Below are positions 1 through 64,000 of a stretch of DNA of 64,000 bases, in pieces. The stretch lies in the sequence record OR924452; one strand, given 5' to 3'. This stretch comes from Escherichia phage 241. The notes under the pieces are model-generated. The model worked only from the letters and a program-made list of their open reading frames with translations. It searched no databases and was not told the origin of the DNA. The number at the start of each line of letters is the position of its first letter. The first letter of the stretch is position 1. Position numbers and translations under genes: made by a program.

Positions 1-1
1 A

Positions 2-385
2 TCCAGTACTCAACTTTCTTTCAAAGGCACATATTTTGAAACGGGTGACACGTCATTCAATGGTACAGTATTCAGCCTTGTTGGTTGGTGTACTCTTAAC
101 TTTGAAGAATGTCTTGTTTATTTGAACAACACCACAAACTTCGTGTCTTCTGGTGGTTCTGGGCAATCTGCTGGCGTCTTGGGTCTAACGATTAAATCTC
201 AAGGTAACGTGTGGCGTAAAACTGACGCGGGGACAACCACAGTGTTTGCAGTTGACCCAGTCACTAATAAACAAGCCTTAGTTGGATCCGAAATATTGAA
301 TGCTGCGAGTGGGGCAACTATCGCATATTGGGCTGGTGCCGTCCCACCTGGCACATACACGGCTCCAATCAGTGTTGCATTTTAA
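2..385 (+). CDS. tail fibre / tailspike protein, C-terminal fragment (5' end lies outside window)
   Basis: Reading frame open from window start to TAA at 383-385; Gly/Ser/Thr-rich C-terminus; followed by hairpin terminator. Confidence 0.5.
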   Translation, partial: SSTQLSFKGTYFETGDTSFNGTVFSLVGWCTLNFEECLVYLNNTTNFVSSGGSGQSAGVLGLTIKSQGNVWRKTDAGTTTVFAVDPVTNKQALVGSEILNAASGATIAYWAGAVPPGTYTAPISVAF

Positions 386-388
386 TTT

Positions 389-412
389 CCCCCTCCTTCG
401 GGAGGGTTTATT
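389..412 (+). terminator. rho-independent terminator
   Basis: CCCTCC-TTCG-GGAGGG hairpin followed by TTTATT. Confidence 0.6.
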
Positions 413-432
413 AGAAAAACAGGAGATTCATC

Positions 433-2913
433 ATGAATCCGCAATTTGCTCAACCGAAAGGTTCTACTTCAAAAGAAACGAACAAAGATAGCATCGCCCG
501 TAAATTTGGGTGCAAAAAGTCGGAAGTCGTTTATGCCAAAGCGGGACAGTCTTTGTCTGGTTATAAAGTGATCTACGATAAGGTGTCTCAACGTGCCTAC
601 GCTCTCCCTTCTAACATTGGTGCTGTAACGGTCACCAGTTTAGTTGACGGCATCCTCACGCACTCTGGAGGCACTGTAGATTTGGGTGCGCTGGCGGTGT
701 TGCGTGAGGAATACGTCATTCTGATAGAAAATTTCACTTCCGGATTTACGATTCGTGTCAAGAACGAAGTCGTGAGCGATGGAGTGAATTTATACCGCTG
801 GGGTGGTGGTTTACCAAAGACTGTCAATGCTGGTGAAGATCTAGACTCCACTGGAGGGATTAGCGTGGGGGCGTGGATTAGCGCGGGCGTTGCTTCATTG
901 AGGAACGATCTTGCTGCTAATGATGGGTTTAAATTTATTGGGCAATGTCCAGATATAGCAACATTAAGGACAATTGAACCTGGCGTCAATGGTCAAAGAA
1001 TTATATTACGGCAACATACGGCTGGAACTGGTCTTGGCGGCGGTTCATTTAGGGCTGTAGTTGATGGCACCGGATATGAAGACGATAACGGAGTGGTTAT
1101 TAAAACAACTGGCGGTGCCGCCTGGCTACGCCTCAACGCAGATAGAGTTAATCCGTTTATGTTTGGGGCAACAGGTGGTGTGGACGACACTGTGGCTGTT
1201 CAGGCCAGCGTAGATAGTGGTCGAGCCACCGAACTAACTGCGCCATTCAACGTCACTTCCATTAAGCTGAAGAAAAAATCTGCAAGTATCTACGGGTCAG
1301 GTATGCACATCTCAAGGCTAGTGCAAAAACCAGGGGTGGCTGGTGACTGTGTGGTTATTGAAGATACCTGCTCGCTTATTAAATTGGATAATTTCGGTAT
1401 TTACGGAACTGGTGCACAGCAAGATACTGCATTCACTGCGGGAACGCGTGGATTAGTTGTTCCAACCCCCACCGGACTTTCTACAAACTACCCATTTAAC
1501 ACATCAGCAGACCCACGAAGGGATTTGTGTATCAACAACGTGCATATTGCTGGGTTTGATGAGTATGGACTTAAAATCGAAAATGGAAACTTTTCAGTAT
1601 CAACGACAAACCTTCTTATTAACCACATTAATCAAGTTGGTGCGTATTGCGCAACAACAGACTGGACTTGGACAAATATCCAGATAAATACCTGTGGTAA
1701 GGAGTGTCTTGTCTTAGATGGCGCTGGCAACGCCCGTATTATTGGTGCTAAACTTATTTGGGCTAACTGGCAACCATATGCTGCTTCAGGTAGTTACCCT
1801 GGATTGAAGATAAACAATTGTCAAAACATTACTATGAGTGCTACAGAGGTTCAGGACTGCGGTTCTGATGGCATAATCTTTAAAGACAGTTATTCTATTT
1901 CAATTTCAGGACTAAACACGAACAGAAACAGCATAAACAGCAACTACTCATATAACAACTGCGTATTTGATAGTTGCGACGTTACAATTGATGGGTTCGT
2001 TGGTCTTAACTATTCTTCAAACTCAGGTTCGGGGATACCTTCCAGTGCCGCTAATTTTAGATTCCTGTCTTCAGATTGTACCGTAGTCGTAAACGGAAAT
2101 GTAGAGTCAGAGTATCTCGGTATCTTGTTCCGTGGTGATAACAATATTATTCAGCCAACGAATTCAGACCTTAAAATAAATGGATTGATTAATTACGATA
2201 AAACAAGCATTACATTTCAAAATGTAATGCCTTCATTCGATGGTGTTAGTACCACTCCTGTATTCGTTCCCGCCCCATCAATTATAGGCCAGGCAAACGG
2301 ACTTCGTTTGTCACAAGGAAATAAAGACAAAATCAGGTATACAACATCCAGAGTTCCAGCTGGTGGCGTGTCACTATCTGCAATTCTAATACCAACAATA
2401 ACTGGCGCTGAAACGTTTAATATTATTGTTCTGGGTACTGGATTTGGCTCTACCAACAATAGCCTCTACTTTCAGTTAAATGTCGACTCATCAGGAAATC
2501 AAAGCGTTGCATTACTTATCAGTGGCGATGGTCAAACACAAGTTCTTTCTGGGGTGATTCCGGATGAATTTAAGATACAAAGTGGAGTTCCGTACCATTT
2601 TGCATTGGGTGCTGCTCCTGGGAGATTCTGGTGGAGTATATTAAATATTCAAACAGGTTCACGTATAAGAAGGGCATTTAGACGTGATTACTTAAGCGCT
2701 CCATTTAACAGCTTATTTGGTAATGATGTTTCTATAAATTTCTTCTCAGGTGAAGGTTCATCAGATGAAGCATGCTCTGGGATTGGGGCAAAAGTTTATG
2801 CTGGAGCATTCAGTTCTGAATCTGATTATTGCGCAAGCAGATACTACAGTTTGTACAATCCTATAGACCCATCTAAAATGTTTAGCTATAGAACACTTGA
2901 TGGCTCCATATAA
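433..2913 (+). CDS. tailspike protein with pectate-lyase-like right-handed beta-helix (probable polysaccharide depolymerase)
   Basis: 826 aa; motif VNPFMFGATGGVDDTVAVQASVD typical of pectate-lyase-fold tailspikes; repetitive N/S/T/G-rich beta-helix-like segments; AGGAGA RBS before ATG. Confidence 0.7.
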   Translation: MNPQFAQPKGSTSKETNKDSIARKFGCKKSEVVYAKAGQSLSGYKVIYDKVSQRAYALPSNIGAVTVTSLVDGILTHSGGTVDLGALAVLREEYVILIENFTSGFTIRVKNEVVSDGVNLYRWGGGLPKTVNAGEDLDSTGGISVGAWISAGVASLRNDLAANDGFKFIGQCPDIATLRTIEPGVNGQRIILRQHTAGTGLGGGSFRAVVDGTGYEDDNGVVIKTTGGAAWLRLNADRVNPFMFGATGGVDDTVAVQASVDSGRATELTAPFNVTSIKLKKKSASIYGSGMHISRLVQKPGVAGDCVVIEDTCSLIKLDNFGIYGTGAQQDTAFTAGTRGLVVPTPTGLSTNYPFNTSADPRRDLCINNVHIAGFDEYGLKIENGNFSVSTTNLLINHINQVGAYCATTDWTWTNIQINTCGKECLVLDGAGNARIIGAKLIWANWQPYAASGSYPGLKINNCQNITMSATEVQDCGSDGIIFKDSYSISISGLNTNRNSINSNYSYNNCVFDSCDVTIDGFVGLNYSSNSGSGIPSSAANFRFLSSDCTVVVNGNVESEYLGILFRGDNNIIQPTNSDLKINGLINYDKTSITFQNVMPSFDGVSTTPVFVPAPSIIGQANGLRLSQGNKDKIRYTTSRVPAGGVSLSAILIPTITGAETFNIIVLGTGFGSTNNSLYFQLNVDSSGNQSVALLISGDGQTQVLSGVIPDEFKIQSGVPYHFALGAAPGRFWWSILNIQTGSRIRRAFRRDYLSAPFNSLFGNDVSINFFSGEGSSDEACSGIGAKVYAGAFSSESDYCASRYYSLYNPIDPSKMFSYRTLDGSI

Positions 2914-2917
2914 CAAA

Positions 2918-2944
2918 AACCCCGCTTCAGCGGGGTTTTTATTT
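2918..2944 (+). terminator. rho-independent terminator
   Basis: CCCCGC-TTCA-GCGGGG hairpin followed by TTTTTATTT directly after the tailspike stop. Confidence 0.7.
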
Positions 2945-2966
2945 CTATCTGTCTGTTGGCTGTATA

Positions 2967-2974
2967 CTAAATAT
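2967..2974 (+). promoter_or_regulatory. late-promoter-like motif CTAAATAT
   Basis: CTAAATAT about 30 nt upstream of ATG 3006; TATAAAT also present at 2978-2984. Confidence 0.4.
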
Positions 2975-3005
2975 CTCTATAAATGGCACTCGATGGAGCA
3001 TCAAA

Positions 3006-6000
3006 ATGCAATCTACAAATCTAAACCGTCGCCCGTATTGGGACGACTGGAATCCTGGAAAACGGTTTTCACGGATTCTTTTTCGCCCGATGCCTATTAA
3101 AGTTCAGACTCGTGAACTAAACCAGATGCAGACTATTCTGCAAGATCAGATTGAAAAGCTGGGAAACCATTTGTTCAAAGATGGATCTATGGTTATCCCT
3201 GGTGGTCTGACGATTACCAACGCCGCTGTATCTATGAAATTCACTCTGGCTGGCGGTACTGAGTTTACTGATCTGGAAGGGATTACTGAACTTTATGTTC
3301 TGGGAAAAGACAATAATGCCAAAGCGCGTGTGCTATCTCTTGAACGTGATCTGTCTGCTCCGGATACGATGTTGGCCATCCTTGAAATGACAGAAGTGGG
3401 TAATGCAGATGGCTTCCACGTCAACGACAATCTGTATTTCCAAACCTATGACGTCAATGACAACTTCATTCGTATTGGTTATGGTATCGCAGCTGCGGTG
3501 ACTGGTTCTATCGTCGCTCGTATGACGAAGGGCGTTTACTTCATTCGTGGGATGTTCCTTGATGTTGATGACGCGACTCTCATCGTCGATAAAACTTCAA
3601 ACACTTCTTCCCATCGCGTCGGGTTTAAAGTCACTGAAACCATCGTGACTGAATCTGAAGACGAATCCCTTTATTCAAACGCTCAGGGAACGATTAACTC
3701 CAAAGCCCCAGGCGCTCATCGTCTTCGAATAGATCTGGTCTTATCTCGATTTGATTATGATGCTGTGGTTGAAGACTTTGTTGAACTGGCCAAAGTTCGT
3801 GATGGTAAAATCCAGTCTATGGTGACTCAGTCCACCTATAATATTCTGGAAGACACGTTGGCTCAACGGACGTATGAAACCAACGGCGATTACAACGTTT
3901 CAACGCATCAGATCGACATCCGCGAACACCTGAAAGTCAATAACAATGGTGGTGTATTCAATGCTGCTGATGGCGGCGACGAAAGTAAATTCGTGTCTGT
4001 AATGAAACCAGGTATTTCCTATGTTCGCGGTCGTCGTATCGAAAACGTCGGGGAAGAGTTGGTGATCGTTGACAAGGCACGGGATACCGATGTCCTGAAT
4101 AACACGCCTGTCGCAGTTGCTACAGGGAATTATCTGGTCACCAAGAACTCCAAAGGTGTTCCAGTAATATCTCGCACTGTGCGATACAAGTTATTGAACG
4201 CATCTGGCGCTGCTCAAGCCACGGCGTTGTGTATATCCGCTGAACGCAATTCAACTGAATTCCGTCTGTACATGCGTGATTTGGTTGTGACTGGGGACGC
4301 GTCCACTATCACCAAAGTGTCTTATGAAGAAAGTGGTATCACCATGTTCTCTGCTGAACTGGAATCCAACCAGTTTAACCAGAGTTCTATGGTAGACTTG
4401 ATCTTCTCTCTTCCGGTCTTCGGTGTTAAAACATTAGCGCCAACAGGTTCCGTGGATATCAACTACACAGTCCTCAGAACTTATAAGGTGACGCTAGACA
4501 GCAGCGGTTCTGGTTCTATTTCAGCTCCGCTGGGATATAGTTTCTCTCCTGAATTTTCGTTGTATTCTTCTGCGAAATCCGATGGTTCAGAAGCGCAATT
4601 TGATATCTCTGGCTCTTTGTCACTGACTGGTTCTCCGGTGGGTTCGGCTTTGCAGATTTCCCTGGGTAGCGGTAATGCTAACCAGTCAATCAATTTGCTG
4701 GCACTGATGATCCGCACTACGGCCACGATCAAAACGAAGACGATAACTGAAACCACAGAGTCTGTGACTTTTACTTCCCAAACCAGTAGACCTCTGGCAA
4801 ATCACGACGGCTGGAAATTGGTATCTGTCAAAAATGATACTGGCGCGGACGTGACTTCGAGCTTCACCCTCGACGGTGGCCAACGCGATGCGGGATATTA
4901 CAAGGCTAATCTGTTATCCACCGCTGGAGCCATTTCAGGGACGTATACGGTGGTGTATCAATACTTCGCGCATAGTTCGGGGGATTTCTTCTCAGCGGAT
5001 TCGTATACTTCAATGGATTACAAAGATATCCCGAATTATACATCCTCCACATCAGGGGCGGTGTATGGTTTGGCCGATAGCCTTGATTTCCGTCCGAAAA
5101 TTACCAACGGGACATCCGACACTGATATGGTTCGCCCGAATACGGCTGTCATCCTGGACACAGAGTATTATTTGCCTCGTATCGACGCGATTTATCTGGC
5201 AGATAATGGCGTGTTTGGTGTAGCCCGTGGCATCAGTTCCAACAACCTGGCGTCCCCAGCAATACCTGCAAACTCCATGCGTTTGTATGAACTGTTGATT
5301 CCCCCATACACGCCGAATATCGATGATATACAAATTCGCACCATCGATAACCGTCGTTATACGATGCGTGATATCGGTAAACTGGAAACGCGTATTTCCA
5401 ACGTTGAATACTACACCTCTCTGTCGCAGCTGGAATCTTCGGCGATGACACAACAGGTATTTGATCCAATCACGGGTAATCCGCGATTCAAAAACGGTAT
5501 CGCCGCCGATCCATTCAAAGACTTCCGTCTTATTGATGATCTGTCTGAAGATTGGATGGGATCTATCGATACGGAAAATGGACGTTTGCGTCCGTTTGTT
5601 CAACAGAACGCCGTTGACATGACTCCAGTAGGCTGGAACAAAGTGATGGATGGTATGGTGGTTTGTAACTACACGCCTGAAATCTCCGTGAACCAAGAAT
5701 ACGCGACGACGACGATCAACGTTAACCCGTATGCTGTATTCAACTGGGAAGGTTTCTTGAAGATTAACCCGACCACGGATTACTGGTTTGAAAACTACTA
5801 TGTCGCCCCGCGTGTTATCAATGAAACGATCAACACTCGTGGTACTGTACAAGAAGGTTCGGTGTACGGGACGTGGCGTACTGTTTCTGTTTCTGATCGT
5901 GTTTGGGAGCCGCATGGCGCTGGTGGTGTGTGGTGGGGATACCGCTATCGCACGACTGTTTCTGCCCGTGATGTCACCACATACACATACACGGACAAAA

Positions 6001-7844
6001 CAACCACGACCATGACTGGCGAACAGATTGTGGAAACGCAGGTTATCCCATACATGCGCGAAATTGATATTTCTTTCGACGCTTCTGGGTTGCGACCTTT
6101 CACTCGCATGTATGCATTCTTCTCAGGTCGTGATGTGAATCTGTATTGCAAGCCGAATGGTGGTAATTTTGGTGACCCAATCACCACTGATGCCAATGGC
6201 GCAGTCAAAGGCGTGTTCCGCGTTCCTCAGAACGATACGATCAAGTTCAACACAGGTGACAACGTGTTCCGCTTGACGGATAGCCCCGTTGACAGTAAAT
6301 CTGCGGATGATACGCTGACTAATGCTGAAATTGTTCACAAATCTTTCGGTAAGAAACAAGGGATTCAAAAGACCTTTGTCAATACTCGAGTTCTGGGTTA
6401 TACCGCAAGCACCAGCACCGAAACCAGCACTTCTGAAGTTGTGGTCGACCAATGGCGTGATCCAATTGCCCAATCGTTTATGGTGGCAACTAAGATCGGT
6501 GGTGAATATATCGAAGGCGTGGAAGTATTCTTCTCCACCAAGTCACGTGATGTTCCGATCACCCTGGAAATTCGCGAGATGGAGAATGGCTTACCATCCC
6601 ATACCGTCATAACTCGTAAAACTTTGAACCCATCTGAGGTGACGATCTCTACAGACTCGTCTGGCGGTACGAAGTTCACCTTCGATTATCCGGTATACTT
6701 GCAAGCATCGACTGAGTTTGCTATTGTTCTGTTGGCGAATACTCAGGATTACAACGCGTATATCGCGGAAATGGGCAAGAAAAACCTTCTGTCCAACGAA
6801 TATATCGCCAAACAACCGTATACAGGGGTGTTCTTCACTTCTTCAAACGGTTCTACATGGTCTCCCAACCAGATGGCAGATATGAAGTTCCGTGTTTATC
6901 GTTGTAACTTTGCTGCTGGTCAGAACGTTGTAACATTTGATCCGAAACTTGGACCGAAACAACGTCCGCTGGGGTTGAACACTCTCAACTGTGTGAGCGG
7001 GTCTTCTGTCGTGACCGTGTTTGCACCTGGTCATGGTTTGGTTGCTGGGAACAATGTCACTCTGTCTGAATTGACAGGCGGTTGTGGCTTTACTCCTGAA
7101 CAACTTAACAAAACGTTTACTGTGACAGATGCGAGCTATACTTCATTCAAGATTGACGTCGGTTCAGCAGCAGACAGCAACGGGCAAATCGGCGGGGATA
7201 ATGCTTCGTTCTTGGGCAATTATCTGGTTGATATGTTCTATGCGAGTGTTACAAATTCAGCTCTGGAAGGTTCGATTCTGAAATTGGAATACCGTTATCG
7301 CGATGCCACTTCAAATTCTATGTCTGATTGGGCTGAGTTTGAAACTGACACTGACGTGGCGTTGCCGACTGAAGGGATCTATCGTCAGGTTGGGGATTTC
7401 CAGATCCGAGCCACCATGACGCGCAGTGAAAACAACGTGTACACCGCTCCAATGATTGATGGCGATGACCTGAGCGTAATCTTCAACTCATACGGCGTGG
7501 ATCCATTTGAAGATGTCTTCAAATATGTGACAAAAGACATCGGATTTGATAACCCATGTTCGACTGTGAAGTTGTTCTTTGGTGCAATGCTCCCATCTCA
7601 GTCTTCTATGAAGGTGCAGGTGAAACTTCTTAGAGCAGGTCAGGAGATGGATAGTGTGGCTTGGGAAGATGTTACTCCAACGTCGCCTCTGGTCAACGAC
7701 GGTTCTACATTCTTTGAATATGAATACGACAAGACTGTGGCGAGCAATAACCCGTTTGTTGGCCTGAAAGTCCGAGCGCTTGTACGGGGGAACCGCGTTG
7801 CTCCTCCATCATTCAAAGACTTCCGTCTTATTGCTCTGGCATAA
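3006..7844 (+). CDS. large virion structural protein (1612 aa), probable tail fibre / baseplate-associated adhesin
   Basis: Long uninterrupted ORF with late-promoter-like motif upstream; position between tailspike gene and neck gene 13; no specific family recognised. Confidence 0.55.
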   Translation: MQSTNLNRRPYWDDWNPGKRFSRILFRPMPIKVQTRELNQMQTILQDQIEKLGNHLFKDGSMVIPGGLTITNAAVSMKFTLAGGTEFTDLEGITELYVLGKDNNAKARVLSLERDLSAPDTMLAILEMTEVGNADGFHVNDNLYFQTYDVNDNFIRIGYGIAAAVTGSIVARMTKGVYFIRGMFLDVDDATLIVDKTSNTSSHRVGFKVTETIVTESEDESLYSNAQGTINSKAPGAHRLRIDLVLSRFDYDAVVEDFVELAKVRDGKIQSMVTQSTYNILEDTLAQRTYETNGDYNVSTHQIDIREHLKVNNNGGVFNAADGGDESKFVSVMKPGISYVRGRRIENVGEELVIVDKARDTDVLNNTPVAVATGNYLVTKNSKGVPVISRTVRYKLLNASGAAQATALCISAERNSTEFRLYMRDLVVTGDASTITKVSYEESGITMFSAELESNQFNQSSMVDLIFSLPVFGVKTLAPTGSVDINYTVLRTYKVTLDSSGSGSISAPLGYSFSPEFSLYSSAKSDGSEAQFDISGSLSLTGSPVGSALQISLGSGNANQSINLLALMIRTTATIKTKTITETTESVTFTSQTSRPLANHDGWKLVSVKNDTGADVTSSFTLDGGQRDAGYYKANLLSTAGAISGTYTVVYQYFAHSSGDFFSADSYTSMDYKDIPNYTSSTSGAVYGLADSLDFRPKITNGTSDTDMVRPNTAVILDTEYYLPRIDAIYLADNGVFGVARGISSNNLASPAIPANSMRLYELLIPPYTPNIDDIQIRTIDNRRYTMRDIGKLETRISNVEYYTSLSQLESSAMTQQVFDPITGNPRFKNGIAADPFKDFRLIDDLSEDWMGSIDTENGRLRPFVQQNAVDMTPVGWNKVMDGMVVCNYTPEISVNQEYATTTINVNPYAVFNWEGFLKINPTTDYWFENYYVAPRVINETINTRGTVQEGSVYGTWRTVSVSDRVWEPHGAGGVWWGYRYRTTVSARDVTTYTYTDKTTTTMTGEQIVETQVIPYMREIDISFDASGLRPFTRMYAFFSGRDVNLYCKPNGGNFGDPITTDANGAVKGVFRVPQNDTIKFNTGDNVFRLTDSPVDSKSADDTLTNAEIVHKSFGKKQGIQKTFVNTRVLGYTASTSTETSTSEVVVDQWRDPIAQSFMVATKIGGEYIEGVEVFFSTKSRDVPITLEIREMENGLPSHTVITRKTLNPSEVTISTDSSGGTKFTFDYPVYLQASTEFAIVLLANTQDYNAYIAEMGKKNLLSNEYIAKQPYTGVFFTSSNGSTWSPNQMADMKFRVYRCNFAAGQNVVTFDPKLGPKQRPLGLNTLNCVSGSSVVTVFAPGHGLVAGNNVTLSELTGGCGFTPEQLNKTFTVTDASYTSFKIDVGSAADSNGQIGGDNASFLGNYLVDMFYASVTNSALEGSILKLEYRYRDATSNSMSDWAEFETDTDVALPTEGIYRQVGDFQIRATMTRSENNVYTAPMIDGDDLSVIFNSYGVDPFEDVFKYVTKDIGFDNPCSTVKLFFGAMLPSQSSMKVQVKLLRAGQEMDSVAWEDVTPTSPLVNDGSTFFEYEYDKTVASNNPFVGLKVRALVRGNRVAPPSFKDFRLIALA

Positions 7845-7896
7845 ATAATGTTGAAAGGTGGGCGTAAAGCCCACCAAACCAATAGAGGATAAAGAT

Positions 7897-8145
7897 ATGC
7901 GTGGAATGAAAGTACAGGGGCACGCATCCATGTTGAGAAGCAGTTCTTGTCCAGGCGCGATCATTTGTACTGATCATGCTGCAGGTATGGCTGCATTGCA
8001 AGCCCGTCAACGCAACGAAACCCGTGAAGCCACCATTGTTGAACAATCAAACCAGATATCGAATCTGGAGGCGACGATCAAAATGATGGCTGAAAAGTTG
8101 GGGATAGAAATCCCCGAAGGAGGTCAGAATGGCGACGCAAGCTGA
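7897..8145 (+). CDS. hypothetical protein (predicted coiled-coil)
   Basis: ATG at 7897 preceded by GAGGA; ORF track start at 7858 is GTG inside a hairpin. Confidence 0.4.
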   Translation: MRGMKVQGHASMLRSSSCPGAIICTDHAAGMAALQARQRNETREATIVEQSNQISNLEATIKMMAEKLGIEIPEGGQNGDAS

Positions 8146-8470
8146 AAGATCTGGGCTTGATATCCGTGGTATCTTGACTGCTGTCGTGGCTTCTGCATTG
8201 GTCTCGGCGGCGTCGTTCCTTTGGTTTATGGGTGGGATGGAAACACGCGTGAATGTATTGGAGCGAGATTCTAATAAAATGGATCAGGTCCTTCAAAAGG
8301 TGAATGACATGAGTGAGCGCATGGCGATCATGAATACAGACCTCGCATATGTCAAACAAAATATGGCTGAGTTAAAACTCAATAGCAGCAGCCTATCAGA
8401 CGATGTCCGCACATTGCGGATTACTGTATCTGATTTGCAGCAACGAGGGAATAACAATGGCCGTCAATAA
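8129..8470 (+). CDS. hypothetical membrane protein (single N-terminal TM helix plus coiled-coil)
   Basis: Hydrophobic stretch ILTAVVASALVSAASFLWF near N-terminus; overlaps neighbours by short ATGA-type junctions. Confidence 0.45.
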   Translation: MATQAERSGLDIRGILTAVVASALVSAASFLWFMGGMETRVNVLERDSNKMDQVLQKVNDMSERMAIMNTDLAYVKQNMAELKLNSSSLSDDVRTLRITVSDLQQRGNNNGRQ

Positions 8471-9209
8471 AATTCGCGACAAGAAATCTTTTATGAACTA
8501 TGTCTTGCGTAAATTGGGCGCTCCGGTCATCCAAATTAACCTTGACAGTTCACAAGTAGAAGATGCTGTTGATGATGCTCTACAGAAGTTTTGGGAATAT
8601 CATCGCGACGGTAGCCAAGATGCGTTCTTCCTGTACCAAGTTAAGCAAGAAGATATCGACAAGGGTTATATTGAATTCCCAGAAGATATTGACGATGTGA
8701 TTGAAGTTATCCCTGGACCTCCTATTGAGTCAATTGGAAACTGGGCAACTCCTCAATGGCAAATGGCCCAAGCCATGCTTGTACCAAAAGCGGCGCTTGT
8801 GTCTATTCGTCTCATTGATTACGTTTCCATGCAACAGCGCCTGTCTGATATCACAAGCGTCTTGAATGTTCGTCGTAATTTTGTGTACAAGAAGTTCCAG
8901 CGACGCCTTTACCCGCAATTTGCTGCCACCATTGATGAAACTCTGGCTTTCCGTTGTTATCAGAATATCGACCCCGAATCGGAAGAAAACGCTGAAGCAT
9001 GGAATGACATGTGGTTGAAAGCGTATGCGACTGCATTGGTTAAGCGCCGTTGGGCTGAGGTGCTTAAGAAGGCAAGAGGCATCCGTCTCCCAGGTGGTAT
9101 CGAACTGGATGGTGATAGTATGTTCAGTGAGGCCGAGACCGAGATAGAGCGGTTGGAGGAAGAATTGCGTACTGGTCAGCAATACCCTATCGATTTTATG
9201 ATGGGATAA
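8457..9209 (+). CDS. neck protein, T4 gp13-like
   Basis: N-terminal LRKLGAPVIQINLDSSQVEDAVDDAL resembles T4 gp13 LRRLGAPIINVELTPDQI; first gene of conserved 13-23 block. Confidence 0.75.
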   Translation: MAVNKIRDKKSFMNYVLRKLGAPVIQINLDSSQVEDAVDDALQKFWEYHRDGSQDAFFLYQVKQEDIDKGYIEFPEDIDDVIEVIPGPPIESIGNWATPQWQMAQAMLVPKAALVSIRLIDYVSMQQRLSDITSVLNVRRNFVYKKFQRRLYPQFAATIDETLAFRCYQNIDPESEENAEAWNDMWLKAYATALVKRRWAEVLKKARGIRLPGGIELDGDSMFSEAETEIERLEEELRTGQQYPIDFMMG

Positions 9210-9210
9210 G

Positions 9211-9240
9211 AGAAGGCGGGTTATCCCGCCTTTCTTTTTA
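9211..9240. terminator. bidirectional rho-independent terminator
   Basis: AAGGCGGG-TTAT-CCCGCCTT hairpin flanked by A-run and T-run, between convergent genes. Confidence 0.65.
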
Positions 9241-9450
9241 TAACTTGATGTCGCGGTCGGAAGGATTTGAATTTGCTAGAATATAACCATCAACCAAGTT
9301 CTTTTCATCCCACCATTCAATAAAATCATTTCCCTTTTCGTCTTTGATAAGACCCACAATGTTATATGAACCATCGGCGATTTTAGCGTCTACACAGATA
9401 ATTCTCACACGCCTTCCGTCACGAGTTTCTTTAATATCTTCAACCTTCAT
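9238..9450 (-). CDS. hypothetical protein (70 aa)
   Basis: Minus-strand ORF between genes 13 and 14, ends at the bidirectional terminator. Confidence 0.45.
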   Translation of the reverse strand: MKVEDIKETRDGRRVRIICVDAKIADGSYNIVGLIKDEKGNDFIEWWDEKNLVDGYILANSNPSDRDIKL

Positions 9451-9481
9451 TTATCAATTCCTCAAAAGAATTAATGATTGA

Positions 9482-9489
9482 CTAAATAC
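9482..9489 (+). promoter_or_regulatory. late-promoter-like motif CTAAATAC
   Basis: About 22 nt upstream of ATG 9512; followed by CTTCAAAATTGAG, also seen before the sheath gene. Confidence 0.5.
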
Positions 9490-9511
9490 CTTCAAAATTG
9501 AGGGTAAAGTC

Positions 9512-10153
9512 ATGGCTACTTCGAAATATTTCAATTATACAGCACACCAAGGTACTCAGAAATTAATTGACGACTTGGTGGTCGAGATGATACAACTACG
9601 TGGGATTGACGTCAAGTATATTCCACGTTCCATCGTTGAAAAATACCCAATTTTAAACGAGGCTGAACATAAATTCGACCAGGCGTTCGATATCGAAGTA
9701 TACATGCAAGATTACCAAGGCTTTAACACCCAAATGTGGGAGAAGTTTGGCGGTATTCAATTACAAGATGAAGTGACGTTCACCATTGCTCGTCGCCGTT
9801 TTTCAGAAGTGATTGGTAATGGGCCAGGACTTGAGCAGATGCCTCAAGAAGGTGATTTGATATACCTCCCAATGGCGAACAAGATATTCAAAGTGAATAA
9901 CCCGAATAACGACGAAGAATTTATGCAATTCGGTAAATGGTACACATATTCCTTACCGTGCACGTTGTTCCAATATGGTAATGAAGATTTTGATACTGGT
10001 GTATCTGAAATTGACGACATCGATAAACGTTTACAAGATCTAGACGGCGATGGTGTCTACAAAGATGCCAGTCTACAGACAGATAACCAATTTGCGGACG
10101 AAATAGAGAAAGATCTTTCGCCCAATAAAATGAAGATAGACTTCGGGGAATAA
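9512..10153 (+). CDS. neck protein, T4 gp14-like
   Basis: Position and size in conserved 13-14-15 order. Confidence 0.55.
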   Translation: MATSKYFNYTAHQGTQKLIDDLVVEMIQLRGIDVKYIPRSIVEKYPILNEAEHKFDQAFDIEVYMQDYQGFNTQMWEKFGGIQLQDEVTFTIARRRFSEVIGNGPGLEQMPQEGDLIYLPMANKIFKVNNPNNDEEFMQFGKWYTYSLPCTLFQYGNEDFDTGVSEIDDIDKRLQDLDGDGVYKDASLQTDNQFADEIEKDLSPNKMKIDFGE

Positions 10154-10155
10154 TC

Positions 10156-10854
10156 ATGGCCAGACCATTTGAAAAATATTTCTACCATGAATCGTTGTTG
10201 AAATACATTCATGTCTTCAACGCTATCATGTCAGATTTAAAAGTCAAAACCGAACGTGGCTTGATGGAAATCCCGCTGCATATGGCTATTGGCCGTCGCA
10301 ATGACCTCAACAGGAACGTGCCAGCCAATATGCTGCCATTTGCGACTATGTCCTTCGGTCAATTTGAAATTAATAAACAAGTGACCAAGTCGTATCATAA
10401 TCAGATATCGACTGCAACTGCGCGGTCCAAACAACGAATTCCGATCATTATAGATTTTGAATATAACATCAGAACGAAGAAACTGGTCGAAATGCTACAG
10501 GTGTTGGAACAAATTTATTCTGTGTTCACTCCTTCTATTGATTGTCAGATAAAAGACAACGATACGTTATCTCAAGATCAAAACGTGAAGATTATGTTGA
10601 CGTCCCATACCATTTCCGATAACTGGGAAGGGGATGCCGCTGAATCACCCCATATAGATTGCACCTTTAATTTTCAATTACATGGGCACATTTATGGCGA
10701 AGATTATTGGGTCGATGACGGCTCTGGCGGTGGTGATCCGAACGTTATCAAAGAGATAATTATTGAAATGTCTAATGATTTGAACACGCCATGGTCGGAA
10801 CTGCCTGAGTGGTTCCGAGTTGACAAAGATGGCATACATCATCCGGAGGATTGA
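10156..10854 (+). CDS. tail sheath stabiliser / tail completion protein, T4 gp15-like
   Basis: Synteny between gp14-like gene and terminase genes. Confidence 0.55.
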   Translation: MARPFEKYFYHESLLKYIHVFNAIMSDLKVKTERGLMEIPLHMAIGRRNDLNRNVPANMLPFATMSFGQFEINKQVTKSYHNQISTATARSKQRIPIIIDFEYNIRTKKLVEMLQVLEQIYSVFTPSIDCQIKDNDTLSQDQNVKIMLTSHTISDNWEGDAAESPHIDCTFNFQLHGHIYGEDYWVDDGSGGGDPNVIKEIIIEMSNDLNTPWSELPEWFRVDKDGIHHPED

Positions 10855-10856
10855 TC

Positions 10857-11537
10857 ATGAGCAATATGTCAGAAAGGTTACTTGCGACGCTAGACGCGGT
10901 GACTGCCAGAGATGAAGTTGGTAAGGAGGCGATGGAAGCCGTCTCTCCACGTCCAGGTATTGACTTCGATGAAAAAACGGGCGAGTGGTTTGGTGAACGC
11001 CCAGAAGGTTATCAGCCGATTCCAGAACCTCCATCATTGGAAGATATCGCGTCCAAAGAATCCAAGGTTCCGGAGTTTGCGGATACTGATGCCACAACAG
11101 ATTACAAGCGAATACGCGATACGACATACGCCATGCAGGAAGCCACGATGTTCATGATGGGGCAAGCTGCTAAATTAGCTGCATCTACCGAAGCCCCAAG
11201 AGCGTTTTCTGTGTTTCGTGAATTGGGCGAACTCATGCGCGGCCTGAACAAAGACCTGATGGAAAACCAAAAAACCATCAAAGCTGTGACAGGGGATAAA
11301 GAACCGCCGACTGATGACACAACCGTGGATGTTACCACTTCACCCGACGGGACCACAACAGTATCTGTTGGGAAGAAAGCGAGATCTTCGCGCGATTTAT
11401 TGAAAACGATCGAAGATGCACGCCGCCGCGCTGAAGAACGCGCTCAGGCAAAAGCCACCCAACAAACCGAAGATGAAATTATCGACGGTGAAACGGTTGA
11501 CGTGAAGGAAAAAGACGATGGCGTATCAGAAGCGTGA
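10857..11537 (+). CDS. terminase small subunit, T4 gp16-like
   Basis: Immediately upstream of and overlapping the large terminase gene; GGAGGA RBS before ATG 10857; acidic/charged C-terminal region. Confidence 0.55.
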   Translation: MSNMSERLLATLDAVTARDEVGKEAMEAVSPRPGIDFDEKTGEWFGERPEGYQPIPEPPSLEDIASKESKVPEFADTDATTDYKRIRDTTYAMQEATMFMMGQAAKLAASTEAPRAFSVFRELGELMRGLNKDLMENQKTIKAVTGDKEPPTDDTTVDVTTSPDGTTTVSVGKKARSSRDLLKTIEDARRRAEERAQAKATQQTEDEIIDGETVDVKEKDDGVSEA

Positions 11538-13728
11538 TATAGAATATGCTCCGATAAAAACGGGGTTTAAAATCGACGACGTGAAATTGCGTATGGACCA
11601 GACGTTCATGCGCAAGCCTTCTGTGCGCGCTCCACGAGTCGAGTTGATGCTAACAGATGAACAAGAAGACGAATTTGTTGAATGTTCAATGGACGCACAT
11701 TACTTCGCTGCCAATTACTACAAGATAACGACAATCGATAAAGGCTTTATCCTTTTCGATATGCATGATTATCAGAAACAATTATTTCACGATTTTCAAG
11801 ATTATCGTTTCAATGCCGTTGTCCAGGCGCGTCAGTCCGGTAAATGCGTCCGTGGTGATACTCTTGTTTATGTCTATGATACAGTCAGTCAACAAGAGTT
11901 GCATCTCACCATAGAAGAGCTTCACAAGCGCTTCGAAGGACCGAACCATGCTGTGCCACTGAATACCATTGGCAACCACAATAAGTTTGTAGACAGCCGT
12001 TTCGGGAAACGATATTTTGTTGAGTCCGACACTGGCTGGGTTCCGGTTATTGCCGCTCATAAAACGAAAGAATACGCTGAATACGTGGTCAGGACTGAAA
12101 CCGGACGCACAATTCATGTCGCAGATGAGCACATGTTCTTCAATGAATATGGGCGCGAAGTATTTGCTAAAGACATGGAGGCCGGAGATGCCATAATGAC
12201 CCAGGAGGGAATAGAATTCATCTCTGAGATCTGGGAGACTGGTGAGTACCACCACATGTATGACTTGCAAGTCAAGTCCAGCGATCAACGTTATTACACG
12301 AATGGGTTCCTCAGCCATAATACCACGGTCGTGGCTGCGTTTCTTCTTTGGTATGCGATGTTCCACTCAGACAAAGAAATCGCGGTACTGGCAAACAAAG
12401 AGAAACAAGCGATTGAAATTCTTGACCGTATCAGGAAGGCGTATCAGGACCTCCCATTCTTCCTTCAGCAGGGTTGTGAGAAGTTTGGTTCTACACTGAT
12501 AGAGTTTGAGAACGGCTCTAAGATATATGCTTATGCAACGTCTTCGGACTCTATTCGTGGTCGTTCTGTATCTCTCTTGTACGTGGACGAAGTCGCGTTC
12601 ATCGAAAATGACTTTGAATTTTGGGAATCAACATTCCCAGCGATCGCATCTGCTGATACTTCACGTTGTATTCTTACCAGTACTCCGAAAGGCCAGCGAG
12701 GGTTGTTCTATGATATCGTCACCAAAGCAGACCCGCGCCATCCACAATACAACGATTTCCATCTTACCGAAGTCCCTTGGTACAAGGTTCCGGCGTACAC
12801 CAAAGACCCTGATTGGGAAACCAAACAACGCGCTCGTCTGGGGGATGCCCGTTTTGACCAGGAATTTGGAATCAAGTTCCGTGGTTCTGTAGGTTCATTG
12901 ATACCAGCCAAATGCTTGGATAAAATGACATCCAAGTTATATCGAGAGCCTAATGAGTTCACCAAAATTTACAAGGAATATGACCCGCAACGCATCTACT
13001 TCGGGATTGCAGATACGGGGAAAGGTGTTGAAGGAGATTATTCGGTTCTGACAATTCTGGATATAACGGAATACCCGCATGTCATAGCGGCCAAGTACAG
13101 GAACAATACAATACCTCCGATGATGTATGCATACACGATAGCTGATATGTGTACTGAATACGGGGAGTGTCCAGTCCTTGTAGAAACCAACAACGACGTT
13201 GGTGGACAGGTTATTACAATCTTGTATCAAGAAATTGAGTATCCAGAGATTATATTCACGTCGACGGATAACAAAGGGACAGGGAAACGGATTGGTGGTC
13301 GTAAACCAGAGCCAGGCATTAACACCAACAGGAAAGTGCGATCTATTGGTTGTGCTAACCTGAAAGCGCTTATTGAGAAAGAAATGTTGGTGATCGAAGA
13401 CCAAGACACGATAGATGAACTCAGCACATTCGTGTTCCGTGGTGCGCGTTATGAAGCAGATGATGGATGTCACGACGACTGCGTTATGCCGTTGGTATTA
13501 TATTCTTGGGCAGTTAAACAAGAATGGTTCAGTGATCTGACTTCTACCAGTATTTCTCAAGACATGAGAAATAGAATGTCTTCGACTGAGTCACAACAAG
13601 TATTCCCATTTGGTGGTTTAGTCGTGGGAGACACTCCATCTGGAACTGAGCATCTCCCTGGGTTCGGTGGTGTTCAAGTCTTCGACGAACGTTCAGGGAT
13701 GACAATGGACGAGTGGTTTAAGAATTGA
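11518..13728 (+). CDS. terminase large subunit, T4 gp17-like, interrupted by a mini-intein
   Basis: RFNAVVQARQSGK...TTVVAAFLLWYAMF matches T4 gp17 [24 protein letters not shown] once residues 110-268 are removed. Confidence 0.9.
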   Translation: MAYQKRDIEYAPIKTGFKIDDVKLRMDQTFMRKPSVRAPRVELMLTDEQEDEFVECSMDAHYFAANYYKITTIDKGFILFDMHDYQKQLFHDFQDYRFNAVVQARQSGKCVRGDTLVYVYDTVSQQELHLTIEELHKRFEGPNHAVPLNTIGNHNKFVDSRFGKRYFVESDTGWVPVIAAHKTKEYAEYVVRTETGRTIHVADEHMFFNEYGREVFAKDMEAGDAIMTQEGIEFISEIWETGEYHHMYDLQVKSSDQRYYTNGFLSHNTTVVAAFLLWYAMFHSDKEIAVLANKEKQAIEILDRIRKAYQDLPFFLQQGCEKFGSTLIEFENGSKIYAYATSSDSIRGRSVSLLYVDEVAFIENDFEFWESTFPAIASADTSRCILTSTPKGQRGLFYDIVTKADPRHPQYNDFHLTEVPWYKVPAYTKDPDWETKQRARLGDARFDQEFGIKFRGSVGSLIPAKCLDKMTSKLYREPNEFTKIYKEYDPQRIYFGIADTGKGVEGDYSVLTILDITEYPHVIAAKYRNNTIPPMMYAYTIADMCTEYGECPVLVETNNDVGGQVITILYQEIEYPEIIFTSTDNKGTGKRIGGRKPEPGINTNRKVRSIGCANLKALIEKEMLVIEDQDTIDELSTFVFRGARYEADDGCHDDCVMPLVLYSWAVKQEWFSDLTSTSISQDMRNRMSSTESQQVFPFGGLVVGDTPSGTEHLPGFGGVQVFDERSGMTMDEWFKN
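11845..12321 (+). mobile_element. mini-intein (159 aa) inserted in terminase Walker A motif between Lys and Thr of GKT
   Basis: Insert begins with Cys (CVRGDTLV), ends with His-Asn (FLSHN) and is followed by Thr; flanking exteins rejoin to a canonical P-loop; too short for an endonuclease domain. Confidence 0.8.
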
Positions 13729-13731
13729 TCA

Positions 13732-13739
13732 CTAAATAT
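13732..13739 (+). promoter_or_regulatory. late-promoter-like motif CTAAATAT
   Basis: About 40 nt upstream of sheath ATG 13781; followed by CTTTCAAATTGAG. Confidence 0.5.
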
Positions 13740-13780
13740 CTTTCAAATTGAGCGAAACTCTACCGAGAAGGAATAACATT

Positions 13781-15676
13781 ATGGCAACTCAAAGCTTCAG
13801 CGTTGCGCCGTCCGTACAGTGGACTGAGCGTGATGCCACGCTTCAGACTTCTCCGTCCGTGGTTGTTCAGGGCGCGACAGTCGGCAAATTTCAATGGGGT
13901 GAAGTCGAACTCCCAGTGCTGGTGACTGGTGGTGAGACGGGTTTGGTGAAGAAATTCTTCAAACCTAATGACAGCACTGCGACAGATTTCCTTGTGATTG
14001 CAGACTTTTTGTCTTACAGCTCTATGGCATGGGTGACTCGTGTTGTTGGTCCTCTGGCCAAGAACTCTGTCACCAAAGGCCAGACAGCCATCACGATCAA
14101 AAACAAGCTGGATTTTGAAACAGCAAGTCCGTCAGCGTCTATCACTTGGGCTGGTCGTTATCCAGGATCTCTGGGAAATGACATCGCCATCAATGTTTGT
14201 GACTCCGCTGGATTTCCGACCTGGGAATTCCGTAACAACTTTGCGTACGCACCTCAATCTGGTGAATTCCATGTTGTGGTTGTAGACAAAGTTGGGCGCA
14301 TTACTGACTCTGCAGGCGCAGTCGGTCAGGTTGATCGTATATCTGTTTCTGGCACGGCAACTGCAGCTGGCACCATCAGTGTGGCAGGTGAAGATATTGC
14401 ATATCTGGATACTGATACTCCGGCCACTTTGGCGACCAAAATCGGCGCGGCGCTGACGGCGCTGACAGATGTTTATTCTTCTGTCGTTGTTAAGTCTAAC
14501 ACTGTCATCGTGACCCATAAAGCTATTGGTCCCCAGACAGTTACTGCTATTGTTCCAGATGATAAGGGGCTGACTGCAACCGCCGTGATTACCACTGTTG
14601 GCGCATCTGGTTCTATTATCGAAAAATACGAACTCATGCAGAACACACAGGGTTCCAAAAAGTCCGATGGCGCGAATGCGTACTTCAAAGATGTCATCAA
14701 TGATACATCAAATTGGGTGTACACCTTCGCTACCGCTCTGGCCGCAGGTGTTGTTGAATTAGAAGGCGGCGTAGACGACTACAATATCAACCGTGTCGCG
14801 GCTATCCAAGTTCTGAACAACGCCGAAGCATATGATGCGAAGCCAGTATTTGCATACTGTGAAGAGTTGATTGAACAACAGGCATTAATCGACTTGTCTA
14901 CCGAGCGAAAAGACACCGTTTCCTTCGTGTCGCCTTTGCGTGATACTGTGGTCGGCAACCGTGGCCGTGAGATGGACGATGTGGTCGCTTGGCGTGAAAG
15001 TCTGGTGCGCGACTCCTCCTATTTCTTCATGGACGACAACTGGGCATACGTGTACGATAAATACAACGATAAGATGCGCTGGATCCCTGCTTGCGGCGGT
15101 ACAGCGGGTGTTTGGGCACGTAGTATTGAAATCGCGGGTATCTACAAATCTCCTGCGTTCCACAACCGTGGCAAATACAACAACTACAATCGAATGGCGT
15201 GGTCTGCGTCTTCCGATGAACGTGCCGTGTTGTACCGCAACCAGATTAACAGCATCGTGACCTTCTCCAATGAAGGTATCGTGTTGTATGGTGACAAAAC
15301 TGGTCTGACTCGTCCGTCTGCTTTCGATCGTATCAATGTTCGCGGTCTGTTTATTATGGCAGAACAGAACATCGCTGCAATCGCCAAATATTACCTTGGT
15401 GAGAACAATGATGCGTTCACTCGCAGTCTGTTCAGCAACGCTGTTCGTCCTTATATTCGCCAGCTGGCAAATATGGGTGCGATCTACGATGGTAAAGTCA
15501 AGTGTGACGAAGATAACAACACTGCTGACGTCATCGCGGCAAATCAGATGGTCGCTGGTATCTGGCTGAAACCGGAATACAGCATCAATTGGGTGTATCT
15601 TGACTTTGCTGCAGTTCGTCCGGATATGGAGTTCTCTGAAATTGAATCCGGCGGCGGCATCGTTGCTGCTTCTTAA
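13781..15676 (+). CDS. tail sheath protein, T4 gp18-like
   Basis: GKFQWGEVELPV...FLSYSSMAWVTRVVGP resembles T4 gp18 GKFQWGPAFQI...FLQYGNDLRVVRAV; ORF track start 13748 is TTG, ATG at 13781 has GAGAAGGAA RBS. Confidence 0.85.
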   Translation: MATQSFSVAPSVQWTERDATLQTSPSVVVQGATVGKFQWGEVELPVLVTGGETGLVKKFFKPNDSTATDFLVIADFLSYSSMAWVTRVVGPLAKNSVTKGQTAITIKNKLDFETASPSASITWAGRYPGSLGNDIAINVCDSAGFPTWEFRNNFAYAPQSGEFHVVVVDKVGRITDSAGAVGQVDRISVSGTATAAGTISVAGEDIAYLDTDTPATLATKIGAALTALTDVYSSVVVKSNTVIVTHKAIGPQTVTAIVPDDKGLTATAVITTVGASGSIIEKYELMQNTQGSKKSDGANAYFKDVINDTSNWVYTFATALAAGVVELEGGVDDYNINRVAAIQVLNNAEAYDAKPVFAYCEELIEQQALIDLSTERKDTVSFVSPLRDTVVGNRGREMDDVVAWRESLVRDSSYFFMDDNWAYVYDKYNDKMRWIPACGGTAGVWARSIEIAGIYKSPAFHNRGKYNNYNRMAWSASSDERAVLYRNQINSIVTFSNEGIVLYGDKTGLTRPSAFDRINVRGLFIMAEQNIAAIAKYYLGENNDAFTRSLFSNAVRPYIRQLANMGAIYDGKVKCDEDNNTADVIAANQMVAGIWLKPEYSINWVYLDFAAVRPDMEFSEIESGGGIVAAS

Positions 15677-15682
15677 AAGATC

Positions 15683-15708
15683 AACCCCGCTTCGGCGGGG
15701 TTTTCCTT
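15683..15708 (+). terminator. rho-independent terminator
   Basis: CCCCGC-TTCG-GCGGGG hairpin followed by TTTT, after sheath stop. Confidence 0.7.
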
Positions 15709-15732
15709 TATCCCACATATTTGAGTTATTGA

Positions 15733-16191
15733 ATGATATACGCATACAAAATTGAAATGGTTTGTAATGGAAAGGTCTACATCGGTGTGACCAATGACCC
15801 ACAACGAAGATATGATCAGCATTTTGCGAATGCCTTTCATCATGGAGTCCAAAGTGAATTGTATGACGCCATGCGTAAGTATGGAACATCTGGATTTACT
15901 TTCGTTGTAATTGCTCAGACCGATGAAGTCCATAAATGGGAATTAGAGAAGCAACTCATCGCTCAATATAATTCTTATGAGATGGGTTACAACATGAATA
16001 AAGGCGGTAATGATGGAAGTCATATGCTGGGTAAAACTGCAGCAAAATTGACATCCACAGGTGAACACATTGGTCTTGTTTCTCTCATAGATCCCCGTTG
16101 GGAATTGTGTGAAATCGAACCTGTTTCAAGTAATGTTCACCATGGTTTCGATCTTTCTTCTATGAAGATTAAAAGATTGACGACTAATTAG
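15733..16191 (+). CDS. GIY-YIG homing endonuclease (free-standing)
   Basis: N-terminal IYAYKIEMVCNGKVYIGVTNDPQRRYDQH matches GIY-x10-YIG with conserved Arg/His; inserted between sheath and tube genes. Confidence 0.7.
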   Translation: MIYAYKIEMVCNGKVYIGVTNDPQRRYDQHFANAFHHGVQSELYDAMRKYGTSGFTFVVIAQTDEVHKWELEKQLIAQYNSYEMGYNMNKGGNDGSHMLGKTAAKLTSTGEHIGLVSLIDPRWELCEIEPVSSNVHHGFDLSSMKIKRLTTN

Positions 16192-16221
16192 AATTGTGTA
16201 CTCTTATTTGGAGATATAAAA

Positions 16222-16755
16222 ATGGCGACAGTCAATGAGTTTCGCGCAGCCATGTCACGAGGGGGCGGCGTACAACGCCAACACCGCTGGCGTGTGACTG
16301 TAAACTTTCCTTCTTTTGTTGCTGGTTCCGACACAATTCGCGACGTGTCCTTGCTGGCTGTAACTACCAACACCCCGACAGGTCAGCTGGGTGAAATTCT
16401 GGTGCCCTGGGGTGGTCGTGAACTTCCATTCCCAGGCGACCGTCGTTTCGAAGCACTGCCTGTAACATTCATTAACGTTGTGAACAACGCGCCGTACAAC
16501 GCATTTGAAGTGTGGCAGCAATTCATCAATGGTAGTGAAAACAACCGCGCCAGCGCGAATCCAGATGATTATTTCCGTGATATCATCATGGAGCTTCTGG
16601 ATGCGAATGACAATGTCACCAAGACATGGACTTTGCAGGGTGGCTGGCCTCAAAACCTCGGCCAATTGGAACTCGATATGTCTGCGATGGACTCTTATAC
16701 ACAGTTCACCGTCGATCTGCGTTATTTCCAAGCCGTGTCAGACAAATCTTTATAA
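16222..16755 (+). CDS. tail tube protein, T4 gp19-like
   Basis: C-terminal GGWPQNLGQLELDMSAMDSYTQFTVDL resembles T4 gp19 GLWPTNVGELQLDWDSNNEIQTFEVTL. Confidence 0.8.
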   Translation: MATVNEFRAAMSRGGGVQRQHRWRVTVNFPSFVAGSDTIRDVSLLAVTTNTPTGQLGEILVPWGGRELPFPGDRRFEALPVTFINVVNNAPYNAFEVWQQFINGSENNRASANPDDYFRDIIMELLDANDNVTKTWTLQGGWPQNLGQLELDMSAMDSYTQFTVDLRYFQAVSDKSL

Positions 16756-16822
16756 TGTCCTCGGTGCTGGGGGAATCATATTCCCCCTCACTAATTACAA
16801 GAAAATGTTGAGGACTTAGATC

Positions 16823-18505
16823 ATGGCTGGATACGGCAGAGGGTTCTTCGGTTTGTTTGGCGGCGGCGGTTTGGTGAACGCTAAAGTCGACACCGATAAG
16901 TTAGCCCAAAAACAAGATGAACGGTTGCTAACCAAAGCGACAGTTGTTGCTCTGGACGACGCTCAAGACGGTTCTATAATCCTTCAGGGTGGTGCGAACA
17001 CCTACAACTATGTTGGCGTTGAAAGTGAACTTCTCAGCGTTAAAACAGTTGTGGAAGAATATCAGTCCATGGCTCAACAGCCTGAAATTCGCAAAGCGGT
17101 GGACATTATTGTCAATGATGTTGTCACCTGTGAGGAAGATGAAACTCCAGTGACAGTAAACCTTGACAAAGTTGAAGGGATATCTGATACTGTTAAAGAA
17201 TCTATCACTGAATGCTTCAAAGAAGTTATGCACTTGATGGACTTTGACAATACGGCATATCAGAAGATCCGGAAATGGTATGTTGACGGTCGACAAGCAT
17301 ATCATGTCATCGTTGATCCCACGAATAAAAAAGGCGGGATCAAGAAATTGGTTATGCTTGATTCTCGTTGCATTCGTCCTGTCTATATCGTTGAGAAGGC
17401 GATGCGTGAAGGTGGTATCGAAGCAATAGAATCTGTAACGCTGAAATATTATTACAACCCGAATTACAACCGGAACCAATTCACTGGTCAGTCAGGGACT
17501 TCTCAAAACTTCCAGCCTTCACAACAAGAACTCGTATTCGATGACGAAAGCATTGTTTACATCGATAGTGGTGAAGAGCCATTGGCCAATGGTATTGTCC
17601 CAGGCCTTTTAAATCCTGCTATCCGTCCGTTGAACAACCTGGTTACGACTGAAGATGCGACTGTAATTTATGCCATCACTCGCGCCCCTGAGAAACGCGC
17701 ATTCTATCTTGACGTCGGTACTCTCGGTAAGAAATCTGCTGAAGAATACATGACCATGATGATGGGTAAATTCAAAAACCGCAACGCATATGACCGCACC
17801 ACTGGTAAGATAACAGGTAATGCCCATCTTATGGGTATTGCAGAGGATTATTGGTTGCCGCGCCGCGAAGGTCAGAATGCTACAGAGATCGCGACTGTTG
17901 GTGGTGGGAATCAATTGGGCGAAATGGATCACGTGAACTATTTCCGTGAAAAACTCTATGATGCTCTAATGATCCCTAAGAGCCGCCTCCAAGAGGAAGG
18001 ATCTATTAACATTGGGGGTTCTAACCTTGCGGAGATTACACAGGAAGAGCTGCGTTTCAGCAAGTTCTGTGCTGGGTTACGTCGTCGTTACTCCCATTTC
18101 TTTATGGAGTTTTTACGTCGCCAATTAATTTTGAAAGGCGTGACTGACGAAAAAGATTGGAATGAAAAAATCAAGCCGTTTATTAAGTTTGAATTCACTT
18201 CTGATAGCTATATTCGTGAGCAACAAGAAAACGCCATATTAAATGATCGCCTGGCTTCTCTGAACACTGTTGAGCCTTTTGTTGGTTCTATATTCTCCAT
18301 CGATTATGTCATGCGGAATGTTCTGCGTATGTCAGACGAAGAAGTTAAAGAACAACAGGCTAAGATCGCGGAAGAGAAGAAGAAAGGTCTCTATCCGAAG
18401 GTTCAAGCAGATGAAACTGGCAATTATAGTGGTTCAGATGTTAGTCCGTTGAAGTTTAAACCTGAGACTATCCCATTCTCCGGTTCAACAGACGATAGTA
18501 TTTAA
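16823..18505 (+). CDS. portal vertex protein, T4 gp20-like
   Basis: WYVDGRQAYHVIVDP and VIYAITRAPEKRAFYLDVG...EDYWLPRREGQNATE match T4 gp20 blocks. Confidence 0.9.
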   Translation: MAGYGRGFFGLFGGGGLVNAKVDTDKLAQKQDERLLTKATVVALDDAQDGSIILQGGANTYNYVGVESELLSVKTVVEEYQSMAQQPEIRKAVDIIVNDVVTCEEDETPVTVNLDKVEGISDTVKESITECFKEVMHLMDFDNTAYQKIRKWYVDGRQAYHVIVDPTNKKGGIKKLVMLDSRCIRPVYIVEKAMREGGIEAIESVTLKYYYNPNYNRNQFTGQSGTSQNFQPSQQELVFDDESIVYIDSGEEPLANGIVPGLLNPAIRPLNNLVTTEDATVIYAITRAPEKRAFYLDVGTLGKKSAEEYMTMMMGKFKNRNAYDRTTGKITGNAHLMGIAEDYWLPRREGQNATEIATVGGGNQLGEMDHVNYFREKLYDALMIPKSRLQEEGSINIGGSNLAEITQEELRFSKFCAGLRRRYSHFFMEFLRRQLILKGVTDEKDWNEKIKPFIKFEFTSDSYIREQQENAILNDRLASLNTVEPFVGSIFSIDYVMRNVLRMSDEEVKEQQAKIAEEKKKGLYPKVQADETGNYSGSDVSPLKFKPETIPFSGSTDDSI

Positions 18506-18512
18506 AGTTCAA

Positions 18513-18520
18513 CTAAATAT
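18513..18520 (+). promoter_or_regulatory. late-promoter-like motif CTAAATAT
   Basis: About 25 nt upstream of ATG 18547. Confidence 0.45.
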
Positions 18521-18546
18521 AGAAAATTAATTCGGAGATCAAAATC

Positions 18547-18717
18547 ATGAGCGCAATTGATATCGTTCGTGCAGTAATTGACGGTGACACTGAAACTGCT
18601 GTTGCAGAATGCAACATGGAACTTGATGCACGTAGTCAAGAACTATTGAACCAAGGCACAGCATATGTTCTGGATTCTATCGCAGCCGATATGAATTCAA
18701 ACAACAACGGCCAGTAA
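18547..18717 (+). CDS. small head/prohead protein (56 aa), position of T4 gene 67/68
   Basis: Short ORF with GGAGA RBS between portal and prohead protease genes; below the ORF-track size cut-off. Confidence 0.35.
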   Translation: MSAIDIVRAVIDGDTETAVAECNMELDARSQELLNQGTAYVLDSIAADMNSNNNGQ

Positions 18718-18725
18718 GGAGATGC

Positions 18726-19043
18726 ATGATGGAAATCACAGAGATCGCCACGTTCGCTGATTTCCTGGCCTCTCGTATGGACGAGCAGCGAGTCATCGAT
18801 AAAGTGAACGCTCGTGGTAAACGCCGCCGCCGCTTGAAATGTGCCCCTGGGTTCAAATTGTCGGCTGATGGTTCACGTTGTGAAGTTATGGACGCCAGCG
18901 AACGTCGTGTTCGCAAGATCGGCAACCGCAAAGCCCTCCGCTCTAAAAAGCGTATGGGAATGGGCTATCAACGTAAAATCGAGCGCCGCAAGAAAAAGGC
19001 TATGAAGTTCCGCAAAATGATGGGACTGAGTAAGAACAAGTAA
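18726..19043 (+). CDS. prohead core / internal basic protein (105 aa)
   Basis: Highly basic Arg/Lys-rich protein between portal and prohead protease, where T4 encodes prohead core proteins. Confidence 0.45.
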   Translation: MMEITEIATFADFLASRMDEQRVIDKVNARGKRRRRLKCAPGFKLSADGSRCEVMDASERRVRKIGNRKALRSKKRMGMGYQRKIERRKKKAMKFRKMMGLSKNK

Positions 19044-19050
19044 GGAGTTT

Positions 19051-19719
19051 ATGATGAAACTGTTGCGTGAGATCACAGCGATAGGGAAGGATCTTCAAAT
19101 CGGTGAGGCCACAACCTCAACTGGTGGGAAGGCCATGTTCATCGAAGGTCCGTTTGTGATGTGTAACCAAGTCAACCGTAACGGGCGTAACTATGATCTA
19201 CAGAAAGTGGGTATTCCTGCTGTCGAAGCATACGACAAAGAGTATATCCAAGATCGTCGCGCAATCGGTGAAGTCACACATCCTGACTATCCTTTCCCTA
19301 ATTTAGTGGAAGCTGCGCTCAAAACCGAATCCCTTCGCTGGGAAGGCACTAATGCCATCGGTCGGGCGAGAATTTTAAACACACCAAAAGGCCAAATCAT
19401 TCGTGCATTGGCCGAAGCAGACTTCAATCTGGCCGTATCTACTCGTGGCCTGGGTGAGACTAAGTCGGTAAGCGGTTATGATGATGTTCAGCCTGGCTTT
19501 ATGCTTACCGCCGTTGACGCAGTTGACCGTCCTTCTGGACAAGTTTGTTATGTTAAGGCTGTGAGTGAATCTGTTGAATGGCAGCTGGACGAGGCTTCGG
19601 GTATTTGGATGCCTCGTGATGTTAAAGGGAAAGTTGTAGACCAGTTGGTGAAAGCCAATATCCAGGTTGAAGACGATTTCCTGCGCCGCCTTGATGCAGC
19701 ATTGAATCATCTGGGCTGA
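19051..19719 (+). CDS. prohead core protease, T4 gp21-like
   Basis: IGEVTHP, IGRARILN and VSTRGLGE match T4 gp21 GELNHP, YGRARVIEG, VSSRGLGS. Confidence 0.85.
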   Translation: MMKLLREITAIGKDLQIGEATTSTGGKAMFIEGPFVMCNQVNRNGRNYDLQKVGIPAVEAYDKEYIQDRRAIGEVTHPDYPFPNLVEAALKTESLRWEGTNAIGRARILNTPKGQIIRALAEADFNLAVSTRGLGETKSVSGYDDVQPGFMLTAVDAVDRPSGQVCYVKAVSESVEWQLDEASGIWMPRDVKGKVVDQLVKANIQVEDDFLRRLDAALNHLG

Positions 19720-19730
19720 ATTTCAGCTCA

Positions 19731-19738
19731 CTAAATAC
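19731..19738 (+). promoter_or_regulatory. late-promoter-like motif CTAAATAC
   Basis: About 27 nt upstream of ATG 19766. Confidence 0.45.
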
Positions 19739-19765
19739 TGAAAAATCGTTCAGAAGGAAACTATC

Positions 19766-20605
19766 ATGAAACCTGAATTGCAAAATCTGTTTGAAGGCGT
19801 TAACGGCATCAGCCCAGATTTCCTGGATAAAGTATCCAATTTGCTGGAATCGAAAGTTGAAGCGGCTCGTCTGAAAGCTATCCAAGAAACCGAAGCAGCT
19901 GGCAACGTCGAGCGCCTGAATCTGGTAGAATCTCACCAGAAAGAAATCGCCGACCTGAAAGAAAATTTCATTCTGCAATTGGCTGGGAAAGTTGACTCAT
20001 TCCTCAACGCGGTGGTTGAAGAATGGGCTAACAAAAATGCCCCAGCTATTGACGCTCAGATCAAAACTGAAGCTGCTGAACGCTTCCTCACTGGTTTCTC
20101 CAACGTGCTGAAAGAAGCAGGTGTGAGTTTCGCTACTGACCCAGACGGTCAGATTGCCGCCCTCACCAGTCGCCTTGCTGAAGCAGAACAACGCGCCAAC
20201 ATGGCTAATACAGAGTTGAGCCAACTCAAAGAAAGCGAGACTAAACGCCAGCGCACCGACGTAATTGATCGCATTTGTGAAGGTATGGTTGACACCAAGA
20301 AAGACACTGTTGTCAACCTGCTGGAAGGTATTGAATTCCAGACCGAGTCTGAATTCGAATCGCGTGTTCGCACCTTCCGTAATCTGGTAGAAGGTAAAGA
20401 TGACTTCTCTGACAAAGTCGGTAAAGACAATGAAAAGGGTAAGCCAGATGGCGACAAGGCTGAAAAAGACATCAAAGAAGGTAAGAAACAGAAAAAAGAA
20501 GGTGATGTTGTTGACGACGATAAAGACGACGACGACAGAGACGAAGTTGGCAAAGAAGTCAACGAAGCCGTCCGTCGCCAGATCAGCGCCATTCTGAACG
20601 GCTAA
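19766..20605 (+). CDS. prohead scaffolding protein, T4 gp22-like
   Basis: Acidic, alanine/glutamate-rich, coiled-coil-like protein with poly-Asp tail; between protease and major capsid genes. Confidence 0.7.
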   Translation: MKPELQNLFEGVNGISPDFLDKVSNLLESKVEAARLKAIQETEAAGNVERLNLVESHQKEIADLKENFILQLAGKVDSFLNAVVEEWANKNAPAIDAQIKTEAAERFLTGFSNVLKEAGVSFATDPDGQIAALTSRLAEAEQRANMANTELSQLKESETKRQRTDVIDRICEGMVDTKKDTVVNLLEGIEFQTESEFESRVRTFRNLVEGKDDFSDKVGKDNEKGKPDGDKAEKDIKEGKKQKKEGDVVDDDKDDDDRDEVGKEVNEAVRRQISAILNG

Positions 20606-20696
20606 TTTTAGCAGCCACAGCCCTCGAAAGGGGGCTTGATTTTGAACTACTAAGTAATTTCAACTTAACTGAATATCAATGTAAGGAACGAGCATC

Positions 20697-22019
20697 ATGA
20701 CTAAGAAACTTGTAACCGAAGAAATGCGCAAACAGTGGCTGCCAGTTCTCCAAAAAGAATCTGAAGCCATCCAACCTCTGTCTGCCGAAAACGTAACCAT
20801 CCGTCTGATGCAAAACCAGGCCGAGTGGAACGCTAAAAACCTGGGCGAATCCGACGCTCCTGGTTCTGTAAACAGCACTGTCGGTAAATGGCAGCCAGTC
20901 CTGATCGACATGGCAAAACGTCTGGCGCCGATCAACATCGCAATGGACTTCTTCGGCGTTCAGCCGCTGTCTGGTCCTGATGGTCAGATCTTCGCACTGC
21001 GTGCTCGCCAAGGCGTTGGTGACGGTTCTACTACCGCTCAGGCGCGTAAAGAACTGTTCATGAACGAAGCCGATTCCGGCTACTCTGGTGATGGCACTGT
21101 ACAGGCTGGTGACCCGTCAGGCTTCAGTCAGGCTGAGATCGAAGGTTCCGGCTCTGTCGTGACCACTATCGGTAAAGGTATGCCGTCAACCGACGCGGAA
21201 CTGCTGGGTACTACCACCAATCCGTGGGCGCGTGTTGGTATCACCGTTCAGAAAGCGACCGTTACTGCCAAGTCTCGCGGCCTGTATGCTGATTACAGCC
21301 ATGAACTGCGTCAGGATATGATGGCAATTCACGGCGAAGACGTGGACAATATCCTGTCTGACGTGATGGTAACTGAAATTCAGGCGGAAATGAACCGTGA
21401 ATTCATCCGCACCATGAACTTCAGTGCTGTTCGTTTCAAAAAATTCGGCACCAACGGTGTTGTTGATATCGCGCAGGACATCTCCGGTCGTTGGGCGCTG
21501 GAAAAATGGAAATTCCTGACTTTCATGCTGGAAGTCGAAGCGAATGGTATCGGCGTTGACACCCGTCGTGGTAAAGGCAACCGTGTTCTGTGTTCTCCGA
21601 ACGTGGCGTCTGCTCTGGCGATGTCCGGCATGCTGGACTATGCTCCGGTTCTGCAGGAAAACACCAAACTGGCTGTTGACCCGACTGGTCAGACCTTCGC
21701 GGGTGTTCTGTCCAACGGTATGCGCGTCTATGTTGACCCGTATGCTGTAGCAGAATATATCACCCTGGCGTACAAAGGCGCGACTGCGCTGGATGCTGGT
21801 ATCTTCTTCGCACCGTATGTGCCGCTGGAAATGTACCGCACCCAGGGTGAAACCACCTTCGCTCCGCGTATGGCGTTCAAAACCCGTTACGGCATCTGTG
21901 CTAACCCGTTCGTTCAGATTCCGGCTAACCAAGACCCGCAGGTTTACGTGACTGCTGACGGTATTGCTCAAGACAGCAACCCATACTTCCGTAAAGGTCT
22001 CATCAAATCTCTGTTCTAA
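20697..22019 (+). CDS. major capsid protein, T4 gp23-like
   Basis: INIAMDFFGVQPLSGPDGQIFALRARQG matches T4 gp23 NLIAFDICGVQPMNSPTGQVFALRAVYG; C-terminal AFKTRYGICANPF matches GFKTRYGIGINPF. Confidence 0.9.
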   Translation: MTKKLVTEEMRKQWLPVLQKESEAIQPLSAENVTIRLMQNQAEWNAKNLGESDAPGSVNSTVGKWQPVLIDMAKRLAPINIAMDFFGVQPLSGPDGQIFALRARQGVGDGSTTAQARKELFMNEADSGYSGDGTVQAGDPSGFSQAEIEGSGSVVTTIGKGMPSTDAELLGTTTNPWARVGITVQKATVTAKSRGLYADYSHELRQDMMAIHGEDVDNILSDVMVTEIQAEMNREFIRTMNFSAVRFKKFGTNGVVDIAQDISGRWALEKWKFLTFMLEVEANGIGVDTRRGKGNRVLCSPNVASALAMSGMLDYAPVLQENTKLAVDPTGQTFAGVLSNGMRVYVDPYAVAEYITLAYKGATALDAGIFFAPYVPLEMYRTQGETTFAPRMAFKTRYGICANPFVQIPANQDPQVYVTADGIAQDSNPYFRKGLIKSLF

Positions 22020-22039
22020 TCAACAGGTTTTGATAAACA

Positions 22040-22064
22040 AACCCCGCCATGTGCGGGGTTTTTC
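22040..22064 (+). terminator. rho-independent terminator
   Basis: CCCCGC-CATGT-GCGGGG hairpin followed by TTTTT after capsid gene. Confidence 0.7.
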
Positions 22065-22115
22065 TTTATAGGGATATGTAAGATAATAAAGCCTCATTTA
22101 TCAAAGGAGGTTAAA

Positions 22116-22352
22116 ATGTCTCATCAATTATCCGGCGGTGCCATCGATACTCTATTCGTTCTTTTCTGGTTTGGACCTCGTGAAGCTGGGGAAATACCTG
22201 CTAAATCTGGAGAAGCCGAATTGGCATCCCTGGGGTTTTGTAAACGAGTTGATGTTAAAAACGTACCAAAAGGTCGAGATACACATCTGTGTGTACTCAC
22301 CGAGGAAGGTTACAAATACGCATATCTGAAATATGTTTCTCAAAATACGTGA
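22116..22352 (+). CDS. hypothetical protein (78 aa), possible small winged-helix protein
   Basis: Strong AAAGGAGG RBS; function guess is weak. Confidence 0.5.
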   Translation: MSHQLSGGAIDTLFVLFWFGPREAGEIPAKSGEAELASLGFCKRVDVKNVPKGRDTHLCVLTEEGYKYAYLKYVSQNT

Positions 22353-22439
22353 TTGTTTATCGTAACGATTTAATACGCGAATAGTTCAATAACAATTCCT
22401 GTTGTACGATATAACTTTCTTACAACAGGAGTATCAGTC

Positions 22440-22754
22440 ATGACAACCCGAAATATTACCTCTGAACAATCCGTGTCACAAATCCTCATTAATTCCCGCA
22501 CCCAAAAAGAACGTCTTTTTGACATCCTCACTAATGTGATCAATATTCGTCGACAATTAGATGGTGAATTTCCCGAATCTGATTCTGAAGAAAAATCAAC
22601 ATACAATCCAGGTCTTGTTGGTGCTATCCTTAACATACAAGGAGAGCAGGACGATATCATCGATAGAATCAATGCCCACATGGACGTCATCCATACTAAA
22701 CTGGGAACGTTTTATCACCCAAATTGTGAAGACGAGTCTAAAGATAATTGTTAA
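22440..22754 (+). CDS. hypothetical protein (104 aa)
   Basis: ORF with AGGAG RBS. Confidence 0.5.
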   Translation: MTTRNITSEQSVSQILINSRTQKERLFDILTNVINIRRQLDGEFPESDSEEKSTYNPGLVGAILNIQGEQDDIIDRINAHMDVIHTKLGTFYHPNCEDESKDNC

Positions 22755-22815
22755 TGTTTTCAATAAATGGGTAATGAACCATCATTACCCAACTTTCACA
22801 ATAGGAATACAACTC

Positions 22816-23010
22816 ATGGCAAAAGAAACTCTTAACAATGAAAACTCCAACTTTGCAGAATGGCATACCGAATTAGAGCGCGTTGCCCGTTCTCAACATG
22901 GTTCTGCCGCTGATGCAGATGCTTGGCGTGAAGATTATGAATCTGGCAAAACTCCACGTCAGGCTTGGGAAGACGAATGGGGGTGGGATGATGCCGACTC
23001 TAATCCGTAA
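22816..23010 (+). CDS. hypothetical protein (64 aa)
   Basis: ATG at 22816 chosen over upstream non-ATG start that overlaps previous gene. Confidence 0.35.
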   Translation: MAKETLNNENSNFAEWHTELERVARSQHGSAADADAWREDYESGKTPRQAWEDEWGWDDADSNP

Positions 23011-23221
23011 GATATATCTGGATAAGAACTATTTGGAATCTAAAATCGAAATTTTCACGGCTCAAAAAATATTTGAAGACGGTGAAACGAGATATTATCT
23101 GAAGCCAGATCTTTATCTACCAGGAAGTAATTTGAATTGCGACATAACCCAAATGGACGGCACGATCATTCGTTGGGAGTTGGCAAGTCAAGAAGACTCA
23201 TGCAACCATTTATCACTTTGA
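22988..23221 (+). CDS. hypothetical protein (77 aa)
   Basis: ATG at 22988 overlapping end of previous ORF; alternative frame. Confidence 0.3.
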   Translation: MMPTLIRKIYLDKNYLESKIEIFTAQKIFEDGETRYYLKPDLYLPGSNLNCDITQMDGTIIRWELASQEDSCNHLSL

Positions 23222-23236
23222 AGAGAGAACTACATC

Positions 23237-23677
23237 ATGTCAAAAGGAAAATACATATTCATCAGCCCCGCCACGAAAGAGTTCTTCATCTCCGACGTGA
23301 AAGATCGTGTTGAGAAGTTCCGCTACATGCGCAGCTATGGTTTGCCATCTGGTGATATTGATTATCAGTCACTGGACAATGATCGCCAGGATCTGATTGA
23401 TGACGGCTGGCGTTTAGTCCCCTCCCCTCAGTACATCCACATCAAGCTGTACTACATGAAGGACAGCGGGAAGTATTATTCTGAAGGCGAACTTGTCCTC
23501 AATCGCGGCGAGGCCGAGGCCGAACCTGCTAAGAACTGGATGATGGCAATGGATCAAATCCGTGGACTGCTAGATTCCGGCAATCTGCCTGGCCTGATCA
23601 AGGGTTCTAAATTCGACGTGTTCGTTACTGGCCAGGGTCATCCTGGTGGTTATCCGCATTTGTTCCGTATTAACTGA
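23237..23677 (+). CDS. hypothetical protein (146 aa)
   Basis: ORF preceded by AGAGAACTACATC-ATG initiation context. Confidence 0.5.
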   Translation: MSKGKYIFISPATKEFFISDVKDRVEKFRYMRSYGLPSGDIDYQSLDNDRQDLIDDGWRLVPSPQYIHIKLYYMKDSGKYYSEGELVLNRGEAEAEPAKNWMMAMDQIRGLLDSGNLPGLIKGSKFDVFVTGQGHPGGYPHLFRIN

Positions 23678-23685
23678 GGTCCGAT

Positions 23686-23922
23686 ATGAGAATCAAAAAG
23701 ATTGGAGCAAGCCCGTTGACGGGCACTATCTTCCAAGGTACATTGAATACCAAAACCAGTATGTGGGTAGGTGAGAAGACCGACGTGACTAACGACTGTG
23801 TAGCGGCTACGGCTGAACACATGCGCCACATCAAGAAAGACTACTGCTTCCCTACTAAAGACGGCAAGTTCCTGGTGCTGAGCGCTGAGGTTCACGACAC
23901 TCTTCCTGATCGCTTCAAATAA
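23686..23922 (+). CDS. hypothetical protein (78 aa)
   Basis: ORF with GAGG RBS. Confidence 0.45.
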   Translation: MRIKKIGASPLTGTIFQGTLNTKTSMWVGEKTDVTNDCVAATAEHMRHIKKDYCFPTKDGKFLVLSAEVHDTLPDRFK

Positions 23923-23947
23923 ATTTAAAATTTATTCAATAAACGGG

Positions 23948-23976
23948 GTTTACTTCTTCAATAAACCCCGTATACT
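23948..23976 (+). promoter_or_regulatory. sigma70-like early promoter (-35 GTTTAC, -10 TATACT, 17-nt spacer)
   Basis: GTTTACTTCTTCAATAAACCCCGTATACT; same architecture repeated at 58621 and 42577/42929. Confidence 0.5.
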
Positions 23977-24025
23977 TCATTCCATAAGCAGCACAACACT
24001 GACTCTGAAATGAAGGAACTACATC

Positions 24026-24490
24026 ATGACAACCGTAAAAATCTCCGTCTGGGCATTCAACAATTTCACCAAATTTGACGCGTTTGTTAAAAACGCTCTG
24101 GGCATCACCAACATAGAATCTTTCACTTCTTATGACCGCGAAGATCAGGTCAAAATGCTTCGTCCTGAAATCGACCTTGACGCAATGCTGAACGCCATCA
24201 AGAATCACGATGACAATCTGGCTGAATTCGAAAACCTCCGCACCTCTATCTTCAAAAAGAATGGCGGCATCCGTAAGCTGAGCAACAAAACCATCAAATA
24301 TGTCACCGAAGGGTTCTTTGTGGTGTTCGACTTCATAGAAACCAAGCCGAACGAACTTCGTAAAGATTTAGACGGCAACGTTATCACCCTGAAAATGTTT
24401 GGCGAAGCCAAGGCCGATATGATGCGTGATGGCCTGTGTGATGAGACATTCACATACGACGAATATTGCGATCAGTGCCAAGATCTGTAA
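24026..24490 (+). CDS. hypothetical protein (154 aa)
   Basis: ORF downstream of early promoter; GGAACTACATC-ATG context. Confidence 0.5.
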   Translation: MTTVKISVWAFNNFTKFDAFVKNALGITNIESFTSYDREDQVKMLRPEIDLDAMLNAIKNHDDNLAEFENLRTSIFKKNGGIRKLSNKTIKYVTEGFFVVFDFIETKPNELRKDLDGNVITLKMFGEAKADMMRDGLCDETFTYDEYCDQCQDL

Positions 24491-24558
24491 TTTGTTCTAA
24501 ACCATTTGAACGGGTATGTTAAAATCATACCCAACCCCTACAAATAGAGGACTATAAC

Positions 24559-24876
24559 ATGGCTTGTAAAACACCAGAAATGAAATTAGTTGTTTCTTCA
24601 AAGGGGCGTCGCAGCCGCAGTCGAAATCTCATCACCCGTTTAGATATTCTACGTCAAAAATATCAAGCCCACAGCGTATTCACACGCATCCGTAACGCAT
24701 TAAAGGAAGGGCGAACCGAGTTGGAGCTATATCGTCCAAACGGTTCGACTCGTGCGTATCAGACCACCGACGGCTTGCTGGAACTGATCCGCCTGAGTGG
24801 GATGACAATCGAACCCCGCTCGTCAGGGACTCCCCTGTGCTCCCTTTATGTCATCGGCAATCTTGGGGCGCTGTGA
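24559..24876 (+). CDS. hypothetical basic protein (105 aa)
   Basis: ORF with AGAGGA RBS. Confidence 0.45.
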   Translation: MACKTPEMKLVVSSKGRRSRSRNLITRLDILRQKYQAHSVFTRIRNALKEGRTELELYRPNGSTRAYQTTDGLLELIRLSGMTIEPRSSGTPLCSLYVIGNLGAL

Positions 24877-24881
24877 GTTCT

Positions 24882-25304
24882 ATGAAGAAATATGTCGTGC
24901 TCATTACAGGTTCCCGCTCAATAACCGAGCGGGATAAAATCTTCGCCAAACTGGATGAACTGTTAGATCCCCACGAGATCGAAACTTTTATAGAAGGTGA
25001 AGCGGTTGGTGTGGACTTGATATCTCGTGATTGGTGTGAAATCAATTATGTCCATGTTACGCCAATGGGGATCCCTAAGGATTATCACACGATATATGGG
25101 AAAGGCGCAGGAAACCAACGTAACAAAGATATGTTAGACAAAGCTACAACCCTGGCCAAACAAAAAGGTCTTGAGGTCTTTGGAATTGCGTTATGGGATG
25201 GTTCGTCTACTGGGACGCAAGACATGATTACCCGCATGAAAAAAGCAGGAGTCAATGTCAATATCACTCTCATGGGCAAACCCAAAACCAAACGATTGTT
25301 ATAA
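24882..25304 (+). CDS. possible SLOG-family (LOG/DprA-like) nucleotide-binding protein
   Basis: N-terminal VVLITGSRS and GxxxGxD pattern suggest a Rossmann-like SLOG fold; weak. Confidence 0.35.
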   Translation: MKKYVVLITGSRSITERDKIFAKLDELLDPHEIETFIEGEAVGVDLISRDWCEINYVHVTPMGIPKDYHTIYGKGAGNQRNKDMLDKATTLAKQKGLEVFGIALWDGSSTGTQDMITRMKKAGVNVNITLMGKPKTKRLL

Positions 25305-25326
25305 ATATGTTTGCCTTCACACCCAT

Positions 25327-25509
25327 ATGGAGTTAGCTATGCTGCAATTAATTTTGATTCTTTGCGTCGCTTTTACCATGTACTTTCTGGCGCGAATCAG
25401 TTATATCACACTAAATGATCTGAAAAATACACCACGCGAACCTAAATTTATATTTCTAAAGAAATACACCAAAAAGTTCTGCGAGAATTTTATCTATCAT
25501 CTTCCATGA
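25327..25509 (+). CDS. small hydrophobic protein (about 60 aa)
   Basis: Hydrophobic segment LILILCVAFTMYFLA; start ambiguous (25327 or 25339). Confidence 0.3.
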   Translation: MELAMLQLILILCVAFTMYFLARISYITLNDLKNTPREPKFIFLKKYTKKFCENFIYHLP

Positions 25510-25540
25510 TTATAAATACCCCCAAAATTGGGGGTATTTT

Positions 25541-26269
25541 ATGAACGCACAAATCTACGATGTCCTTTCCTCTGGTAACGCATTTAGCAACCCGCTTCCG
25601 TCCCTCTCCGGTCCCTCACAGGATTTAATCACCAGTGGTAGTACCAATATACCATTGATAACTGCCAACGCGACTCCGGAAATGCAGTTGGCTATGTCAG
25701 CAGGTGGATTAACACCAGATAAACTTACAGCAGCCACAAACATGTATAGCTCTGCCAACACGGGGATAACGACACTGAACACATATGGCGACCAGAGCAT
25801 AAATGAAGCGTATTCAAGAATTGGGACTTCCGTTTCATATAAATCAGGTTTGAAAAGTATATCACGGGAACCAAACAATTGTGACCTGATCAACAAAGCA
25901 TTCGGTGTTGTTCAGGATCTAGGCCGCCAATGGTTAAACGCTATGGAAGGCGCTCTCCAGACTGTGACTAACAAGATATCGGAATTGTATGACATGATTA
26001 TGGAAGGTGCCTCAGAAGGTATGGCAAAACTACAGCAATTGGCTGCTGAAGTAACAGGACATATCAATGAGGCAATAACCGCCGTCAATGGAGTTATAAA
26101 CGATATCACCGATGGGATAGCTGCAGAACTTGCTCATATTGAAAGTATGATCAAAGAATGTCTAAACTTCTCTTTTGCGAATGTTCTTGGAGAATGGGCC
26201 AAAGATCTCTGTGCTGGAGGCGTTATTGATAAAATAGGGACTCCAGAATTAAAAGAGTCCCTGAAATAA
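25541..26269 (+). CDS. hypothetical protein (242 aa), possibly late/structural
   Basis: Preceded by TATAAATA (25511-25518) adjacent to a CCCCC-AAAATT-GGGGG hairpin. Confidence 0.5.
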   Translation: MNAQIYDVLSSGNAFSNPLPSLSGPSQDLITSGSTNIPLITANATPEMQLAMSAGGLTPDKLTAATNMYSSANTGITTLNTYGDQSINEAYSRIGTSVSYKSGLKSISREPNNCDLINKAFGVVQDLGRQWLNAMEGALQTVTNKISELYDMIMEGASEGMAKLQQLAAEVTGHINEAITAVNGVINDITDGIAAELAHIESMIKECLNFSFANVLGEWAKDLCAGGVIDKIGTPELKESLK

Positions 26270-26890
26270 TCAATGTCTAGCGGGGAGAACTCCCACTGGT
26301 TCGATACCTTCCATCACCAGGGAGTTCACCCCAACATCACTCATTCGAATCCATACTTTACCGCCTGGTCTTATTTCATAGATGTTCATTTCATTACCCA
26401 CAGCAGATCCATTAACGAAAACACCCTGAGTGGCAATTCGGATCGGAGATTTGGTGTTATTAACTATCTGAAATGATATTGCAACGTCTCTGGTGATTTC
26501 TACGTCCCTTGCTTGAGTATTCCTTCTAAGTTTGTCAAAGAAAGAAGGATTGAAAGTCGCTATGATGCTATTATTCTGAGAGTAATAAATACTTGCGGAT
26601 AGATATGGGATCTTTCCTTCGTCACCTTTCCTCAATAGGGGAATCGTGGTTTTCCAGTATGGTCTCAGTGACTGGTTGTTATCATCAAAACAACCAACAG
26701 CTTGAAGAGTCTGGAAGTTCTGAAAATCAGATACTACTTGATTCAGAATATTTTTATTGCATTTATCAATGTCGGCTGAGATGTTAACAGGTATGGTTCT
26801 GATTTCAGGATCCCAGAGGTCGGTTACAGAAATGACGGACGTGACAAAGATACGGCAACTTGTGAGTGCAAGCACCATTATCATCGTCAT
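26270..26890 (-). CDS. predicted lipoprotein (minus strand)
   Basis: Within ORF 26270-26968, internal Met gives MTMIMVLALTSC signal with lipobox LTSC. Confidence 0.5.
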   Translation of the reverse strand: MTMIMVLALTSCRIFVTSVISVTDLWDPEIRTIPVNISADIDKCNKNILNQVVSDFQNFQTLQAVGCFDDNNQSLRPYWKTTIPLLRKGDEGKIPYLSASIYYSQNNSIIATFNPSFFDKLRRNTQARDVEITRDVAISFQIVNNTKSPIRIATQGVFVNGSAVGNEMNIYEIRPGGKVWIRMSDVGVNSLVMEGIEPVGVLPARH

Positions 26891-26953
26891 GATCCATTTT
26901 CTGAATCCGCGTATCAGGAACACTAAAACGTTCTCCACAGCAAAGGTGCTAAC

Positions 26954-27451
26954 ATGACAGGTGTACAATTCAAAAACGAAAATCCTAATTTCGCGGCTTC
27001 CGATAAATGGCGCTTAACTATCGGAGACCTGATATTGCTTACTCGTTCAATACATGACTTCAGTATTCCTGGAGTGTATTCTGAAGGTATCGAGGGACCA
27101 TCCCCTGGCGATGTGCTCAACTCCATACCTTCAGAACGTCTCACGTATGACCCCATCGTATTTACGTTCGTTATCGATGAGAGTTGGTACAACTGGGAAC
27201 AGATTTACAATTGGATTGCGTCTAATGCTGGATCTGATTTAGCTGTCAGCCGCGACATCACCATCGACCTTCTTGATAACATGAATCGACCTGTTGGTCT
27301 ACAATTGTTGTTGGAAGAAGCCCGTCCCACAGCTTTGGATAACGTATTGGTGGATGTGGATGCTGCGGTTCCCCAACTGGTCACGACTGTCACGTTCAAA
27401 TATTTGAAACTGACTCCGACTCGCGTCACCCGCGAAATTGATAAACAATAA
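26954..27451 (+). CDS. hypothetical protein (165 aa), possible tail-tube-fold baseplate protein
   Basis: Weak similarity in residue pattern to tail-tube family proteins; upstream of uvsY. Confidence 0.3.
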   Translation: MTGVQFKNENPNFAASDKWRLTIGDLILLTRSIHDFSIPGVYSEGIEGPSPGDVLNSIPSERLTYDPIVFTFVIDESWYNWEQIYNWIASNAGSDLAVSRDITIDLLDNMNRPVGLQLLLEEARPTALDNVLVDVDAAVPQLVTTVTFKYLKLTPTRVTREIDKQ

Positions 27452-27489
27452 GTTATAATACAGAGAGTTGAAACAGCAGGGAATAAATC

Positions 27490-27945
27490 ATGAGCGAAAC
27501 AAAACTTGAAACGATGAAAACCGAAGATATAATGGCAGAATTGGAACCTCTTATTTCGGTAAATCCTGAAGACATGAACTTAGACCAAATGTCATTGAAA
27601 ATTGGTCGTTCGTGGATGACTGTGCAACGCCATTATATTCGTGAAGGAAGATATCTGGAGTATCTAACTGGCAAATTCCGCCAAATAGATCTCTATTTAC
27701 GCCGATTTTATGCAGGGGAATTGCCGCCCAACGTTTATGTTGAACGCCCATTAAAAGTTCGACCCCTGAAATCTGATATAGACGTATGGGTAAAAGCAGA
27801 TGATGATTATATCGAATTGTCTAGCATGCTTCAAGAGCAGAAAGCCAAAGTCAAGTTCATCGAAAGTTGCTTAGATCGTTTGAACAAACTCGGATATGAA
27901 GTGAAGAATGCTATTGATTGGCGAAAATATTTGGATGGGATGTAA
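27490..27945 (+). CDS. uvsY: recombination mediator UvsY-like
   Basis: C-terminal CLDRLNKLGYEVKNAIDWRKYLDG resembles T4 UvsY ALDAIKSRGFAIKHIQDMRAFEAG; adjacent to uvsW as in T4. Confidence 0.6.
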   Translation: MSETKLETMKTEDIMAELEPLISVNPEDMNLDQMSLKIGRSWMTVQRHYIREGRYLEYLTGKFRQIDLYLRRFYAGELPPNVYVERPLKVRPLKSDIDVWVKADDDYIELSSMLQEQKAKVKFIESCLDRLNKLGYEVKNAIDWRKYLDGM

Positions 27946-28691
27946 TGGTTTCTCTACAGGCTTTGCGCAAACTTAATGACTTTGAAAATCGTCATCATAC
28001 ATTTCAGCAATATTCCTTGCCGTTTAAGGAACTGACTTGCGTAACTACCGAAAATGGTCGTCACTATGTTTCTCCCACTGGAGTCAAACTAACTTCAGTG
28101 ACGACCATGTTAGGGCGTACTGGTGACCACACATGGTTAGAAGCCTGGCGGGACAAGTTGGGGCATGAAGCTGCTGATATAGAAACACATCGTTGCGCAG
28201 ACCGTGGGGAAAAACTTCATTTGGCTTGTGAGTTGTATCTCAAAAACAGACCAATGAAGGAAGTTCTGGAAGCTGCAGGGGAATACGTGTTTATGTTCAA
28301 ACAGGTTTTCCCCTACCTTAACAAAATGAGCAAGATATATGCACAAGAGATTCCATTATATAGCGAAGTCCTGGGTCTTGCTGGTCGTGTTGACCTTATC
28401 GGGGTTTACGAAGGAATTCCAAGCATAATCGATTTCAAAACATCCAACACCCTGAAAACTCGGAGCATGATAGAAGATTACAGCATTCAACTATGCCTGT
28501 ACTCAGTCATGTTTCAACAGATGTTTAATGTTAAGATCGAACGTTTGGTCAATATTATATCTAATGAAAATTCTCTTGTCCCGACTATAATCGAATTTAA
28601 TCGAAAAGACGTTATTTCTAAAATGTTTGATCGTGTTCGCCTGTATCATAAAATGGATAAAGAACAGAACGGGATCTGGGCGGATCGCTAA
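27945..28691 (+). CDS. PD-(D/E)xK family nuclease (Cas4/RecB-like fold)
   Basis: GRVDLIG...IIDFKTS matches the D...(D/E)xK core; ATG 27945 overlaps uvsY stop (TAATG). Confidence 0.5.
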   Translation: MVSLQALRKLNDFENRHHTFQQYSLPFKELTCVTTENGRHYVSPTGVKLTSVTTMLGRTGDHTWLEAWRDKLGHEAADIETHRCADRGEKLHLACELYLKNRPMKEVLEAAGEYVFMFKQVFPYLNKMSKIYAQEIPLYSEVLGLAGRVDLIGVYEGIPSIIDFKTSNTLKTRSMIEDYSIQLCLYSVMFQQMFNVKIERLVNIISNENSLVPTIIEFNRKDVISKMFDRVRLYHKMDKEQNGIWADR

Positions 28692-28695
28692 ATAC
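28688..28695 (+). promoter_or_regulatory. late-promoter-like motif CTAAATAC
   Basis: About 25 nt upstream of uvsW ATG 28720 (uvsW is a late gene in T4). Confidence 0.45.
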
Positions 28696-28719
28696 TCCAT
28701 AATATTGGGGGAATTAGTG

Positions 28720-30225
28720 ATGTCAGAAATTCAAATAATCAAAGTTAACGAAGTGCGCATGCGAATCTTGGCGGAGGACTATATCCGCGAAGAACTCAAT
28801 GATTACTTCAAATTTGAAGATCCTAATTTCCAACCGAATCCCTTCAGTAAATGGGATGGCGTGGTACGCTTGTTCACAAAGAGTTCTGGTCTTATAGACA
28901 TCGGTCTGTTGTTTGAGGTGTTTAAGTTCTGTAAGATGAATGGTTACACCATCAAATTAGATCCCGCCTTAAAATATATCCAAGATATACCAGACGAAGA
29001 GATACATACATTTATCAATTCCCTGAACGCTGTTTACCGTGATGAAAACAAGCAATACCAAATCGCAACAGTGCGGGACTATCAATTCGACTCAGTGGCC
29101 ACAGCAATACGCCAATCCAGATGCGTGCTAGAAGCGGCTACGAGCGCGGGTAAATCGTTTATTTTGTACATCATGGCGCGTTACTACAGGCAACGCAGAG
29201 AGGCACTGGAAAGCAATCTCAAGACGTTGATCGTTGTACCTTCCATTCACTTGGTGACTCAGTTGTATGACAACTTTGAGGAATACAGCCATGGCACAAA
29301 TTGGAATACCATGATGAATGTCCAGATGATATGTGAAGGCGCAACAAAGGACATATTCAAGCCCATAGTCATTTCTACATGGCAGGGTATTCAGAATCAG
29401 CCCAAAGAATGGTTCCATCAATTTGGGGATATTGTTGTCGACGAAGTACACACATCTAAATCTGAAAAGCTATCTTATATCCTGAACAACTGCATTAATG
29501 CTGACCAAAGATTGGGAGTAACCGGAACCCTCGCGAATACAAAGGTTGCAGGGTTGCAGGTCGTTGCCCATTTTGGAGCATACCATAAAATTATTACAGC
29601 ACGTGATTTAATAAATCTTGGTTATGCCACAGATATCCATGTCAACATGATTGAAGTCATACATCCCATGGCGGATTGTATAGAAATGCATGGTGCTGAG
29701 TATCAAAAGGAAATAGAATTCCTCATAGCGAATGAACGTCGAAACGAGTTAATAGCCAGAATGGCATTGTCTTTGAAAGGTAACGTGGCCGTTATGTTCG
29801 AACGCATTGACGCCCATATGATGATTGTTTATGAAATGCTTTCAGCCGTTAAGAAAAACGTATTTGTCATTAACGGCGAAGTTAAGACAGAAGTTCGTAA
29901 ACAAATTCAGGCAGCGATGGAAGAGGGTGAAGATATAACACTGCTGGCATCTTATGGGACCATGCAACAGGGAGTGTCGATCAAAAAACTTCATCATTTG
30001 ATATTGGCACACCCGAGTAAATCCTATATCCGTGTCATACAGACTTTAGGGCGTCTCATGCGCCAGCACTCTTCAAAGGATGTCGCCAAGATCTGGGATT
30101 TAGTAGACAACTTGCGTTACAATGGATTCTCGTACAACCATGCTCTCAGACATTCGCATGAGAGATATAAATTTTATCTTATGGAGCGACACCCTGTACA
30201 AATGAAGAAAGTGTCGCTCCAGTAA
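28720..30225 (+). CDS. uvsW: ATP-dependent DNA helicase UvsW
   Basis: EAATSAGKSF Walker A, IVVDEVH Walker B; VISTWQGIQNQPKEWFHQFG matches T4 UvsW VVGTWQTVVKQPKEWFSQFG; 501 aa from ATG 28720. Confidence 0.9.
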   Translation: MSEIQIIKVNEVRMRILAEDYIREELNDYFKFEDPNFQPNPFSKWDGVVRLFTKSSGLIDIGLLFEVFKFCKMNGYTIKLDPALKYIQDIPDEEIHTFINSLNAVYRDENKQYQIATVRDYQFDSVATAIRQSRCVLEAATSAGKSFILYIMARYYRQRREALESNLKTLIVVPSIHLVTQLYDNFEEYSHGTNWNTMMNVQMICEGATKDIFKPIVISTWQGIQNQPKEWFHQFGDIVVDEVHTSKSEKLSYILNNCINADQRLGVTGTLANTKVAGLQVVAHFGAYHKIITARDLINLGYATDIHVNMIEVIHPMADCIEMHGAEYQKEIEFLIANERRNELIARMALSLKGNVAVMFERIDAHMMIVYEMLSAVKKNVFVINGEVKTEVRKQIQAAMEEGEDITLLASYGTMQQGVSIKKLHHLILAHPSKSYIRVIQTLGRLMRQHSSKDVAKIWDLVDNLRYNGFSYNHALRHSHERYKFYLMERHPVQMKKVSLQ

Positions 30226-30226
30226 T

Positions 30227-30571
30227 TCATTTGTCTTGGTTCACATAGGCGGGGGTCGCCTCGCCTTCTTTGTCAGAACCGAATAAACAACCCATCGTGC
30301 TGATGCATTGTTGTAGAACTTCTGGATCCAGAATCTGACACAACAGTTGTTCATTACATTCCAGCAATGGGACAACTTTCACTTCCCGCGCCTGTCCTTG
30401 TTGAATAATGCCGACATATAGACCTTTGGTGTCTGGCAGTAACGGGATCACCATCATTGGTGTCACAACAAACTTAGAAGTGCAATAGAGGCTGTGTAGG
30501 TAAACACCTTTCAATGCCGGACATGCTTCTTGTTCTTCCCCCACTGCATATAAACCCACGAATTGTTTCAT
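30227..30571 (-). CDS. hypothetical protein (114 aa, Cys-containing)
   Basis: Minus-strand ORF divergent from gene 45. Confidence 0.45.
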   Translation of the reverse strand: MKQFVGLYAVGEEQEACPALKGVYLHSLYCTSKFVVTPMMVIPLLPDTKGLYVGIIQQGQAREVKVVPLLECNEQLLCQILDPEVLQQCISTMGCLFGSDKEGEATPAYVNQDK

Positions 30572-30906
30572 ATATTACTCTCTTGTTAGTAAACATGACT
30601 ACATAATAATTTCATGCTGTGTTTAGACCAAATAAATTATTTTGCTAGTTGAATAAAAATCGCTTTCTTGTTGAACAAACCGTGCGTAATATACGAGTTG
30701 TGAGCTTTGCGAGCAACGAGTATTATCACGAGCGAAGCGAGTAGACTAATAAAGAAAGGTTTATTAAAACAGAATACTATAAATGCCGTCAGGCATTTAT
30801 TTATCGCGCGTAGGGCATTTTAACACTTGTTCTATAACTGCAAACACGCGATACTAATTTGCGTCAAACATGACTTGAACCCCACTATATTTTGAGGATA
30901 TAAACA

Positions 30907-31575
30907 ATGCAAGAGATCACTCTCTCTGAACGTACTTTACAACTGCTGGCCAACTTTGAAACCATTTGCCCTTCTATCGTTCTGGCACCTGGTAAAAAGC
31001 TGCGCACTGTTAACGACTCCAGCACCGTCATCGCTATCGCTGACATCGACGAAGACTTCCCGTTTGAATTCCCTATTTTGGATCTGACCAAACTTCTGGC
31101 CATTCAGCGTCTGCCTAGTTTCAAAGGCGGTAAAATCGAAATGTCGGAAGATCATATTTTACTGAAAGGTGAAAACTCGCAGCTGCAATTCTGGCGCTCA
31201 GCAAAAGAATTGACTGTCGTTCCTGCCGACAGCATTGATCTCCCGTCCGTTGAATTCGAAGCGACGGTCACTCCTGAAAAAATGAAAGAGCTGACCCGCG
31301 CCTGTTCTACTCTGGGACACAAAACTGTTCGTCTGGTTGCCAGCGGCGGTAAAACCCGTCTGGTCGGTACGACTACGACTATCGATAATTCCAACGATTA
31401 CACCGTTGAATTGGGTGAAACTGCTCTGGCTGATTTCGCTATGCCTGTCGACGTTGTTAACCTGAAAATGATCGAAGGCAACTATGTGATCCGCGCCTGT
31501 GCTGAAATGCAGCTTGTTAACTTCCAGTCGGCTGACGGCACCATCAACTACTACGTTGGCATGCAGCTGGATTAA
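30907..31575 (+). CDS. sliding clamp, T4 gp45-like
   Basis: 222 aa; N-terminal LQLLANFETICPSIVL resembles T4 gp45 TALLKNFATINSGIML; followed by clamp-loader genes. Confidence 0.85.
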   Translation: MQEITLSERTLQLLANFETICPSIVLAPGKKLRTVNDSSTVIAIADIDEDFPFEFPILDLTKLLAIQRLPSFKGGKIEMSEDHILLKGENSQLQFWRSAKELTVVPADSIDLPSVEFEATVTPEKMKELTRACSTLGHKTVRLVASGGKTRLVGTTTTIDNSNDYTVELGETALADFAMPVDVVNLKMIEGNYVIRACAEMQLVNFQSADGTINYYVGMQLD

Positions 31576-31603
31576 TCAATATCGCTTCGGCGCTTTATTA
31601 TCG

Positions 31604-31630
31604 GTGGCGGGGTTATTATCCCGCCCTTTG
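31604..31630 (+). terminator. hairpin terminator / attenuator between genes 45 and 44
   Basis: GGCGGGG-TTATTAT-CCCGCC hairpin followed by TTTG. Confidence 0.5.
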
Positions 31631-31655
31631 AAATGTTTTATCTAAAGAGGCTGCA

Positions 31656-32645
31656 ATGTCCAACATTACTATCGTTACAGACCAATACGCGTGGGAAAAC
31701 AAATATCGTCCTGATAATTTAGATGAGATCGTTCTCCCCTCAGACGTCCGTGCCAAGATCCATGGTTATGTTACCTCTGGCAACGGAAACATCCCCTCTA
31801 TGCTGTTCTACTCCCCTCAGCCTGGTACGGGTAAAACTACTTCTGCTCTGGCCGTGTGCAATGAAATCGGTTGTGTGAAACCTCTGATGATCAACGCATC
31901 GCTTGACAACAGCATTGATGTGATTCGCGATCGTGTTATTCAATATGCTACTGGCGTCAGCGTTTTCGGTGGTCGGAAAGTCGTCATCCTCGACGAAGTT
32001 GAGCGTCTTTCTATGGCGGCTCAGGAATCATTGAAAGGTATCGTGGAAAAGGTTTCCAAGAACTGCTCGTTTATCCTGACCACCAACGCCAAACAGCGTG
32101 TCAATGAGCCTCTGCGTTCTCGTTGCCGTGAAATTGATTTCATCTGGTCCGAAAAAGAAGCCGACGAAGTTAAACTTCAATTTATGCGTCGTTGTGCCGC
32201 TATCCTGACAGAAGAAGGCATTCCATACGAAGCTGGTGTTATTGCGTCGATTGTCAAGTCGTATTTCCCCGACAACCGTAAGATTATGGGCACCCTTCAG
32301 GATAATGCCACCACGTTTGGTAAAATCGATGAACGTGCTTTAGCTCAGGTGAAAGCGGGTGAATTCCAGGCGCTGGTCGATTTCTTAAAGGCCAATGATT
32401 GGGCTGGTATGAAGCAATGGGTGACCGACAACCAAAACTACATTACAGAGGACTTCTACTCTCGGTTTTTCCATTTCTGTGTCCCACAGAACAAAGAGAA
32501 GACTCCTTTGATTCAGAACGAATCTATCCCAGATTTGGTCTGCGTTTGTGGTCAGTCACAGATTGAACATCGTTCAGTTGGAGACGTCTGGTTACACGGC
32601 GTTTACTTCCTGACCAACGTCATGCTCAACATCAAGTGGAAGTGA
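31656..32645 (+). CDS. clamp loader large subunit, T4 gp44-like (AAA+ ATPase)
   Basis: Walker A PQPGTGKTT, Walker B VVILDEVERL; synteny 45-44-62. Confidence 0.85.
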   Translation: MSNITIVTDQYAWENKYRPDNLDEIVLPSDVRAKIHGYVTSGNGNIPSMLFYSPQPGTGKTTSALAVCNEIGCVKPLMINASLDNSIDVIRDRVIQYATGVSVFGGRKVVILDEVERLSMAAQESLKGIVEKVSKNCSFILTTNAKQRVNEPLRSRCREIDFIWSEKEADEVKLQFMRRCAAILTEEGIPYEAGVIASIVKSYFPDNRKIMGTLQDNATTFGKIDERALAQVKAGEFQALVDFLKANDWAGMKQWVTDNQNYITEDFYSRFFHFCVPQNKEKTPLIQNESIPDLVCVCGQSQIEHRSVGDVWLHGVYFLTNVMLNIKWK

Positions 32646-32649
32646 TATT

Positions 32650-33072
32650 ATGGCCGCTCCGTCACTGTTCGATTACCTGGGTGCTCTGAACAGCACCAAA
32701 GAGAATCTGTTGTTGACCGAAGACCCCGAAATCAGAAAGGCATTTGATCCTTTCATGACTCGGCGCGGCCTTGCCCAGAGTAAAGACACGTTGGTGGTTG
32801 CAGAACGAATGAACCACTTTCATGCCATTACTCCTTGGATGCAATGGAACCTTGCGTTTCATAGCATTCCGGCGAAACGCCGTTATGGCAAATGGTCTAA
32901 GAAAGGAGCCATGGACCCTGATGTAAAATTGATTTCTGAGTATTACTACATCAGTCCTGAAAAGGCTTCTGAGTATGTTCGATTCCTGCCGAAAGAAGTC
33001 CTGGCTGAAATCAAGGCGAAGGTCGAACGTTCCAACAGCAACGAAAAAGCTAAACCGCGCAAGGCTAAGTAA
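32650..33072 (+). CDS. clamp loader small subunit, T4 gp62-like
   Basis: AKRRYGKWSK resembles T4 gp62 RGKRYGKWAK; synteny. Confidence 0.7.
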   Translation: MAAPSLFDYLGALNSTKENLLLTEDPEIRKAFDPFMTRRGLAQSKDTLVVAERMNHFHAITPWMQWNLAFHSIPAKRRYGKWSKKGAMDPDVKLISEYYYISPEKASEYVRFLPKEVLAEIKAKVERSNSNEKAKPRKAK

Positions 33073-33101
33073 TTCAAATTATTGTTAAAGGGGTACGAGT
33101 C

Positions 33102-33566
33102 ATGGCGCGTAATACGCTGGACATCTTGAAACTTTCAGCTGTTAACGATGAGGCCAGCATCGTTGATTGTATGGTTGAAGTTCAATTGAACCAAGATAAA
33201 CCAGGAATTTTCCTGGGTATCAAGGAAACGCTGAGCCGCATCGGGGTGAACACTCGTCAAGAGCCGAATACCCTGTACCAAACATGTCATATTCTGCATA
33301 AATTTGGCAGATATCACATCGTGCACTTCAAGCATCTTTTCATGCTGGATGGGCATTACAACGGCTTTACGCGTGAAGATGTCCTGCGTATGAATCGGAT
33401 TATTCGGCTTTTGGAGCAGTGGAATATGGTTAAAATACTGCATCCGGAACAGATTACCGAAGTTGCTGATATGTCTCGAATCAAAGTTGTAAAACATGAC
33501 CAAGTTTCTGATTGGAAACTGGTTCCAAAATATACCATCCGCCCGAGTCGGGCGAAAAGCGAATAA
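33102..33566 (+). CDS. regA: translational repressor RegA
   Basis: QTCHILHKFGRYHIVHFKHLFMLDG and DWKLVPKYTI match T4 RegA; start may be the internal Met at 33171, which aligns with the T4 N-terminus. Confidence 0.85.
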   Translation: MARNTLDILKLSAVNDEASIVDCMVEVQLNQDKPGIFLGIKETLSRIGVNTRQEPNTLYQTCHILHKFGRYHIVHFKHLFMLDGHYNGFTREDVLRMNRIIRLLEQWNMVKILHPEQITEVADMSRIKVVKHDQVSDWKLVPKYTIRPSRAKSE

Positions 33567-33582
33567 CTGGAGTCGCTATATT

Positions 33583-34446
33583 ATGACAACTACATTTAAT
33601 AAAAACGTGAGACTGAATCTGGCTTTTGGTAATGCTGCAGGGGACGTGACCGCCCCCGACTTTAGCAAAATACGCAATCAGGCGAAACTCGTGCTGGAAG
33701 AGACCCGCGAACTTCTGGAAGCGGCTTATTACGATCATCAAGTGGTTCTAACATTAGAATTGAATCCTCGAGAAAGCGAGACGCCGACCACTACCGAAGA
33801 TCTGATGAAAGCCATCATGGACGCGCAGGGTGATATCACTACTGTTAACGACGGTGTGGCCCATATCGCGGGTTTCAATGGCGATGAGTGCTTACAGCGC
33901 GTGTTTGCTTCCAACATGAGCAAGTTTATCCGCTCTGAAGATGAAGTCGGTCCGGCTCTGGACTATTACTATTCTCGCGGTTTCCCTGATGGGCAATTGC
34001 GTGTGGAAGGCGAATTCCCTCAGGCATGTATTAAAGTTAATGAAACTGTCGTTTGGAATGGTAAAGAATATCCTAAAGGGAAATTCCTTAAAAACATGGC
34101 CGTTTTCCAAGAGCCTGATTTTTCTGACATGCTGACCAAAACTCCTTCCCGTCAGATCAACGATATCGTTGCCAGCATGGCGATTGAAGAAGGTCAGGTG
34201 TTTATCGATGATCTCAATGGCGTGGCGTTGGTATCTCCGAACACATTGGGTGTAATCCTTTCCATGGCTGTTGAAAAAACTTCTCAACCTGTAGAGATCG
34301 ACGGGCAAATCGAAAGTTATGTGCCAGCGTTCATCGTGGATGACACCAATATGCCTAAGCTGTGTGGGGTGTGGGGTTCTAATGTTCGTGTTTATGCGAG
34401 CACTCCAGTGCAGAACACGGTAACACACCTCTCCCGTATCGATTAA
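33583..34446 (+). CDS. hypothetical protein (288 aa)
   Basis: ATG 33583 follows regA stop; no family recognised. Confidence 0.5.
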   Translation: MTTTFNKNVRLNLAFGNAAGDVTAPDFSKIRNQAKLVLEETRELLEAAYYDHQVVLTLELNPRESETPTTTEDLMKAIMDAQGDITTVNDGVAHIAGFNGDECLQRVFASNMSKFIRSEDEVGPALDYYYSRGFPDGQLRVEGEFPQACIKVNETVVWNGKEYPKGKFLKNMAVFQEPDFSDMLTKTPSRQINDIVASMAIEEGQVFIDDLNGVALVSPNTLGVILSMAVEKTSQPVEIDGQIESYVPAFIVDDTNMPKLCGVWGSNVRVYASTPVQNTVTHLSRID

Positions 34447-34468
34447 TATAAACCGTTATTCATTAAAC

Positions 34469-34497
34469 AACAGAGGCTATAATGGCCTCTGTTTTTG
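34469..34497 (+). terminator. rho-independent terminator
   Basis: CAGAGGC-TATAATG-GCCTCTG hairpin followed by TTTTTG. Confidence 0.6.
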
Positions 34498-34515
34498 TAT
34501 TCTAGAGAGGATACC

Positions 34516-35739
34516 ATGAAAGATAAACCGTGTGACATTCCTTATTGCGGTGTTCGGGAAACCAAAATTAAATCTGCACACCCCACGTTAAGTCCATTCC
34601 ATAAACAACTCGCATACGAATGGATGAGTGAGCGCTATAAGATCCACGTGAGAAAGGACGTCCAACGTCTTCCTGCTCCTTGGACGGATAATCCCATACT
34701 ACGGCAGGTCAAGTTCTGTAACGTCCGGAGAGAGCACGACAGGCAGTCTCTTAACCTGATCAACAATATCGTCAAGAACGATGCTCTGGGCATGGCCGAC
34801 AAGATGTTCAACTGTGTTCTGTTCCGCATGTTCAACCTCTGGGACCCGATCAAGGCTATCGGTGACGCTCGTACTATCAAAGAGTTCGCAAACATCGATC
34901 TTGATGCAACCCGCAAAAGTCTTCAGGAATTTGAGGCCAACGGTGGTAAGATCTTCACCAATGCCTTCAACACAGGCGGTCTAAAGCAGTGTCTGGCGTT
35001 CCCCGAACTCGTTGTCAACCACAAGGAGCAGCGCTTTGGTGGTATGATGGTTAAGGTACACCGTGTTGGCCAGGGTATCGTTGATGAATTGGATTACAAG
35101 GTCGCCAAGAAGCTGGTTGAAGAAAATCCTGGGGAGTACACGATCGAGGGCTGGGAGCCGTACATGCCGATGCGTGTTATCCGTTCCCTGAAGGCATTTG
35201 TCAACAAGTATCCTGATTATTTCAATGATCTTTTACGTCTTGACTCTCCGCTGAAAGTTTACCAGCGCATGTATGACGACATTGAAGGGCTTGGGCCATT
35301 CCTGGCATATCAGATATGGGTGGACTTCACATACATCCCTGAGTATCCATTCAGTGAGAATCACTTCACCATCGCTGGCCCAGGTTGCCGTGCGGGTATT
35401 GACCTGATGTTCCTGGATAAGGACGGTATGACTCATGAAGAGTGCATCTTCTGGGTTCGAGATCACCAGTATCAATTGTTTGCCCAGTATGGTTATGTCC
35501 AAGAGCAGTTCTGGTCAGCCGAAGCGCCGGAAGATCAGTGCATGAATGTCATGCAGCTGGAGAACATGTTCTGTGAATTGAGCAAGTACACCCGCTGTGT
35601 TGAGGCTATTGAGAGAGGGGAAAAGCCACGCGGCAAGGTCGGTTACGATGGAGGCGGAGAATACAAAAAGCGGTGCGATGAAGTTGTCCTTAAACGCGGT
35701 TCCGTCAATTTGTTAGATCGTTTGAAGAAACCTGAATAA
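34516..35739 (+). CDS. hypothetical protein (407 aa), Cys-rich
   Basis: ATG 34516 with GAGAGGATA RBS; no family assignable by inspection. Confidence 0.5.
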   Translation: MKDKPCDIPYCGVRETKIKSAHPTLSPFHKQLAYEWMSERYKIHVRKDVQRLPAPWTDNPILRQVKFCNVRREHDRQSLNLINNIVKNDALGMADKMFNCVLFRMFNLWDPIKAIGDARTIKEFANIDLDATRKSLQEFEANGGKIFTNAFNTGGLKQCLAFPELVVNHKEQRFGGMMVKVHRVGQGIVDELDYKVAKKLVEENPGEYTIEGWEPYMPMRVIRSLKAFVNKYPDYFNDLLRLDSPLKVYQRMYDDIEGLGPFLAYQIWVDFTYIPEYPFSENHFTIAGPGCRAGIDLMFLDKDGMTHEECIFWVRDHQYQLFAQYGYVQEQFWSAEAPEDQCMNVMQLENMFCELSKYTRCVEAIERGEKPRGKVGYDGGGEYKKRCDEVVLKRGSVNLLDRLKKPE

Positions 35740-35851
35740 AGAATCGCTTTACTTCATTCTTCAATAACCCCCTTTCAACGTATATTGACCTCACTTTAAC
35801 GACGCGCCCATTTAGGGCGCTCAATTTGAACTGAAACAGGAAGACTACACC

Positions 35852-37873
35852 ATGGCAGAATTTAAACCTTTCGCAACGGCTGTTAATGATAACGTGCTGG
35901 CGATGTCCGCAACTGGTCTGTTCATGACCAACGTTGATAAAGATGCTCTGTGGGATTTGTATTTGGCATCCTTCCCAGCTGGTACCAACCCGATGTACCG
36001 CGAACGCACTGAACACGACTGCACCTGCTGTAAACAATTCATCCGTAATATCGGCGGCGTCGTGACTATCGATGCTGACCTGAACGTTATCTCGATTTGG
36101 GACAACATTGAGCTGGGTAACGAATACGATGTGGTCGCGGCGGCGTTATCTGCATATGTCAAACAACACGCAATCGTTGATGTGTATTTCAACGATTCTG
36201 CTAAAGTCGGCCTGTCTCATAACCACGAATCTGGTGAAGACGGCAAAATCCGCACGTATAACCATTTCCACACAGAACTGCTCGGCAGCTATGTCCTGCG
36301 TTCTGATGCTATCGCATCTAAAAAAGGTGAAATCCGACAGGCTATCGAATTATTTGAACGCGGTCTGCGTGAAATTACTCTGGAATCAGCAGAAATCGTT
36401 CTGGAATTGATTGATCAGAATTCTTTGTATCGCGGTGCTGAACATAAAGCTGCGGTGATGGGCTTCGTAGTAGCCAAGACGGCATATGAAGAAATCCCAG
36501 AATCTAACCGTTCTCTGTGGGCATGGCGCACTGGTTATCGTTCAAACAATCATGTTCCACATGGCATTCGCAACACCGTTATCGGTACTCTGTTGACGGA
36601 TATCAGTGAAGGCGTGGAACTGGAAAAGGCCGTTAAGTCGTTTGAAACCAAAGTTGCCCCAGCGAACTACAAACGCCCGACGGCTCTGGTCTCCAAGTCC
36701 ATGATCGAAAACGCTCAGAAAGAAGTGATTGCTCTCGGTCTGGAAGATTCGCTGGCGCGTCGTTATGCAGTTTATGACGACCTGACGATCAATAACGTTC
36801 TGTTTGCAGACCTGGCTGCTCAAAAAGCGATGGATCCATTCGCTCAACTGGCCGCCGAAGTGAAAACGCCGACCAAGTCTCTGGATAAAGTTGAAGAGAT
36901 TGGCATTGATGACTTCCTGAGCAATATTCTGCCGAAAGCGCATTCGATGGAAGTGCTGGTTGAAAACTCGCATACTGGCAACCTTATGTCTCTGGTCGCT
37001 CCGGCTATTGCAGGTGCTCCTAACCTTTTCAAATGGGGCAACGGTTTCTCATGGTCATACAACGGCGAAGTGGCCGACTCCATCAAAGAGCGTGTGAAAG
37101 CGGCTGGCGGTAAAGTCGACGGGTTCCTCCGTGTATCCCTGGCCTGGCACAACAACGATGACCTCGATCTGCATATGTTCTTTAACAATATGGAACATGT
37201 GTACTTCCGCGATCGTCGTTCAATGACTGGTGCTCATCTCGATATCGACATGAACGGTATGGACGGCATCGACCCGAACCGCTCTCCGGTAGAAAACATC
37301 ATCTTCACTGATGAAAGAAAGTTGCGTGACGGTGAATATCGTTTTGAGATTCACAACTACAACCAACGTGAAAAGATCGACGAAGGGTTTGAAATTGAAG
37401 TTGAATACAAAGGCGCTACGCAACGTTTCAGCCACAATGGGTTAAAAGACCAGGGGCGCATCACTGCCGTCGTTCTGACTGTTAAAGACAAACAAGTCGT
37501 TAGCATCAAGTCTGAGCTGGCGAATGTTGATAAATCCAAAGAAATTTGGGGCATTAAGACAGCGACCTTCCAGAAGGTACAGCTGGTCCTGAACTCACCA
37601 AACCATTGGGATGGTGAACAAACTGGCAACAAGCACGTCTTCTTCATCTTGGAAGGTTGTGCGAATCCTGAAGGTACTCGTGGTTTCTACAATGAATATC
37701 TGAAGCCGGAACTGGATAAACATCGTAAGGTTTTTGAAATGCTGGGTAGTAAAATGAAAGTACAACCCAACGAAAACCAACTGTCTGGTCTGGGGTTCTC
37801 GACAACGCAACGCAACCATGTGTTCGTCAAAGTGTCCGGCGCGTTTAACCGTACTGTAAAAGTCATTTTCTAA
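35852..37873 (+). CDS. hypothetical large protein (673 aa)
   Basis: Long ORF with GGAAGA RBS; conserved-looking HDCTCC motif near N-terminus; no family recognised. Confidence 0.6.
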   Translation: MAEFKPFATAVNDNVLAMSATGLFMTNVDKDALWDLYLASFPAGTNPMYRERTEHDCTCCKQFIRNIGGVVTIDADLNVISIWDNIELGNEYDVVAAALSAYVKQHAIVDVYFNDSAKVGLSHNHESGEDGKIRTYNHFHTELLGSYVLRSDAIASKKGEIRQAIELFERGLREITLESAEIVLELIDQNSLYRGAEHKAAVMGFVVAKTAYEEIPESNRSLWAWRTGYRSNNHVPHGIRNTVIGTLLTDISEGVELEKAVKSFETKVAPANYKRPTALVSKSMIENAQKEVIALGLEDSLARRYAVYDDLTINNVLFADLAAQKAMDPFAQLAAEVKTPTKSLDKVEEIGIDDFLSNILPKAHSMEVLVENSHTGNLMSLVAPAIAGAPNLFKWGNGFSWSYNGEVADSIKERVKAAGGKVDGFLRVSLAWHNNDDLDLHMFFNNMEHVYFRDRRSMTGAHLDIDMNGMDGIDPNRSPVENIIFTDERKLRDGEYRFEIHNYNQREKIDEGFEIEVEYKGATQRFSHNGLKDQGRITAVVLTVKDKQVVSIKSELANVDKSKEIWGIKTATFQKVQLVLNSPNHWDGEQTGNKHVFFILEGCANPEGTRGFYNEYLKPELDKHRKVFEMLGSKMKVQPNENQLSGLGFSTTQRNHVFVKVSGAFNRTVKVIF

Positions 37874-37910
37874 TTGATTTGACAACAACTTCGTAATAAG
37901 GAACAAAGAA

Positions 37911-38282
37911 ATGTTTGATCAAGCAACCCGTTTAAAACTGCGTTTTAACTCCAACAAAGGTCTGCTGTCTGTTGAGCAGGTTTGGGATCTGAATCTGAAC
38001 GCACTGAACGAGCTGGCGAAAGATCTGAGCCGTCAGGTGAAAGAAGCAGCCAGTGATGAAGAAGACTTCATCGGTGTGAAAAGCGCGGTCGATTCTCAGT
38101 TACAACTGCGGTTCGATATCGTGAAAGCGATCATCGGTGTTAAACTGAAAGAACGCGATGAAAGCGCGACCGCAGCAGAGCGTAAAGCGAACAACCAGGC
38201 GATCATGGAACTGATCCAGCGTAAGAAACAACAGGAACTGGAAGGTCTGTCTGTTGAAGAACTGGAAAAACTCCTGAAATAA
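37911..38282 (+). CDS. hypothetical protein (123 aa, predicted helical)
   Basis: ORF with AAGGAA RBS, followed by strong terminator. Confidence 0.5.
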   Translation: MFDQATRLKLRFNSNKGLLSVEQVWDLNLNALNELAKDLSRQVKEAASDEEDFIGVKSAVDSQLQLRFDIVKAIIGVKLKERDESATAAERKANNQAIMELIQRKKQQELEGLSVEELEKLLK

Positions 38283-38301
38283 TCTGTCGGCTCCGGCCTG
38301 A

Positions 38302-38330
38302 GAAACCCCGCACACGGCGGGGTTTCTTTT
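38302..38330 (+). terminator. rho-independent terminator
   Basis: GAAACCCCGC-ACACG-GCGGGGTTTC hairpin followed by TTTT. Confidence 0.7.
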
Positions 38331-38341
38331 GGACAAAAATC

Positions 38342-38752
38342 ATGAAATCTATTACGTGTGATTACTGCGGTCAACCTGCCCAATACGTCGGGGGTGATGT
38401 TGTATACCCCCACCGCCCCGATCTCCGCAATCTGAAGTTCTGGGTATGCTCGCCATGCGACGCTCGTGTGGGTTGCCATACCCATGGGGATGGTAGACAA
38501 CCTCTGGGAAGGATGGCGAATGCCGCTCTCCGTGCTGCTAAGCAGGAAGCTCATAGATCGTTTGACCCTATCTGGAAAAGTGGGCAGAGGAGCAGGAGTG
38601 ATGCTTACAGCTGGCTGGCTCATAATTTGGGGATCAAGAAGCGCGATTGCCATATCGGCTTGTTCGATATCGATATGTGCCGTAAAGTAGTCGCTGTGTG
38701 TAATCAACTAAAGGCACAAGATAATGTCAAAGGAAATACAAGAAGCATTTGA
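38342..38752 (+). CDS. zinc-ribbon protein (two CxxC pairs)
   Basis: CDYCG...CSPCDARVGCH cysteine pattern. Confidence 0.5.
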   Translation: MKSITCDYCGQPAQYVGGDVVYPHRPDLRNLKFWVCSPCDARVGCHTHGDGRQPLGRMANAALRAAKQEAHRSFDPIWKSGQRSRSDAYSWLAHNLGIKKRDCHIGLFDIDMCRKVVAVCNQLKAQDNVKGNTRSI

Positions 38753-38975
38753 AAATTTATCTCAGGTAATGACCGACTGCAACCGCCGGAATTATTGTGA
38801 TGAAGCGTATACCAAATTGAAAACTGCTGTTGAAACCGAGCTGGCAGGTCTTTCCGTTTTCAAAGATATTCAGACCGAAGCGCTATATCTGTCGGATGAA
38901 GATTTAAGGCGTTGCCCCCGCAAGATTTACCAATTACTGGATCGTTTGGTGAAAGTGGGGGTGAATAATGGGTAA
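38724..38975 (+). CDS. hypothetical protein (83 aa)
   Basis: ORF overlapping neighbours by short junctions. Confidence 0.4.
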   Translation: MSKEIQEAFENLSQVMTDCNRRNYCDEAYTKLKTAVETELAGLSVFKDIQTEALYLSDEDLRRCPRKIYQLLDRLVKVGVNNG

Positions 38976-39693
38976 TCGTGAAGGGATTAAACTCACACCA
39001 GAACTTCTGAAGTCACATATTGCTGAAGTGATTTATGAAGACCGTGAAGTTGGTGGTCACCGCGTCATTACATGCCATTTCAAGATGGACAATGGGTTCG
39101 TTGTGTGGGGTAAGAATAGTTCCACATCGGTAGACCCTGCCAACTTCGATGAAGAAATAGGCAAGCAGCTGGCCTATGAAAAGACCTTTTCTCAACTGTG
39201 GGAACTGGAAGCATATCGCGCGATGGTAGAAAAGCAGATCATCGATGTGTCTGCCGAAGATGCTAAGATCAACATTGATGAATATGTGTCAGAAAGGGAA
39301 GCGATACATGAGATGGGTGGTTCTGAATTTCTTAAGGGTAAAGGACAATCCATCGTGTTTCGTCATCCCAAAGATCCAAGTCGGGGATTTCGCGTTGAAT
39401 TTGTTCGCACCGATAATGAACGTTATAACGAACGACGCAATGGTGAGGCACGATCTTTGGTGGAAGCGTATCTTCGCTCGTTCATGACTTCTGAAGATCT
39501 AAATTCTGAACTTGTCCTGCGTTTGGCGAAAACGTGTAATGCTGCTTCAGGGGATTATCCGTGGTGTGACCTGTCAGAAGACAAACGCCAAGCAGCCTGT
39601 GATCGTGTTAAGAAATTCTTGTTAGATCCAAAAGCCCAACCTGGCGATTCCGTAGGGGCACTGTATAGAGCCATTGTGGTGTCCTACTTGTAA
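38968..39693 (+). CDS. protein with N-terminal N4-gp49 / Sf6-gp66-like domain
   Basis: VITCHFKMDNGFVVWGKNSSTSVDPANFDEEIGKQLAYEKTFSQLWELEAY resembles the phage gp49/gp66 family signature. Confidence 0.5.
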   Translation: MGNREGIKLTPELLKSHIAEVIYEDREVGGHRVITCHFKMDNGFVVWGKNSSTSVDPANFDEEIGKQLAYEKTFSQLWELEAYRAMVEKQIIDVSAEDAKINIDEYVSEREAIHEMGGSEFLKGKGQSIVFRHPKDPSRGFRVEFVRTDNERYNERRNGEARSLVEAYLRSFMTSEDLNSELVLRLAKTCNAASGDYPWCDLSEDKRQAACDRVKKFLLDPKAQPGDSVGALYRAIVVSYL

Positions 39694-39960
39694 TTCTTCA
39701 AAAGTCTTTCAAAATCAATAACGTCCGGCAAAATGCTGGGCGTTTCAATTAATAAGCCAAGGTATAATGGCCCAACTGAAAACGCGGGGGAATTTCTTTG
39801 TCCAAGCCATTCATTCGTTCCGGAGTTGATTCTCTAGACTCCCAGTTTAAGCCGAGCGAAGTTTTAATCCAACAAATTGAAACCAATCGTGAATTCATAG
39901 AACACATGTTGGCAAAGCCGGAAGGTGAAGCCGCTCAAACCACCAAAGAAGGTAATAACG

Positions 39961-42177
39961 ATGATTGAATCATTAACATTTAAAAATGCGGTAGCAACCG
40001 TCGCGCCGTCTAACCATGTAATCGTTGTGGATATCTCCGGTTCCATGTACCGTTCACTTCCTGAAGTTCGCAAGCATCTGAAGGAAAATCTCCCGTCTCT
40101 GGTTAAACCAGAAGATACCGTCAGCATTCTTTACTTTTCATCCCGTGGTGATTTCGGTACGGTATTCGCTGGCCGTCAGATCAATAGCGCGACCGATCTC
40201 AGTGAAATCAATAAACTGATTGACCGCTTCCTGCAACCGTCCGGTTGTACGGGATTTGTAGAACCTCTGAAGTTGGCTGCTGAAACCGCGTTGAGCCTGA
40301 ACAAACCTGGTTATGTCAATAACCTGGCGTTCATGACCGACGGCTATGACAACTGCTGGCGCTCGAATGAAATTCTGGCAGCAGCTGAAGTACTGCCCAA
40401 GGCGTTCGATAATATTACATTCATCGAATATGGCTGGTACTGTAACCGCGAACTTCTGGCCCTGATGTCCGAGCGTTCTGGCGCGACTCACGTGTTTGCC
40501 GAAGGTCAGACTGAATATCAGACCGAACTGGAAAACGTACTGAAATCATCTACGCCGAAAGTGGTTGTTGATGTTCCCCTGGTTTACACTCATGCCATTT
40601 ACGTTGAAAACGGCGTGGCAACTGTGCTAGCCGTACAACCCGATGAAGAACACCCGATTGGCCACGTCAGCATCCCTGAAAGCGTTTCTCAGCTGTGGGT
40701 TGTAAACCCTGACATGATCGACCAGCTGGATAATCTGGCAGACACCCAGGCGGCATACGTGCTGGCATTCTATGGCGTGTACACCATGGACGCCGATCTG
40801 GTCTGGGCCGCGCTGAAGAAGACGGGTGACGTCCGCTTCATCAAACAATACAGCAACTGTTTCACCAAGCAGGACTATTCCAACATCAAAGTCGATCTGA
40901 CCCAGGCTATCGTGGATGAAACTCTGCGCGGCGTAGATGGCATCGATTACAATATGGTTCCAGCTGAAGATGCAACGACCATTGTTGATGTCTTGACCTA
41001 CCTGGCCGAAGCCGATGTCTCTGTTGTCACTAAGCATCCGCTGTTCTCTTACAACAGCATCGGTCGCGGTACTGTGCAGAAAGTTGATGACACTGAAGAC
41101 AAGCTGGCTGAACAAATCGCCGAAGCCAAAACCAAAGCAGAGCGTAAAGCGCTGGCTCTCAAACTGGCTGAGCACGAAGATTGGACGCCGGAATTTACTC
41201 CGGTTGATGACAAAGGGATTGTCCCAATTAGCAATCTGGTCTACAATTCAGAGCGCCCTAACATCAGCATTCAGACCGTTCAGCATGGGACGGTTGTTGT
41301 GCCGGAGTTCGTACAGAAGAAATATGAACTCCCTGAAGAACTGGGAACCTGGCGTTATCGTAATTACACCATCGTCAAAGATGGAATCATCAACCTGAAG
41401 ACGATGCCGATTACTGCCGAATCTCCGATTGTCCGAGCTAAGGTTGTCCAAGATTTGATCGCCATGGGCGTTAATGTATTTGGTGGACCGGAAATCTTCA
41501 TCGTTAATTTAGAAAGTGTTCCGATGGTCAACCGCGCCATGACCAAGAACATCAGTGCTGCCGAATTCTTCGCTGACAACGTTCGTCGCGAAGCGCTGAA
41601 GGCAAAACAGAAAGTTCTGAAATTCTATCGTGATGAACTGGTTGGCAAAGGCAATGCAACTGGTCTGGCTTCTAAATATGGTAAAGAAGCCGCCGATTTC
41701 TTGTCGGCAAATGGCATTCGCGACTACGGGTTCTCGCCGAAAACTACTTCTGTGGAATCAACCGATGTCTACATGAGCCGTGAGCTGAATGTGAAAATCA
41801 AAGGTGCTTCGTCGCTGCCGAGCATTGCGTCAGTTATCAAAAAGCAAGCAGATGGTAAAAAACTGAATGTCGCTGATCAGTTGATTGCCAATGCTCTGGC
41901 CGAATACGACGCTTTTGTTAAATCTCCAATGATCACCAGCGTACCTGAAGAGACTCAGAAAAAGCTGATTGAAAGCTGGATCGGAGACGCAGCAAAAGCG
42001 GCCATTAACGAAGTCCGCGCCCTGAACAAAACGCTGTCTAAAGTCGTTTACGGCATCGTCGCTGGTCATGGTTGGTTCACTGATTTGGATCTGGAAGAGT
42101 CTACGATGGATGTAGAAGTTGATGGGGTGAAATACACCGTCACTGCCGAACTGGCCGAAAAAGAAATCAAAATCTAA
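39961..42177 (+). CDS. von Willebrand factor type A (vWA) domain protein with long C-terminal extension
   Basis: MIDAS motif VVDISGSM (DxSxS) and downstream MTDGYDN; ATG 39961 preferred over upstream GTG 39925. Confidence 0.65.
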   Translation: MIESLTFKNAVATVAPSNHVIVVDISGSMYRSLPEVRKHLKENLPSLVKPEDTVSILYFSSRGDFGTVFAGRQINSATDLSEINKLIDRFLQPSGCTGFVEPLKLAAETALSLNKPGYVNNLAFMTDGYDNCWRSNEILAAAEVLPKAFDNITFIEYGWYCNRELLALMSERSGATHVFAEGQTEYQTELENVLKSSTPKVVVDVPLVYTHAIYVENGVATVLAVQPDEEHPIGHVSIPESVSQLWVVNPDMIDQLDNLADTQAAYVLAFYGVYTMDADLVWAALKKTGDVRFIKQYSNCFTKQDYSNIKVDLTQAIVDETLRGVDGIDYNMVPAEDATTIVDVLTYLAEADVSVVTKHPLFSYNSIGRGTVQKVDDTEDKLAEQIAEAKTKAERKALALKLAEHEDWTPEFTPVDDKGIVPISNLVYNSERPNISIQTVQHGTVVVPEFVQKKYELPEELGTWRYRNYTIVKDGIINLKTMPITAESPIVRAKVVQDLIAMGVNVFGGPEIFIVNLESVPMVNRAMTKNISAAEFFADNVRREALKAKQKVLKFYRDELVGKGNATGLASKYGKEAADFLSANGIRDYGFSPKTTSVESTDVYMSRELNVKIKGASSLPSIASVIKKQADGKKLNVADQLIANALAEYDAFVKSPMITSVPEETQKKLIESWIGDAAKAAINEVRALNKTLSKVVYGIVAGHGWFTDLDLEESTMDVEVDGVKYTVTAELAEKEIKI

Positions 42178-42183
42178 ATCTAA

Positions 42184-42210
42184 TTGGCGGGGAAACCCGC
42201 CTTTACTTTC
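42184..42210 (+). terminator. hairpin terminator
   Basis: GGCGGG-GAAA-CCCGCC hairpin followed by TTTACTTTC. Confidence 0.5.
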
Positions 42211-42215
42211 AGGAA

Positions 42216-42533
42216 ATGAATATGAGCAACAAACCGACTTATGTTGATGTCATGCGCGATTTGGCCCAATACGCATGTGACAACCTGAACATGGAAACTT
42301 GGCGCAACGGCGATCATAAAGAAAAGTTCGATAATATCGACGACAACATCGATGCGTTGGCTCCTCTTCGGGCCAAGAGCGATCTCGGCGGTGATGATCT
42401 TGACATGATTGAACTCATCATGGAAGTTGAAGAACAATATGATGTTGAAATCAGTGATGACTGGGTAGGCAAACATGGTGATGATCCCACGCTCGGCGAA
42501 TTAGCTGAATTGGTAGTTGCCCTCCGCAAATAG
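42216..42533 (+). CDS. acyl-carrier-protein-like protein with Asp in place of the phosphopantetheine-attachment Ser
   Basis: LGGDDLDMIELIMEVEEQYDVEISDD resembles ACP LGADSLDTVELVMALEEEF...IPDE but has DDL instead of DSL; start may be 42222. Confidence 0.5.
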   Translation: MNMSNKPTYVDVMRDLAQYACDNLNMETWRNGDHKEKFDNIDDNIDALAPLRAKSDLGGDDLDMIELIMEVEEQYDVEISDDWVGKHGDDPTLGELAELVVALRK

Positions 42534-42537
42534 CAGA

Positions 42538-42566
42538 AGTCCCCAACAAACCGTTGGGGATTTTTA
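42538..42566 (+). terminator. rho-independent terminator
   Basis: CCCCAAC-AAACC-GTTGGGG hairpin followed by ATTTTTACTTTT. Confidence 0.65.
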
Positions 42567-42655
42567 CTTTTAGGGGGTTTACTCTAGAGAAAGGATACCC
42601 TATTATCCAATAACACCAAACGTCGGGTTTGGTATTTGAAATGAAGGAATATAAT
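42556..42655 (+). repeat. direct repeat copy A (promoter plus 5' leader), about 100 bp
   Basis: GGGGATTTTTACTTTTAGGGG..TTTAC...CCTATTAT..CAATAAC shared with copy B. Confidence 0.6.
42577..42606 (+). promoter_or_regulatory. sigma70-like early promoter (-35 GTTTAC, -10 TATTAT)
   Basis: GTTTAC, 17-18 nt spacer, TATTAT; within repeat copy A. Confidence 0.45.
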
Positions 42656-42874
42656 ATGGCTATCTCACAAACCGTTGACCTCAAACCGTTTCATCTTAAC
42701 AACTTACCAAACGTGAAACTGGTACTATACAAAGATCCCTCAAATTTTTGTTGGGTGGCCAGTTGTGACACACATAACAACCGCCGTGCTGTTTGGGACT
42801 TCCCTCCAACAGACGAAGGGCGTGTTGAGGCCATCCGAAAACTAGAATTTGAAAATCTAAAACGGACAGCCTGA
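42656..42874 (+). CDS. hypothetical protein (73 aa)
   Basis: ATG 42656 with GAAATGAAGGAATATAAT-ATG context. Confidence 0.45.
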   Translation: MAISQTVDLKPFHLNNLPNVKLVLYKDPSNFCWVASCDTHNNRRAVWDFPPTDEGRVEAIRKLEFENLKRTA

Positions 42875-42892
42875 GATACCAAATAACAGAAA

Positions 42893-42925
42893 TCCCCAAT
42901 AATTTATTGGGGATTTTTACTTTTA
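42893..42925 (+). terminator. rho-independent terminator
   Basis: CCCCAAT-AATTT-ATTGGGG hairpin followed by ATTTTTACTTTT. Confidence 0.6.
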
Positions 42926-43003
42926 GGGGTTTACTTCTTCTAACGAATATCCTATTATTCAATAACTGGCTAACGTGGGGTTGGCTAGAAAAGGAGATAC
43001 AAA
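42909..43003 (+). repeat. direct repeat copy B (promoter plus 5' leader)
   Basis: Imperfect copy of 42556-42655. Confidence 0.6.
42929..42958 (+). promoter_or_regulatory. sigma70-like early promoter (-35 GTTTAC, -10 TATTAT)
   Basis: Within repeat copy B. Confidence 0.45.
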
Positions 43004-43243
43004 ATGAAACTACCAGGTCATATTGAAGTTTATATGCGGTTATACAAAGAAGGTAACGCCGCTGCTAAAGAACTACACGAACTGATTTTGTCATATGGCG
43101 TTAAGTCTGTTACAGAAGTAAAGAACAACAAAATAGACGGCGAATATGTGTCAATCAATGGGCGTGGTCTGAAAACCAACCCAACATATTTTGTGGGTGT
43201 CCATTTAGACACAGGGAAAGAAGTCGTGGAGATCGTGGCATAA
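43004..43243 (+). CDS. hypothetical protein (79 aa)
   Basis: ORF with AAAGGAGA RBS. Confidence 0.5.
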   Translation: MKLPGHIEVYMRLYKEGNAAAKELHELILSYGVKSVTEVKNNKIDGEYVSINGRGLKTNPTYFVGVHLDTGKEVVEIVA

Positions 43244-43482
43244 TGTCTAATAAGAAAGTTGAAACGACGGTAGAAATTGATCGTAATTGGGGATTACTCC
43301 GCGCTAAAGGTTTTCGTCGCGTTTATATGACCAAGGAAGTTTATGTTCAGCGTCGTGACGTTATTATCAGCAAGAAAGGTAAAGACTGGGTTGCCGAAGA
43401 AGTTGATGTTGAGACTGGCGTCGTCGGCAAGGTGAAGGCCAAGGCCGCGATCCTCTTCGCTCTTCTGAAGCATATCAATTAA
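43243..43482 (+). CDS. hypothetical protein (79 aa)
   Basis: ATG overlaps previous stop (TAATG). Confidence 0.45.
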   Translation: MSNKKVETTVEIDRNWGLLRAKGFRRVYMTKEVYVQRRDVIISKKGKDWVAEEVDVETGVVGKVKAKAAILFALLKHIN

Positions 43483-43493
43483 TTCTATAATTT

Positions 43494-43522
43494 ACGGCGG
43501 GGTATGATTATCCCGCCTATTT
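43494..43522 (+). terminator. rho-independent terminator
   Basis: GGCGGG-loop-CCCGCC hairpin followed by TATTTG. Confidence 0.5.
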
Positions 43523-43542
43523 GAAATTGCAGGAACTATATC

Positions 43543-43821
43543 ATGACAGATCAAAGAAGTATTGCTCGTTCGGAAATCAAAGATATTATACAGAGCAAGA
43601 CCAACGAAACTCATGTTCAATCCAGAATGCTATCTCGATTTGTTGAAATTAAGTTCGACATTGAAGAGAATAACAATCGGAGAGCGCTGGAGGGGATGTT
43701 GGCGATTATCTTGCGCCACGTCACCGATTCAACATATGATATGGATGATTTAACTCGTTTGTTGAACGCCCAGAATATCGTTGGGACTTCTGTTCGTGAA
43801 TTGCTGTTTAAGTCTGAATGA
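43543..43821 (+). CDS. hypothetical protein (92 aa)
   Basis: CAGGAACTATATC-ATG initiation context. Confidence 0.45.
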   Translation: MTDQRSIARSEIKDIIQSKTNETHVQSRMLSRFVEIKFDIEENNNRRALEGMLAIILRHVTDSTYDMDDLTRLLNAQNIVGTSVRELLFKSE

Positions 43822-43858
43822 ACTAACTAAGGGATAACCATATATCCCGAGGTGTGTC

Positions 43859-44308
43859 ATGTTTCTTACATCCTTTATTGACTGGATGAATATCATAAAT
43901 GGCCTGAGGATTCCTGTTGGGAATCTCGGGCTTTCTCGTTCTTCTATGCCGCAAATCGATGCAGACAAACAAGAAGATTTTCACAAATATCTTGAAGATA
44001 ATGGCGTGTCCATAGATGCCGCACAAGTGCCCATCAAAATGCTTCGTCTTACCCAGAATGAAATCAATAAAATGAAGGTCTGGAAGATCATGAAGCAAAT
44101 CAGAAATAAGAAACCCATGGGTCGAGTTTGGGTGTCTTCTGACAATTACGTTGTTGACGGTTCTCACCGATTTGTCGCTGCGTTGAACATGGATGGTAAA
44201 CAGCGAATGAAGGTCTACAAAGTTGATTTGCCTGCGATGGAATTCGTAAAACTCGCCAAACAATTTCAGGGTGTGCGGTACAGAACGGTCAGCGATACCC
44301 GTTTCTGA
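43859..44308 (+). CDS. ParB-like nuclease domain protein
   Basis: VVDGSHRFVAALNMDGKQRMKVYKV matches the ParB/Srx DGxHR signature. Confidence 0.5.
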   Translation: MFLTSFIDWMNIINGLRIPVGNLGLSRSSMPQIDADKQEDFHKYLEDNGVSIDAAQVPIKMLRLTQNEINKMKVWKIMKQIRNKKPMGRVWVSSDNYVVDGSHRFVAALNMDGKQRMKVYKVDLPAMEFVKLAKQFQGVRYRTVSDTRF

Positions 44309-44387
44309 ATACGATAGTTTATTGAAACCCTTTACTCAACATGGTGAGCCGACTATCATTTTATCCAATGAAATAAGGAGAATCACC

Positions 44388-45077
44388 ATGAAACGTTTAA
44401 TCATCGGGGTTGTGCTGGCTGGTCTGGCACTTCCTGCCACCGCCAAGCTGAACTCCACAGGTGAAAAACTGTGGTCTGATCTTTCCTACTGTGCTGGGTT
44501 CTCCCAGGCGGTCGCTATCGACAAGTCCGGTTCCATAGAGAATTTTGCTGAACTTTGGAACACGGGTAACGTCTCCACTGCTGTTGTTAATGCTGGGATT
44601 GAGTTCAACCGTTACAAACAGGGAGCCTACAACTTGAAAGGCTACCTGAATGACGATGAATTTAACCGAGGAGGCATGGAGGCTGGCGATCTCATCATGA
44701 CTGGCCGTATGGGTACACAAGGCCGTATGACTGTAAGGCAATGCCGTTCTCTCCCCTCTCCGGCATTACAGAAGGGTGTGCAAATCGGGCGTCGACATCT
44801 GGATCTGATTAATGATGGCAACCAATGCATCAAGGTGTTTGAATATAGTGCCGACCAAGAATCAGATCGACGTTTGAAAAAGGAATGGCGGACACGTGCC
44901 CTTGGATTGAGAGCATGGCTGGTGGAAAATGATCATTATTATGAAGACCGTGTTCAGAATGGTTTGAAAGATCTTTCCACTAATTTGTCTGTCAATCTTG
45001 ATGATCCCAGGCTTGCCCGTGAACTCAAGCAAACAAGAATTGACTGTGATAATATGATGAAGGAGAACGAAAGATGA
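44388..45077 (+). CDS. secreted/periplasmic protein (signal peptide)
   Basis: MKRLIIGVVLAGLALPATA signal peptide; AAGGAG RBS; ATG 44388 inside ORF 44271-45077. Confidence 0.5.
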   Translation: MKRLIIGVVLAGLALPATAKLNSTGEKLWSDLSYCAGFSQAVAIDKSGSIENFAELWNTGNVSTAVVNAGIEFNRYKQGAYNLKGYLNDDEFNRGGMEAGDLIMTGRMGTQGRMTVRQCRSLPSPALQKGVQIGRRHLDLINDGNQCIKVFEYSADQESDRRLKKEWRTRALGLRAWLVENDHYYEDRVQNGLKDLSTNLSVNLDDPRLARELKQTRIDCDNMMKENER

Positions 45078-45394
45078 GAAACATAATATTCTTGTTATTC
45101 TTTTCTATGTTGGCATCATTCCAAGTTGTGGCAACTCCGGCTAGCAAATTGAATATGTGTGCGGCGTGGTTGTCTACTTATCAACAATTTCACCCTGATG
45201 ATAAAGATACATCCATCCTTTTATCAGATTATGAAGGTGAGTTGAAACGCCTTGATCTCTACAGCGTGGATCAAATAGAGAATGCTTTGGATTTGCCAAT
45301 GATGGAGTCCGCTGCCGACAATAGCAAACAGACGATCAAAGATCTGACTATGTGTCGGGAAATAGCGACTAATTTCGTTGGAAATCAAAGATAA
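45074..45394 (+). CDS. small secreted protein (signal peptide)
   Basis: MRNIIFLLFFSMLASFQVVA signal peptide; overlaps previous gene by 4 nt. Confidence 0.5.
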   Translation: MRNIIFLLFFSMLASFQVVATPASKLNMCAAWLSTYQQFHPDDKDTSILLSDYEGELKRLDLYSVDQIENALDLPMMESAADNSKQTIKDLTMCREIATNFVGNQR

Positions 45395-45441
45395 TTTTCA
45401 GGTTAAAATTTAACTTCCATTGAACTGAAAGGAAATACTTC

Positions 45442-46251
45442 GTGATGATTATTACCAAAAAGATCGCCGAATCGATCATTGAAAAGAATAAGATGTTCGC
45501 GCCCAACAAAGCAAAGGTCATTCTGATTCACGAAGACGGGCGCGTCATCTTCGCTGAAAAGTTCGAGCAGGGTTGTGCTTTCTGGTTCGCAGACACTATG
45601 CGCGAAAGTAAGCTGCAGGGCATCATCTATAAACTGACTCTGGTTGCCAAGCGCAATGATCAGGGTGATTGGGTTACGGTCTGCGATTTTAGCTCTAAGG
45701 TTGAAACTAAACCCAAAACCCGCCAAGAAAGGATTTTAGAGGCTCAGGAAAAACTTCGAGTCGCTCGCACATCATCCGCGGAGAAGCCGGAAATCAAACC
45801 AGCCGTTATGCCTGTCACCAATAATCCGCTCCCACCTGTGGGTCAAAAGGCTTTCGAACAATATGTTGAAAAGAGAAGAGAAGAATCCATGAAGCCTCCG
45901 GTAGAAAATAATGATGAGTCCGAATTTATTTCAATACGACAGTTGTGTCCGCAAGAACAACGCTATTCTTCTCCAAATGATTTATTTGTGTCATTCCGAT
46001 GCAACGGAAAGATCATATTGTGTAAAACTCTGCGTGAACAACTACCATGGCCGAACATCAATATGATGGTAAGCCGGAATTTTAAACGATTTGCTATTAG
46101 TGAAGGGAACGATTATCCCGTAAACAAGAGCGGAACGTATGCCAACAAACATATGTCTAGTAAGTTGTCTTTCCCTAACGATTCTGGCACTATTCGTGTT
46201 CGTTTAGAATGGGATGAAACCCTGAACATGTATGTTGGTGATATAAAGTAA
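45442..46251 (+). CDS. hypothetical protein (269 aa)
   Basis: ORF with GAAAGGAAA RBS. Confidence 0.5.
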   Translation: MMIITKKIAESIIEKNKMFAPNKAKVILIHEDGRVIFAEKFEQGCAFWFADTMRESKLQGIIYKLTLVAKRNDQGDWVTVCDFSSKVETKPKTRQERILEAQEKLRVARTSSAEKPEIKPAVMPVTNNPLPPVGQKAFEQYVEKRREESMKPPVENNDESEFISIRQLCPQEQRYSSPNDLFVSFRCNGKIILCKTLREQLPWPNINMMVSRNFKRFAISEGNDYPVNKSGTYANKHMSSKLSFPNDSGTIRVRLEWDETLNMYVGDIK

Positions 46252-46308
46252 TTCAATAACAATCGGGCGGTTATTATTAAACCGCCTTTTATTTGAGAGA
46301 TCTATATT

Positions 46309-46980
46309 ATGGACAAATCTTATCCTATCATCCTTGGCGCAGACCAAGGAAACCTTCGATTCTCAGAACCTTGTTATATTGCTTATGCCCGTGTTGGTGG
46401 GGACAAATACGTGTATTGCCAACATGACTGTGGGCGTGGTACAGGCATCCTTCATTACACGATGAATGACACGACGATGGTCTCTTTGAAGCCAGAAGAC
46501 GTTGTGTTGGCGAGGCGGGTTTACATCGACTTCAACGCGATGCACAATAATGAAATTGACGCACGTTATCATGCCATGAAATGTATGGAAGGTCATGGGA
46601 TTATCTATCGTATTGATCACTTCGATGATTTCACTCAATCGATTGATTGGTTTGTTTCTGACAAAGTGATGGGCGAACGGATTGTTACGACTTCTTGGGC
46701 GCATGCAGAACAACTCAGGGTTTCCACTGATGCTTACGGAGAAGTAGACGCGTTGTGTCATAAATTCCGCATTTCGGTGGATTGTAACGAAGACCTGGGT
46801 GAAGAGATCCAATGGACTGCCGAATCACCACATTTTCGCGGACTTGAGATGCGTTCCGAAAGCCGTTCCCGCGCCGTCGTTCAATTAGTCCTGTGGGCGT
46901 TCTACCAGCGTACCCCGTTCTCTTACATGGGGCAGAAAGGAATTGATGAACTACTTAAATCCCACTCGGTGGAGGTGTAA
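46309..46980 (+). CDS. hypothetical protein (223 aa)
   Basis: ORF; no family recognised. Confidence 0.5.
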   Translation: MDKSYPIILGADQGNLRFSEPCYIAYARVGGDKYVYCQHDCGRGTGILHYTMNDTTMVSLKPEDVVLARRVYIDFNAMHNNEIDARYHAMKCMEGHGIIYRIDHFDDFTQSIDWFVSDKVMGERIVTTSWAHAEQLRVSTDAYGEVDALCHKFRISVDCNEDLGEEIQWTAESPHFRGLEMRSESRSRAVVQLVLWAFYQRTPFSYMGQKGIDELLKSHSVEV

Positions 46981-46981
46981 T

Positions 46982-47269
46982 ATGTCCGGTGTATGGTGTG
47001 ATGTATTATTAGTGAGATTTTCAAACGGGATGGATAATCAGATCATTTCATTCTTTTATCCTGTTCCCTTTTCTTCTATGGGTCTGACTGTCAAGCGCGT
47101 TCTTGACATAGAAGAAAAACTCAACGCCATGCCGTATATGGCGCGACCACACGTGCTGGGTTGTGAACTGTTAAACGAAATGATGATTGACGAGAATCTT
47201 GTTGAAACAATTATCACGCGTGAACAGATGAAAACCATACTGTCTCAGGGAGAACCCCATGTCGAATAA
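46982..47269 (+). CDS. hypothetical protein (95 aa)
   Basis: ATG 46982 directly after previous stop. Confidence 0.4.
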   Translation: MSGVWCDVLLVRFSNGMDNQIISFFYPVPFSSMGLTVKRVLDIEEKLNAMPYMARPHVLGCELLNEMMIDENLVETIITREQMKTILSQGEPHVE

Positions 47270-47579
47270 ACCGTTTGAACTTAAATTTCGCGTTTGGCAT
47301 ATTCCCCAGGTTCCTGGGATCGCTTTTCATGTTGAGGTTCCAACATTTGAAGAAGCGCAGCGCCTGAAGAATACTCTGGCTGATTACGACCTGTTTCAGT
47401 ATAACAATAACATCAAGCCGGATTATTGTAATGCTTCCGGCGTTCAAATATACCAACATGATCTGACTGAAGAAGATCTAAATGATATGGGTCTGGATGA
47501 TCGTTGGGTTGATATCGAAGATATTGACGAACTCAACGATTATTTTGATCATCTGCGTAGCACAGGGTGGGAAATATGA
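47259..47579 (+). CDS. hypothetical acidic protein (106 aa)
   Basis: ORF overlapping neighbours. Confidence 0.45.
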   Translation: MSNKPFELKFRVWHIPQVPGIAFHVEVPTFEEAQRLKNTLADYDLFQYNNNIKPDYCNASGVQIYQHDLTEEDLNDMGLDDRWVDIEDIDELNDYFDHLRSTGWEI

Positions 47580-47785
47580 TCGGGTTAATCCGTTATCTGT
47601 TCATATTCGTAATTTCAACATTCATTTTATTTTTCTTTTTCAAATACTTGAAAGAGACTAAAATCTACCGAAGTAAACGTTGGCGCAAACGGGTGAGGGT
47701 AACTTTCCTGCTGCTGATTTCTTCGGTTACAATAACCGCACTCACATTGGGTGCATATATCTACATTTTTGAAGGGATACATTGA
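47567..47785 (+). CDS. small membrane protein (two predicted TM helices)
   Basis: Hydrophobic segments IGLIRYLFIFVISTFILFFFF and VTFLLLISSVTITALTLGAYIYIF. Confidence 0.4.
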   Translation: MGNMIGLIRYLFIFVISTFILFFFFKYLKETKIYRSKRWRKRVRVTFLLLISSVTITALTLGAYIYIFEGIH

Positions 47786-48576
47786 TGTTCAAGAAATTGG
47801 TGTTCGGTGCAATTATGGTTCTGGCTGCAAGTCTACTTTCTGGTTGTGGTGGCGTTATCGATGAAGGTAATGTCGGCGTTCGCACCCAATGGGGTGAAGT
47901 AGACATGAACCCTGTAACAGCGGGGATCTACACCAGCTTTGTTTCAAGCGTGGATGTTTACACGACCAAAGAAGCCGTTGTGAGTCTGACTAAAATGACG
48001 CCAAAGGCCAAAGACAACCTGACTCTGGAAGACTTGGATGTGGATGTTTATTACACACCCAATGTCGCAAAGGTTCCGTGGTTCCATACCAAATTTGCTG
48101 GCCAGAGCGCTGAACTCGATGATGGCACGATAGCGGTGGGTTTCAATCTAGTTAAAACTGCTGCAGCATCTTCTTCGATGGACGCCGTTTCTTCTCTTGA
48201 TTCTATGACAATCCACACCCAACGTGCTGAATTAGAGAAGATGATTAAAGACCGCACTCAGCAACAATTAGAGACTGCAGCGCCTGGCATGTTCACAATC
48301 ACACGCGTGTTGGTCAAAAAGGCGCTGACGGATCCTTCTATTGAGCAGTCTATCCGTGATAATGTTATGGCGGACAAACGATTGGATACGGCAAGAAAGA
48401 ACGTTGAAATTCGCGAGCAAGAAGCCCAAGCGAACCAGAAACTGACCACTTCGCTGACGCCTGAATATCTTCAACATGAATATAACATGGTATTACAATC
48501 ATGTGCCAACAGTGGAAAATGTACTCTGATCGTTGACGGATCCGGCTCAGGTAAAATGCTGAACGTCGGCAAATAA
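47782..48576 (+). CDS. SPFH/band-7-like lipoprotein
   Basis: Signal with lipobox LLSGC; beta-rich N-region followed by helical Ala/Gln/Glu-rich region, reminiscent of SPFH domains. Confidence 0.45.
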   Translation: MMFKKLVFGAIMVLAASLLSGCGGVIDEGNVGVRTQWGEVDMNPVTAGIYTSFVSSVDVYTTKEAVVSLTKMTPKAKDNLTLEDLDVDVYYTPNVAKVPWFHTKFAGQSAELDDGTIAVGFNLVKTAAASSSMDAVSSLDSMTIHTQRAELEKMIKDRTQQQLETAAPGMFTITRVLVKKALTDPSIEQSIRDNVMADKRLDTARKNVEIREQEAQANQKLTTSLTPEYLQHEYNMVLQSCANSGKCTLIVDGSGSGKMLNVGK

Positions 48577-48659
48577 ACGCTTTATTCAATAATATTTGTT
48601 AGGTAAGCTGTAGTCCTCTTGTAGTGAAACATTGTAAACAACTAACTGGAGTAATCCGA

Positions 48660-48938
48660 ATGAACCGTACTGATTTTATCGCTCACATCGCCCAGACTCA
48701 GGGTATGACCAAAGGCGAAGCAGAGAAGATCGTGGCATCTTTTATCAACGGCGTAAAAACTGCAGTCGCAGCTGGCCAATCTGTCCAATTCGTCGGCTTC
48801 GGCGCGTTTGAAGTTAAACATCAGGAAGCGCGCACTGGCCGCAACCCGCTGAACGGGCAAGCGATTCAGATCGAAGCGAAAAATGTTGTTAAATTCAAAG
48901 TCGGTGAAGGTCTGAAAGCTGCTGCCAACGGCCAGTAA
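48660..48938 (+). CDS. HU-like histone-like DNA-binding protein
   Basis: QFVGFGAFEVKHQEARTGRNPLNGQAIQIEAKNVVKFKVG matches HU/IHF [39 protein letters not shown]. Confidence 0.85.
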   Translation: MNRTDFIAHIAQTQGMTKGEAEKIVASFINGVKTAVAAGQSVQFVGFGAFEVKHQEARTGRNPLNGQAIQIEAKNVVKFKVGEGLKAAANGQ

Positions 48939-48988
48939 TCACATCCAGAGCGGTCGTGCCTAGCACAGCGTGTTAGGCTAAAAGAGAA

Positions 48989-49016
48989 AGCCGAGGTTAA
49001 TGCCTCGGCTTTTTCG
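48989..49016 (+). terminator. rho-independent terminator
   Basis: AGCCGAGG-TTAATG-CCTCGGCT hairpin followed by TTTT. Confidence 0.7.
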
Positions 49017-49063
49017 TTGTTGGAATTCGGGTAAACTATAACAGAACCCAAAGGAGGAACAAC

Positions 49064-50785
49064 GTGACAGCATTTAATCAATACCGAAAGGCAATTGACG
49101 CCATAGGCCGTAAGGTTCCTATAGAAGAAATACAAAGCCTTGCCAAAAACGAATTTCCATATGACAAGGCGAACCAAGGCCAGATGGAATGTATCGTCGA
49201 AGCCGTTGATGCCTTGGTCAACAAAAAGGTCAAACACGTGATCATTGAAGCCCCAACTGGCGTGGGGAAATCTTTGATTGGGACAACAATTCATAAAGTG
49301 ATTCGCCATTTGGTTTTACAGGCCGATCCTTATGGGCAATTCCGCACGTCTATCAGTACGCCCACCAAAGGTCTACAAGATCAGTATGCTGCTGAAAAGG
49401 CGGTGGCGATAGACATCCTGAAAGGCAAGAAGAACTATCGTTGCCACGTACACCCAGATGTGTATTACAACGCCGTGCAATGCCGTATAGCATGCCGCGA
49501 CGGGCATTGTAGCAAACGCCGTTGTCCTTATGTACAGGCGCGCAATTTATGGACTGATATTTCGTCATTGCGTTGCACTAATGCAGCTATGATGATTGAG
49601 ATGTGCACCACCATCTGTATGAAGCCTGAAAACCGTTCCGATATGCTGATCTTAGACGAGTGTCATAAGATGCCCTCTACGCTCCTAGAGCACACGATAA
49701 TGGAATACAATACAAAGGCTGTGGATGGGCTGCGAACTATCCCCGAAGGGAAGGAGATAGTCTCTATCATTGCCGATATCGTAGAACGCACCAAGGACTA
49801 TGTCTTGGGCAAGTTGTATTCCTTGTCCGGTGAAATGCATTCGATGTTTGAAGACCTCCATCTTAAAGTGGAGTCTTTGTTGGAAGTTCTTGAAGAATTG
49901 GTTGAAGATGACCGCCTGAGTGAAAGCCAGGTGATGAAACTCGCCGACATTATCGATGTACTACACAATCTGAGTGATTATTGTGGTATTATGTCTCAGA
50001 CAAAGGCCAGCACCTTTATCGTACAGGAAAAGGGAGATGACTTTATTCGGTTTAAACCCGTCATGCCTTCTGATGTAAGTGAATTTGGATTGTTCAGGAA
50101 AGCCGATTACCATGTTCATATGTCGGCAACAATCTGCGGAATCGATTCATATGCCCGTTCCTTGGGTATCCGCCAGGGGGATTATCATTCAATACAGATT
50201 GGAAATCCAATCCCAATTGAAAATCGGAAAGTCAACTATATGCCCATCGTTAAGATGACCAACAACATGGGCGATTATGAAATGAAAAGGCTGACGGAAT
50301 ACATTGATGAAATAATCGCATTCCATCCAGGGCAATCTGGCATCATACATACAGTGAGCTATGATCGCGCATTAGCAATACAAAAATTCAGCAAATACCA
50401 GAACTTTATCCATGTGCCACGCACCCGAAAGGCGTTGATGGATATTATGGAAAATGCCTTCAGGACAAAAACACCTTGTGTTATTGCCAGTCCGGCCATG
50501 GAAGAAGGATATGACTTCAAAGGTGATTACAGCCGATTCCAAATACTGATCAAAGTTCCTTACGATTATTTGGGTGATCCATTGATCGCACATATTAATT
50601 CAGTGGATCCGTCTGCGTACTTCCGCAACGCAGTATTGCGCATTGTTCAGATGTGCGGACGTTCGGTCAGGGGTGTGGATGACTGGGCTGCAACATACAT
50701 AATCGATTCTTCCTTTGAATCTCTTATGATGCGCAACCCAGAGTTCTTCCCAACCTGGTTCACCGATGCAGTATTTGAAGTTTAA
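49064..50785 (+). CDS. DinG/XPD-like superfamily 2 helicase with Cys-rich (putative Fe-S) insertion
   Basis: Walker A IIEAPTGVGKS, DEAH-type box LILDECHKM, Cys cluster CHVHPDVYYNAVQCRIACRDGHCSKRRCPY between them; GTG start with AAAGGAGG RBS. Confidence 0.65.
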   Translation: MTAFNQYRKAIDAIGRKVPIEEIQSLAKNEFPYDKANQGQMECIVEAVDALVNKKVKHVIIEAPTGVGKSLIGTTIHKVIRHLVLQADPYGQFRTSISTPTKGLQDQYAAEKAVAIDILKGKKNYRCHVHPDVYYNAVQCRIACRDGHCSKRRCPYVQARNLWTDISSLRCTNAAMMIEMCTTICMKPENRSDMLILDECHKMPSTLLEHTIMEYNTKAVDGLRTIPEGKEIVSIIADIVERTKDYVLGKLYSLSGEMHSMFEDLHLKVESLLEVLEELVEDDRLSESQVMKLADIIDVLHNLSDYCGIMSQTKASTFIVQEKGDDFIRFKPVMPSDVSEFGLFRKADYHVHMSATICGIDSYARSLGIRQGDYHSIQIGNPIPIENRKVNYMPIVKMTNNMGDYEMKRLTEYIDEIIAFHPGQSGIIHTVSYDRALAIQKFSKYQNFIHVPRTRKALMDIMENAFRTKTPCVIASPAMEEGYDFKGDYSRFQILIKVPYDYLGDPLIAHINSVDPSAYFRNAVLRIVQMCGRSVRGVDDWAATYIIDSSFESLMMRNPEFFPTWFTDAVFEV

Positions 50786-51549
50786 TAACCTGCAATAAAC
50801 GATAAATGGCACTTGATATTTGGTTCAAGTGTCGTTATCGTGATGATCATATTATCCACATCTTGGCTGAAAGATATATTTGCTATTGGTTTAGTCTGAA
50901 CGTGGTTGTACAGGCTGTATATCAAATCTTCACCACGGTATCCGACTTTACCATCAGTATCCTGCCAATGGCCTAACGTGGATTCATGAGCATGTACTCG
51001 GAATTCTATCATATGGAACAATGCTTTTGGGATTGTTTTCAGTATGCTGGTTCCGACAACAGGGATATCAATAGCAGAGTCGTTGGAATTGCCCTCATAT
51101 ACTGACGCCCAACCAAATGTTGGATCTCCCCCCGCTACTGGAGTTCTCTTCCAGTATTGGAATTCCGGATTTCCAGCAGCATTCTTTTGTAGAAGGATAA
51201 CTTCACCGCCTTCAAAATTAGAAGTGTCTATATCATCACGTGCTAATAAATCAGCTGGAGAACCAATAAATTTCCAGGTTTCGCGATCTAAAATAGACTT
51301 ATAATAATCGGTGAATACGTTACTGTCGTCAGCTGCGTTGATTGCGTCTTTAAGACCTTCACCTGTGACCATCTCATTGAGTTTTAGCCACATGTTTTTG
51401 ACAGCTGACGCAGCTGCGACTTGACCTTCAGTCCCACCCGCCGTGTAGTCATAAACGATGTCCAGCTTTTGTATGGAATCATTTATAGACAAGAGCAAAC
51501 GCTCAATTTCTGGGGCGGTCAGACTGAAACGATATGCGCGTTCTGACAT
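50782..51549 (-). CDS. hypothetical protein (255 aa, minus strand)
   Basis: Opposite-strand ORF between helicase and RNase H genes. Confidence 0.45.
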   Translation of the reverse strand: MSERAYRFSLTAPEIERLLLSINDSIQKLDIVYDYTAGGTEGQVAAASAVKNMWLKLNEMVTGEGLKDAINAADDSNVFTDYYKSILDRETWKFIGSPADLLARDDIDTSNFEGGEVILLQKNAAGNPEFQYWKRTPVAGGDPTFGWASVYEGNSNDSAIDIPVVGTSILKTIPKALFHMIEFRVHAHESTLGHWQDTDGKVGYRGEDLIYSLYNHVQTKPIANISFSQDVDNMIITITTLEPNIKCHLSFIAGY

Positions 51550-51591
51550 GATTCGTTCCTCATCGATAAAACCAGTTTGGGATACTTATAC

Positions 51592-52119
51592 ATGATTGAA
51601 ATATACACTGACGGGGCATCTTCCCCGCAGAAGACACAAGCCGCAGGTTGGGCATTTGCTATCAGTCCAATCACTGGAGAGCAATGGAAAGTGTTTTATG
51701 GGTATTTACCCCCACCGTCAACGAATAATATCGCTGAGTTGCTTGGGGTTATAAATGCCTTGAAGATTCTATGGAAATTCTCTAATTGCGGGGAACGCTG
51801 TATTCCCTCAGCCCGTATTATATCCGACAGCCAATATGTTATCAATAGTGTTTTGGAGTGGCGTAGAAAATGGGAATATGAAGGGATGCCGCCTAAGAAC
51901 ACAGAACTCCTACTCGAATTGTTCAATTATTATGACAAAGTTTGTTCAATTTGTGAACTTGAATTAAAATGGGTGAAAGGTCATGCGGGGAATATCGGCA
52001 ACGAAATCGCAGATCAGTGGAGCGTCAGAGCCAAAGAAAATAGCTCGATGGTTCTTGAAAATAATCGTTTTCTGGTCAGAAAGGTTGTTGGTTCTTTCAA
52101 TGAATTCATTGGTATTTGA
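51592..52119 (+). CDS. ribonuclease H (RNase HI family)
   Basis: IYTDGAS...GWAF...NNIAEL...ISDSQYVIN...KGHAGNIGNEIADQWS match RNase HI catalytic blocks; ATG 51592. Confidence 0.8.
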   Translation: MIEIYTDGASSPQKTQAAGWAFAISPITGEQWKVFYGYLPPPSTNNIAELLGVINALKILWKFSNCGERCIPSARIISDSQYVINSVLEWRRKWEYEGMPPKNTELLLELFNYYDKVCSICELELKWVKGHAGNIGNEIADQWSVRAKENSSMVLENNRFLVRKVVGSFNEFIGI

Positions 52120-52130
52120 GGATTATCACG

Positions 52131-52901
52131 ATGGGTATGAATTTTGTAGACAGGGGTGATAACGTCACCAAATATTTCACTGACGAAGATAATGATCGAG
52201 TTGTGGGGATATTGCGTGATTGGATCCCTGCTCGTAAAAAGGCATTAGCCGAAGGAACACCCCTACCAAGAATCCCCAATTACGTGGCCATGAATGTTCA
52301 GATGATAATCAAGAATATGAGTATGCGCTACAACTACCGTGATTATCCATATCGTGAAGACATGGTGAGTGAAGCGGTTGTGAACATCCTTCGTTACCTT
52401 CACACCTTTGACGTTAGCCATATCGGCAAGAAAGGAAAGATCAACTTCTTCTCTTGGGTGACTATGTGTGCCGATCGATCATTCGCCAAGAAACTCACGA
52501 GTGAAGAAGAACACAACTACATTAAATTGCGTTCCTTTGAAGAAGCAGGTGGGTTCGCAGCTTTATCGGATGACCCAGACTTCCAACAACAAACCTTCGT
52601 TGATAGCACTGGGATAACGATGGACTTTCGTGAACGCATCGGTAATTTCGAAAATAAGAAAGAAGCCCAGCGTGAAAAGGAACGCCAAAAGCAAACGGCT
52701 ATCAAAGAAGAGGAAAAGAATAAGAAAATCCCTCGCGGTATACTTCAATGTCTTACGAAGAGTGAAAATACCATTACCGCTGACGCCGAAGATAATTCAG
52801 ATAATGACTTCGGCTCTACTCAATTTAGTCTTGAAGATATAATGGACAGCCCCACATTGTTAGCCGAATCAGTTGGAGAAAAGAATAATGGCGATTGCTA
52901 A
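52131..52901 (+). CDS. late-transcription sigma factor, T4 gp55-like
   Basis: ILRDW, NILRYLHTFD and NFFSWVTMCADRSFAKKL parallel T4 gp55 IIDWKTEL, IKGLHNFD, AYITQACFNAFVQRIKKE; upstream of genes 47/46 as in T4. Confidence 0.6.
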   Translation: MGMNFVDRGDNVTKYFTDEDNDRVVGILRDWIPARKKALAEGTPLPRIPNYVAMNVQMIIKNMSMRYNYRDYPYREDMVSEAVVNILRYLHTFDVSHIGKKGKINFFSWVTMCADRSFAKKLTSEEEHNYIKLRSFEEAGGFAALSDDPDFQQQTFVDSTGITMDFRERIGNFENKKEAQREKERQKQTAIKEEEKNKKIPRGILQCLTKSENTITADAEDNSDNDFGSTQFSLEDIMDSPTLLAESVGEKNNGDC

Positions 52902-54003
52902 AATTGGCGATTTACACATCGGGAGCCGCAATGGTTCCCGTTACGTTCGTGAATTCATAAAGAATTATCTCATCAACTATTTTATTCCCGAATTGGTAGA
53001 TGCAGACATTAAAGAAGTTTGGCAATTCGGCGACACATTTGATGTTCGTAAATTTATGTACGGGCGCGACAAAGATTGGTTGAAAGATGAACTGACTCCA
53101 GCCCTGAGAAAGGCGGGTATCAAATGGAATGGCATCGTTGGAAACCATGATATCACCTTAGAAGAATCTAACCGTATCAACTGGCCATCCTATCTGAATG
53201 AATTAGCGCCAGACGTCTATCATTATTACAGTGAACCCACTGAAGTTTCGATTGAAGGCGAAAAGGTATTGCTTCTCCCATGGATCAATAAAGAGAATTA
53301 TGATGCATCTGTTAAAGCGATACAAGATACAGACGCCAAGTACTGTTTTGCGCATCTGGAGTTGGCAGGGTTCAAAATGTACCAGTCCTCTGTATGTGAT
53401 AAAGGTCAGATCGACGTGGCGCTCCTTTCCAAGTTCGAACGCGTGGATACCGGACATTTCCATACCCGTTCGATGGAAGGTAACATTCAGTATATTGGGA
53501 CTCCTTATCACCTTACCTGGGAAGACCATAAAGACGGGACGAACCGAGGATTCTATGTAGACGACATGAAAGGCGGGGAATTGTTTATTCCCAACAACGA
53601 GCAACAAACGTTGTTCCGATTCATCGAATACGACTACACCCAAATGTCTTCCGACACCGAAGGAAACTGGATTGACCCAGATTGGCTAAACAATGGTTTG
53701 GGTATTGAAGGGCAAATCGTTAAAGTGATTGTACAGAACCGCGATAATGCCAAGCATTATGAAAAGTTCTGCGACGCGCTGAAGCGCTGTAAATGCATCG
53801 ATTACAACTTTATAGATCGGACTATCACAGTCTCGTCTGAGAAGGTAGAAGTCACTGAAGAGATGGTGGCGACTGATGCTGTGGAAGTCCTGAAGAAAGA
53901 TATCCGCGCCGCCAATAATATCCAGCGCCCTGAAAATGTTTGCAAATTAGCAGAACAATTCTATAATGCTGCCCAACAACGCCTGAACACATTGGATGCA
54001 TAA
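52888..54003 (+). CDS. recombination endonuclease subunit, T4 gp47-like (Mre11/SbcD family)
   Basis: N-terminal IAKIGDLHIG phosphoesterase motif, GNHD and GHFH motifs; synteny with gp46. Confidence 0.8.
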   Translation: MAIAKIGDLHIGSRNGSRYVREFIKNYLINYFIPELVDADIKEVWQFGDTFDVRKFMYGRDKDWLKDELTPALRKAGIKWNGIVGNHDITLEESNRINWPSYLNELAPDVYHYYSEPTEVSIEGEKVLLLPWINKENYDASVKAIQDTDAKYCFAHLELAGFKMYQSSVCDKGQIDVALLSKFERVDTGHFHTRSMEGNIQYIGTPYHLTWEDHKDGTNRGFYVDDMKGGELFIPNNEQQTLFRFIEYDYTQMSSDTEGNWIDPDWLNNGLGIEGQIVKVIVQNRDNAKHYEKFCDALKRCKCIDYNFIDRTITVSSEKVEVTEEMVATDAVEVLKKDIRAANNIQRPENVCKLAEQFYNAAQQRLNTLDA

Positions 54004-54005
54004 TA

Positions 54006-56339
54006 ATGAGCAACGTAGATCTATTATCAAAATTTGGTTCGCTGTTGAAAGAAGCGGACGCTCCTGTTATTGTTGAAGCACCATTTGAAATCCGTGGGGA
54101 TATTACTCACAAACTGACTTTCCATCGTGGTCGCGCTAAGAACTTTCGTTCTATCGGTAATGAATTCATGGAAATTGATTACCAACGCAATTCGGCAACC
54201 TTGGTTACATCCGATGACAATGGCGCTGGTAAATCCACCATGCTTGTCTGGCTGCTGTTCTTCGTTCTGTACAACGACACGTACAGCAAGAAAGAGAAGA
54301 AAGCCGGATTGGTTAACTCTCAAAACAAAAAGGAATGCGTGGGTGAAGTTGAGTTCTCAACTCGCGGTAGTGAATGGAAAGTCCGTCGGGGTATCAAACC
54401 AGATTTTGTAGAAGTTTATCAGATGGTGGAAGGAGAGTGGAAGCAAGTCGTGAACGATGCGGCCAAAGCTGATATGAACAAGTACATCGTGAATCTCATC
54501 GGCGTGGACCAGAAGATGTTCGAGAACTCTTTGGTTTTGGGCAAGGAGAAGTTTATTCCTTTCACAGAGATGTATACCGCTGACCGCCGCGCCATGGTTG
54601 AAACAATTTGGGACTTGGGTTTCTTCAGCCTGATGAATGAGGATGTTAAAGCATCTATCAAGGCGGTAACGAACGAACTCACGACGGTCACCAATGATTA
54701 CGCCTTTCATGATGTGAATCTAAAAGGCCAGCAAGCGCAGTTGGAACAGATCAATAATTCCAATGCGATGATTCAGCAACAATCTGCGGATATCCTTGTC
54801 CAAGAGAAGGAACGTCTGAATAGCCTGAATTCAGATATCGGCGCAGTGCAGGAACAACTGACAGAGTCCCGTGCTCAAGACTCTAAATTGGAATCAGAAT
54901 TATCAGAAGTCCGTAATCGCCTGAACGCTGAAATGAAGGTGGATATCGATGCCATCAATGACGAGTATTTTGCCAAAATTCAAGCGGTTCAGGATGAGGC
55001 TGATACCAAGGCTGAAGACTATGAACGTATCGAGGTGTCTGATGGCGAACGTTCATTACAAGAAATTCGGGAGAGAATGGCGGTAGTCGCGGAACGTAAA
55101 AATGATCTGGTCAGCCAACGGAATGCTAACCTGGATGAACTGAACAAAGCATTAGCGCGGCGTCAGCAGGGTGAGAACTTCCGTATCAAATTCGTAACAG
55201 AAATGGAAGGACATGAATCTGCCATCAAACGTTTCCACGATATGGGCACTTGCCCTACGTGTACGCAATTAGTGTCGGACGATACCAAATCACGCATTGA
55301 AAGTCAATATTATCCGCAAATCAGTGAACTGACTGACAAGATTCTTCAGGTTGACACAGCCCTAGAAGAAGTTAATTCCCTGATTGAGAATTACAACGTC
55401 AAAGATTCAGAATTATCTTCTCAGATTTCGGTTGTTGACAAAGAACTGGATGCTTTGCGCAATGAAATCCGAGAAGCGGAATCAGCGATTGCTGCATTAA
55501 AACGCGACATCCAAGGATTCTATGATGTGGCAGCTGTTGAGAAAACATCTTTACAGCGGGAACAACAGTCCAAAATTAACGATATCCTCAAGGCCGTAGA
55601 CACCCGTTACGAAGATATCACGACGTCAATCCGTCAAGCGCGTGAGCAGCTCTCTAAGAGCATCAACGACACGACTGATAAACTCACCAGCCTGAAATCA
55701 CGCCGTGCCCCTCTGGAGGCATCCATTGCCGATTTAGAGCGTAAATTGGCGGTTAAGCCGACACCAACTGACGCCCTGGAAGAAGAGATCGCTCGCATCA
55801 CGGCGTTAATGGAAGATCTGAATGCGCGGCGCGTAGAGTTGGATGAGAAATTGCAAGACCTGAACCATCTTCTGTTCTTCCTAAAAGATGATCAGACCAA
55901 GGCTCGAATTATCAGCCTGTATTTGCCTTTCCTCAATAGTAAAATAAACGAGTATCTTGAAGCACTCAATATGTTCTTGGATATTGCTGTTGATGACACA
56001 TTTGAAATCACCATGAGCGCTGCAGGCCGTAAAGGGCAAAGCATCTTCTCATTATCTACTGGTCAGCGTAGTCGCCTGAACCTGGCTGTGACATTAGCTT
56101 TACGCGATGTTGCAAACCTCAAGGCGTCAGTGCAATGTAACCTGTTTGTGTTAGATGAAATCCTTGAGAACATGAGTGAGCGCGGCGTACAAGAATCGGT
56201 TGAGATGCTGAAGCATAAATTTGGCGGGAACAATCTGTTCGTTATCAGTCAACGCGAGCAGGAATTCCAAGAGTATTTCCAACACAACATCCGTTATGGT
56301 CTGCGTAATGGTATGACTGAAGTGATTAAGAAGGATTGA
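54006..56339 (+). CDS. recombination ATPase, T4 gp46-like (Rad50/SbcC family)
   Basis: Walker A DDNGAGKST, long central coiled-coil, C-terminal FVLDE Walker B. Confidence 0.85.
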   Translation: MSNVDLLSKFGSLLKEADAPVIVEAPFEIRGDITHKLTFHRGRAKNFRSIGNEFMEIDYQRNSATLVTSDDNGAGKSTMLVWLLFFVLYNDTYSKKEKKAGLVNSQNKKECVGEVEFSTRGSEWKVRRGIKPDFVEVYQMVEGEWKQVVNDAAKADMNKYIVNLIGVDQKMFENSLVLGKEKFIPFTEMYTADRRAMVETIWDLGFFSLMNEDVKASIKAVTNELTTVTNDYAFHDVNLKGQQAQLEQINNSNAMIQQQSADILVQEKERLNSLNSDIGAVQEQLTESRAQDSKLESELSEVRNRLNAEMKVDIDAINDEYFAKIQAVQDEADTKAEDYERIEVSDGERSLQEIRERMAVVAERKNDLVSQRNANLDELNKALARRQQGENFRIKFVTEMEGHESAIKRFHDMGTCPTCTQLVSDDTKSRIESQYYPQISELTDKILQVDTALEEVNSLIENYNVKDSELSSQISVVDKELDALRNEIREAESAIAALKRDIQGFYDVAAVEKTSLQREQQSKINDILKAVDTRYEDITTSIRQAREQLSKSINDTTDKLTSLKSRRAPLEASIADLERKLAVKPTPTDALEEEIARITALMEDLNARRVELDEKLQDLNHLLFFLKDDQTKARIISLYLPFLNSKINEYLEALNMFLDIAVDDTFEITMSAAGRKGQSIFSLSTGQRSRLNLAVTLALRDVANLKASVQCNLFVLDEILENMSERGVQESVEMLKHKFGGNNLFVISQREQEFQEYFQHNIRYGLRNGMTEVIKKD

Positions 56340-56341
56340 TC

Positions 56342-56650
56342 ATGGGAAGTCTGATCCGTGTATCAAAGAAATCCAAGGGCGCTGAAAAGCGCCTGTACAA
56401 AGCCGTTCGCCTGATGATCCTCTACAAGTACACTGCTGAGAATCAATGCTGGCGCAAGAAGACGCGTGTCCGCTACCAAGTCGCCCAGTACCAGATGAAG
56501 CAACGCGTTATCCGTTTGGCGATGAAGATCGCAGGAAATTACAAGTATTGGACATGTGAGGCTGTGGGCAGTCGCAAGGCAATTGACCTTGTCGAAGACC
56601 GGAATCTGTCTTTCCTGATCAATCTATCGGATTATGAGGACATGTCGTGA
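56342..56650 (+). CDS. hypothetical basic protein (103 aa)
   Basis: ATG 56342 with AAGGA RBS. Confidence 0.45.
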   Translation: MGSLIRVSKKSKGAEKRLYKAVRLMILYKYTAENQCWRKKTRVRYQVAQYQMKQRVIRLAMKIAGNYKYWTCEAVGSRKAIDLVEDRNLSFLINLSDYEDMS

Positions 56651-56976
56651 AAGTCGTCCACTTCAAGAAGGAGCCATATGACGTCTACATTGGGCGGCCT
56701 GGCAAATGGGGTAATGACTTCGAAGTCAAAGACCATGGGCGCGGCGTTTGTATCGAGTTATTCGAAGACGATTTGTATGTGCGTCTGATTGAAGGGGAAA
56801 TCACTGAGGATGAACTCCTTGAACTGGACGGAAAGATTCTAGGGTGCTGGTGTAAACCACGCCCCTGCCACGGGGATGTTTACGTCAAAGTGATCGGTCG
56901 TATTAAACTATTCCGTAAGTTGGGTAAATCTTTTACTGAATATTTGAGACAAACATATGTCAGAAGAGAAAGATGA
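56647..56976 (+). CDS. DUF4326-like protein
   Basis: VYIGRPGKWGN and GCWCKPRPCHGDV match the DUF4326 signature; GTG start overlapping previous stop. Confidence 0.5.
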   Translation: MKVVHFKKEPYDVYIGRPGKWGNDFEVKDHGRGVCIELFEDDLYVRLIEGEITEDELLELDGKILGCWCKPRPCHGDVYVKVIGRIKLFRKLGKSFTEYLRQTYVRRER

Positions 56977-57241
56977 AATACAGATTGCTTGTGATATCGC
57001 TGTGGAATTATGGAATCAGCGAAATAAACATCATCAGGTAGCATTGACACCAAAACGTTACCTAGAGCAAGGTGGGTTGATCGTTGTTGACGCCGTCTTG
57101 GGTTTCAACAAGTACACAGATATGCAAATCCTCCAAGGGGATTTCATAGTGGCATCAAAATCAGCATGGGACGATCCTATGGAGTTTGTCTACGGCTGGT
57201 TAGAGTGTATTGAGGAATCATACCATCTGATCTACGAATAA
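56957..57241 (+). CDS. hypothetical protein (94 aa)
   Basis: ORF followed by hairpin. Confidence 0.45.
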   Translation: MSEEKDEIQIACDIAVELWNQRNKHHQVALTPKRYLEQGGLIVVDAVLGFNKYTDMQILQGDFIVASKSAWDDPMEFVYGWLECIEESYHLIYE

Positions 57242-57245
57242 GGTG

Positions 57246-57270
57246 AAGGGCACTAAATATCAAGTGCCCT
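57246..57270 (+). terminator. hairpin terminator enclosing a late-promoter-like motif
   Basis: AGGGCAC-TAAATATCAA-GTGCCCT followed by TTATCTTTT. Confidence 0.5.
57253..57260 (+). promoter_or_regulatory. late-promoter-like motif CTAAATAT
   Basis: Lies in the loop of the hairpin, about 75 nt upstream of ATG 57338. Confidence 0.4.
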
Positions 57271-57337
57271 TTATCTTTTAACCCTGTCAGGAGGCTCAAT
57301 CGAGCTGCAAGTCGACAAACACATAAGGAACGCCATC

Positions 57338-57955
57338 ATGACGATGACAACGTTGAAGGCCATGGCCTTGTCCGTGACCTTTACCATTGCCAGCGGGAGT
57401 GTGCACGCTTCCCAAAGTACCACCCAATGTGATTACGAATTTTCTGATCAGCAACTTTCAACTATGGCCACTGCCTATCACATAGGCAAACAGCAAGACC
57501 TTGGTTTCACCCTAGCCGCGATATCATGGAGGGAAAGCCGCGCCGGAGAAGATGTGGTATCCATGCGGAATAACCTGAAATCGGCTAATATGGGGGCATT
57601 CCAAAATCGAGTCCAAACCGTTGGGAAACGGGAGGGATGCAAAACACAGAAGTGTTACGCCAACGTGGCGATTAAATTGCTGGTCAATCAAGAGTACGCA
57701 GCCAATGCAGCCCTTGATGAAATGAATTTCTGGCTTGGGTATCATAACCAAAACATCCGCAAATCGCTCTCCTCTTACAATGCCGGTTTCAGTCGTAACC
57801 AAAAATCCAATTCATACGCTGCTGATGTCGTGAAGAAGGCTAAATATCTTCAACGATGTGTGTCTTTCAAAGGCATGGCAATAAACCCGAAGGTCGACCC
57901 AGGAGTGATCGCCATGAATAAGCGCACGATTGAGAAACTCAAGAGGACCCGATAA
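57338..57955 (+). CDS. lytic transglycosylase (SLT domain) with N-terminal signal sequence; endolysin candidate
   Basis: Signal-like MTMTTLKAMALSVTFTIASGSVHA; SLT motifs WRESRAG (catalytic Glu-Ser), SANMGAFQ, SSYNAGF. Confidence 0.65.
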   Translation: MTMTTLKAMALSVTFTIASGSVHASQSTTQCDYEFSDQQLSTMATAYHIGKQQDLGFTLAAISWRESRAGEDVVSMRNNLKSANMGAFQNRVQTVGKREGCKTQKCYANVAIKLLVNQEYAANAALDEMNFWLGYHNQNIRKSLSSYNAGFSRNQKSNSYAADVVKKAKYLQRCVSFKGMAINPKVDPGVIAMNKRTIEKLKRTR

Positions 57956-58593
57956 TGAATATCACTCCATCTCAGACCGGATACGAGCACTTAATGGTGT
58001 TTATTGCGATTCAGGGGGCAAAAGAAGGCATCATCAGTTCTGAATATTCTGGAACGATGCGCCTGGCTGATTATGTTGCTCCCGAAGCGTTTATCAAGAA
58101 ATGTGTCGACGCATGGTGCCTTTATGCTATCGGCACGTATCCTACTCCTCCGGCAGGTGAGCTACTGTTTACCGTTCCGACCCCAGCCGCTGGCGACACA
58201 GACGCGATCTTTGCTGATATGTTGGCCAAAGGTTATCTGGCATATGATAGTGCTCACAATGTCTATGACTTCTCGGCGTTGAATCGTATCTTCGGATACA
58301 CCATAACATCCGAAGCCAATATTCCCGACTATGGAATTCTGGCATGGGGTATTGACGGTCTCGGCGCAACATATGCGTCTTCTGATGTTGGTCCTGTATT
58401 GATTGACACAGGTGTGACAATGGAGCAATACATGTCACAATTCCCTCAGCATAATGTTACCGGAAGCGACATCATTATTGTCTATCCTGGTTCTAATGCG
58501 TTGTCCCGCCTGGTGGACGGCTGGAAGCCTCAGCTGAAGGACATCGTTGCTGGAATCAGATTTCACATCCCTGTCGTCAATCCCACACCTTAA
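57955..58593 (+). CDS. hypothetical protein (212 aa)
   Basis: ATG overlaps previous stop. Confidence 0.5.
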   Translation: MNITPSQTGYEHLMVFIAIQGAKEGIISSEYSGTMRLADYVAPEAFIKKCVDAWCLYAIGTYPTPPAGELLFTVPTPAAGDTDAIFADMLAKGYLAYDSAHNVYDFSALNRIFGYTITSEANIPDYGILAWGIDGLGATYASSDVGPVLIDTGVTMEQYMSQFPQHNVTGSDIIIVYPGSNALSRLVDGWKPQLKDIVAGIRFHIPVVNPTP

Positions 58594-58620
58594 ATTATTC
58601 AATAAAAGGGGCAAACGCCC

Positions 58621-58649
58621 CTTTACTTCTTCAATAACCCACGTATAAT
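58621..58649 (+). promoter_or_regulatory. sigma70-like early promoter (-35 CTTTAC, -10 TATAAT, 17-nt spacer)
   Basis: CTTTACTTCTTCAATAACCCACGTATAAT following a GGGGC-AAAC-GCCCC hairpin. Confidence 0.5.
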
Positions 58650-58697
58650 TCTAAACATAAGCAGTACGACACCAACTTGAAAAGCAGGAACTATATC

Positions 58698-59066
58698 ATG
58701 ACCAAAACTGAATTGAACAACATTCTGAACGTTGCTGGGTACAAGAATATTCTTCGTGGGAACAACAAAATCGCGCGTGACCGTAGCAACAAAATCATCA
58801 AGGGGTTTCCCCTGTGTAAAACTGGTCCGCTCGATATCAGCAACCCGTCCAAGCGCTTGTTTAAAGACTTATTGCGTGAACTCGGCACTAAAGGCCTGGT
58901 GCTAGATAAAAAGGATGACCTGGTTGACTTTGGCATCGCGGTTATGAAGATTGCCAAATTCAAAATAACTCTGTGCGTACAGACAATTCAGACATATGAC
59001 TACTCTGAAGGCCGTGACCCGAATTACGAAACAAAATATGTCAACGTAAGGATTGAAGGGTTATAA
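58698..59066 (+). CDS. hypothetical protein (122 aa)
   Basis: CAGGAACTATATC-ATG context; ORF track start 58677 is further upstream. Confidence 0.45.
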   Translation: MTKTELNNILNVAGYKNILRGNNKIARDRSNKIIKGFPLCKTGPLDISNPSKRLFKDLLRELGTKGLVLDKKDDLVDFGIAVMKIAKFKITLCVQTIQTYDYSEGRDPNYETKYVNVRIEGL

Positions 59067-59147
59067 TACGAATATGCGGGGGCTTGATGCCCCTTTCTTT
59101 TCGCTAATTAAGGAAAACCGCACCGATTTATTATCAGGAGAATTACA

Positions 59148-61532
59148 ATGGCCATCCAATCTTTCTTAAATTTCCTTGACGAGTCCAAACAATTGGACGA
59201 AGCGTTTAACTCCGCTCCATACGAATTGACTTTCGGCAAGAAAAATGCTGGTGACATTTTCTTCACGTTCGTAGACGAAGATGAAAAAGAATTCCGCATC
59301 CAATTTTATACCCCGCAGGGGCTGGGCAAGAACGTTCGTCAGGTCTTCATAGGCCAGAAACGTGGTTCAACCTATCCAGACGCAATCGGTCGTTTCAAAA
59401 ACCCAATGCGTGTCATCGCATCCATGATCGAAGCGACTAAACAATTCATGGCGACACCGCTGGGTAAAACCATTGATGGGTTTGCGATTAACTTCTCCAA
59501 GAAAGCTCTAGAACGCGGAACGACGTTACTCCCAAAAATTATTCGTCAATCTGGTCTGAAGCAGAAACTCAACGTCATGGATCTGACTTATACCCCAATC
59601 CCTGACCGTGCCTTCGTATGGGTTGTACGCAAAGGCAAGGATCCTGCTCAGGTATTCGATGGTCCGAAAATGAAAGGCGTGACTTGGGACGACCCAGACA
59701 AAGTCGGTGACGTTCCTGACCAGGCTGCTCGTGACGCCGCACTACAAGGTGACATGGATGATTTGAGCCAATCCATAAATGCCGATTCTCGCTGGATTCT
59801 GACCAAAGCTGATCATACTCAGCCTATGCTGGTCTGGTCTGGTAAAGAACGTGGGCGGACTATTACCGCCAATATCGCACCTCACGCGAATGAACCTGGT
59901 GTGTATGCTGGTAGTATCATGAACGAGAAACGGATCCGCGCTCAATCCCCAGACGCTATTGTACGCCAACTGGGATTACCGCAGATCCCTGTGAATATTC
60001 TGAATGATTTCACCAAGCAGTCGTCCATCTTCTGGAAAGAGATGACGGGGGATTCTGGAAAAATAGACATGCAGACTTTGCCAAAAACAGGATCTGTGGA
60101 TGACTTACGAAATCAGGGTTATATTGCTCGCCTTCTGGGGATTGTAGACACATATGCTCCACAACAGGTCGGTATGTATGCAGGTGAGAAACTAACACGA
60201 ATCGGCGCGGGCAAATATCGTACTTCGGGTGGTCTGGACATTCAGGTTTATTTCTGGGGAATTGTCAACGGAAAACTTTCTGTAGAAGTGGTTTCTGATT
60301 TATCTGGCAATGAACAGCTGATGCTGGAAGGCGACGTGAAAAACGCTGCTTTTGAAATCGTCAGTGCGATATCCCGTGCTGCTGATTCTCAGTTCAAAGG
60401 TGAAGTGGAATGTCGTGTTGTTCCAATCAACGGTGCCCCATACCCGATTCAAAAGGTTTCCCGTTCCCAGGGTTATTCTTATGTCGATTGTATTTCGTTT
60501 ACCTTGAAGATCGCCGATGCATTGTTAAATCGTTTTACTCTGGGTAAGGCAGTCAAACTCGATCTGATAAAAGAGTTCCCTCGAACGACGTTTATTGTTC
60601 GTTATGACTGGCGCAGCAAAGATACTCTGATGGTCCAGTCTTCTGATGGGAAGACTATCTTCGGCGAAATCAACACAAATTCCAGTGATAACGCTGTCAT
60701 CACTGCGAACCTGAAAGCCCCAAGCAATGCGAAGATATTTGGTGAAACCGTTCATGGGTTCTCTGTGGCTTGGGACTTCCAGTTCCCTGCGGGTAGCCAG
60801 CTGCAAGCCGCACGGTTCGTTACGAACGTGACTTACGACTTCGATCGTAATAAGGCCAACATCACGACCATGCTGACCGAAAATGGCCGAAATGTAGTCA
60901 ACAGCAGCGGATATGACATTCAGTTATCTGTCAAGTCTGTGCAAGATGCGTTGAATGAGACTTCACAACGCCTGAAAGACGCTGCGGCTCAATTGAGCCA
61001 TCTCAGTTCATCAAACTATAACCCGAACAAGCTGTTTCTGAATGATATCACCGTCAGTAAGTTTGGTGCAATTATGTTCCAAGACAAAGATCTGGCGCAG
61101 TCTAGAAACCGCACTGCAGTCATTGATGCCCTGGCTCGCGCCAAAGACCAAGCTGCTGGGGGCAAGAACAGCAGCGATCTGGCCACATATTCCGATTCCA
61201 TCCGCAACAGTGCTCCCAACGGACGAGATCTTGATTGGCAGGTATACGTGACCAATAGCGGCGCAGTTCTTAACGTCGATTGGAGTATCACCTTCCGTCG
61301 CAACACAACCGAAGGTGCATATCGTGAGTTCAAAGATCAGATCAACCGTGCTAACCAGTATTTACAAACGGTATACAACGATGCGAAATCGAAGGGATAT
61401 AACCCGACAGAGCCAAACCTGATGACTCTGGCTCGTGCCCAGCAGTCCGACGAATGGGCGGCAAGTAACGGGGAAAGCGCATACAGTGAGTATGAGCAGT
61501 CTCTGGGCGGCAATCTTCAGATTAAGATCTGA
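59148..61532 (+). CDS. large hypothetical protein (794 aa); candidate virion-packaged internal protein
   Basis: AGGAG RBS; amphipathic acidic N-terminus MAIQSFLNFLDESKQLDE; shares SPDAIVRQLGLPQIPVNILNDF module with downstream gene. Confidence 0.5.
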   Translation: MAIQSFLNFLDESKQLDEAFNSAPYELTFGKKNAGDIFFTFVDEDEKEFRIQFYTPQGLGKNVRQVFIGQKRGSTYPDAIGRFKNPMRVIASMIEATKQFMATPLGKTIDGFAINFSKKALERGTTLLPKIIRQSGLKQKLNVMDLTYTPIPDRAFVWVVRKGKDPAQVFDGPKMKGVTWDDPDKVGDVPDQAARDAALQGDMDDLSQSINADSRWILTKADHTQPMLVWSGKERGRTITANIAPHANEPGVYAGSIMNEKRIRAQSPDAIVRQLGLPQIPVNILNDFTKQSSIFWKEMTGDSGKIDMQTLPKTGSVDDLRNQGYIARLLGIVDTYAPQQVGMYAGEKLTRIGAGKYRTSGGLDIQVYFWGIVNGKLSVEVVSDLSGNEQLMLEGDVKNAAFEIVSAISRAADSQFKGEVECRVVPINGAPYPIQKVSRSQGYSYVDCISFTLKIADALLNRFTLGKAVKLDLIKEFPRTTFIVRYDWRSKDTLMVQSSDGKTIFGEINTNSSDNAVITANLKAPSNAKIFGETVHGFSVAWDFQFPAGSQLQAARFVTNVTYDFDRNKANITTMLTENGRNVVNSSGYDIQLSVKSVQDALNETSQRLKDAAAQLSHLSSSNYNPNKLFLNDITVSKFGAIMFQDKDLAQSRNRTAVIDALARAKDQAAGGKNSSDLATYSDSIRNSAPNGRDLDWQVYVTNSGAVLNVDWSITFRRNTTEGAYREFKDQINRANQYLQTVYNDAKSKGYNPTEPNLMTLARAQQSDEWAASNGESAYSEYEQSLGGNLQIKI

Positions 61533-61540
61533 TCATCAAG

Positions 61541-61552
61541 CCCCTTCGGGGG
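61541..61552 (+). terminator. short hairpin
   Basis: CCCC-TTCG-GGGG immediately before the late-promoter-like motif. Confidence 0.35.
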
Positions 61553-61560
61553 CTAAATAC
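61553..61560 (+). promoter_or_regulatory. late-promoter-like motif CTAAATAC
   Basis: About 20 nt upstream of ATG 61582. Confidence 0.45.
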
Positions 61561-61581
61561 ATCAAAATCCTTAGGAGATCC

Positions 61582-62130
61582 ATGATGAAACCGTTTATCG
61601 AATATTTTAAAGAACAAGCCCAGCAGCCGCAAACTCATGGCGGTATACAAGGCAAAAGTGTAACCATCACTAAACAAGCCGATGGAACACAATGGTGCTC
61701 CGGCGCTACCGTGACCCAGATCACTCCTGACAATCAGGCCGATGTCTATAATCTGGAATTGACTAATGGCAACACCATCAAAGTGAAGCTAACTCCAGAC
61801 CAGACCCACGGCATTACCCAAGGCCAAGAAGTTGTTGCCGTCCATGATGGTTTTGAATTTTTCTTCGGCAAGTCAGCTGACAAAGGTCAGGTTACTGAAG
61901 CGGAAGGCTGGCGTTTCGTCGGTGACCGTGGCGCTCATATTCTGATGTATGACGCAAAAGTTGGCGGTGCCTCCACTATCCTTCGCAGTCCAACAGATCG
62001 AACCAAATTTGTTGGTGGTCTCATCAACGGTAGAAAAATTTTGGGTAATTCCCCAGAAGAACTGGCGGCAAAATTAGGTCTTCCAAAAATTCCTGATAAT
62101 TTATTAAAATCGTTTTTTGGTAAAAAGTGA
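61582..62130 (+). CDS. hypothetical protein (182 aa) paralogous over a C-terminal module to the 794-aa protein
   Basis: ATG 61582 with AGGAGA RBS preferred over non-ATG start 61435; C-terminal SPEELAAKLGLPKIPDNLLKSFF. Confidence 0.5.
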   Translation: MMKPFIEYFKEQAQQPQTHGGIQGKSVTITKQADGTQWCSGATVTQITPDNQADVYNLELTNGNTIKVKLTPDQTHGITQGQEVVAVHDGFEFFFGKSADKGQVTEAEGWRFVGDRGAHILMYDAKVGGASTILRSPTDRTKFVGGLINGRKILGNSPEELAAKLGLPKIPDNLLKSFFGKK

Positions 62131-62148
62131 TTATAAAATACAATCCCC

Positions 62149-62156
62149 CTAAATAC
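62149..62156 (+). promoter_or_regulatory. late-promoter-like motif CTAAATAC inside hairpin
   Basis: CCCCCT-AAATACA-GGGGG hairpin with motif in the loop, 30 nt upstream of ATG 62187. Confidence 0.4.
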
Positions 62157-62186
62157 AGGGGGATTTTCTTTTTAGGGGTAAATATC

Positions 62187-62540
62187 ATGGTCAATGCGAG
62201 TATATTCATCAACCGTGGACTGCTTGCTATAGCCCACTCCCATGCCCTCCACTTCGTTACAACGTCCTATGCCAAGCACAAGGCACTCGGGGAGTTCTAC
62301 GGGGAACTGGAGGACTTGCTGGATACCTTCACAGAGGCATATATCGGCGCGGGTGGTGTATATGTCCCAGGGTTTGAGAATATTAAACTGTACAACCCAG
62401 ATCCTATATCGTATGTCAACAGTGTTGTTATCGACGTAAACGGAATTTATGGTCAATGCGACAGCCATCTTCAAAATACGCTTGATGAAATCAAAACTTT
62501 GTGCTATCAAACGATTTACAAACTGAAGCAATTGTCCTAA
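62187..62540 (+). CDS. hypothetical protein (118 aa)
   Basis: ATG 62187 downstream of motif. Confidence 0.45.
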   Translation: MVNASIFINRGLLAIAHSHALHFVTTSYAKHKALGEFYGELEDLLDTFTEAYIGAGGVYVPGFENIKLYNPDPISYVNSVVIDVNGIYGQCDSHLQNTLDEIKTLCYQTIYKLKQLS

Positions 62541-62603
62541 CTCAATAGGATCATCGTCAGGTTATAATTTTGCCCATTCGTCATCAATAGGATACAGATA
62601 ACA

Positions 62604-63221
62604 ATGGGCAAAATCTTTATACCTTCTCACTCAGAAGGTTGTCAAATCGCTGCAAAATTTCTACACAAACAAATGAATTGTGGTGCTGTGTTCGTAGAAC
62701 CAAATTCATTCGATAATCGTGAATCCCCTGACGCCATCGGGTTCAGACCTGGGGGTTGTTCTATATTAATGGAAGTTAAAGTCTCCCGCGCCGACTTCCT
62801 GACAGACAAAAAGAAACCTCATCGCATGAATCCTTCCATAGGCATGGGAGCATATCGTTTCTATGTTTGCCCAGCAGATGTTATTAAAATTGAAGACCTC
62901 CCTCCCAAATGGGGTTTGTTGTACTTCACCCCTAGAAAATCTTTGAAGCCCGTTCACGTTCCGAATATGCAATATTCCTCTTTGTCTTCACCGGAACATT
63001 ATGCATCATATTTGTCTAAATCTTTGGGCAAAAGAAGTCCTACAGATATCCCTCCTTATCTATTAGGGTACAAACAGATGCTGGAAGAATTTGCCCACTT
63101 TGATCGCAATCAGGTTGCGGAACAAAATATTCTGTATGGGGCTTGGCGACAGCTTTGCATAGCTCAAAGTCGCGGGGTGGATTATAATGTGACAGAAGTA
63201 TTCCAAAGGCCAAATATCTGA
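62604..63221 (+). CDS. hypothetical protein (205 aa), possible PD-(D/E)xK nuclease fold
   Basis: PDAIGF...ILMEVKVS resembles a D...ExK core; weak. Confidence 0.4.
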   Translation: MGKIFIPSHSEGCQIAAKFLHKQMNCGAVFVEPNSFDNRESPDAIGFRPGGCSILMEVKVSRADFLTDKKKPHRMNPSIGMGAYRFYVCPADVIKIEDLPPKWGLLYFTPRKSLKPVHVPNMQYSSLSSPEHYASYLSKSLGKRSPTDIPPYLLGYKQMLEEFAHFDRNQVAEQNILYGAWRQLCIAQSRGVDYNVTEVFQRPNI

Positions 63222-64000
63222 TGAAATTCTTAGACGAACAATACATCAATTTTCTCGCCCCCCGACTTGATAAATTCAGTTGGGAACGTGTTGGCGCTGT
63301 CGCCAAATTTCGTTGCCCATTATGTGGGGATTCTAAGAAGAGTGCCAACAAGCGTCGTGGTCACTTCTTTTATGATCGTGATGACGATGTGTTTCGTTTC
63401 AAGTGCCACAACTGTAATGAAATGAGCGGTTGGGCGTTTGAATTCTGGTTGAAGAAGTTTGACGAGCGTCTGTATAATGAATACAACCTTGAAAAATTCA
63501 GAATCATGGGGGATACCAGTTCCCGCCCGTTACAAAAACTCAAACCACTACAGCGCCTGACCCAGACAGCACGTATCGGTTCTCAGGTCGCCAAACGGGA
63601 TGAAGAGCACCTTGGGAATATGATACGCCTTGATCTTCTTGACCGTGATCATATCGCCCGTCGTTATGTTGAAGGCAGGGGAATGCCGGAGAGCACGTTA
63701 TCTTTGTTGTATTACAGCAGGAATTTTCGTCAAGATCTTCTGAGTTTCGAAACGGATGTTGAGAAGCAGAAGAAGATACCCGAAGATGAGCGGCTGGTAA
63801 TCCCATTCTGGACCCAAGACGGGCGCATGAAGATAGTTCAGGGGCGCGCATTCGGCGATAACCTTCCTGATGGGGTATTACGGTATGCCACTGTCAAGCC
63901 TAAGAACGAAGACACTAAAATCTACGGGGAAGAGCGCATCATTTGGAACAAAACAAAGTTGGTAGTAGAAGGTCCAATTGATAGCTTGTTTCTACCTAAT
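63221..64000 (+). CDS. DNA primase, T4 gp61-like (3' end beyond window)
   Basis: Zinc-binding FRCPLCGDSKKSANKRRGHFFY...CHNCN and KIYGEERI...VVEGPIDSLF match T4 gp61 FRCPVCGDSK and KIYGVERV...VLEGPIDSLF; frame open to window end. Confidence 0.85.
   Translation, partial: MKFLDEQYINFLAPRLDKFSWERVGAVAKFRCPLCGDSKKSANKRRGHFFYDRDDDVFRFKCHNCNEMSGWAFEFWLKKFDERLYNEYNLEKFRIMGDTSSRPLQKLKPLQRLTQTARIGSQVAKRDEEHLGNMIRLDLLDRDHIARRYVEGRGMPESTLSLLYYSRNFRQDLLSFETDVEKQKKIPEDERLVIPFWTQDGRMKIVQGRAFGDNLPDGVLRYATVKPKNEDTKIYGEERIIWNKTKLVVEGPIDSLFLPN

Follow-up and report, generated by a model that had tools for sequence, protein, structure and literature searches.

A conserved DUF7424 lipoprotein gene of Ackermannviridae in Escherichia phage 241 and its possible role in entry exclusion

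Escherichia phage 241 (sequence record OR924452) was found to carry on its minus strand the gene of a predicted lipoprotein of the DUF7424 family, and sequence comparison strongly supports that this is a genuine core gene of Ackermannviridae under purifying selection. The window, i.e., the whole stretch of 64,000 nucleotides that was analysed, belongs to a Kuttervirus (Ackermannviridae) and showed 99.7% identity to Salmonella phage SJ3, which bears out an earlier sequence-only reading that described the gene as phage-encoded. Both the gene and the lipoprotein prediction are already known, as "putative lipoprotein" in GenBank and as DUF7424 in Pfam, and for this reason the finding is ordinary as it stands; its value lies in the lead given by gene context. 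We regard it as quite possible, although with less than even confidence, that this envelope lipoprotein is a superinfection-exclusion or progeny-protection factor.

On the minus strand one frame stays open from 26968 to 26270; each of the other five frames is interrupted by stops in this stretch. The coding sequence of the 217-aa DUF7424 lipoprotein precursor was placed at 26270..26923, with a GTG start at 26923..26921 and a TGA stop at 26272..26270. The sequence-only reading had set the gene at 26270-26890; the ORF itself was confirmed, but translation most likely starts at GTG 26923 rather than at ATG 26890. The GTG codon is preferred because it is the start annotated in GenBank records, because the residues encoded 5′ of the ATG (RGFRKW) are kept at protein level in other genera (RGIRRW, RGISR), and because only the longer form contains the basic n-region needed for a lipoprotein signal; the ATG start was rejected on the same grounds. 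A Shine-Dalgarno sequence, GGAG, was read from the minus strand at 26933..26936, 9 nt 5′ of the GTG. The same arrangement of GGAG and GTG with a spacing of 6-9 nt was found in ECML-4, 0507-KN2-1, LIMEstone1, and 3M, and phiEa2809 has GGAG 8 nt before a GTG.

Read from the GTG, the precursor carries a full lipoprotein signal, MFLIRGFRKWIMTMIMVLALTS followed by C. The 22-aa signal peptide (26858..26923, minus strand), recognized by pattern scan, has an n-region with R5, R8, and K9 and the h-region WIMTMIMVLAL, and the precursor contains a single hydrophobic stretch of at least 19 aa, the N-terminal one. The lipobox peptide MTMIMVLALTSC pointed out earlier is present at 26890..26855 on the minus strand and includes the lipobox L-T-S-C (26855..26866), which ends in the codon of Cys23 (26857..26855) and is followed by Arg at position +2. 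LTSC agrees with the pattern [LVI][ASTVI][GAS]C with a conserved Cys: in an alignment of 27 homologues that extended from phages of Salmonella to those of Vibrio, at identities as low as 22%, Cys23 was invariant, with LTSC, LVSC, LNSC, LASC, LSGC, IGGC, LISC, and ISSC as lipoboxes at this position. A strict six-frame scan of the 64 kb for n-region, h-region, and lipobox returned two ORFs, the lipoprotein gene and an SPFH lipoprotein at 47785..48576. Since the scan yielded these two alone and none of the 27 homologues lacks the lipobox Cys, chance does not account for the signal.

The mature lipoprotein, which consists of the DUF7424 domain (26273..26857, minus strand), has 195 aa, 21.9 kDa, a pI of 7.9, and a Pro content of 5.1%, and is predicted to be beta-rich. 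An AF2 model showed a low-confidence N-terminal helix (residues 4-20) and, from residue 25, a folded domain with a confident beta-rich fold. A second pair of Cys residues, Cys55 (codon 26759..26761, minus strand) and Cys78 (26690..26692, minus strand), was invariant in both homologue alignments, again across phages of Salmonella to Vibrio, and Cys78 was at least 90% conserved among 138 remote relatives. These two residues may form a periplasmic disulfide. Such a conserved pair fits an oxidizing compartment and thereby supports the earlier lipoprotein call, which is well founded on the full signal, the invariant lipobox Cys, and the second Cys pair. Pattern and conservation together strongly support a protein predicted to be Sec-exported and processed by Lgt and LspA, with the lipid on Cys23. 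With Arg and not Asp at position +2, the Lol sorting rules predict that it ends up in the outer membrane of its enterobacterial host.

The protein matched Pfam PF24199 (DUF7424) at 1.4e-60 (204.8 bits compared to a cutoff of 27), over profile positions 2-195 of 196. Its only matches in PHROGs were phrog_3832 (4e-113) and phrog_37762, both of unassigned function, and a 100% identical protein exists in public databases. NCBIfam gave no matches, a PDB sequence search gave noise alone (E ~0.5), and a BFVD structure search returned DUF7424 proteins alone. Fold comparison revealed no close solved fold, and no enzymatic motif or ligand-binding fold was recognizable; no paper naming DUF7424 was found in the literature.

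The gene was present in 348 phage records compared to 367 for the neighboring gp3-like gene. Virtually all Ackermannviridae genomes of the collection carry it, and per-genus counts of the two genes were identical in nine host genera, Vibrio being the exception. Its position and inverted orientation are constant across the family, from Salmonella to Vibrio phages, and its divergent pairing with the gp3-like gene is kept family-wide. G+C content was 0.40-0.41, with 0.41-0.45 in the segments on either side; the one change at the gene was a reversal of AT skew, as expected for the opposite coding strand. Compared to ECML-4, the dN/dS was 0.039, within the range of neighboring core genes (0.023-0.042). 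The orientation had been called moron-like, which does not hold here in view of the universal presence, the fixed position and orientation, the neighbor-like G+C content, and the core-like dN/dS; the gene is a fixed core gene of the phage family and not a recent add-on. It had also been placed tail-to-tail between two plus-strand genes. This is correct for the convergent neighbor, a gene for a DUF7217 virion protein (25541..26269, plus strand; PF23854 at 2e-102), whose stop abuts with 0 nt between, but not for the gene at 26954..27451 (plus strand), which is head-to-head at a distance of 30 nt and was identified by phrog_45 and GenBank annotations as encoding a gp3-like tail completion or sheath stabiliser protein. 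Neither side thus leaves intergenic room for a promoter or terminator.

An exhaustive profile search identified 242 remote lipoprotein relatives, and those tested also matched PF24199. Nearly all of 138 remote relatives begin with a signal peptide and Cys; the strict lipobox pattern was found in 124 of the 138, and the remainder were near-matches. In Pasteurellaceae P2/HP1-like prophages, a TARA marine phage contig, and a Halomonas prophage, the DUF7424 gene lies directly 3′ of a CI-like repressor gene and is co-oriented with it, and in a Paracandidimonas lambdoid prophage it lies 3′ of a 129-aa ORF that is divergent from a cro-like gene and presumably occupies the repressor position. E217/Pam3-like myovirus prophages carry it at two different sites in the tail/baseplate cluster. 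Further members were found in islands that also contain R-M, Fic/Schlafen-like, and T4SS genes. Chromosomal genes outside any mobile-element context were present in Photorhabdus (by tctC) and Xenorhabdus (by fba), with at least 10 species of each genus, as well as in Proteus and Leptospira, and as a tandem pair in an ilv locus. When remote members were compared by tblastn with cultured phages, only Ackermannviridae-like Vibrio and Serratia phages were detected. The remote homologues located by prophage repressors or in tail modules really behave as morons, and slots next to repressors and in tail/baseplate clusters are classic places for exclusion genes. Superinfection exclusion gains indirect support, as a functional analogy, from this moron behavior.

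According to this proposal, the protein would act at the cell envelope, during infection or, for the prophage relatives, in the lysogen, and would interfere with a post-adsorption step of the incoming phage, for example penetration by the tail tip or passage of DNA across the periplasm. It would work in the manner of Llp, Cor, Ltp, or Spackle, without kinship to any of these. The phages adsorb to O-antigen or capsule polysaccharides as primary receptors, which makes strict receptor masking unlikely; receptor plugging of the Llp/Cor type is for the same reason not directly transferable. A broader and more tentative formulation, which we put forward as doubtful, is that DUF7424 represents a new, structurally unprecedented, and widespread envelope lipoprotein family of phages and other mobile elements that would block genome entry of contractile-tailed phages at a periplasmic step, being a prophage-expressed moron in temperate phages and islands and a fixed core gene in Ackermannviridae.

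Several observations speak against exclusion. Exclusion genes are usually accessory and variable, whereas the lipoprotein gene is universal and as constrained as structural genes; these two traits together hint at a task that no infection can do without. The conserved promoter-like elements upstream are all of late type, and classical exclusion genes of lytic phages (T5 llp, T4 imm/sp) are early. Several homologues are ordinary chromosomal genes without a mobile-element context. There is also no likeness in sequence or fold to any known exclusion protein or defence family: PADLOC (E ≤ 0.1) gave no defence-system match for the lipoprotein or four remote relatives, and Pfam and PHROGs (E ≤ 0.01) gave no match to an annotated superinfection-exclusion family, the only Pfam match being DUF7424.

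Some of the same observations would suit an envelope function other than entry exclusion, the protein being a general bacterial lipoprotein borrowed by phages. Examples would be remodelling or blocking of a host envelope machine such as polysaccharide export, stabilization of the outer membrane while infection proceeds, or protection against tailocins or contractile injectors. We consider this rather unlikely, but it is the alternative that survives best. It agrees with the many stand-alone chromosomal members (Photorhabdus, Xenorhabdus, Proteus, Leptospira, and the ilv tandem pair), with the lack of likeness to defence or exclusion families, and with strong purifying selection that shows no sign of an arms race; furthermore, all contexts with identifiable tail genes are contractile-tailed (Ackermannviridae, P2-like, and E217-like). 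On the other hand, repeated placement after repressors and inside tail modules is the signature of protective genes expressed from prophages, no enzymatic motif or ligand-binding fold could be recognized, and the explanation is vague and overlaps with entry exclusion.

The timing of expression bears on a second alternative. Since the start codons of the divergent genes are just 30 nt apart, transcription must begin inside the gp3-like gene, where GTAAATAC (27158..27165, minus strand), a candidate late-type promoter core about 235-240 nt 5′ of the GTG, resembles the CTAAATAY/TATAAATA motifs of the phage. It is kept in four of five enterobacterial genera through the choice of Val GTA and Phe TTT codons, unlike the other Val codons of gp3, which vary freely; that it might be the promoter of the lipoprotein gene is speculative. 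Vibrio relatives have CTAAATAC or CTAAATAT 40-44 nt 5′ of their ATG (CTAAATAY at -40 and -44). Exact TATAAATA occurs twice in the window, both times on the plus strand and never on the minus strand, and no conserved sigma-70 site for the lipoprotein gene was found in the window or in relatives. Two sigma-70-like candidates were rejected: TTGAAG-17-TATAAT (27834..27806), the best minus-strand site, about 900 nt 5′, is missing from ECML-4 and all other relatives and is probably due to chance, and TTGAAT-16-TAGCAC by the start has a poor -10, its sequence being accounted for by FKNEN codons that are conserved in gp3. A literature search found no Kuttervirus transcriptome, and a 2024 review of Ackermannviridae contained nothing on promoters, core genes, or membrane proteins.

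These late-type motifs, CTAAATAY in Vibrio relatives and conserved GTAAATAC in enterobacterial ones, together with the strong constraint on a core gene, as would suit a role required in each infection cycle, could point to a late outer-membrane lipoprotein that helps to breach or destabilize the outer membrane during lysis, as a substitute for or partner of an o-spanin. In line with this, no lipobox is present in the ORF at 45074..45394 of the window, whose annotation in Maynard is "Rz-like spanin", and the six-frame scan revealed no o-spanin-like lipoprotein in the 64-kb window, although the scan covered 64 of ~158 kb and an o-spanin may lie elsewhere in the genome. A role in lysis is nevertheless improbable: o-spanins are short and Pro-rich, but the mature protein consists of a globular, beta-rich domain of 195 aa with 5.1% Pro; a C-terminal TMD is lacking (the final 25 aa have a mean hydropathy of 0.26), so that the protein is not a u-spanin; no i-spanin-like or lysis gene adjoins, the spanin-labelled ORF being ~18 kb away; and prophage homologues are located in the immunity region or tail cluster and not in lysis cassettes.

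A virion or tail-assembly component was considered because the products of both flanking genes are in the virion and two homologues lie inside tail/baseplate clusters, co-oriented with structural genes. The DUF7217 product was detected in virions of LIMEstone1 (ORF129; PMC3296691) and Sajous1 (gp166; PMC10892097), and so was the gp3-like product (ORF127 and gp168, same sources). The lipoprotein of LIMEstone1 (ORF128) is missing from the list of 39 virion proteins that includes ORF127 and ORF129 (PMC3296691), and that of Sajous1 (gp167) is not mentioned in the main text of the study that detected gp166 and gp168 in CsCl-purified virions (PMC10892097). The "gp214-217 tail completion/ferritin operon" described for Sajous1 is a different locus, which GenBank numbering puts at ~59.1-62.5 kb of the window. 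Published proteomics therefore support that the DUF7424 lipoprotein is not built into virions, and a structural role is very improbable, as two virion proteomes that found both neighbors do not report the product and tail assembly takes place in the cytoplasm, a compartment that an exported protein with a lipid anchor has left. Finally, a chance ORF antisense to a late transcript, which would suit the lack of a convincing promoter directly upstream and of room for a 3′ terminator, is effectively refuted by the conservation data (Pfam match at 1.4e-60, 348 syntenic homologues, dN/dS of 0.039, and invariant Cys), the confident AF2 fold, and the stops in all five other frames.

If exclusion is the function, the consequences would be both practical and general. 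Kutterviruses are used in biocontrol of Salmonella and E. coli O157 and in phage cocktails, and a universal exclusion factor would affect mutual interference among cocktail members. It would point to a conserved, targetable entry step of Ackermannviridae, whose post-adsorption stage is poorly known. A function would also be assigned to a DUF family whose members, diverse and numbering in the hundreds, are spread over phages, prophages, and bacterial chromosomes, and a large class with a new fold would be added to the short list of phage exclusion lipoproteins.

Comparison with known systems showed likeness in parts but no kinship. The term Llp/Cor-like used in the sequence-only reading fails if homology is meant: hhalign of the 27-homologue alignment against T5 Llp aligned the signal peptide alone (18 columns, probability 26%), and Pfam and PHROGs linked the protein to no exclusion family. 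T5 Llp, annotated as "Cor superinfection exclusion protein" in NC_005859, is likewise a lipoprotein of a virulent phage with a classical lipobox and not a virion protein, and a short intergenic region separates its gene from a divergently transcribed late tail gene (oad/pb5). It differs in that mature Llp has 61 aa compared to 195 aa, that llp adjoins the gene of its cognate receptor-binding protein whereas the neighbors here are the gp3-like and DUF7217 genes with no tailspike gene, and that Llp blocks the protein receptor FhuA whereas the receptors here are polysaccharides. T5 Llp is expressed early. Cor (phi80/N15/HK022/T1) is a small phage lipoprotein moron, encoded in or near the tail genes and expressed from the prophage, and acts as an outer-membrane lipoprotein that blocks FhuA. 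DUF7424 members of E217/Pam3-like prophages occupy comparable slots, but there is no Pfam or PHROG similarity, Cor is much smaller, and Cor is accessory whereas the DUF7424 gene is universal in Ackermannviridae.

The o-spanin Rz1 and the T1 u-spanin gp11 share the lipoprotein signal and are late phage outer-membrane lipoproteins of Gram-negative hosts. However, o-spanins are short and Pro-rich, with genes embedded in or adjacent to the i-spanin gene, none of which holds for the DUF7424 lipoprotein, and u-spanins have a C-terminal TMD that it lacks. F-plasmid TraT, an outer-membrane lipoprotein of similar size, mediates surface exclusion. Like lambda Bor, it is an outer-membrane lipoprotein of a mobile element expressed in the carrier cell, and a T4SS coupling protein is encoded in the same island as one DUF7424 member; kinship to TraT or Bor is unsupported, as Pfam (E ≤ 0.01) gave DUF7424 alone and no match to either, if Pfam includes models of them.

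The envelope is also the site of the exclusion proteins Spackle (Sp) and Imm of T4, a virulent phage with a contractile tail that has replication and structural modules in common with Ackermannviridae; the target of Sp, in the periplasm, is the tail-tip lysozyme of the incoming phage. Neither is a lipoprotein; both are small and encoded by early genes, and no similarity to the DUF7424 lipoprotein was detected. The lipoprotein Ltp of Streptococcus thermophilus phage TP-J34 is encoded next to the repressor in the lysogeny module, and it blocks DNA injection and not adsorption. It belongs to a Gram-positive host, has a helical, unrelated fold with no sequence similarity detected, and differs from the Kuttervirus copy, which is present in a virulent phage without a lysogeny module. 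The likeness to Ltp lies in gene order, as the DUF7424 gene directly follows the repressor in four prophage lineages, the repressor of Paracandidimonas being presumed.

The minus-strand frame was shown to be open from 26968 to 26270, a stretch in which all five other frames contain stops, and the peptide MTMIMVLALTSC, reported by a sequence-only reading, was found in this open frame. That reading had started the gene at an ATG (26890). This start was rejected in favour of a GTG at 26923, which has a Shine-Dalgarno-like GGAG 9 nt upstream, is the start also chosen in database annotation and adds a segment (FLIRGFRKWI) that is conserved at protein level in other genera. Lipoprotein signal peptides need a positively charged n-region, and this was present only in the GTG-start form. 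The related phages ECML-4, 0507-KN2-1, LIMEstone1, 3M and phiEa2809 likewise have GGAG ahead of a GTG start. Judged from these sequence features, GTG 26923 is the more likely start. The ORF (26270..26923) was confirmed as a real gene with this corrected start. Annotation errors were seen in other records: in Serratia phage 3M (MH929319; 2989..3654 of stretch L003), 3M_075c is a 309-nt 3′ fragment of a 222-aa ORF; in phiEa2809 (NC_027340; about 1483..2151 of stretch L011), the lipoprotein CDS was not called and gp3 was truncated; in SPHG3 (MW388005), the match region contains no feature.

Both the gene and the prediction that it encodes a lipoprotein were already on record in GenBank and Pfam. 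Its product matched Pfam DUF7424 (1.4e-60) and phrog_3832 (unknown function; 4e-113), a 100% identical protein (P0001) is present in public databases, and the significant viral matches were DUF7424 proteins only. A 2-kb query around the gene matched 224 phage records, mostly Kuttervirus (Ackermannviridae), including Salmonella phage vB_SalM_SJ3 (99.7% identity). This Salmonella Kuttervirus region also showed 99.3% identity over 2 kb to OR844942.1, a record named 'Enterococcus phage Efm 3-10' and attributed to a phage of Enterococcus faecium, which probably reflects mislabelling or contamination.

According to GenBank annotations, the major head protein gene and several small ORFs are followed by a gene for a SLOG/"GTP-binding" protein and by the plus-strand DUF7217 gene (25541..26269; "putative structural protein"). 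Then come the 654-nt opposite-strand gene, labelled "hypothetical protein", "putative lipoprotein" or "conserved hypothetical lipoprotein", and the plus-strand gp3-like tail completion/sheath stabiliser gene (26954..27451), uvsY, an exonuclease gene and uvsW. The tail-to-tail arrangement described earlier holds on the DUF7217 side, where the genes converge with stop codons abutting at 26269/26270, but not on the gp3-like side, where they diverge with start codons 30 nt apart. Only two other sizeable minus-strand genes were detected in the window, each likewise single among plus-strand genes: one for a small clamp-loader subunit (30227..30571) and one for a 255-aa protein matching phrog_3833, whose function is unknown (50782..51549).

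By tblastn, the lipoprotein was found in 348 phage records from Salmonella, Klebsiella, Escherichia, Dickeya, Serratia, Shigella, Erwinia, Enterobacter, Aeromonas and Vibrio hosts, compared to 367 records for the neighbouring gp3. Nine host genera gave the same counts for both genes; only the Vibrio phages differed (73 vs 64), and these are the most divergent, with tblastn near its detection limit. Position and inverted strand, divergent from gp3-uvsY-exonuclease-uvsW, were constant in every genus inspected (Kuttervirus, Taipeivirus, Limestonevirus, Nezavisimistyvirus, Miltonvirus and Tedavirus, plus two Vibrio phage types). The G+C content (0.40–0.41) matches that of the surroundings, and dN/dS compared to ECML-4 was 0.039 (90% amino-acid identity, dS 1.28), with 0.023 for gp3, 0.042 for DUF7217 and 0.030 for uvsY. 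Family-wide presence, constant position, matching G+C and dN/dS argue that this is an old core gene of Ackermannviridae and not, as had been proposed from its orientation, a moron in this phage.

The lipoprotein nature of the product was confirmed at the level of sequence, the signal being complete with the GTG start. The 217-aa precursor contains the lipobox L-T-S-C at residues 20–23 and Arg at +2, and Cys23 was invariant in a 27-sequence alignment with identity down to 22%, in which the lipoboxes LTSC, LVSC, LNSC, LASC, LSGC, IGGC, LISC and ISSC occurred. When all 64 kb were scanned strictly in six frames for n-region, h-region and lipobox, only two ORFs were returned, which shows that the pattern is not background noise: the lipoprotein gene and a plus-strand ORF (47785..48576) for a 263-aa SPFH/band-7 type lipoprotein (MFKKLVFGAIMVLAASLLSGC; phrog_200 'lipoprotein', 1e-58). 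The mature protein (195 aa, 21.9 kDa, 5% Pro) contains no second hydrophobic segment, and its AlphaFold2 model was confident and mainly beta (mean pLDDT 81.2, pTM 0.77), with the folded part starting immediately after the lipidated Cys. C55 and C78 were also invariant in the alignment, which fits a putative disulfide formed outside the cytoplasm. As the +2 residue is Arg and not Asp, outer-membrane localisation in enterobacteria is predicted by the standard Lol sorting rules.

Late promoters of this phage appear to be CTAAATAY or TATAAATA, found 20–35 nt upstream of several plus-strand genes. CTAAATAY occurred 11 times in the window, always on the plus strand (2967, 9482, 13732, 18513, 19731, 28688, 41672, 57253, 57840, 61553 and 62149), and the exact T4-type TATAAATA only twice (25300 and 25511); for the phage group, the core seems to be (C/A)TAAATA(C/T). 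No conserved sigma-70 promoter was found ahead of the lipoprotein gene, and neither late motif lies directly upstream of it. A candidate late-type motif, GTAAATAC, lies inside gp3 (27165..27158, minus strand), 235 nt upstream of the gene, and is retained in four of five enterobacterial genera via Val-GTA and Phe-TTT codon choice, other gp3 Val codons being freely variable. Two Vibrio relatives carry CTAAATAC or CTAAATAT 40–44 nt before the lipoprotein ATG, and these upstream motifs hint at late transcription. On the plus strand, AATAAATAC (26584..26592) overlaps conserved S-I-Y-Y-S codons of the lipoprotein ORF, some 360 nt ahead of the gp3 ATG, and LIMEstone1 and 3M carry it at the corresponding position; this motif, antisense to the lipoprotein gene, may act as a late promoter of gp3. 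In phiA8-29, by contrast, CTAAATAC is intergenic and lies 31 nt ahead of gp3. Because only 30 nt separate the starts and 0 nt the stops, transcripts of the lipoprotein gene must overlap those of its neighbours in antisense. Just before the DUF7217 ATG, TATAAATA runs directly into a perfect hairpin (CCCCC-AAAATT-GGGGG) with TATTTT after it (25511..25540, plus strand), the equivalent of which is annotated in the LIMEstone1 record both as late promoter and as terminator. On the minus strand, this element could terminate lipoprotein transcripts after antisense crossing of the whole DUF7217 gene.

Two published proteomes supported that the lipoprotein is not a virion protein. The LIMEstone1 list of 39 proteins includes ORF127 (gp3) and ORF129 (DUF7217 protein) and misses ORF128 (PMC3296691), for which the record states only "putative signal peptide present". 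In CsCl-purified Sajous1 virions, gp166 and gp168 gave 8 spectra each, and gp167, which GenBank numbering identifies as the lipoprotein homologue, is not mentioned in the main text (PMC10892097). The same numbering, for Sajous1 (MW021757), places the 'tail completion protein gp214' and the 'ferrojan-horse' operon gp214-217 proposed in PMC10892097 at plus-strand window positions ~59148..62540 near the right end, where a 795-aa protein and three small ORFs are encoded; with 196 spectra, gp214 ranked with the most abundant proteins of the virion. The gp214-217 locus was rejected as the gp3-like locus, the gp3-like gene being gp168.

An exhaustive profile search over 1.84 billion cluster representatives (E <= 0.001) detected 242 relatives, nearly all of 190–250 aa with an end-to-end match. 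All relatives tested belonged to PF24199, and 124 of 138 examined had a strict lipobox, the remainder having near-lipoboxes at the same position; a Haemophilus member gave a direct match (E 4e-10) to lipoproteins of Ackermannviridae-like Vibrio phages. In Pasteurellaceae P2/HP1-like prophages, a CI-type repressor (HTH_3 + Peptidase_S24), sometimes a WYL/BRCT protein, DUF7424 and an Excalibur-domain protein follow one another in this order and are co-oriented, in a block between the immunity region and gpD/gpU tail genes. DUF7424 also follows a gene divergent from cro in a Paracandidimonas lambdoid prophage, an HTH_3 repressor in a TARA marine phage contig and an HTH + S24 repressor in a Halomonas genome; in E217/Pam3-like myovirus prophages it follows the tape-measure gene (one) or lies between Baseplate_J and wedge/tail-fibre genes (another). 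Slots right after a prophage repressor or within tail clusters are typical of prophage-expressed protective genes such as rexAB, Ltp and Cor. These slots of remote members are the main, though indirect, support for an exclusion-type role, and superinfection exclusion or progeny protection at the envelope is tentatively favoured as the best-supported mechanism. The repressor-adjacent homologues make the gene a reasonable candidate for experimental test.

Two copies were found in islands with R-M, Fic, Schlafen-like or T4SS-coupling genes. Chromosomal copies were located beside tctC in Photorhabdus and beside fba in Xenorhabdus (each genus with copies in at least 10 species), near folD/arsRB in Proteus mirabilis, after the nuo operon in Leptospira, and as tandem paralogues between ilvA and ilvY/ilvC in metagenome contig ERZ9515176 (L033, 6227..7753). 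The tandem pair and the many Photorhabdus and Xenorhabdus copies show that DUF7424 proteins also occur outside mobile elements. Another envelope function is a somewhat unlikely reading of the phage protein.

A lysis accessory role is improbable, since no lysis or spanin gene lies beside the lipoprotein gene, and since an o-spanin would be smaller and less well folded and a u-spanin would have a C-terminal TMD, which this protein lacks. The assignment of a spanin in Kutterviruses appears weak: the 'Rz-like spanin' ORF of Maynard (45074..45394, plus strand; 106 aa) has a signal-peptide-like N-terminus and no lipobox, the preceding ORF (44388..45077, plus strand; 229 aa, phrog_4260 of unknown function) is hydrophobic in a segment near its N-terminus, and the 64-kb window showed no canonical o-spanin. 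Searches of Pfam, PHROGs, NCBIfam and PADLOC gave no match to exclusion, spanin or defence families. The suggested Llp/Cor-like character was not upheld as homology, the signal peptide being the sole part of T5 Llp that aligned with the DUF7424 protein in profile comparison. The likeness to T5 llp is one of arrangement, both genes being divergent from a late tail gene.

Follow-up and report, generated by a model that had tools for sequence, protein, structure and literature searches.

In phage T4, the genes of the replication block run in the order 45-44-62-regA-43. The 64,000-nucleotide stretch of Escherichia phage 241 analysed here (OR924452, hereafter the window) has the first four genes in the same order and orientation, which raises the question of what the two following genes, designated genes A and B, encode in place of the gene 43 polymerase. 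The window belongs to a ViI-like phage (Kuttervirus, Ackermannviridae), with 99.3-99.6% identity to Vi01 and Mooltan over this region. Pfam searches matched regA, gp62 and gp44, in addition to a weak match for the gp45-like clamp (21 bits; cutoff, 25), supporting the T4-like order recognized in the original prediction. Compared to T4, in which gene 43 comes next, the kutterviruses carry a MazG-like gene and gp160 at this place. The prediction that no family B polymerase follows regA was also correct: neither gene A nor gene B has a Pfam match to polymerase or exonuclease domains, and a tblastn search of the whole window with the Vi01 polymerase and T4 gp43 returned no match. In Vi01, the family B polymerase lies ~57 kb away, beside gp243 and gp247 and outside the window. 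As replication genes are scattered in Ackermannviridae, with the polymerase intact elsewhere in the genome, the position inside a replication module, from which a function had been argued, is not the real evidence. Genes A and B are two conserved Ackermannviridae genes that fill the slot after the 45-44-62-regA operon, and the regA-A-B order is seen again in Miltonvirus.

Both genes are plus-strand open reading frames at the predicted coordinates (Table 1), starting with the ATG codons at 33583 and 34516, respectively. The predicted length of 407 residues is correct for gene B, whereas gene A encodes 287 residues, the reported 288 including the stop codon. The stop codon of regA sits 17 nt upstream of gene A, which seems to close the transcription unit formed by the clamp, clamp-loader and regA genes; the hairpin between genes A and B has an RNA folding energy of -15.8 kcal/mol (z -2.9). 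Besides this terminator, the region has no meaningful repeats, no Rfam family was found within 30000-39000, and no T4-type late promoter (TATAAATA) lies close to gene A or gene B. The frequency of sigma-70-like sites is not above chance. The GC and GC3 contents of both genes are within the range of the neighbouring genes, with no sign of recent acquisition.

Table 1. Features of the clamp-to-gp160 region, in coordinates of the window
Feature	Position	Strand	Basis
gp45-like sliding clamp	30907..31575	+	so annotated in Vi01 and Mooltan; Pfam gp45-slide_C 21.2 bits, under cutoff 25
gp44-like clamp-loader large subunit	31656..32645	+	Pfam AAA and Gp44_lid
gp62-like clamp-loader small subunit	32650..33072	+	Pfam Phage_clamp_A, 44.7 bits
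regA translational repressor	33102..33566	+	Pfam Translat_reg, 120 bits; phrog_242
Gene A ribosome-binding site GGAG	33569..33572	+	sequence reading, 10 nt upstream of ATG; Mooltan RBS annotation at the same place
Gene A, MazG-like NTP pyrophosphohydrolase homologue, Vi01_131c orthologue, 287 aa	33583..34446	+	286/287 identity; PHROG matches
Gene A N-terminal domain, aa 1-184	33583..34134	+	all-α NTP-PPase-like core, then conserved α/β segment
Gene A C-terminal extension, aa 185-287, lineage-specific	34135..34443	+	absent from Kevin, Vibrio and Cbunavirus homologues
Terminator-like hairpin in the gap between genes A and B	34469..34493	+	11-bp stem, 3-nt loop, then TTTTTGTATTCT; terminator scan; Mooltan terminator annotation
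Gene B ribosome-binding site GAGG	34507..34510	+	sequence reading, 5 nt upstream of ATG; Mooltan RBS annotation at the same place
Gene B, ViI gp160 orthologue, aGPT-Pplase clade 1 / Pfam HMUDK_hel, 407 aa	34516..35739	+	406/407 identity; PF18723
Ackermannviridae-specific insertion in gene B, ~aa 165-215	35008..35160	+	most representatives match the profile in two stretches, ~1-165 and ~215-365
G288-P-G-C291-R-A-G294 in gene B, probable HhH hairpin	35377..35397	+	at least 90% conserved family-wide; between two predicted helices
E349-N350-M-F-C353-E354-L-S-K357 in gene B, putative catalytic motif	35560..35586	+	conservation; hhalign to clade 2

The two genes, described as unknown by the original prediction, are already known and catalogued in the model phage ViI. 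Each product shares 99.7% identity with an annotated Vi01 protein, that of gene A with Vi01_131c and that of gene B with gp160 (Vi01_130c, YP_004327501). The latter equation follows from the "gp" numbers of Lee et al., which are the orf000NN notes of NC_015296, so that Vi01_130c (orf00160) is gp160. Gene B differs from this protein, the "aG/PT-PPlase1" of Lee et al. (2018), solely by a conservative substitution, Met93 in place of Ile, and shares its neighbours, namely regA, the MazG-like gene and a 673-aa gene. Pfam and PHROG searches assigned gene B to PF18723 and phrog_2396, and gene A to phrog_2144, contrary to the claim that neither has a recognisable motif. Taken literally, the view of two new proteins that stand in for the polymerase and have no recognisable relatives is hardly credible: many GenBank records do label both products "hypothetical protein", but the strong Pfam and PHROG matches, hundreds of homologues, named orthologues in RefSeq and the literature, and the intact polymerase elsewhere in the genome all speak against it. 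The description as Cys-rich holds only mildly: gene B has 11 Cys (2.7%, ~95th percentile of the long ORFs in the window) and gene A three (1.05%); only C291 and C353 of gene B are conserved family-wide. A role in DNA metabolism or nucleotide modification does fit both, since gene A is a MazG/PRA-PH homologue and gene B belongs to a thymidine-hypermodification family. Altogether, gene B is the gp160 orthologue and a clade 1 aGPT-Pplase; we consider it likely that it acts on 5-phosphomethyl-dU DNA and that gene A encodes a divergent MazG-type NTP pyrophosphohydrolase.

Judged from its profile matches and those of its homologues, the N-terminal 184 residues of gene A probably form a divergent MazG/PRA-PH-type NTP pyrophosphohydrolase domain. 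Gene A matches phrog_2144 "MazG-like pyrophosphatase" (E 1.5e-132) and phrog_671 (E 3.8e-19), and has itself no direct sequence match in Pfam, NCBIfam or PDB. It is conserved across Ackermannviridae, and the N-terminal domain is common to proteins of Cbunavirus, Samunavirus BHU-1, Miltonvirus and Vibrio ackermannviruses, the BHU-1 and Vibrio homologues being linked to gene A by tblastn (E 6e-18 to 6e-29). With the PRA-PH profile (cutoff 21.3), the BHU-1 homologue reaches 31.6 bits and that of Vibrio 207E48.1 reaches 25.3 bits; with the MazG profile (cutoff 22), BHU-1 reaches 22.0 bits. Five residues of the domain, E40, E43, D84, N111 and K114, are invariant among the homologues. The first metal-binding motif EExxE corresponds to L38-E39-E40-T-R-E43 within a predicted helix of residues 27-51. 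At the place of the second metal-binding motif, ExxD, the invariant D84 aligns with the Asp of "ELAD" in the MazG-like protein DR2231, the Glu position is taken by Ala81, and the nearby D80 is not invariant. Helices are predicted in the AF2 model, which was built from 20 close homologues and is too poor for a fold search (pLDDT 46.5), being unreliable in the C-terminal extension, a part that is poorly conserved in the alignment as well. A PAS domain in gene A was rejected, as the weak PAS_4 matches stay under the threshold and lie within helices of the NTP-PPase domain; the same applies to the "PAS domain" names in UniRef.

Profile search with the gene A family gave DR2231 of Deinococcus radiodurans (PDB 2yeu and others) as the best PDB match, with a marginal E of 0.043. 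The alignment pairs "GDITTVNDGVAHIAGF...VYASNMSK" of gene A with "ADLLYVTYGALDQLGI...VHRANLSK" of DR2231, including D84 and N111-x-x-K114. Gene A shares the EExxE motif with DR2231, Pfam PRA-PH and MazG, and its homologues exceed the PRA-PH threshold, but the statistics of the DR2231 match are marginal and gene A itself stays under every Pfam threshold. In addition, gene A differs from DR2231 in the replaced Glu of ExxD, an additional conserved α/β segment at aa 116-184 and a C-terminal extension of 100 aa. We propose that gene A would hydrolyse (d)NTP(s) to (d)NMP and PPi via a putative acidic site of E39/E40/E43 and D84, and would serve to shape the nucleotide pool, or to clean it, as replication proceeds.

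DR2231 is specific for dUTP. An NTP-PPase-type protein with such a best PDB relative, conserved throughout Ackermannviridae and present in a phage that replicates with 5-hmdUTP, might be the dTTPase/dUTPase of the pathway, excluding dTTP and feeding dUMP to the hydroxymethylase; we nevertheless regard this as distinctly unlikely. The proven enzyme of this kind is the bifunctional dTTPase/dUTPase gp18 of Acinetobacter phage SH-Ab 15599 (PMC13458397), which matches not gene A (E 1.7) but Vi01_058c (27% identity, E 4e-8), the ViI counterpart outside the window. Moreover, gp18 and Vi01_058c have a common gene neighbourhood from the hydroxymethylase to UvsX, gene A has no similarity to Vi01_058c either (E 1.2), and phage 15599 encodes a separate, distant homologue of gene A besides gp18. 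Gene A homologues occur also in phages not known for thymidine modification, and those of Cbunavirus and Samunavirus phages argue against this role too. Gene A is thus probably not the dTTPase/dUTPase of the phage. Despite the lack of detectable similarity, gp18 is a member of the same all-α NTP-PPase superfamily from a thymidine-hypermodifying ackermannvirus, and provides a precedent for nucleotide-pool remodelling by NTP-PPase enzymes.

Gene B covers positions 5-280 of the 281 in the PF18723 profile (HMUDK_hel, formerly aGPT-Pplase clade 1) at 280.1 bits (cutoff 25), and matches phrog_2396 with an E of 4e-156; no match was found in PDB by single-sequence or profile search, or in NCBIfam. The family comprises 4503 cluster representatives (E <= 0.001; clusters at 50% identity). 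Structural search against BFVD returned SP10 gp186, PhiW-14 and "Pplase1" proteins, in addition to AADT-domain proteins at a probability of 0.99. In Kuttervirus no hypermodification gene lies beside gene B; Vi01 also encodes the kinases gp67 (HMUDK_HMUD1) and gp243 (HMUD2), both outside the window, and a ThyA-like gene. Elsewhere, the clade 1 domain adjoins the kinase and dUMP hydroxymethylase genes in PaMx11, lies just upstream of the hydroxymethylase gene in phage 15599, and is part of a single polymerase-kinase-AADT-ThyA cluster in the Vibrio ackermannviruses (including D493). One metagenomic relative has TAGT, NT5C and dCMP deaminase genes nearby and no kinase within 8 kb. SP10 gp186 and P0302 combine the domain with a 5-hmdU DNA kinase in one protein: residues 313-598 at the C-terminus of Bacillus phage SP10 gp186 match PF18723 at 152 bits (Foldseek E 2.8e-12 to gene B), following a P-loop kinase, whereas the kinases gp67 and gp243 are separate genes in the present phage.

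The fold of gene B is all-α helix-hairpin-helix (HhH) and DNA-glycosylase-like, as indicated by a fold match to HhH glycosylases, and in this framework the segment from G288 to G294 is the probable HhH hairpin. The Ackermannviridae-specific insertion is modelled as a β-hairpin and a helix. Among 41 family sequences, down to 26% identity, conservation is complete for C353 and E354, reaches at least 90% for E349, N350 and K357, and is complete or at least 90% for R72, D270 and GPGC291. Comparison with the clade 2 aGPT-Pplases, or amino-acid:DNA transferases (AADTs; PF18724 ADDT: ViI gp247, M6 gp51, PaMx11 gp46 with PDB 8z2m, and 15599 Pplase2), revealed a common HhH-type fold, a similar E-[TN]-x-x-C-x(2,3)-K-like motif near the end of the fold, and the same pathway context. 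The segment E349 to K357 is the only one that hhalign pairs with the E-T-x-x-C motif of clade 2; it resembles "EVETILC247KWK" of PaMx11 gp46 (PMC11472151), and its E-N-x-x-C residues are spaced like the motif of gp46 and 15599 Pplase2. Mutagenesis has shown the clade 2 Cys and the Glu/Thr metal ligands to be indispensable (PMC8989533, PMC11472151, PMC13458397). However, gene B has an Asn in place of the metal-ligand Thr, a Glu rather than the Lys or Trp of clade 2 following the Cys, and the additional insertion. At the sequence level, BLASTP against gp247 was empty, hhalign to clade 2 gave an E of 0.014-0.14 at a probability of at most 3%, and PF18724 was not matched. On the basis of the motif and the overall fold, C353 is the putative equivalent of the transferase Cys.

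The Pfam name HMUDK is misleading for stand-alone proteins such as gene B. Its product as a 5-hmdU DNA kinase (PF18748 / PF18747) was rejected, as it matches no kinase family and has an HhH rather than a P-loop fold; the true kinases gp67 and gp243 score 386 and 561 bits on these families. Alternatively, gene B could be a non-catalytic, DNA-binding or base-flipping partner of the 5-hmdU DNA kinases that sets the phosphorylated thymidine contexts. The "kinase, helical domain" name, the fusions in SP10 gp186 and P0302, the DNA-binding HhH fold and the finding that kinases alone phosphorylate only ~23% of sites in vitro (PMC8989533) are in line with such a partner, but catalysis is indicated by the Cys-Glu dyad, which is invariant, and by the E-N motif, and the SP10 kinase domain is active without its C-terminal domain (PMC8989533), which together render this alternative unlikely.

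For the clade 1 aGPT-Pplase that we favour, we propose that gene B would bind newly replicated phage DNA and flip out 5-phosphomethyl-dU (5-PmdU), the product of the phage 5-hmdU DNA kinases gp67 and gp243. The thiolate of Cys353 might then attack C6 of the base, helped by E349/N350 and E354, upon which the phosphate would leave to give an exocyclic methylene intermediate. Gene B would resolve this intermediate to a product other than O-seryl-thymidine. The present analysis establishes the identity to gp160, the family, the relation of the fold, the conserved motif and the gene context, from which the substrate, the catalysis by Cys and the product are inferred. Previous work placed gp160 among the five ViI proteins of a lysate mix that rebuilt 5-NeOmdU (PMC5889632). 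By contrast, O-seryl-T and 5-NeOmdU were reconstituted from purified kinase, gp247 and gp226, and gp160, being absent, is therefore dispensable there; likewise Nα-glycinyl-T was made without M6 gp55, so that in this respect the gene B type differs from clade 2 (PMC8989533). No activity of any clade 1 protein, including on 5-PmdU DNA, has been published (PMC8989533, PMC11472151, PMC13458397).

Two other products can be considered. Firstly, gene B could be a second nucleophile:DNA transferase that uses a non-serine donor or another sequence context and adds a minor modification below notice so far. The fold and the type of motif are as in AADTs, and SP10 makes glutamyl-thymidine with only one aGPT-Pplase-type domain detected by Lee et al. 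(PMC5889632), a domain that belongs to clade 1 by Pfam. Nevertheless, only 5-NeOmdU and T were found in ViI DNA (PMC5889632), and no activity beyond the kinase was reported for full-length SP10 gp186 (PMC8989533), making a second transferase quite improbable.

Secondly, gene B might be a thymine-forming enzyme that uses the 5-PmdU sites left by the serine transferase gp247, with reduction of the methylene of the Cys-C6 adduct by a hydride donor to give T. This would explain virion DNA that has T and 5-NeOmdU but no 5-hmdU. The virions of ViI, M6, SP10, PhiW-14 and 15599 all have T and no 5-hmdU despite replicating with 5-hmdUTP (PMC5889632, PMC8989533, PMC13458397). A clade 1 candidate was confirmed as ViI gp160, SP10 gp186C, PaMx11 gp50 (M6-like), a PhiW-14 protein and 15599 gene 00016; for M6, the literature offers gp55, put in this gene class by Lee et al. 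(PMC5889632), besides an aGPT-Pplase1 annotated in SN1, another M6-like phage (PMC9476957). The retained Cys motif of catalytic type, the fusion or proximity of the clade 1 domain to the kinase making 5-PmdU, and the hypermodified product forming without gp160 (PMC8989533) are also consistent with thymine formation. On the other hand, a cofactor-binding domain is not evident in gene B, T formation was not reported for the five-lysate mix including gp160 (PMC5889632), and the contigs of some members show no kinase within 8 kb. Moreover, Lee et al. did not detect a second aGPT-Pplase, of the clade 2 type, in SP10, whose domain might hence be the glutamate transferase (PMC5889632). We consider thymine formation unlikely.

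The original prediction had proposed nucleoside analysis of the phage DNA, which is already published: ~40% of T in ViI-type DNA is 5-NeOmdU (PMC5889632, PMC11721090). As this dates from 2018, the modification carries little weight as a discovery. For gene A, the predicted pyrophosphohydrolase would mean that ViI-type phages have a second such enzyme, distinct from the likely dTTPase/dUTPase. For gene B, the remaining value is that gp160 is among the few members of the thymidine-hypermodification set that have no assigned reaction. Its family is large, with more than 4500 clusters at 50% identity, and is found in every phage group characterised here in which replication uses 5-hmdU but the packaged DNA has T (M6 via the literature). 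Gene B is a concrete and directly testable candidate for the step from leftover 5-hmdU to thymine. If the thymine-forming activity were true, clade 1 would be enzymes that make canonical thymine at the level of the DNA polymer in a thymidylate-synthase-like manner, and the pair of clade 1 and clade 2 would choose, site by site, between T and the hypermodified base for the replicated 5-hmdU.

The region 33000-36000 shares 99.3-99.6% DNA identity with Salmonella phages Mooltan, Matapan and Vi01 (ViI), Escherichia phage ECML-4 and ~20 further kutterviruses, and ~250 more Ackermannviridae records align to it at 60-90%. Vi01, from ~120 kb down to ~58.6 kb, and Mooltan, from position 37258 onward, are colinear with the window. 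The coordinates and synteny of the original prediction were borne out: both ORFs, here termed gene A and gene B, follow a gp45-like clamp, gp44, gp62 and regA, the order 45-44-62-regA-43 was verified in T4, and no polymerase homologue was found in the whole window. The family B polymerase of Vi01 (Vi01_190) is located at 145-148 kb, adjoining the kinase gp243 and the transferase gp247; replication genes are dispersed in Ackermannviridae, in contrast to Tevenvirinae (review, PMC11721090). The regA-A-B order is also present in Miltonvirus and is indicated by locus tags in Dickeya phage phiDP23.1. A strong terminator-like hairpin between the two genes (-15.8 kcal/mol, z -2.9) suggests that the clamp/clamp-loader/regA unit ends with gene A.

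Coordinates of the genes and features discussed
Feature	Coordinates	Strand	Remarks
Gene A	33583-34446	+	ATG start, 287 aa; GGAG 10 nt upstream; regA stop 17 nt before start
Hairpin between genes A and B	34469-34493		terminator-like
Gene B	34516-35739	+	ATG start, 407 aa; GAGG 5 nt upstream
673-aa ORF	35852-37873	+	phrog_1735 match end to end
DUF3268 zinc-finger protein	38342-38752	+	130 bits
738-aa protein	39961-42177	+	von Willebrand factor A domain at N-terminus
Intein in large terminase	about 11520-16200		Mooltan annotation and coordinates
GIY-YIG homing endonuclease	about 11520-16200		between tail sheath and tail tube genes; Mooltan annotation and coordinates
SHAb15599_00016 (clade 1), Pplase2	15599 locus 8961-9926, 4376-5251		HMM match, gene order
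SP10 gp185	SP10 locus 9652-12342		896 aa
Distant clade 1 relative and neighbours	ERZ15185477 NODE_30, 2437-9062

Genes A and B, previously described as unknown, are both known already, with 286 of 287 residues of A identical to Vi01_131c and 406 of 407 residues of B identical to Vi01_130c. The RefSeq notes of the form 'orf000NN' agree with the gp numbering used by Lee et al. (YP_004327432, orf00067, gp67; YP_004327553, orf00226, gp226; YP_004327565, orf00243, gp243; YP_004327568, orf00247, gp247), so that Vi01_130c, noted as orf00160, corresponds to ViI gp160. Lee et al. 2018 entered this protein as 'aG/PT-PPlase1' and predicted it to be a paralogue of gp247 with a glycosylase fold (PMC5889632); it was also one of five ViI proteins that, as a mixture of lysates, reconstituted 5-NeOmdU, the hypermodified base of ViI (PMC5889632). 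The gene B orthologue is already labelled 'Pplase1 ... clade 1' in some GenBank records, and genome papers also use this clade 1 naming (PMC10458263).

Neither gene had been thought to carry a recognisable motif, which does not hold, as gene B scores 280 bits on PF18723 (HMUDK_hel) and gene A has PHROG matches. A profile built from 26 gene B homologues matched 4503 cluster representatives at E <= 0.001, and the AF2 model of gene B is good (pLDDT 86.7). In a set of 41 members of the family, with identities as low as 26%, residues R72, F262, D270, C353 and E354 are invariant, and conservation is 90% or higher at G288-P-G-C291, E349, N350 and K357. The description as Cys-rich is apt in a mild sense, gene B having 11 Cys residues (2.7%), of which just two are conserved in the family.

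Comparison with the amino-acid:DNA transferases of clade 2, by both hhalign and sequence comparison, gave no significant similarity; the sole segment that hhalign ever pairs, at non-significant overall similarity, is 'LENMFCELSKY' of gene B with 'FETSGACWLKK' of gp247. The paralogues of phage PaMx11 carry similar motifs, 'REVEHTLCEFDKY' in gp50 (clade 1) versus 'QEVETILCKWK' in gp46, the catalytic residue of which is Cys247 (PMC11472151). In clade 2, the motif Cys is the C6 nucleophile, and Glu and Thr are metal ligands (PMC8989533, PMC13458397). From the paired segment and the likeness of the PaMx11 motifs, we infer that gene B retains a putative catalytic centre of the clade 2 type.

Our search of the literature found no published function for gp160, and none is assigned to it in Table 1 of the 2021 paper; purified kinase, gp247 and gp226 suffice for O-seryl-T and 5-NeOmdU, and Nα-glycinyl-T is made without M6 gp55 (PMC8989533). 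We propose that gene B would be a Cys-dependent enzyme, the substrate of which would be the 5-PmdU made in DNA by the 5-hmdU kinases. Alternatively, though improbably, it may be a second transferase. As to the product of the proposed Cys-dependent enzyme, ViI, M6, SP10, PhiW-14 and 15599 replicate with 5-hmdU, yet package T and no 5-hmdU, by a route to T stated to be unknown (PMC5889632, PMC8989533, PMC13458397), and on this ground thymine is an imaginable, albeit improbable, candidate.

The genomic context of the family repeatedly includes 5-hmdU DNA kinases, and gene B may alternatively, though improbably, act as their specificity partner. SP10 gp186 is a fusion of such a kinase (residues 35-193) to HMUDK_hel (313-598), and a metagenomic protein has the two in the opposite order. 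In PaMx11, gp50 has the kinase gene gp49 on one side and the dUMP hydroxymethylase gene gp51 on the other. Vibrio ackermannviruses possess a single cluster of polymerase, HMUD2 kinase, ADDT, two small genes and the gene B orthologue, followed by two genes, ThyA-like, dNMP kinase and dUTPase_2. Acinetobacter phage SH-Ab 15599 has a clade 1 gene, SHAb15599_00016 (HMM E 8e-33), that the paper on its dapT pathway does not mention (PMC13458397); it lies just upstream of the hydroxymethylase and gp18 genes. Downstream of 45-44-62 this phage has a small gene, possibly regA, and then Pplase2, in the place that genes A and B take in kutterviruses. In the window, gene B is the sole member of the hypermodification gene set.

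Direct evidence on gene A itself is thin: RefSeq names its Vi01 orthologue 'MazG-like pyrophosphatase', but the PHROG matches stand without any Pfam, NCBIfam or PDB sequence match, and the structure model is poor (pLDDT 46.5). Miltonvirus Kevin, Vibrio ackermannviruses and Cbunavirus (N4-like) phages encode a counterpart of the N-terminal 184 residues as a separate protein, and Samunavirus BHU-1 has it embedded in a longer one. The C-terminal 100 residues are lineage-specific. Two N-terminal homologues score above the Pfam PRA-PH threshold and one equals the MazG threshold. A profile including them has the MazG-like DR2231 as its best PDB match (E 0.043), with D84 and N111-x-x-K114 aligned; E40, E43 and D84 are invariant across the homologues. 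Gene A is unlikely to be the phage dTTPase/dUTPase, since 15599 gp18, a proven enzyme of this activity, matches not gene A but Vi01_058c, a dUTPase_2-type protein adjoining dnk, thyA and gp67, and 15599 has a separate, distant gene A homologue. Gene A is thus likely to be a second NTP pyrophosphohydrolase, with a different specificity. The proposed role of both genes in nucleotide metabolism or modification is supported, gene B belonging to the gp160 family and gene A being MazG-like; as a whole, the original prediction was partly confirmed.

Several further features were also observed. Immediately after gene B comes the 673-aa ORF, which is uninterrupted in this sequence; the annotation of Vi01 divides it into two CDS (Vi01_129c, Vi01_128c), and that of Mooltan into 58 aa and 603 aa. 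It has no Pfam or NCBIfam match, and its homologue in Kevin likewise lies beside gene B. The DUF3268 zinc-finger protein is annotated in Vi01 (Vi01_126c), whereas the Mooltan annotation has a gap at the equivalent position. The 738-aa protein is followed by an acyl-carrier-protein gene, according to the Vi01 and Mooltan annotations, a pairing unusual for a phage. An intein and a homing endonuclease gene are also annotated (Table).

In SP10, gp185 has no Pfam match at E <= 0.001, and was named a radical SAM enzyme by Lee et al. (PMC5889632), who detected no clade 2-type aGPT-Pplase in this phage (PMC5889632). If SP10 truly lacks one, its glutamate-transferring enzyme is still to be identified. 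A distant clade 1 relative shares a metagenomic phage contig with genes for a glycosyltransferase of the TAGT family (PF20691), a 5'-nucleotidase (NT5C) and a dCMP deaminase, with no 5-hmdU kinase visible within 8 kb; given these neighbours, certain members of the clade 1 family may serve other base-modification pathways.

Follow-up and report, generated by a model that had tools for sequence, protein, structure and literature searches.

A DUF8224 protein and a small helical partner form a conserved two-gene unit in diverse phages

Introduction

DUF8224 (Pfam PF26675) counts among the larger parts of phage 'dark matter', with ~4,700 clusters at 50% identity and a ~670-aa architecture. The family is already catalogued as PF26675 and as PHROG 1735, both of them entries of unknown function, and literature searches for PF26675, DUF8224, the PHROG identifiers, RYYR-CCHC and Kuttervirus transcriptomes returned nothing relevant. 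The 673-aa protein described here is a full-length member and shows no difference from these entries. TerD, a tellurite-resistance, Ca2+-binding beta-sandwich protein (PDB 2qz7, 2kxt), is only 13% identical to the beta-sandwich inserted in the 673-aa protein; the sandwich here is an insertion within a far larger protein, and the Ter-operon partners are absent. The PPC and beta-jelly-roll C-terminal domains (of the subtilisin-like proteases Tk-SP, 3afg, and KP-43, 1wmd; the collagen-binding domains of collagenase, 1nqd and 3jqw) are extracellular appendages of proteases, whereas the domain here lies within a protein predicted to be cytoplasmic, and the sequence match to them is non-significant (E 0.8–0.9). 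A likeness to the M2-1 core domain of HRSV and HMPV (a helical transcription antiterminator core; 5nkx, 4cs7) comes with 9–10% identity and no functional link, and may be generic since the M2-1 core is a small helical bundle.

Here we describe the pairing, domain layout, distribution and losability of this phage module. The results define an operon, in which a large subunit is joined by an obligate small partner, and map its domains. With candidate residues for catalysis or metal binding, and a lineage that has lost the function naturally, they make the function directly testable in tractable phages such as CBA120, ViI and phage 241. They also remove three misleading leads, namely the neighbouring hypermodification gene, the block with vWA and ACP, and a propagated 'RNA polymerase' annotation.

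Results

The large protein belongs to a widespread phage family

The gene lies within a 64-kb window (the whole stretch of DNA analysed) from a Kuttervirus, a ViI-like Ackermannviridae phage, where it is present in one copy.

35852–37873, + strand: large subunit gene, encoding the 673-aa DUF8224/PHROG 1735 protein (open reading frame, translation, PHROG match)

The ORF starts with ATG, and its product is computed to be a soluble protein of 75.5 kDa with a pI of 5.7 and 4 Cys, in which no transmembrane segment was found. A hypothetical protein of Escherichia phage 241 is identical to it. The product matches the PHROG 1735 profile over its full length (E=0, 1043 bits, residues 1–673 against profile positions 1–673). 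The local Pfam-A set, which lacks the PF26675 model, gave 0 matches; because a 97%-identical cluster representative, 120 of 120 long-form homologues among the matches listed, and the short forms all carry the PF26675 annotation, membership by this proxy is near-certain. An earlier note on this DNA had described a large, single-copy, conserved-looking ORF of no recognisable family. The first part of that description is borne out, and the second stands in the functional sense: the family is catalogued, and the assignment is a formal one since both entries are of unknown function.

A single search with the 673-aa protein returned 7,389 homologues, and 4,698 clusters at 50% identity matched it at E≤1e-3 (1,219 at E≤1e-30), counts from which we judge the ORF to be conserved far above chance. 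Full-length identity reaches a plateau of ~42–51% across the best 150 of the 4,698 clusters, which include phages whose hosts are Gram-positive bacteria, Gram-negative bacteria or cyanobacteria. Among Ackermannviridae, identities of 56–100% run in step with taxonomy, and inheritance within families looks vertical. Of the phage genomes sequenced, about 1% carry a member. The phylogenetic distribution is that of a very widespread phage family, spread over many phage families and also found in prophages, and a Foldseek search of BFVD matched uncharacterised relatives only.

The long form is constantly paired with a small helical protein

Directly downstream of the large gene is a second, small gene, and a predicted RNA hairpin lies on either side of the pair.

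37911–38282, + strand: small subunit (partner) gene, encoding a 123-aa helical protein of PHROG 2018; same-strand neighbour of the large gene
38300–38331, + strand: GC-rich 12-bp hairpin and U-run directly 3' of the partner stop codon (fold energy, sequence)
35801–35822, + strand: small GC hairpin between the 5-hmdU kinase gene and the ORF, which lie 112 nt apart (fold energy, sequence)

A beta-hairpin motif (KLRFxTxKGxLSxEQLWDL) lies in the N-terminal part of the partner, a long helix spans residues 59–111, and SVEELEKLLK is found at the C-terminus; the partner's AF2 model has a pLDDT of 81, and the protein has no Pfam family and no informative name among records. It adjoins the large gene on the same strand in 79/79 viral loci and in 53 of the 58 loci from cellular genomes, where contig ends truncate the remaining 5, so that a long form with a ~125-aa helical partner was found in 132/132 testable loci. 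Loci L001–L003 and L005–L007 also carry the partner. Carriers of the pair comprise Ackermannviridae, Vequintavirinae, Schitoviridae, Bastille-like Bacillus phages, phiCbK-like phages, a cyanophage and prophages. This constant pairing is new here, and it defines the conserved unit as the ORF together with the 123-aa gene downstream. Small genes 3' of two short forms were considered and are not homologues of the partner.

The downstream hairpin (−27.9 kcal/mol, z = −4.1, with 0/200 shuffles equally stable) was missed by a simple consensus terminator scan and is likely an intrinsic terminator that closes the two-gene unit. The upstream hairpin (−13.8 kcal/mol, z = −3.9) is a possible upstream boundary. 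As the two flank the pair, we propose that they delimit the unit. A scan for sigma-70 and terminator consensus sequences showed no excess of sites, and the T4-type late promoter motif TATAAATA was not found near the gene.

A conserved core is split by a beta-sandwich

The AF2 model of the large protein has a mean pLDDT of 83. Comparison of long forms with shorter relatives, which keep the conserved core without the sandwich and without the partner, divides the protein as follows.

35852–36856, + strand: N-terminal conserved region, residues 1–335
36014–36031, + strand: HDCTCC motif, residues 55–60, with C57 and C60 invariant
36887–37084, + strand: C-terminal core, first part, residues 346–411; kept in short forms, with invariant columns
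37085–37537, + strand: inserted TerD/PPC-like beta-sandwich, residues ~412–562
37538–37870, + strand: C-terminal core, second part, residues 563–673; kept in short forms, with invariant columns

The conserved core is thus the N-terminal domain plus a split C-terminal beta-domain, and the sandwich is an insertable module that co-occurs with the partner. Within the N-terminal region, an alpha/beta subdomain (~1–150) is followed by a helical subdomain (~151–335), and R52, C57, C60, H138, Y273, R275, R303 and R304 are invariant, with the motifs NYKRP and RRYA. The HDCTCC motif had been singled out in the earlier note, and across 54 diverse relatives, short forms included, C57 and C60 are invariant and conservation of D56 and C59 reaches 90% or more. 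Together with H138 (codon at 36263–36265) the two cysteines form a CxxC...H arrangement that is invariant in long and short forms alike and is a candidate metal (Zn) site; a conserved fourth ligand was not identified, only C57, C60 and H138 being invariant. A zinc-binding module of CCHC type, taken as a significant profile match with four conserved ligands, was not found, and a RYYR-CCHC match in one short-form relative (E=0.057) did not recur among 54 members.

In the C-terminal core, W395, S400, W401, Y403 and G405 are invariant in the first part. The second part is the most conserved of the protein (lowest mean pairwise distance, 0.40) and contains the motifs SPNHWDG, GNKH, RGFYNE, HRKVxE and SGLGFS. 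The insert holds the His/Asp-rich stretches HNNDDLDLH (433–441) and HLDIDMNGMDGID (462–474); these stretches, also picked out earlier, are real, and D437, D439, D464, D466 and E481 among their acidic residues and those of the wider insert are invariant. In a mirror-tree analysis the partner's distances tracked the core (r 0.74) and not the insert (r 0.45; partial r 0.06), which does not support a specific link between partner and insert.

The model places KVDGFLR (residues 421–427) at the N-terminal edge of the insert, just before its first strand. The family consensus at this point is AGGxVxGxLR, and because K421 and D423 are not conserved the segment is no ligase motif I, in agreement with the earlier reading that it is not a proper KxDG motif. 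An ATP-dependent DNA or RNA ligase, with motif I KxDG and a nucleotidyltransferase domain, was rejected on this variability and on the lack of any ligase Pfam match in the 673-aa protein.

Profile searches find no relative of the core

Searches of Pfam-A, NCBIfam, PADLOC and PDB sequences with the single 673-aa protein gave no match, and profiles of the N-terminal half, insert, C-terminal half and partner found no relative among PDB sequences. When 54 N-terminal domains were scanned one by one against Pfam at E≤1, no family recurred, the best being FtsK_SpoIIIE in 6/54 at E of at least 0.013. Weak matches to the BacB cupin (E 0.018), UHRF2 pre-RING (E 0.02) and Tk-SP (E 0.8) were set aside as chance or motif-level only. 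The insert does have a TerD-type beta-sandwich fold; the Pfam TerD model did not match the isolated region even at E≤10, and a profile of 52 inserts matched no TerD chain in the PDB. The conserved core thus has no detectable fold or profile relative; judged from conservation and context, it may be an enzyme or a nucleic-acid binder.

In GenBank and RefSeq the ORF is labelled a DNA-directed RNA polymerase in the records of BIS47, PG11, Se-B, Guerrero, GEC_vB_GOT, pSC20 and Sajous1. These labels are the sole support for such an identity; neither a T7-like domain nor a double-psi beta-barrel with DxDGD was found, and we give it next to no credence.

Replication and repair genes recur near the pair

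The window's pair is co-directional with the genes for the clamp, clamp loader, UvsY, UvsW and RegA. At other loci, genes that recur nearby encode DNA ligase, DnaB, PolA, a Dda/Pif1 helicase and a Mre11-type phosphoesterase, and RtcB, Rnl2, PNK and ligase adjoin short forms. By raw counts, a ligase lies within ~7 kb in 16/64 viral and 8/58 cellular-genome loci, and NAD-salvage genes are nearby in 4/16 Ackermannviridae, 6/64 other viral and 1/7 short-form loci; since these associations are modest and variable in position, we do not take them as a functional link. Proximity to genes for the 5-hmdU kinase, vWA and ACP is specific to Ackermannviridae, the pair sitting elsewhere among replication and repair genes.

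Because the ORF is directly downstream of a 5-hmdU DNA kinase gene, it could encode an additional enzyme for thymidine hypermodification of the ViI type (5-NeOmdU). The adjoining gene (34495–35739; PF18723, E=2.7e-83) is an orthologue of ViI gp67, the adjacency holds in 16/16 Ackermannviridae loci, and Pamexvirus, a lineage that modifies thymidine, also has short forms. However, the kinase gene is near the pair in 0/64 other viral and 0/58 cellular-genome loci, a hairpin separates it from the ORF, and ViI 5-NeOmdU synthesis has been reconstituted with gp67, gp160, gp226, gp243 and gp247 alone, without the ORF's gene (PMC5889632, PMC8989533). Neither consistent co-occurrence with 5-HMUDK nor a requirement for modification was thus found, and such a role is hardly credible.

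The earlier note had the ORF at the head of an accessory block ending in vWA and ACP-like genes. As a functional unit, such a block would resemble the TerD-vWA associations of Ter operons (PMC7824862), and the order of ORF, vWA (39925–42177) and ACP (42216–42533) is kept in 16/16 Ackermannviridae loci, with vWA and PP-binding domains confirmed in the downstream genes. The neighbourhood analysis supports the pair, which adjoins in every testable locus, and not the block, which is limited to Ackermannviridae: the 750-aa vWA protein, present in 16/16 loci there, was found in 1/64 other viral loci and is absent from 63/64 of these and from 58/58 cellular-genome loci that carry the pair. The strong hairpin and four other genes separate the pair from the vWA gene, and a weak BLAST match between insert and vWA protein was rejected by hhalign, whether run against the single sequence or as profile against profile. 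In Dickeya phage XF4 the large gene is retained only as a 93-aa remnant (residues 1–89) and the partner is absent, yet vWA and ACP are kept. A functional block of this kind is therefore improbable.

A virion or assembly component, such as an ejected internal protein or a chaperone, was also considered for the pair, as a few spectra were recorded in CsCl-purified Sajous1 virions, one record (Salmonella phage Arash) labels the partner 'structural protein', and beta-sandwich domains are common among virion proteins. The spectra number only 3 and 1, in the range seen for the contaminating clamp loader and SSB, whereas the capsid protein has 924 (PMC10892097), and across all lineages examined the genes lie in replication modules and not in structural ones, which makes a virion role very improbable. 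Given these trace spectra in Kuttervirus virions and the lack of a transmembrane segment, we propose that the protein is expressed and cytoplasmic.

A proposed accessory module of nucleic-acid metabolism

Our best guess, made with low confidence, is that the pair serves phage nucleic-acid metabolism as an accessory factor of two subunits, which is cytoplasmic and binds metal; to the proposal as a whole, a dispensable two-gene accessory module of phage DNA/RNA metabolism, we assign a probability of about 0.4. The ORF would be the large subunit of an old, self-contained module, in which a ~75-kDa DUF8224 protein and a ~14-kDa helical partner, read as a single bicistronic unit beside early/middle replication and repair genes, may form a soluble cytoplasmic complex. 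Its activity would be seated in the core, in the N-terminal domain (CxxC...H, probably Zn; Arg/Tyr motifs) and the split C-terminal beta-domain. Because the ~42–51% full-length identity spans phages of such diverse hosts, we propose that its substrate is a universal one, nucleic acid or nucleotide, and not a host-specific protein. The sandwich with its invariant acidic cluster would be a later add-on that probably binds Ca2+ or another ligand and may have arrived with the partner, serving either as the site where the partner docks or in regulation. The remnant in XF4 argues that the module is dispensable, presumably conditionally, and the proposal assigns it no part in ligation, RNA polymerisation or thymidine hypermodification. 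The mildly acidic pI is unlike that of a general DNA-binding protein, and counts against this proposal.

A more specific version, which we put forward only tentatively and regard as somewhat doubtful, is that DUF8224 and its partner make up an enzyme complex that is specific to viruses, previously unrecognised and new in fold, and whose substrate is DNA, RNA or a nucleotide. Its activity could, for example, belong to a new class in the repair, processing or modification of nucleic acids, with sandwich and partner as a metal- or ligand-dependent regulatory add-on. Conservation of such a complex would extend from Ackermannviridae to phages of Bacillus, Caulobacter and cyanobacteria and to prophages, and giant viruses might have distant relatives of it.

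Alternatively, the pair could be a cassette for counter-defence or host takeover that inhibits a host immune signal or protein, or acts as a sponge for it; the sandwich would then bind a ligand and the partner would be an adaptor. NAD-salvage genes, found near some of the loci, are counter-defence genes in other phages. The module is dispensable in Limestonevirus XF4, and the compact two-gene cassette between hairpins has otherwise unconserved contexts, the pair also occurring in prophages, on a C. difficile plasmid and at a transposase-flanked site. TerD domains have in addition been discussed as ligand sensors of Ter systems (PMC7824862). However, full-length identity of ~45–50% across phages of unrelated hosts, with apparently vertical inheritance, is atypical for host-specific defence targeting, and short forms without sandwich and partner still keep the conserved core. 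No known anti-defence or defence model matched; PADLOC, which covers defence systems only, gave no match for the large protein, the partner or the vWA protein. We regard this alternative as unlikely, while taking it seriously. The loss from one lineage, like the transfer to prophages and to a site flanked by transposase, would be no less expected of an anti-defence or competition cassette.

The large gene belongs to a catalogued family without an assigned function

Two Kuttervirus (Ackermannviridae) genomes nearly match the window between positions 33000 and 42500: Salmonella phage AR2819 at 99.3% identity and Escherichia phage ECML-4 at 99.2%. The ORF at 35852–37873 (+) opens with an ATG and encodes 673 aa, and databases list the exact protein for Escherichia phage 241, annotated as hypothetical, in a cluster that contains CBA120_gp119. 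As the earlier note had described, the ORF is single-copy within the window, and its product carries an HDCTCC motif (residues 55–60), a KVDGFLR segment (421–427) and Asp/His-rich stretches (433–441 and 462–474). The same note had placed the protein in no recognisable family, which holds for function and not for classification. We found no match in local Pfam-A, NCBIfam or PADLOC searches; PHROG 1735 (unknown function) matches the protein end to end (E=0), and all homologues listed carry the precomputed Pfam accession PF26675, named DUF8224 in the locus tables. The family is thus catalogued without an assigned function, and our literature search found neither identifier (PF26675/DUF8224 or PHROG 1735) mentioned in any paper. 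Sequence and family are already known as database entries and their function is not; none of the sources searched states three points described below (that the partner is obligate, that the architecture involves an insertion, and that the pair is separate from neighbouring systems), which together make DUF8224 a well-defined experimental target.

A homology search with the ORF protein gave 7,389 matches out of 8,000 candidates scored. Counted as 50%-identity clusters, 4,698 matched at E≤1e-3 and 1,219 at E≤1e-30, and the best 150 of the 4,698 are nearly all ~650–700 aa long and 40–51% identical to the query. The family is held by 557 of 50,697 phage records, including Ackermannviridae, Mydovirus (Vequintavirinae), Schitoviridae, Bastille-like Bacillus phages, phiCbK-like Caulobacter phages, Vibrio and Cellulophaga phages and one cyanophage. 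Bacterial and archaeal assemblies hold 58 loci, among them a complete Limnoglobus chromosome, a C. difficile plasmid and large contigs of Bradyrhizobium, Azorhizobium, Eubacterium and Ruminococcus.

A gene pair forms the conserved unit

The surroundings of the ORF in the window are as follows.

27490–33566, T4-like replication/recombination block (UvsY, PD-(D/E)XK nuclease, UvsW-type helicase, gp45 clamp, gp44/gp62 clamp loader, RegA)
33496–34446, MazG-like pyrophosphatase, after the T4-like block
34495–35739 (+), 5-hmdU DNA kinase (PF18723 HMUDK_hel, E=2.7e-83), upstream of the ORF; orthologue of ViI gp67
37911–38282 (+), partner, 123 aa, directly downstream of the ORF; PHROG 2018, without a Pfam family
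38342–38752 (+), DUF3268 zinc-finger-containing protein, 136 aa (E=7e-38)
39925–42177 (+), vWA protein, 750 aa; vWA domain at residues ~32–195, the other ~550 residues matching PHROG 2426 (unknown function) only
42216–42533 (+), PP-binding/ACP-like protein, 105 aa, directly after the vWA protein

The T4-like block and the pyrophosphatase are ordinary for phage 241's group. At the DUF3268 gene the AR2819 record (L001, 14512–14751) annotates only a shorter 79-aa ORF, so the start site was probably mis-called there.

In two unrelated metagenomic phage contigs the gene occupying the corresponding position is 38–47% identical to the partner. An HMM built from 47 partner proteins and run against all fetched loci found a same-strand partner in 79/79 IMG/VR loci, mostly directly downstream of the large gene, at times one gene away, and directly upstream in three. 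The partner was also found in 53 of the 58 cellular-genome loci, the remaining five being truncated where the contig stops, at or within the large gene. The neighbourhood and distribution analysis that the earlier note proposed, run on IMG/VR, phage-record and cellular-genome loci, returned the partner as the sole recurrent neighbour; the next commonest family in cellular genomes occurs at 7/50 loci. The conserved unit is the large gene together with its partner. In the window a 12-bp GC hairpin and U-run follow the partner stop codon (−27.9 kcal/mol, z −4.1) and the gap before the ORF contains a smaller hairpin; these flanking hairpins suggest that the pair is a discrete bicistronic unit.

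A TerD-like sandwich is inserted into a conserved core

The AlphaFold2 model of the ORF protein (mean pLDDT 83) predicts the following parts.

Residues ~1–150, alpha/beta subdomain
Residues ~151–335, helical subdomain
Residues 336–345, disordered linker
After residue 345, beta-rich C-terminal half
Residues 426–553, TerD-like ten-strand sandwich within the C-terminal half

We aligned the protein with ~540-aa relatives from Pamexvirus phiH2, Bosavirus FMYAK-P1 and a jumbo Klebsiella phage. These short forms, to which PF26675 is likewise assigned and whose annotations all read hypothetical, keep the N-terminal region, 346–402 and 565–673 and lack exactly residues ~403–560; the sandwich thus interrupts, as an insertion, a core that both forms conserve. 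Searched against the PDB, a profile of 52 inserts had no significant match, the best being the 'LxW..DLDLxL..P.G' strand of the Tk-SP jelly-roll domain (E~0.8), so the predicted relationship to TerD and PPC domains is one of fold only. Five acidic residues are invariant in the insert (D437, D439, D464, D466 and E481).

The partner was absent from all seven short-form loci examined (the small genes downstream of two short forms are not its homologues), and its presence thus coincides with that of the insert. Pairwise distances of the partner follow the core (r 0.74), not the insert (r 0.45; partial r 0.06); the idea that it docks on the insert comes from their co-occurrence only.

Eleven residues are invariant in long and short forms (Y37, F41, C57, C60, G68, H138, G245, R275, A288, R303 and R304), and conservation reaches at least 90% at R52, D56, C59, Y273 and many other positions. 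The protein has four cysteines in all (C57, C59, C60 and C603), and the CxxC...H arrangement suggests a candidate metal site, for which we found no fourth ligand. Mean pairwise distance is lowest in the C-terminal core (0.40), making it the best conserved part, and rises through the N-terminal region (0.51) and the insert (0.55) to the partner (0.57). Fold and sequence searches gave no relative of the core. The structure search advised in the earlier note, run with the predicted model against BFVD, returned only uncharacterised relatives, including a giant-virus protein from Indivirus ILV1 (A0A1V0SEF2, 624 aa; E 3e-7, 11% identity to the model), which suggests that distant relatives may exist outside tailed phages.

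The pair is separable from the kinase and vWA/ACP genes

The kinase, whose family is still of 'unknown function' in PHROG 2396, marks phage 241 as a thymidine-hypermodifying (5-NeOmdU-type) Kuttervirus. It lies near the pair in 16/16 Ackermannviridae loci, 0/64 other viral loci and 0/58 cellular-genome loci. The ViI pathway has been reconstituted from gp67, gp160, gp226, gp243 and gp247, without the DUF8224 gene (PMC5889632, PMC8989533). A role in hypermodification is thus unlikely, despite the kinase next door. Similarly, the ORF had been taken to head an accessory block ending with the vWA and ACP-like genes. The vWA gene is near the pair in 16/16 Ackermannviridae loci but in only 1/64 other viral and 0/58 cellular-genome loci, and this grouping did not survive as a functional reading, which we consider unlikely. 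The vWA–ACP pair is specific to Ackermannviridae.

Replication and repair surroundings and a proposed role

Outside Ackermannviridae, genes recurring near the pair encode ATP-dependent DNA ligase, DnaB-type helicase, PolA, Dda/Pif1-type helicase and Mre11-type phosphoesterase, at distances and positions that vary among loci; the FMYAK-P1 short form adjoins RNR, PNK and ligase. NAD-salvage genes lie near ~10% of loci (raw count). From such raw neighbour counts we conclude that the pair resides where phage genomes carry their nucleic-acid metabolism genes, and draw nothing further.

Beyond the pairing, insertion, distribution and loss observed here, the most likely reading (probability roughly 0.4) is that the large protein and its partner would work as an accessory factor of two subunits whose substrate is universal, either nucleic acid or nucleotide; the TerD-like sandwich together with the partner would have been added later, for regulation or docking. 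This is favoured by full-length conservation across phages of unrelated hosts with apparent vertical inheritance within families, by the soluble cytoplasmic nature of the protein, its candidate metal site and conserved Arg/Tyr/His/Glu motifs, and by residence among replication and repair genes. The main rival, an anti-defence or host-takeover cassette, is a possibility we hold to be doubtful.

In Rhizobium phage RHph_X66 (L150, 1095–12338) the short-form gene is flanked on one side by an RtcB RNA ligase, which has Rnl2 and an HD phosphohydrolase upstream, and on the other by an NMNAT/NUDIX-Nampt NAD-salvage pair; this RNA-repair/NAD neighbourhood might hint at function. In Ruminococcus sp. AM36-2AA (L130, 8689–11346) the pair is followed, after a few hundred bases with a single small ORF, by an 885-aa P-type cation ATPase with a Ca2+-ATPase-like domain set, and has an NAD-dependent DNA ligase on its upstream side; the ATPase, a single case, may mark a prophage edge.

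Expression, mislabelling and loss of the module

CsCl-purified virions of the Kuttervirus Sajous1 yielded 3 spectra for gp179 and 1 for gp180, two proteins that bear the label 'putative DNA-directed RNA polymerase'; clamp loader and SSB gave counts in the same range, and the capsid protein gave 924 (PMC10892097). From their place in the gene order, after clamp loader gp174 and before vWA protein gp185, we infer that gp179 and gp180 are the DUF8224–partner locus. Spectra as low as those of clamp loader and SSB indicate that the two proteins are made and are not real virion components, which renders a virion role unlikely. A polymerase function, which the label would imply, is also unlikely: the label has no detectable basis in KY652726 (BIS47), OP745480 (PG11), MW006476, OK539832 or RefSeq YP_009948979, apparently extends to the Sajous1 partner, and looks like a propagated mis-annotation.

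The module can be lost: all that survives in Dickeya phage XF4 (Limestonevirus) is residues 1–89, in a 93-aa ORF with 92% identity; XF4 has lost the remainder of the gene and the partner and keeps vWA and ACP. Dickeya phage phiD3 still has the partner. The XF4 remnant (L091, 4100–6450) adjoins homing endonuclease F-LimVI and a short NadV (Nampt) fragment, in what looks like an insertion/deletion hotspot in Limestoneviruses.

In several phages the gene is split into two or three ORFs, for example ~175 aa + ~475 aa (PHROGs 25920, 21434, 23228 and 38165; BFVD A0A1I9S6F7 and A0A1I9S6F6; record OK539832, pSC20), with the break near the alpha/beta–helical subdomain boundary; frameshifts, sequencing errors or intervening elements could be the cause. 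An Acidobacteriaceae MAG contig (L149, 5953–8451) has the large gene in about ten frame-shifted pieces and the partner in two, which reflects decay of this copy or else indel errors in a long-read assembly.
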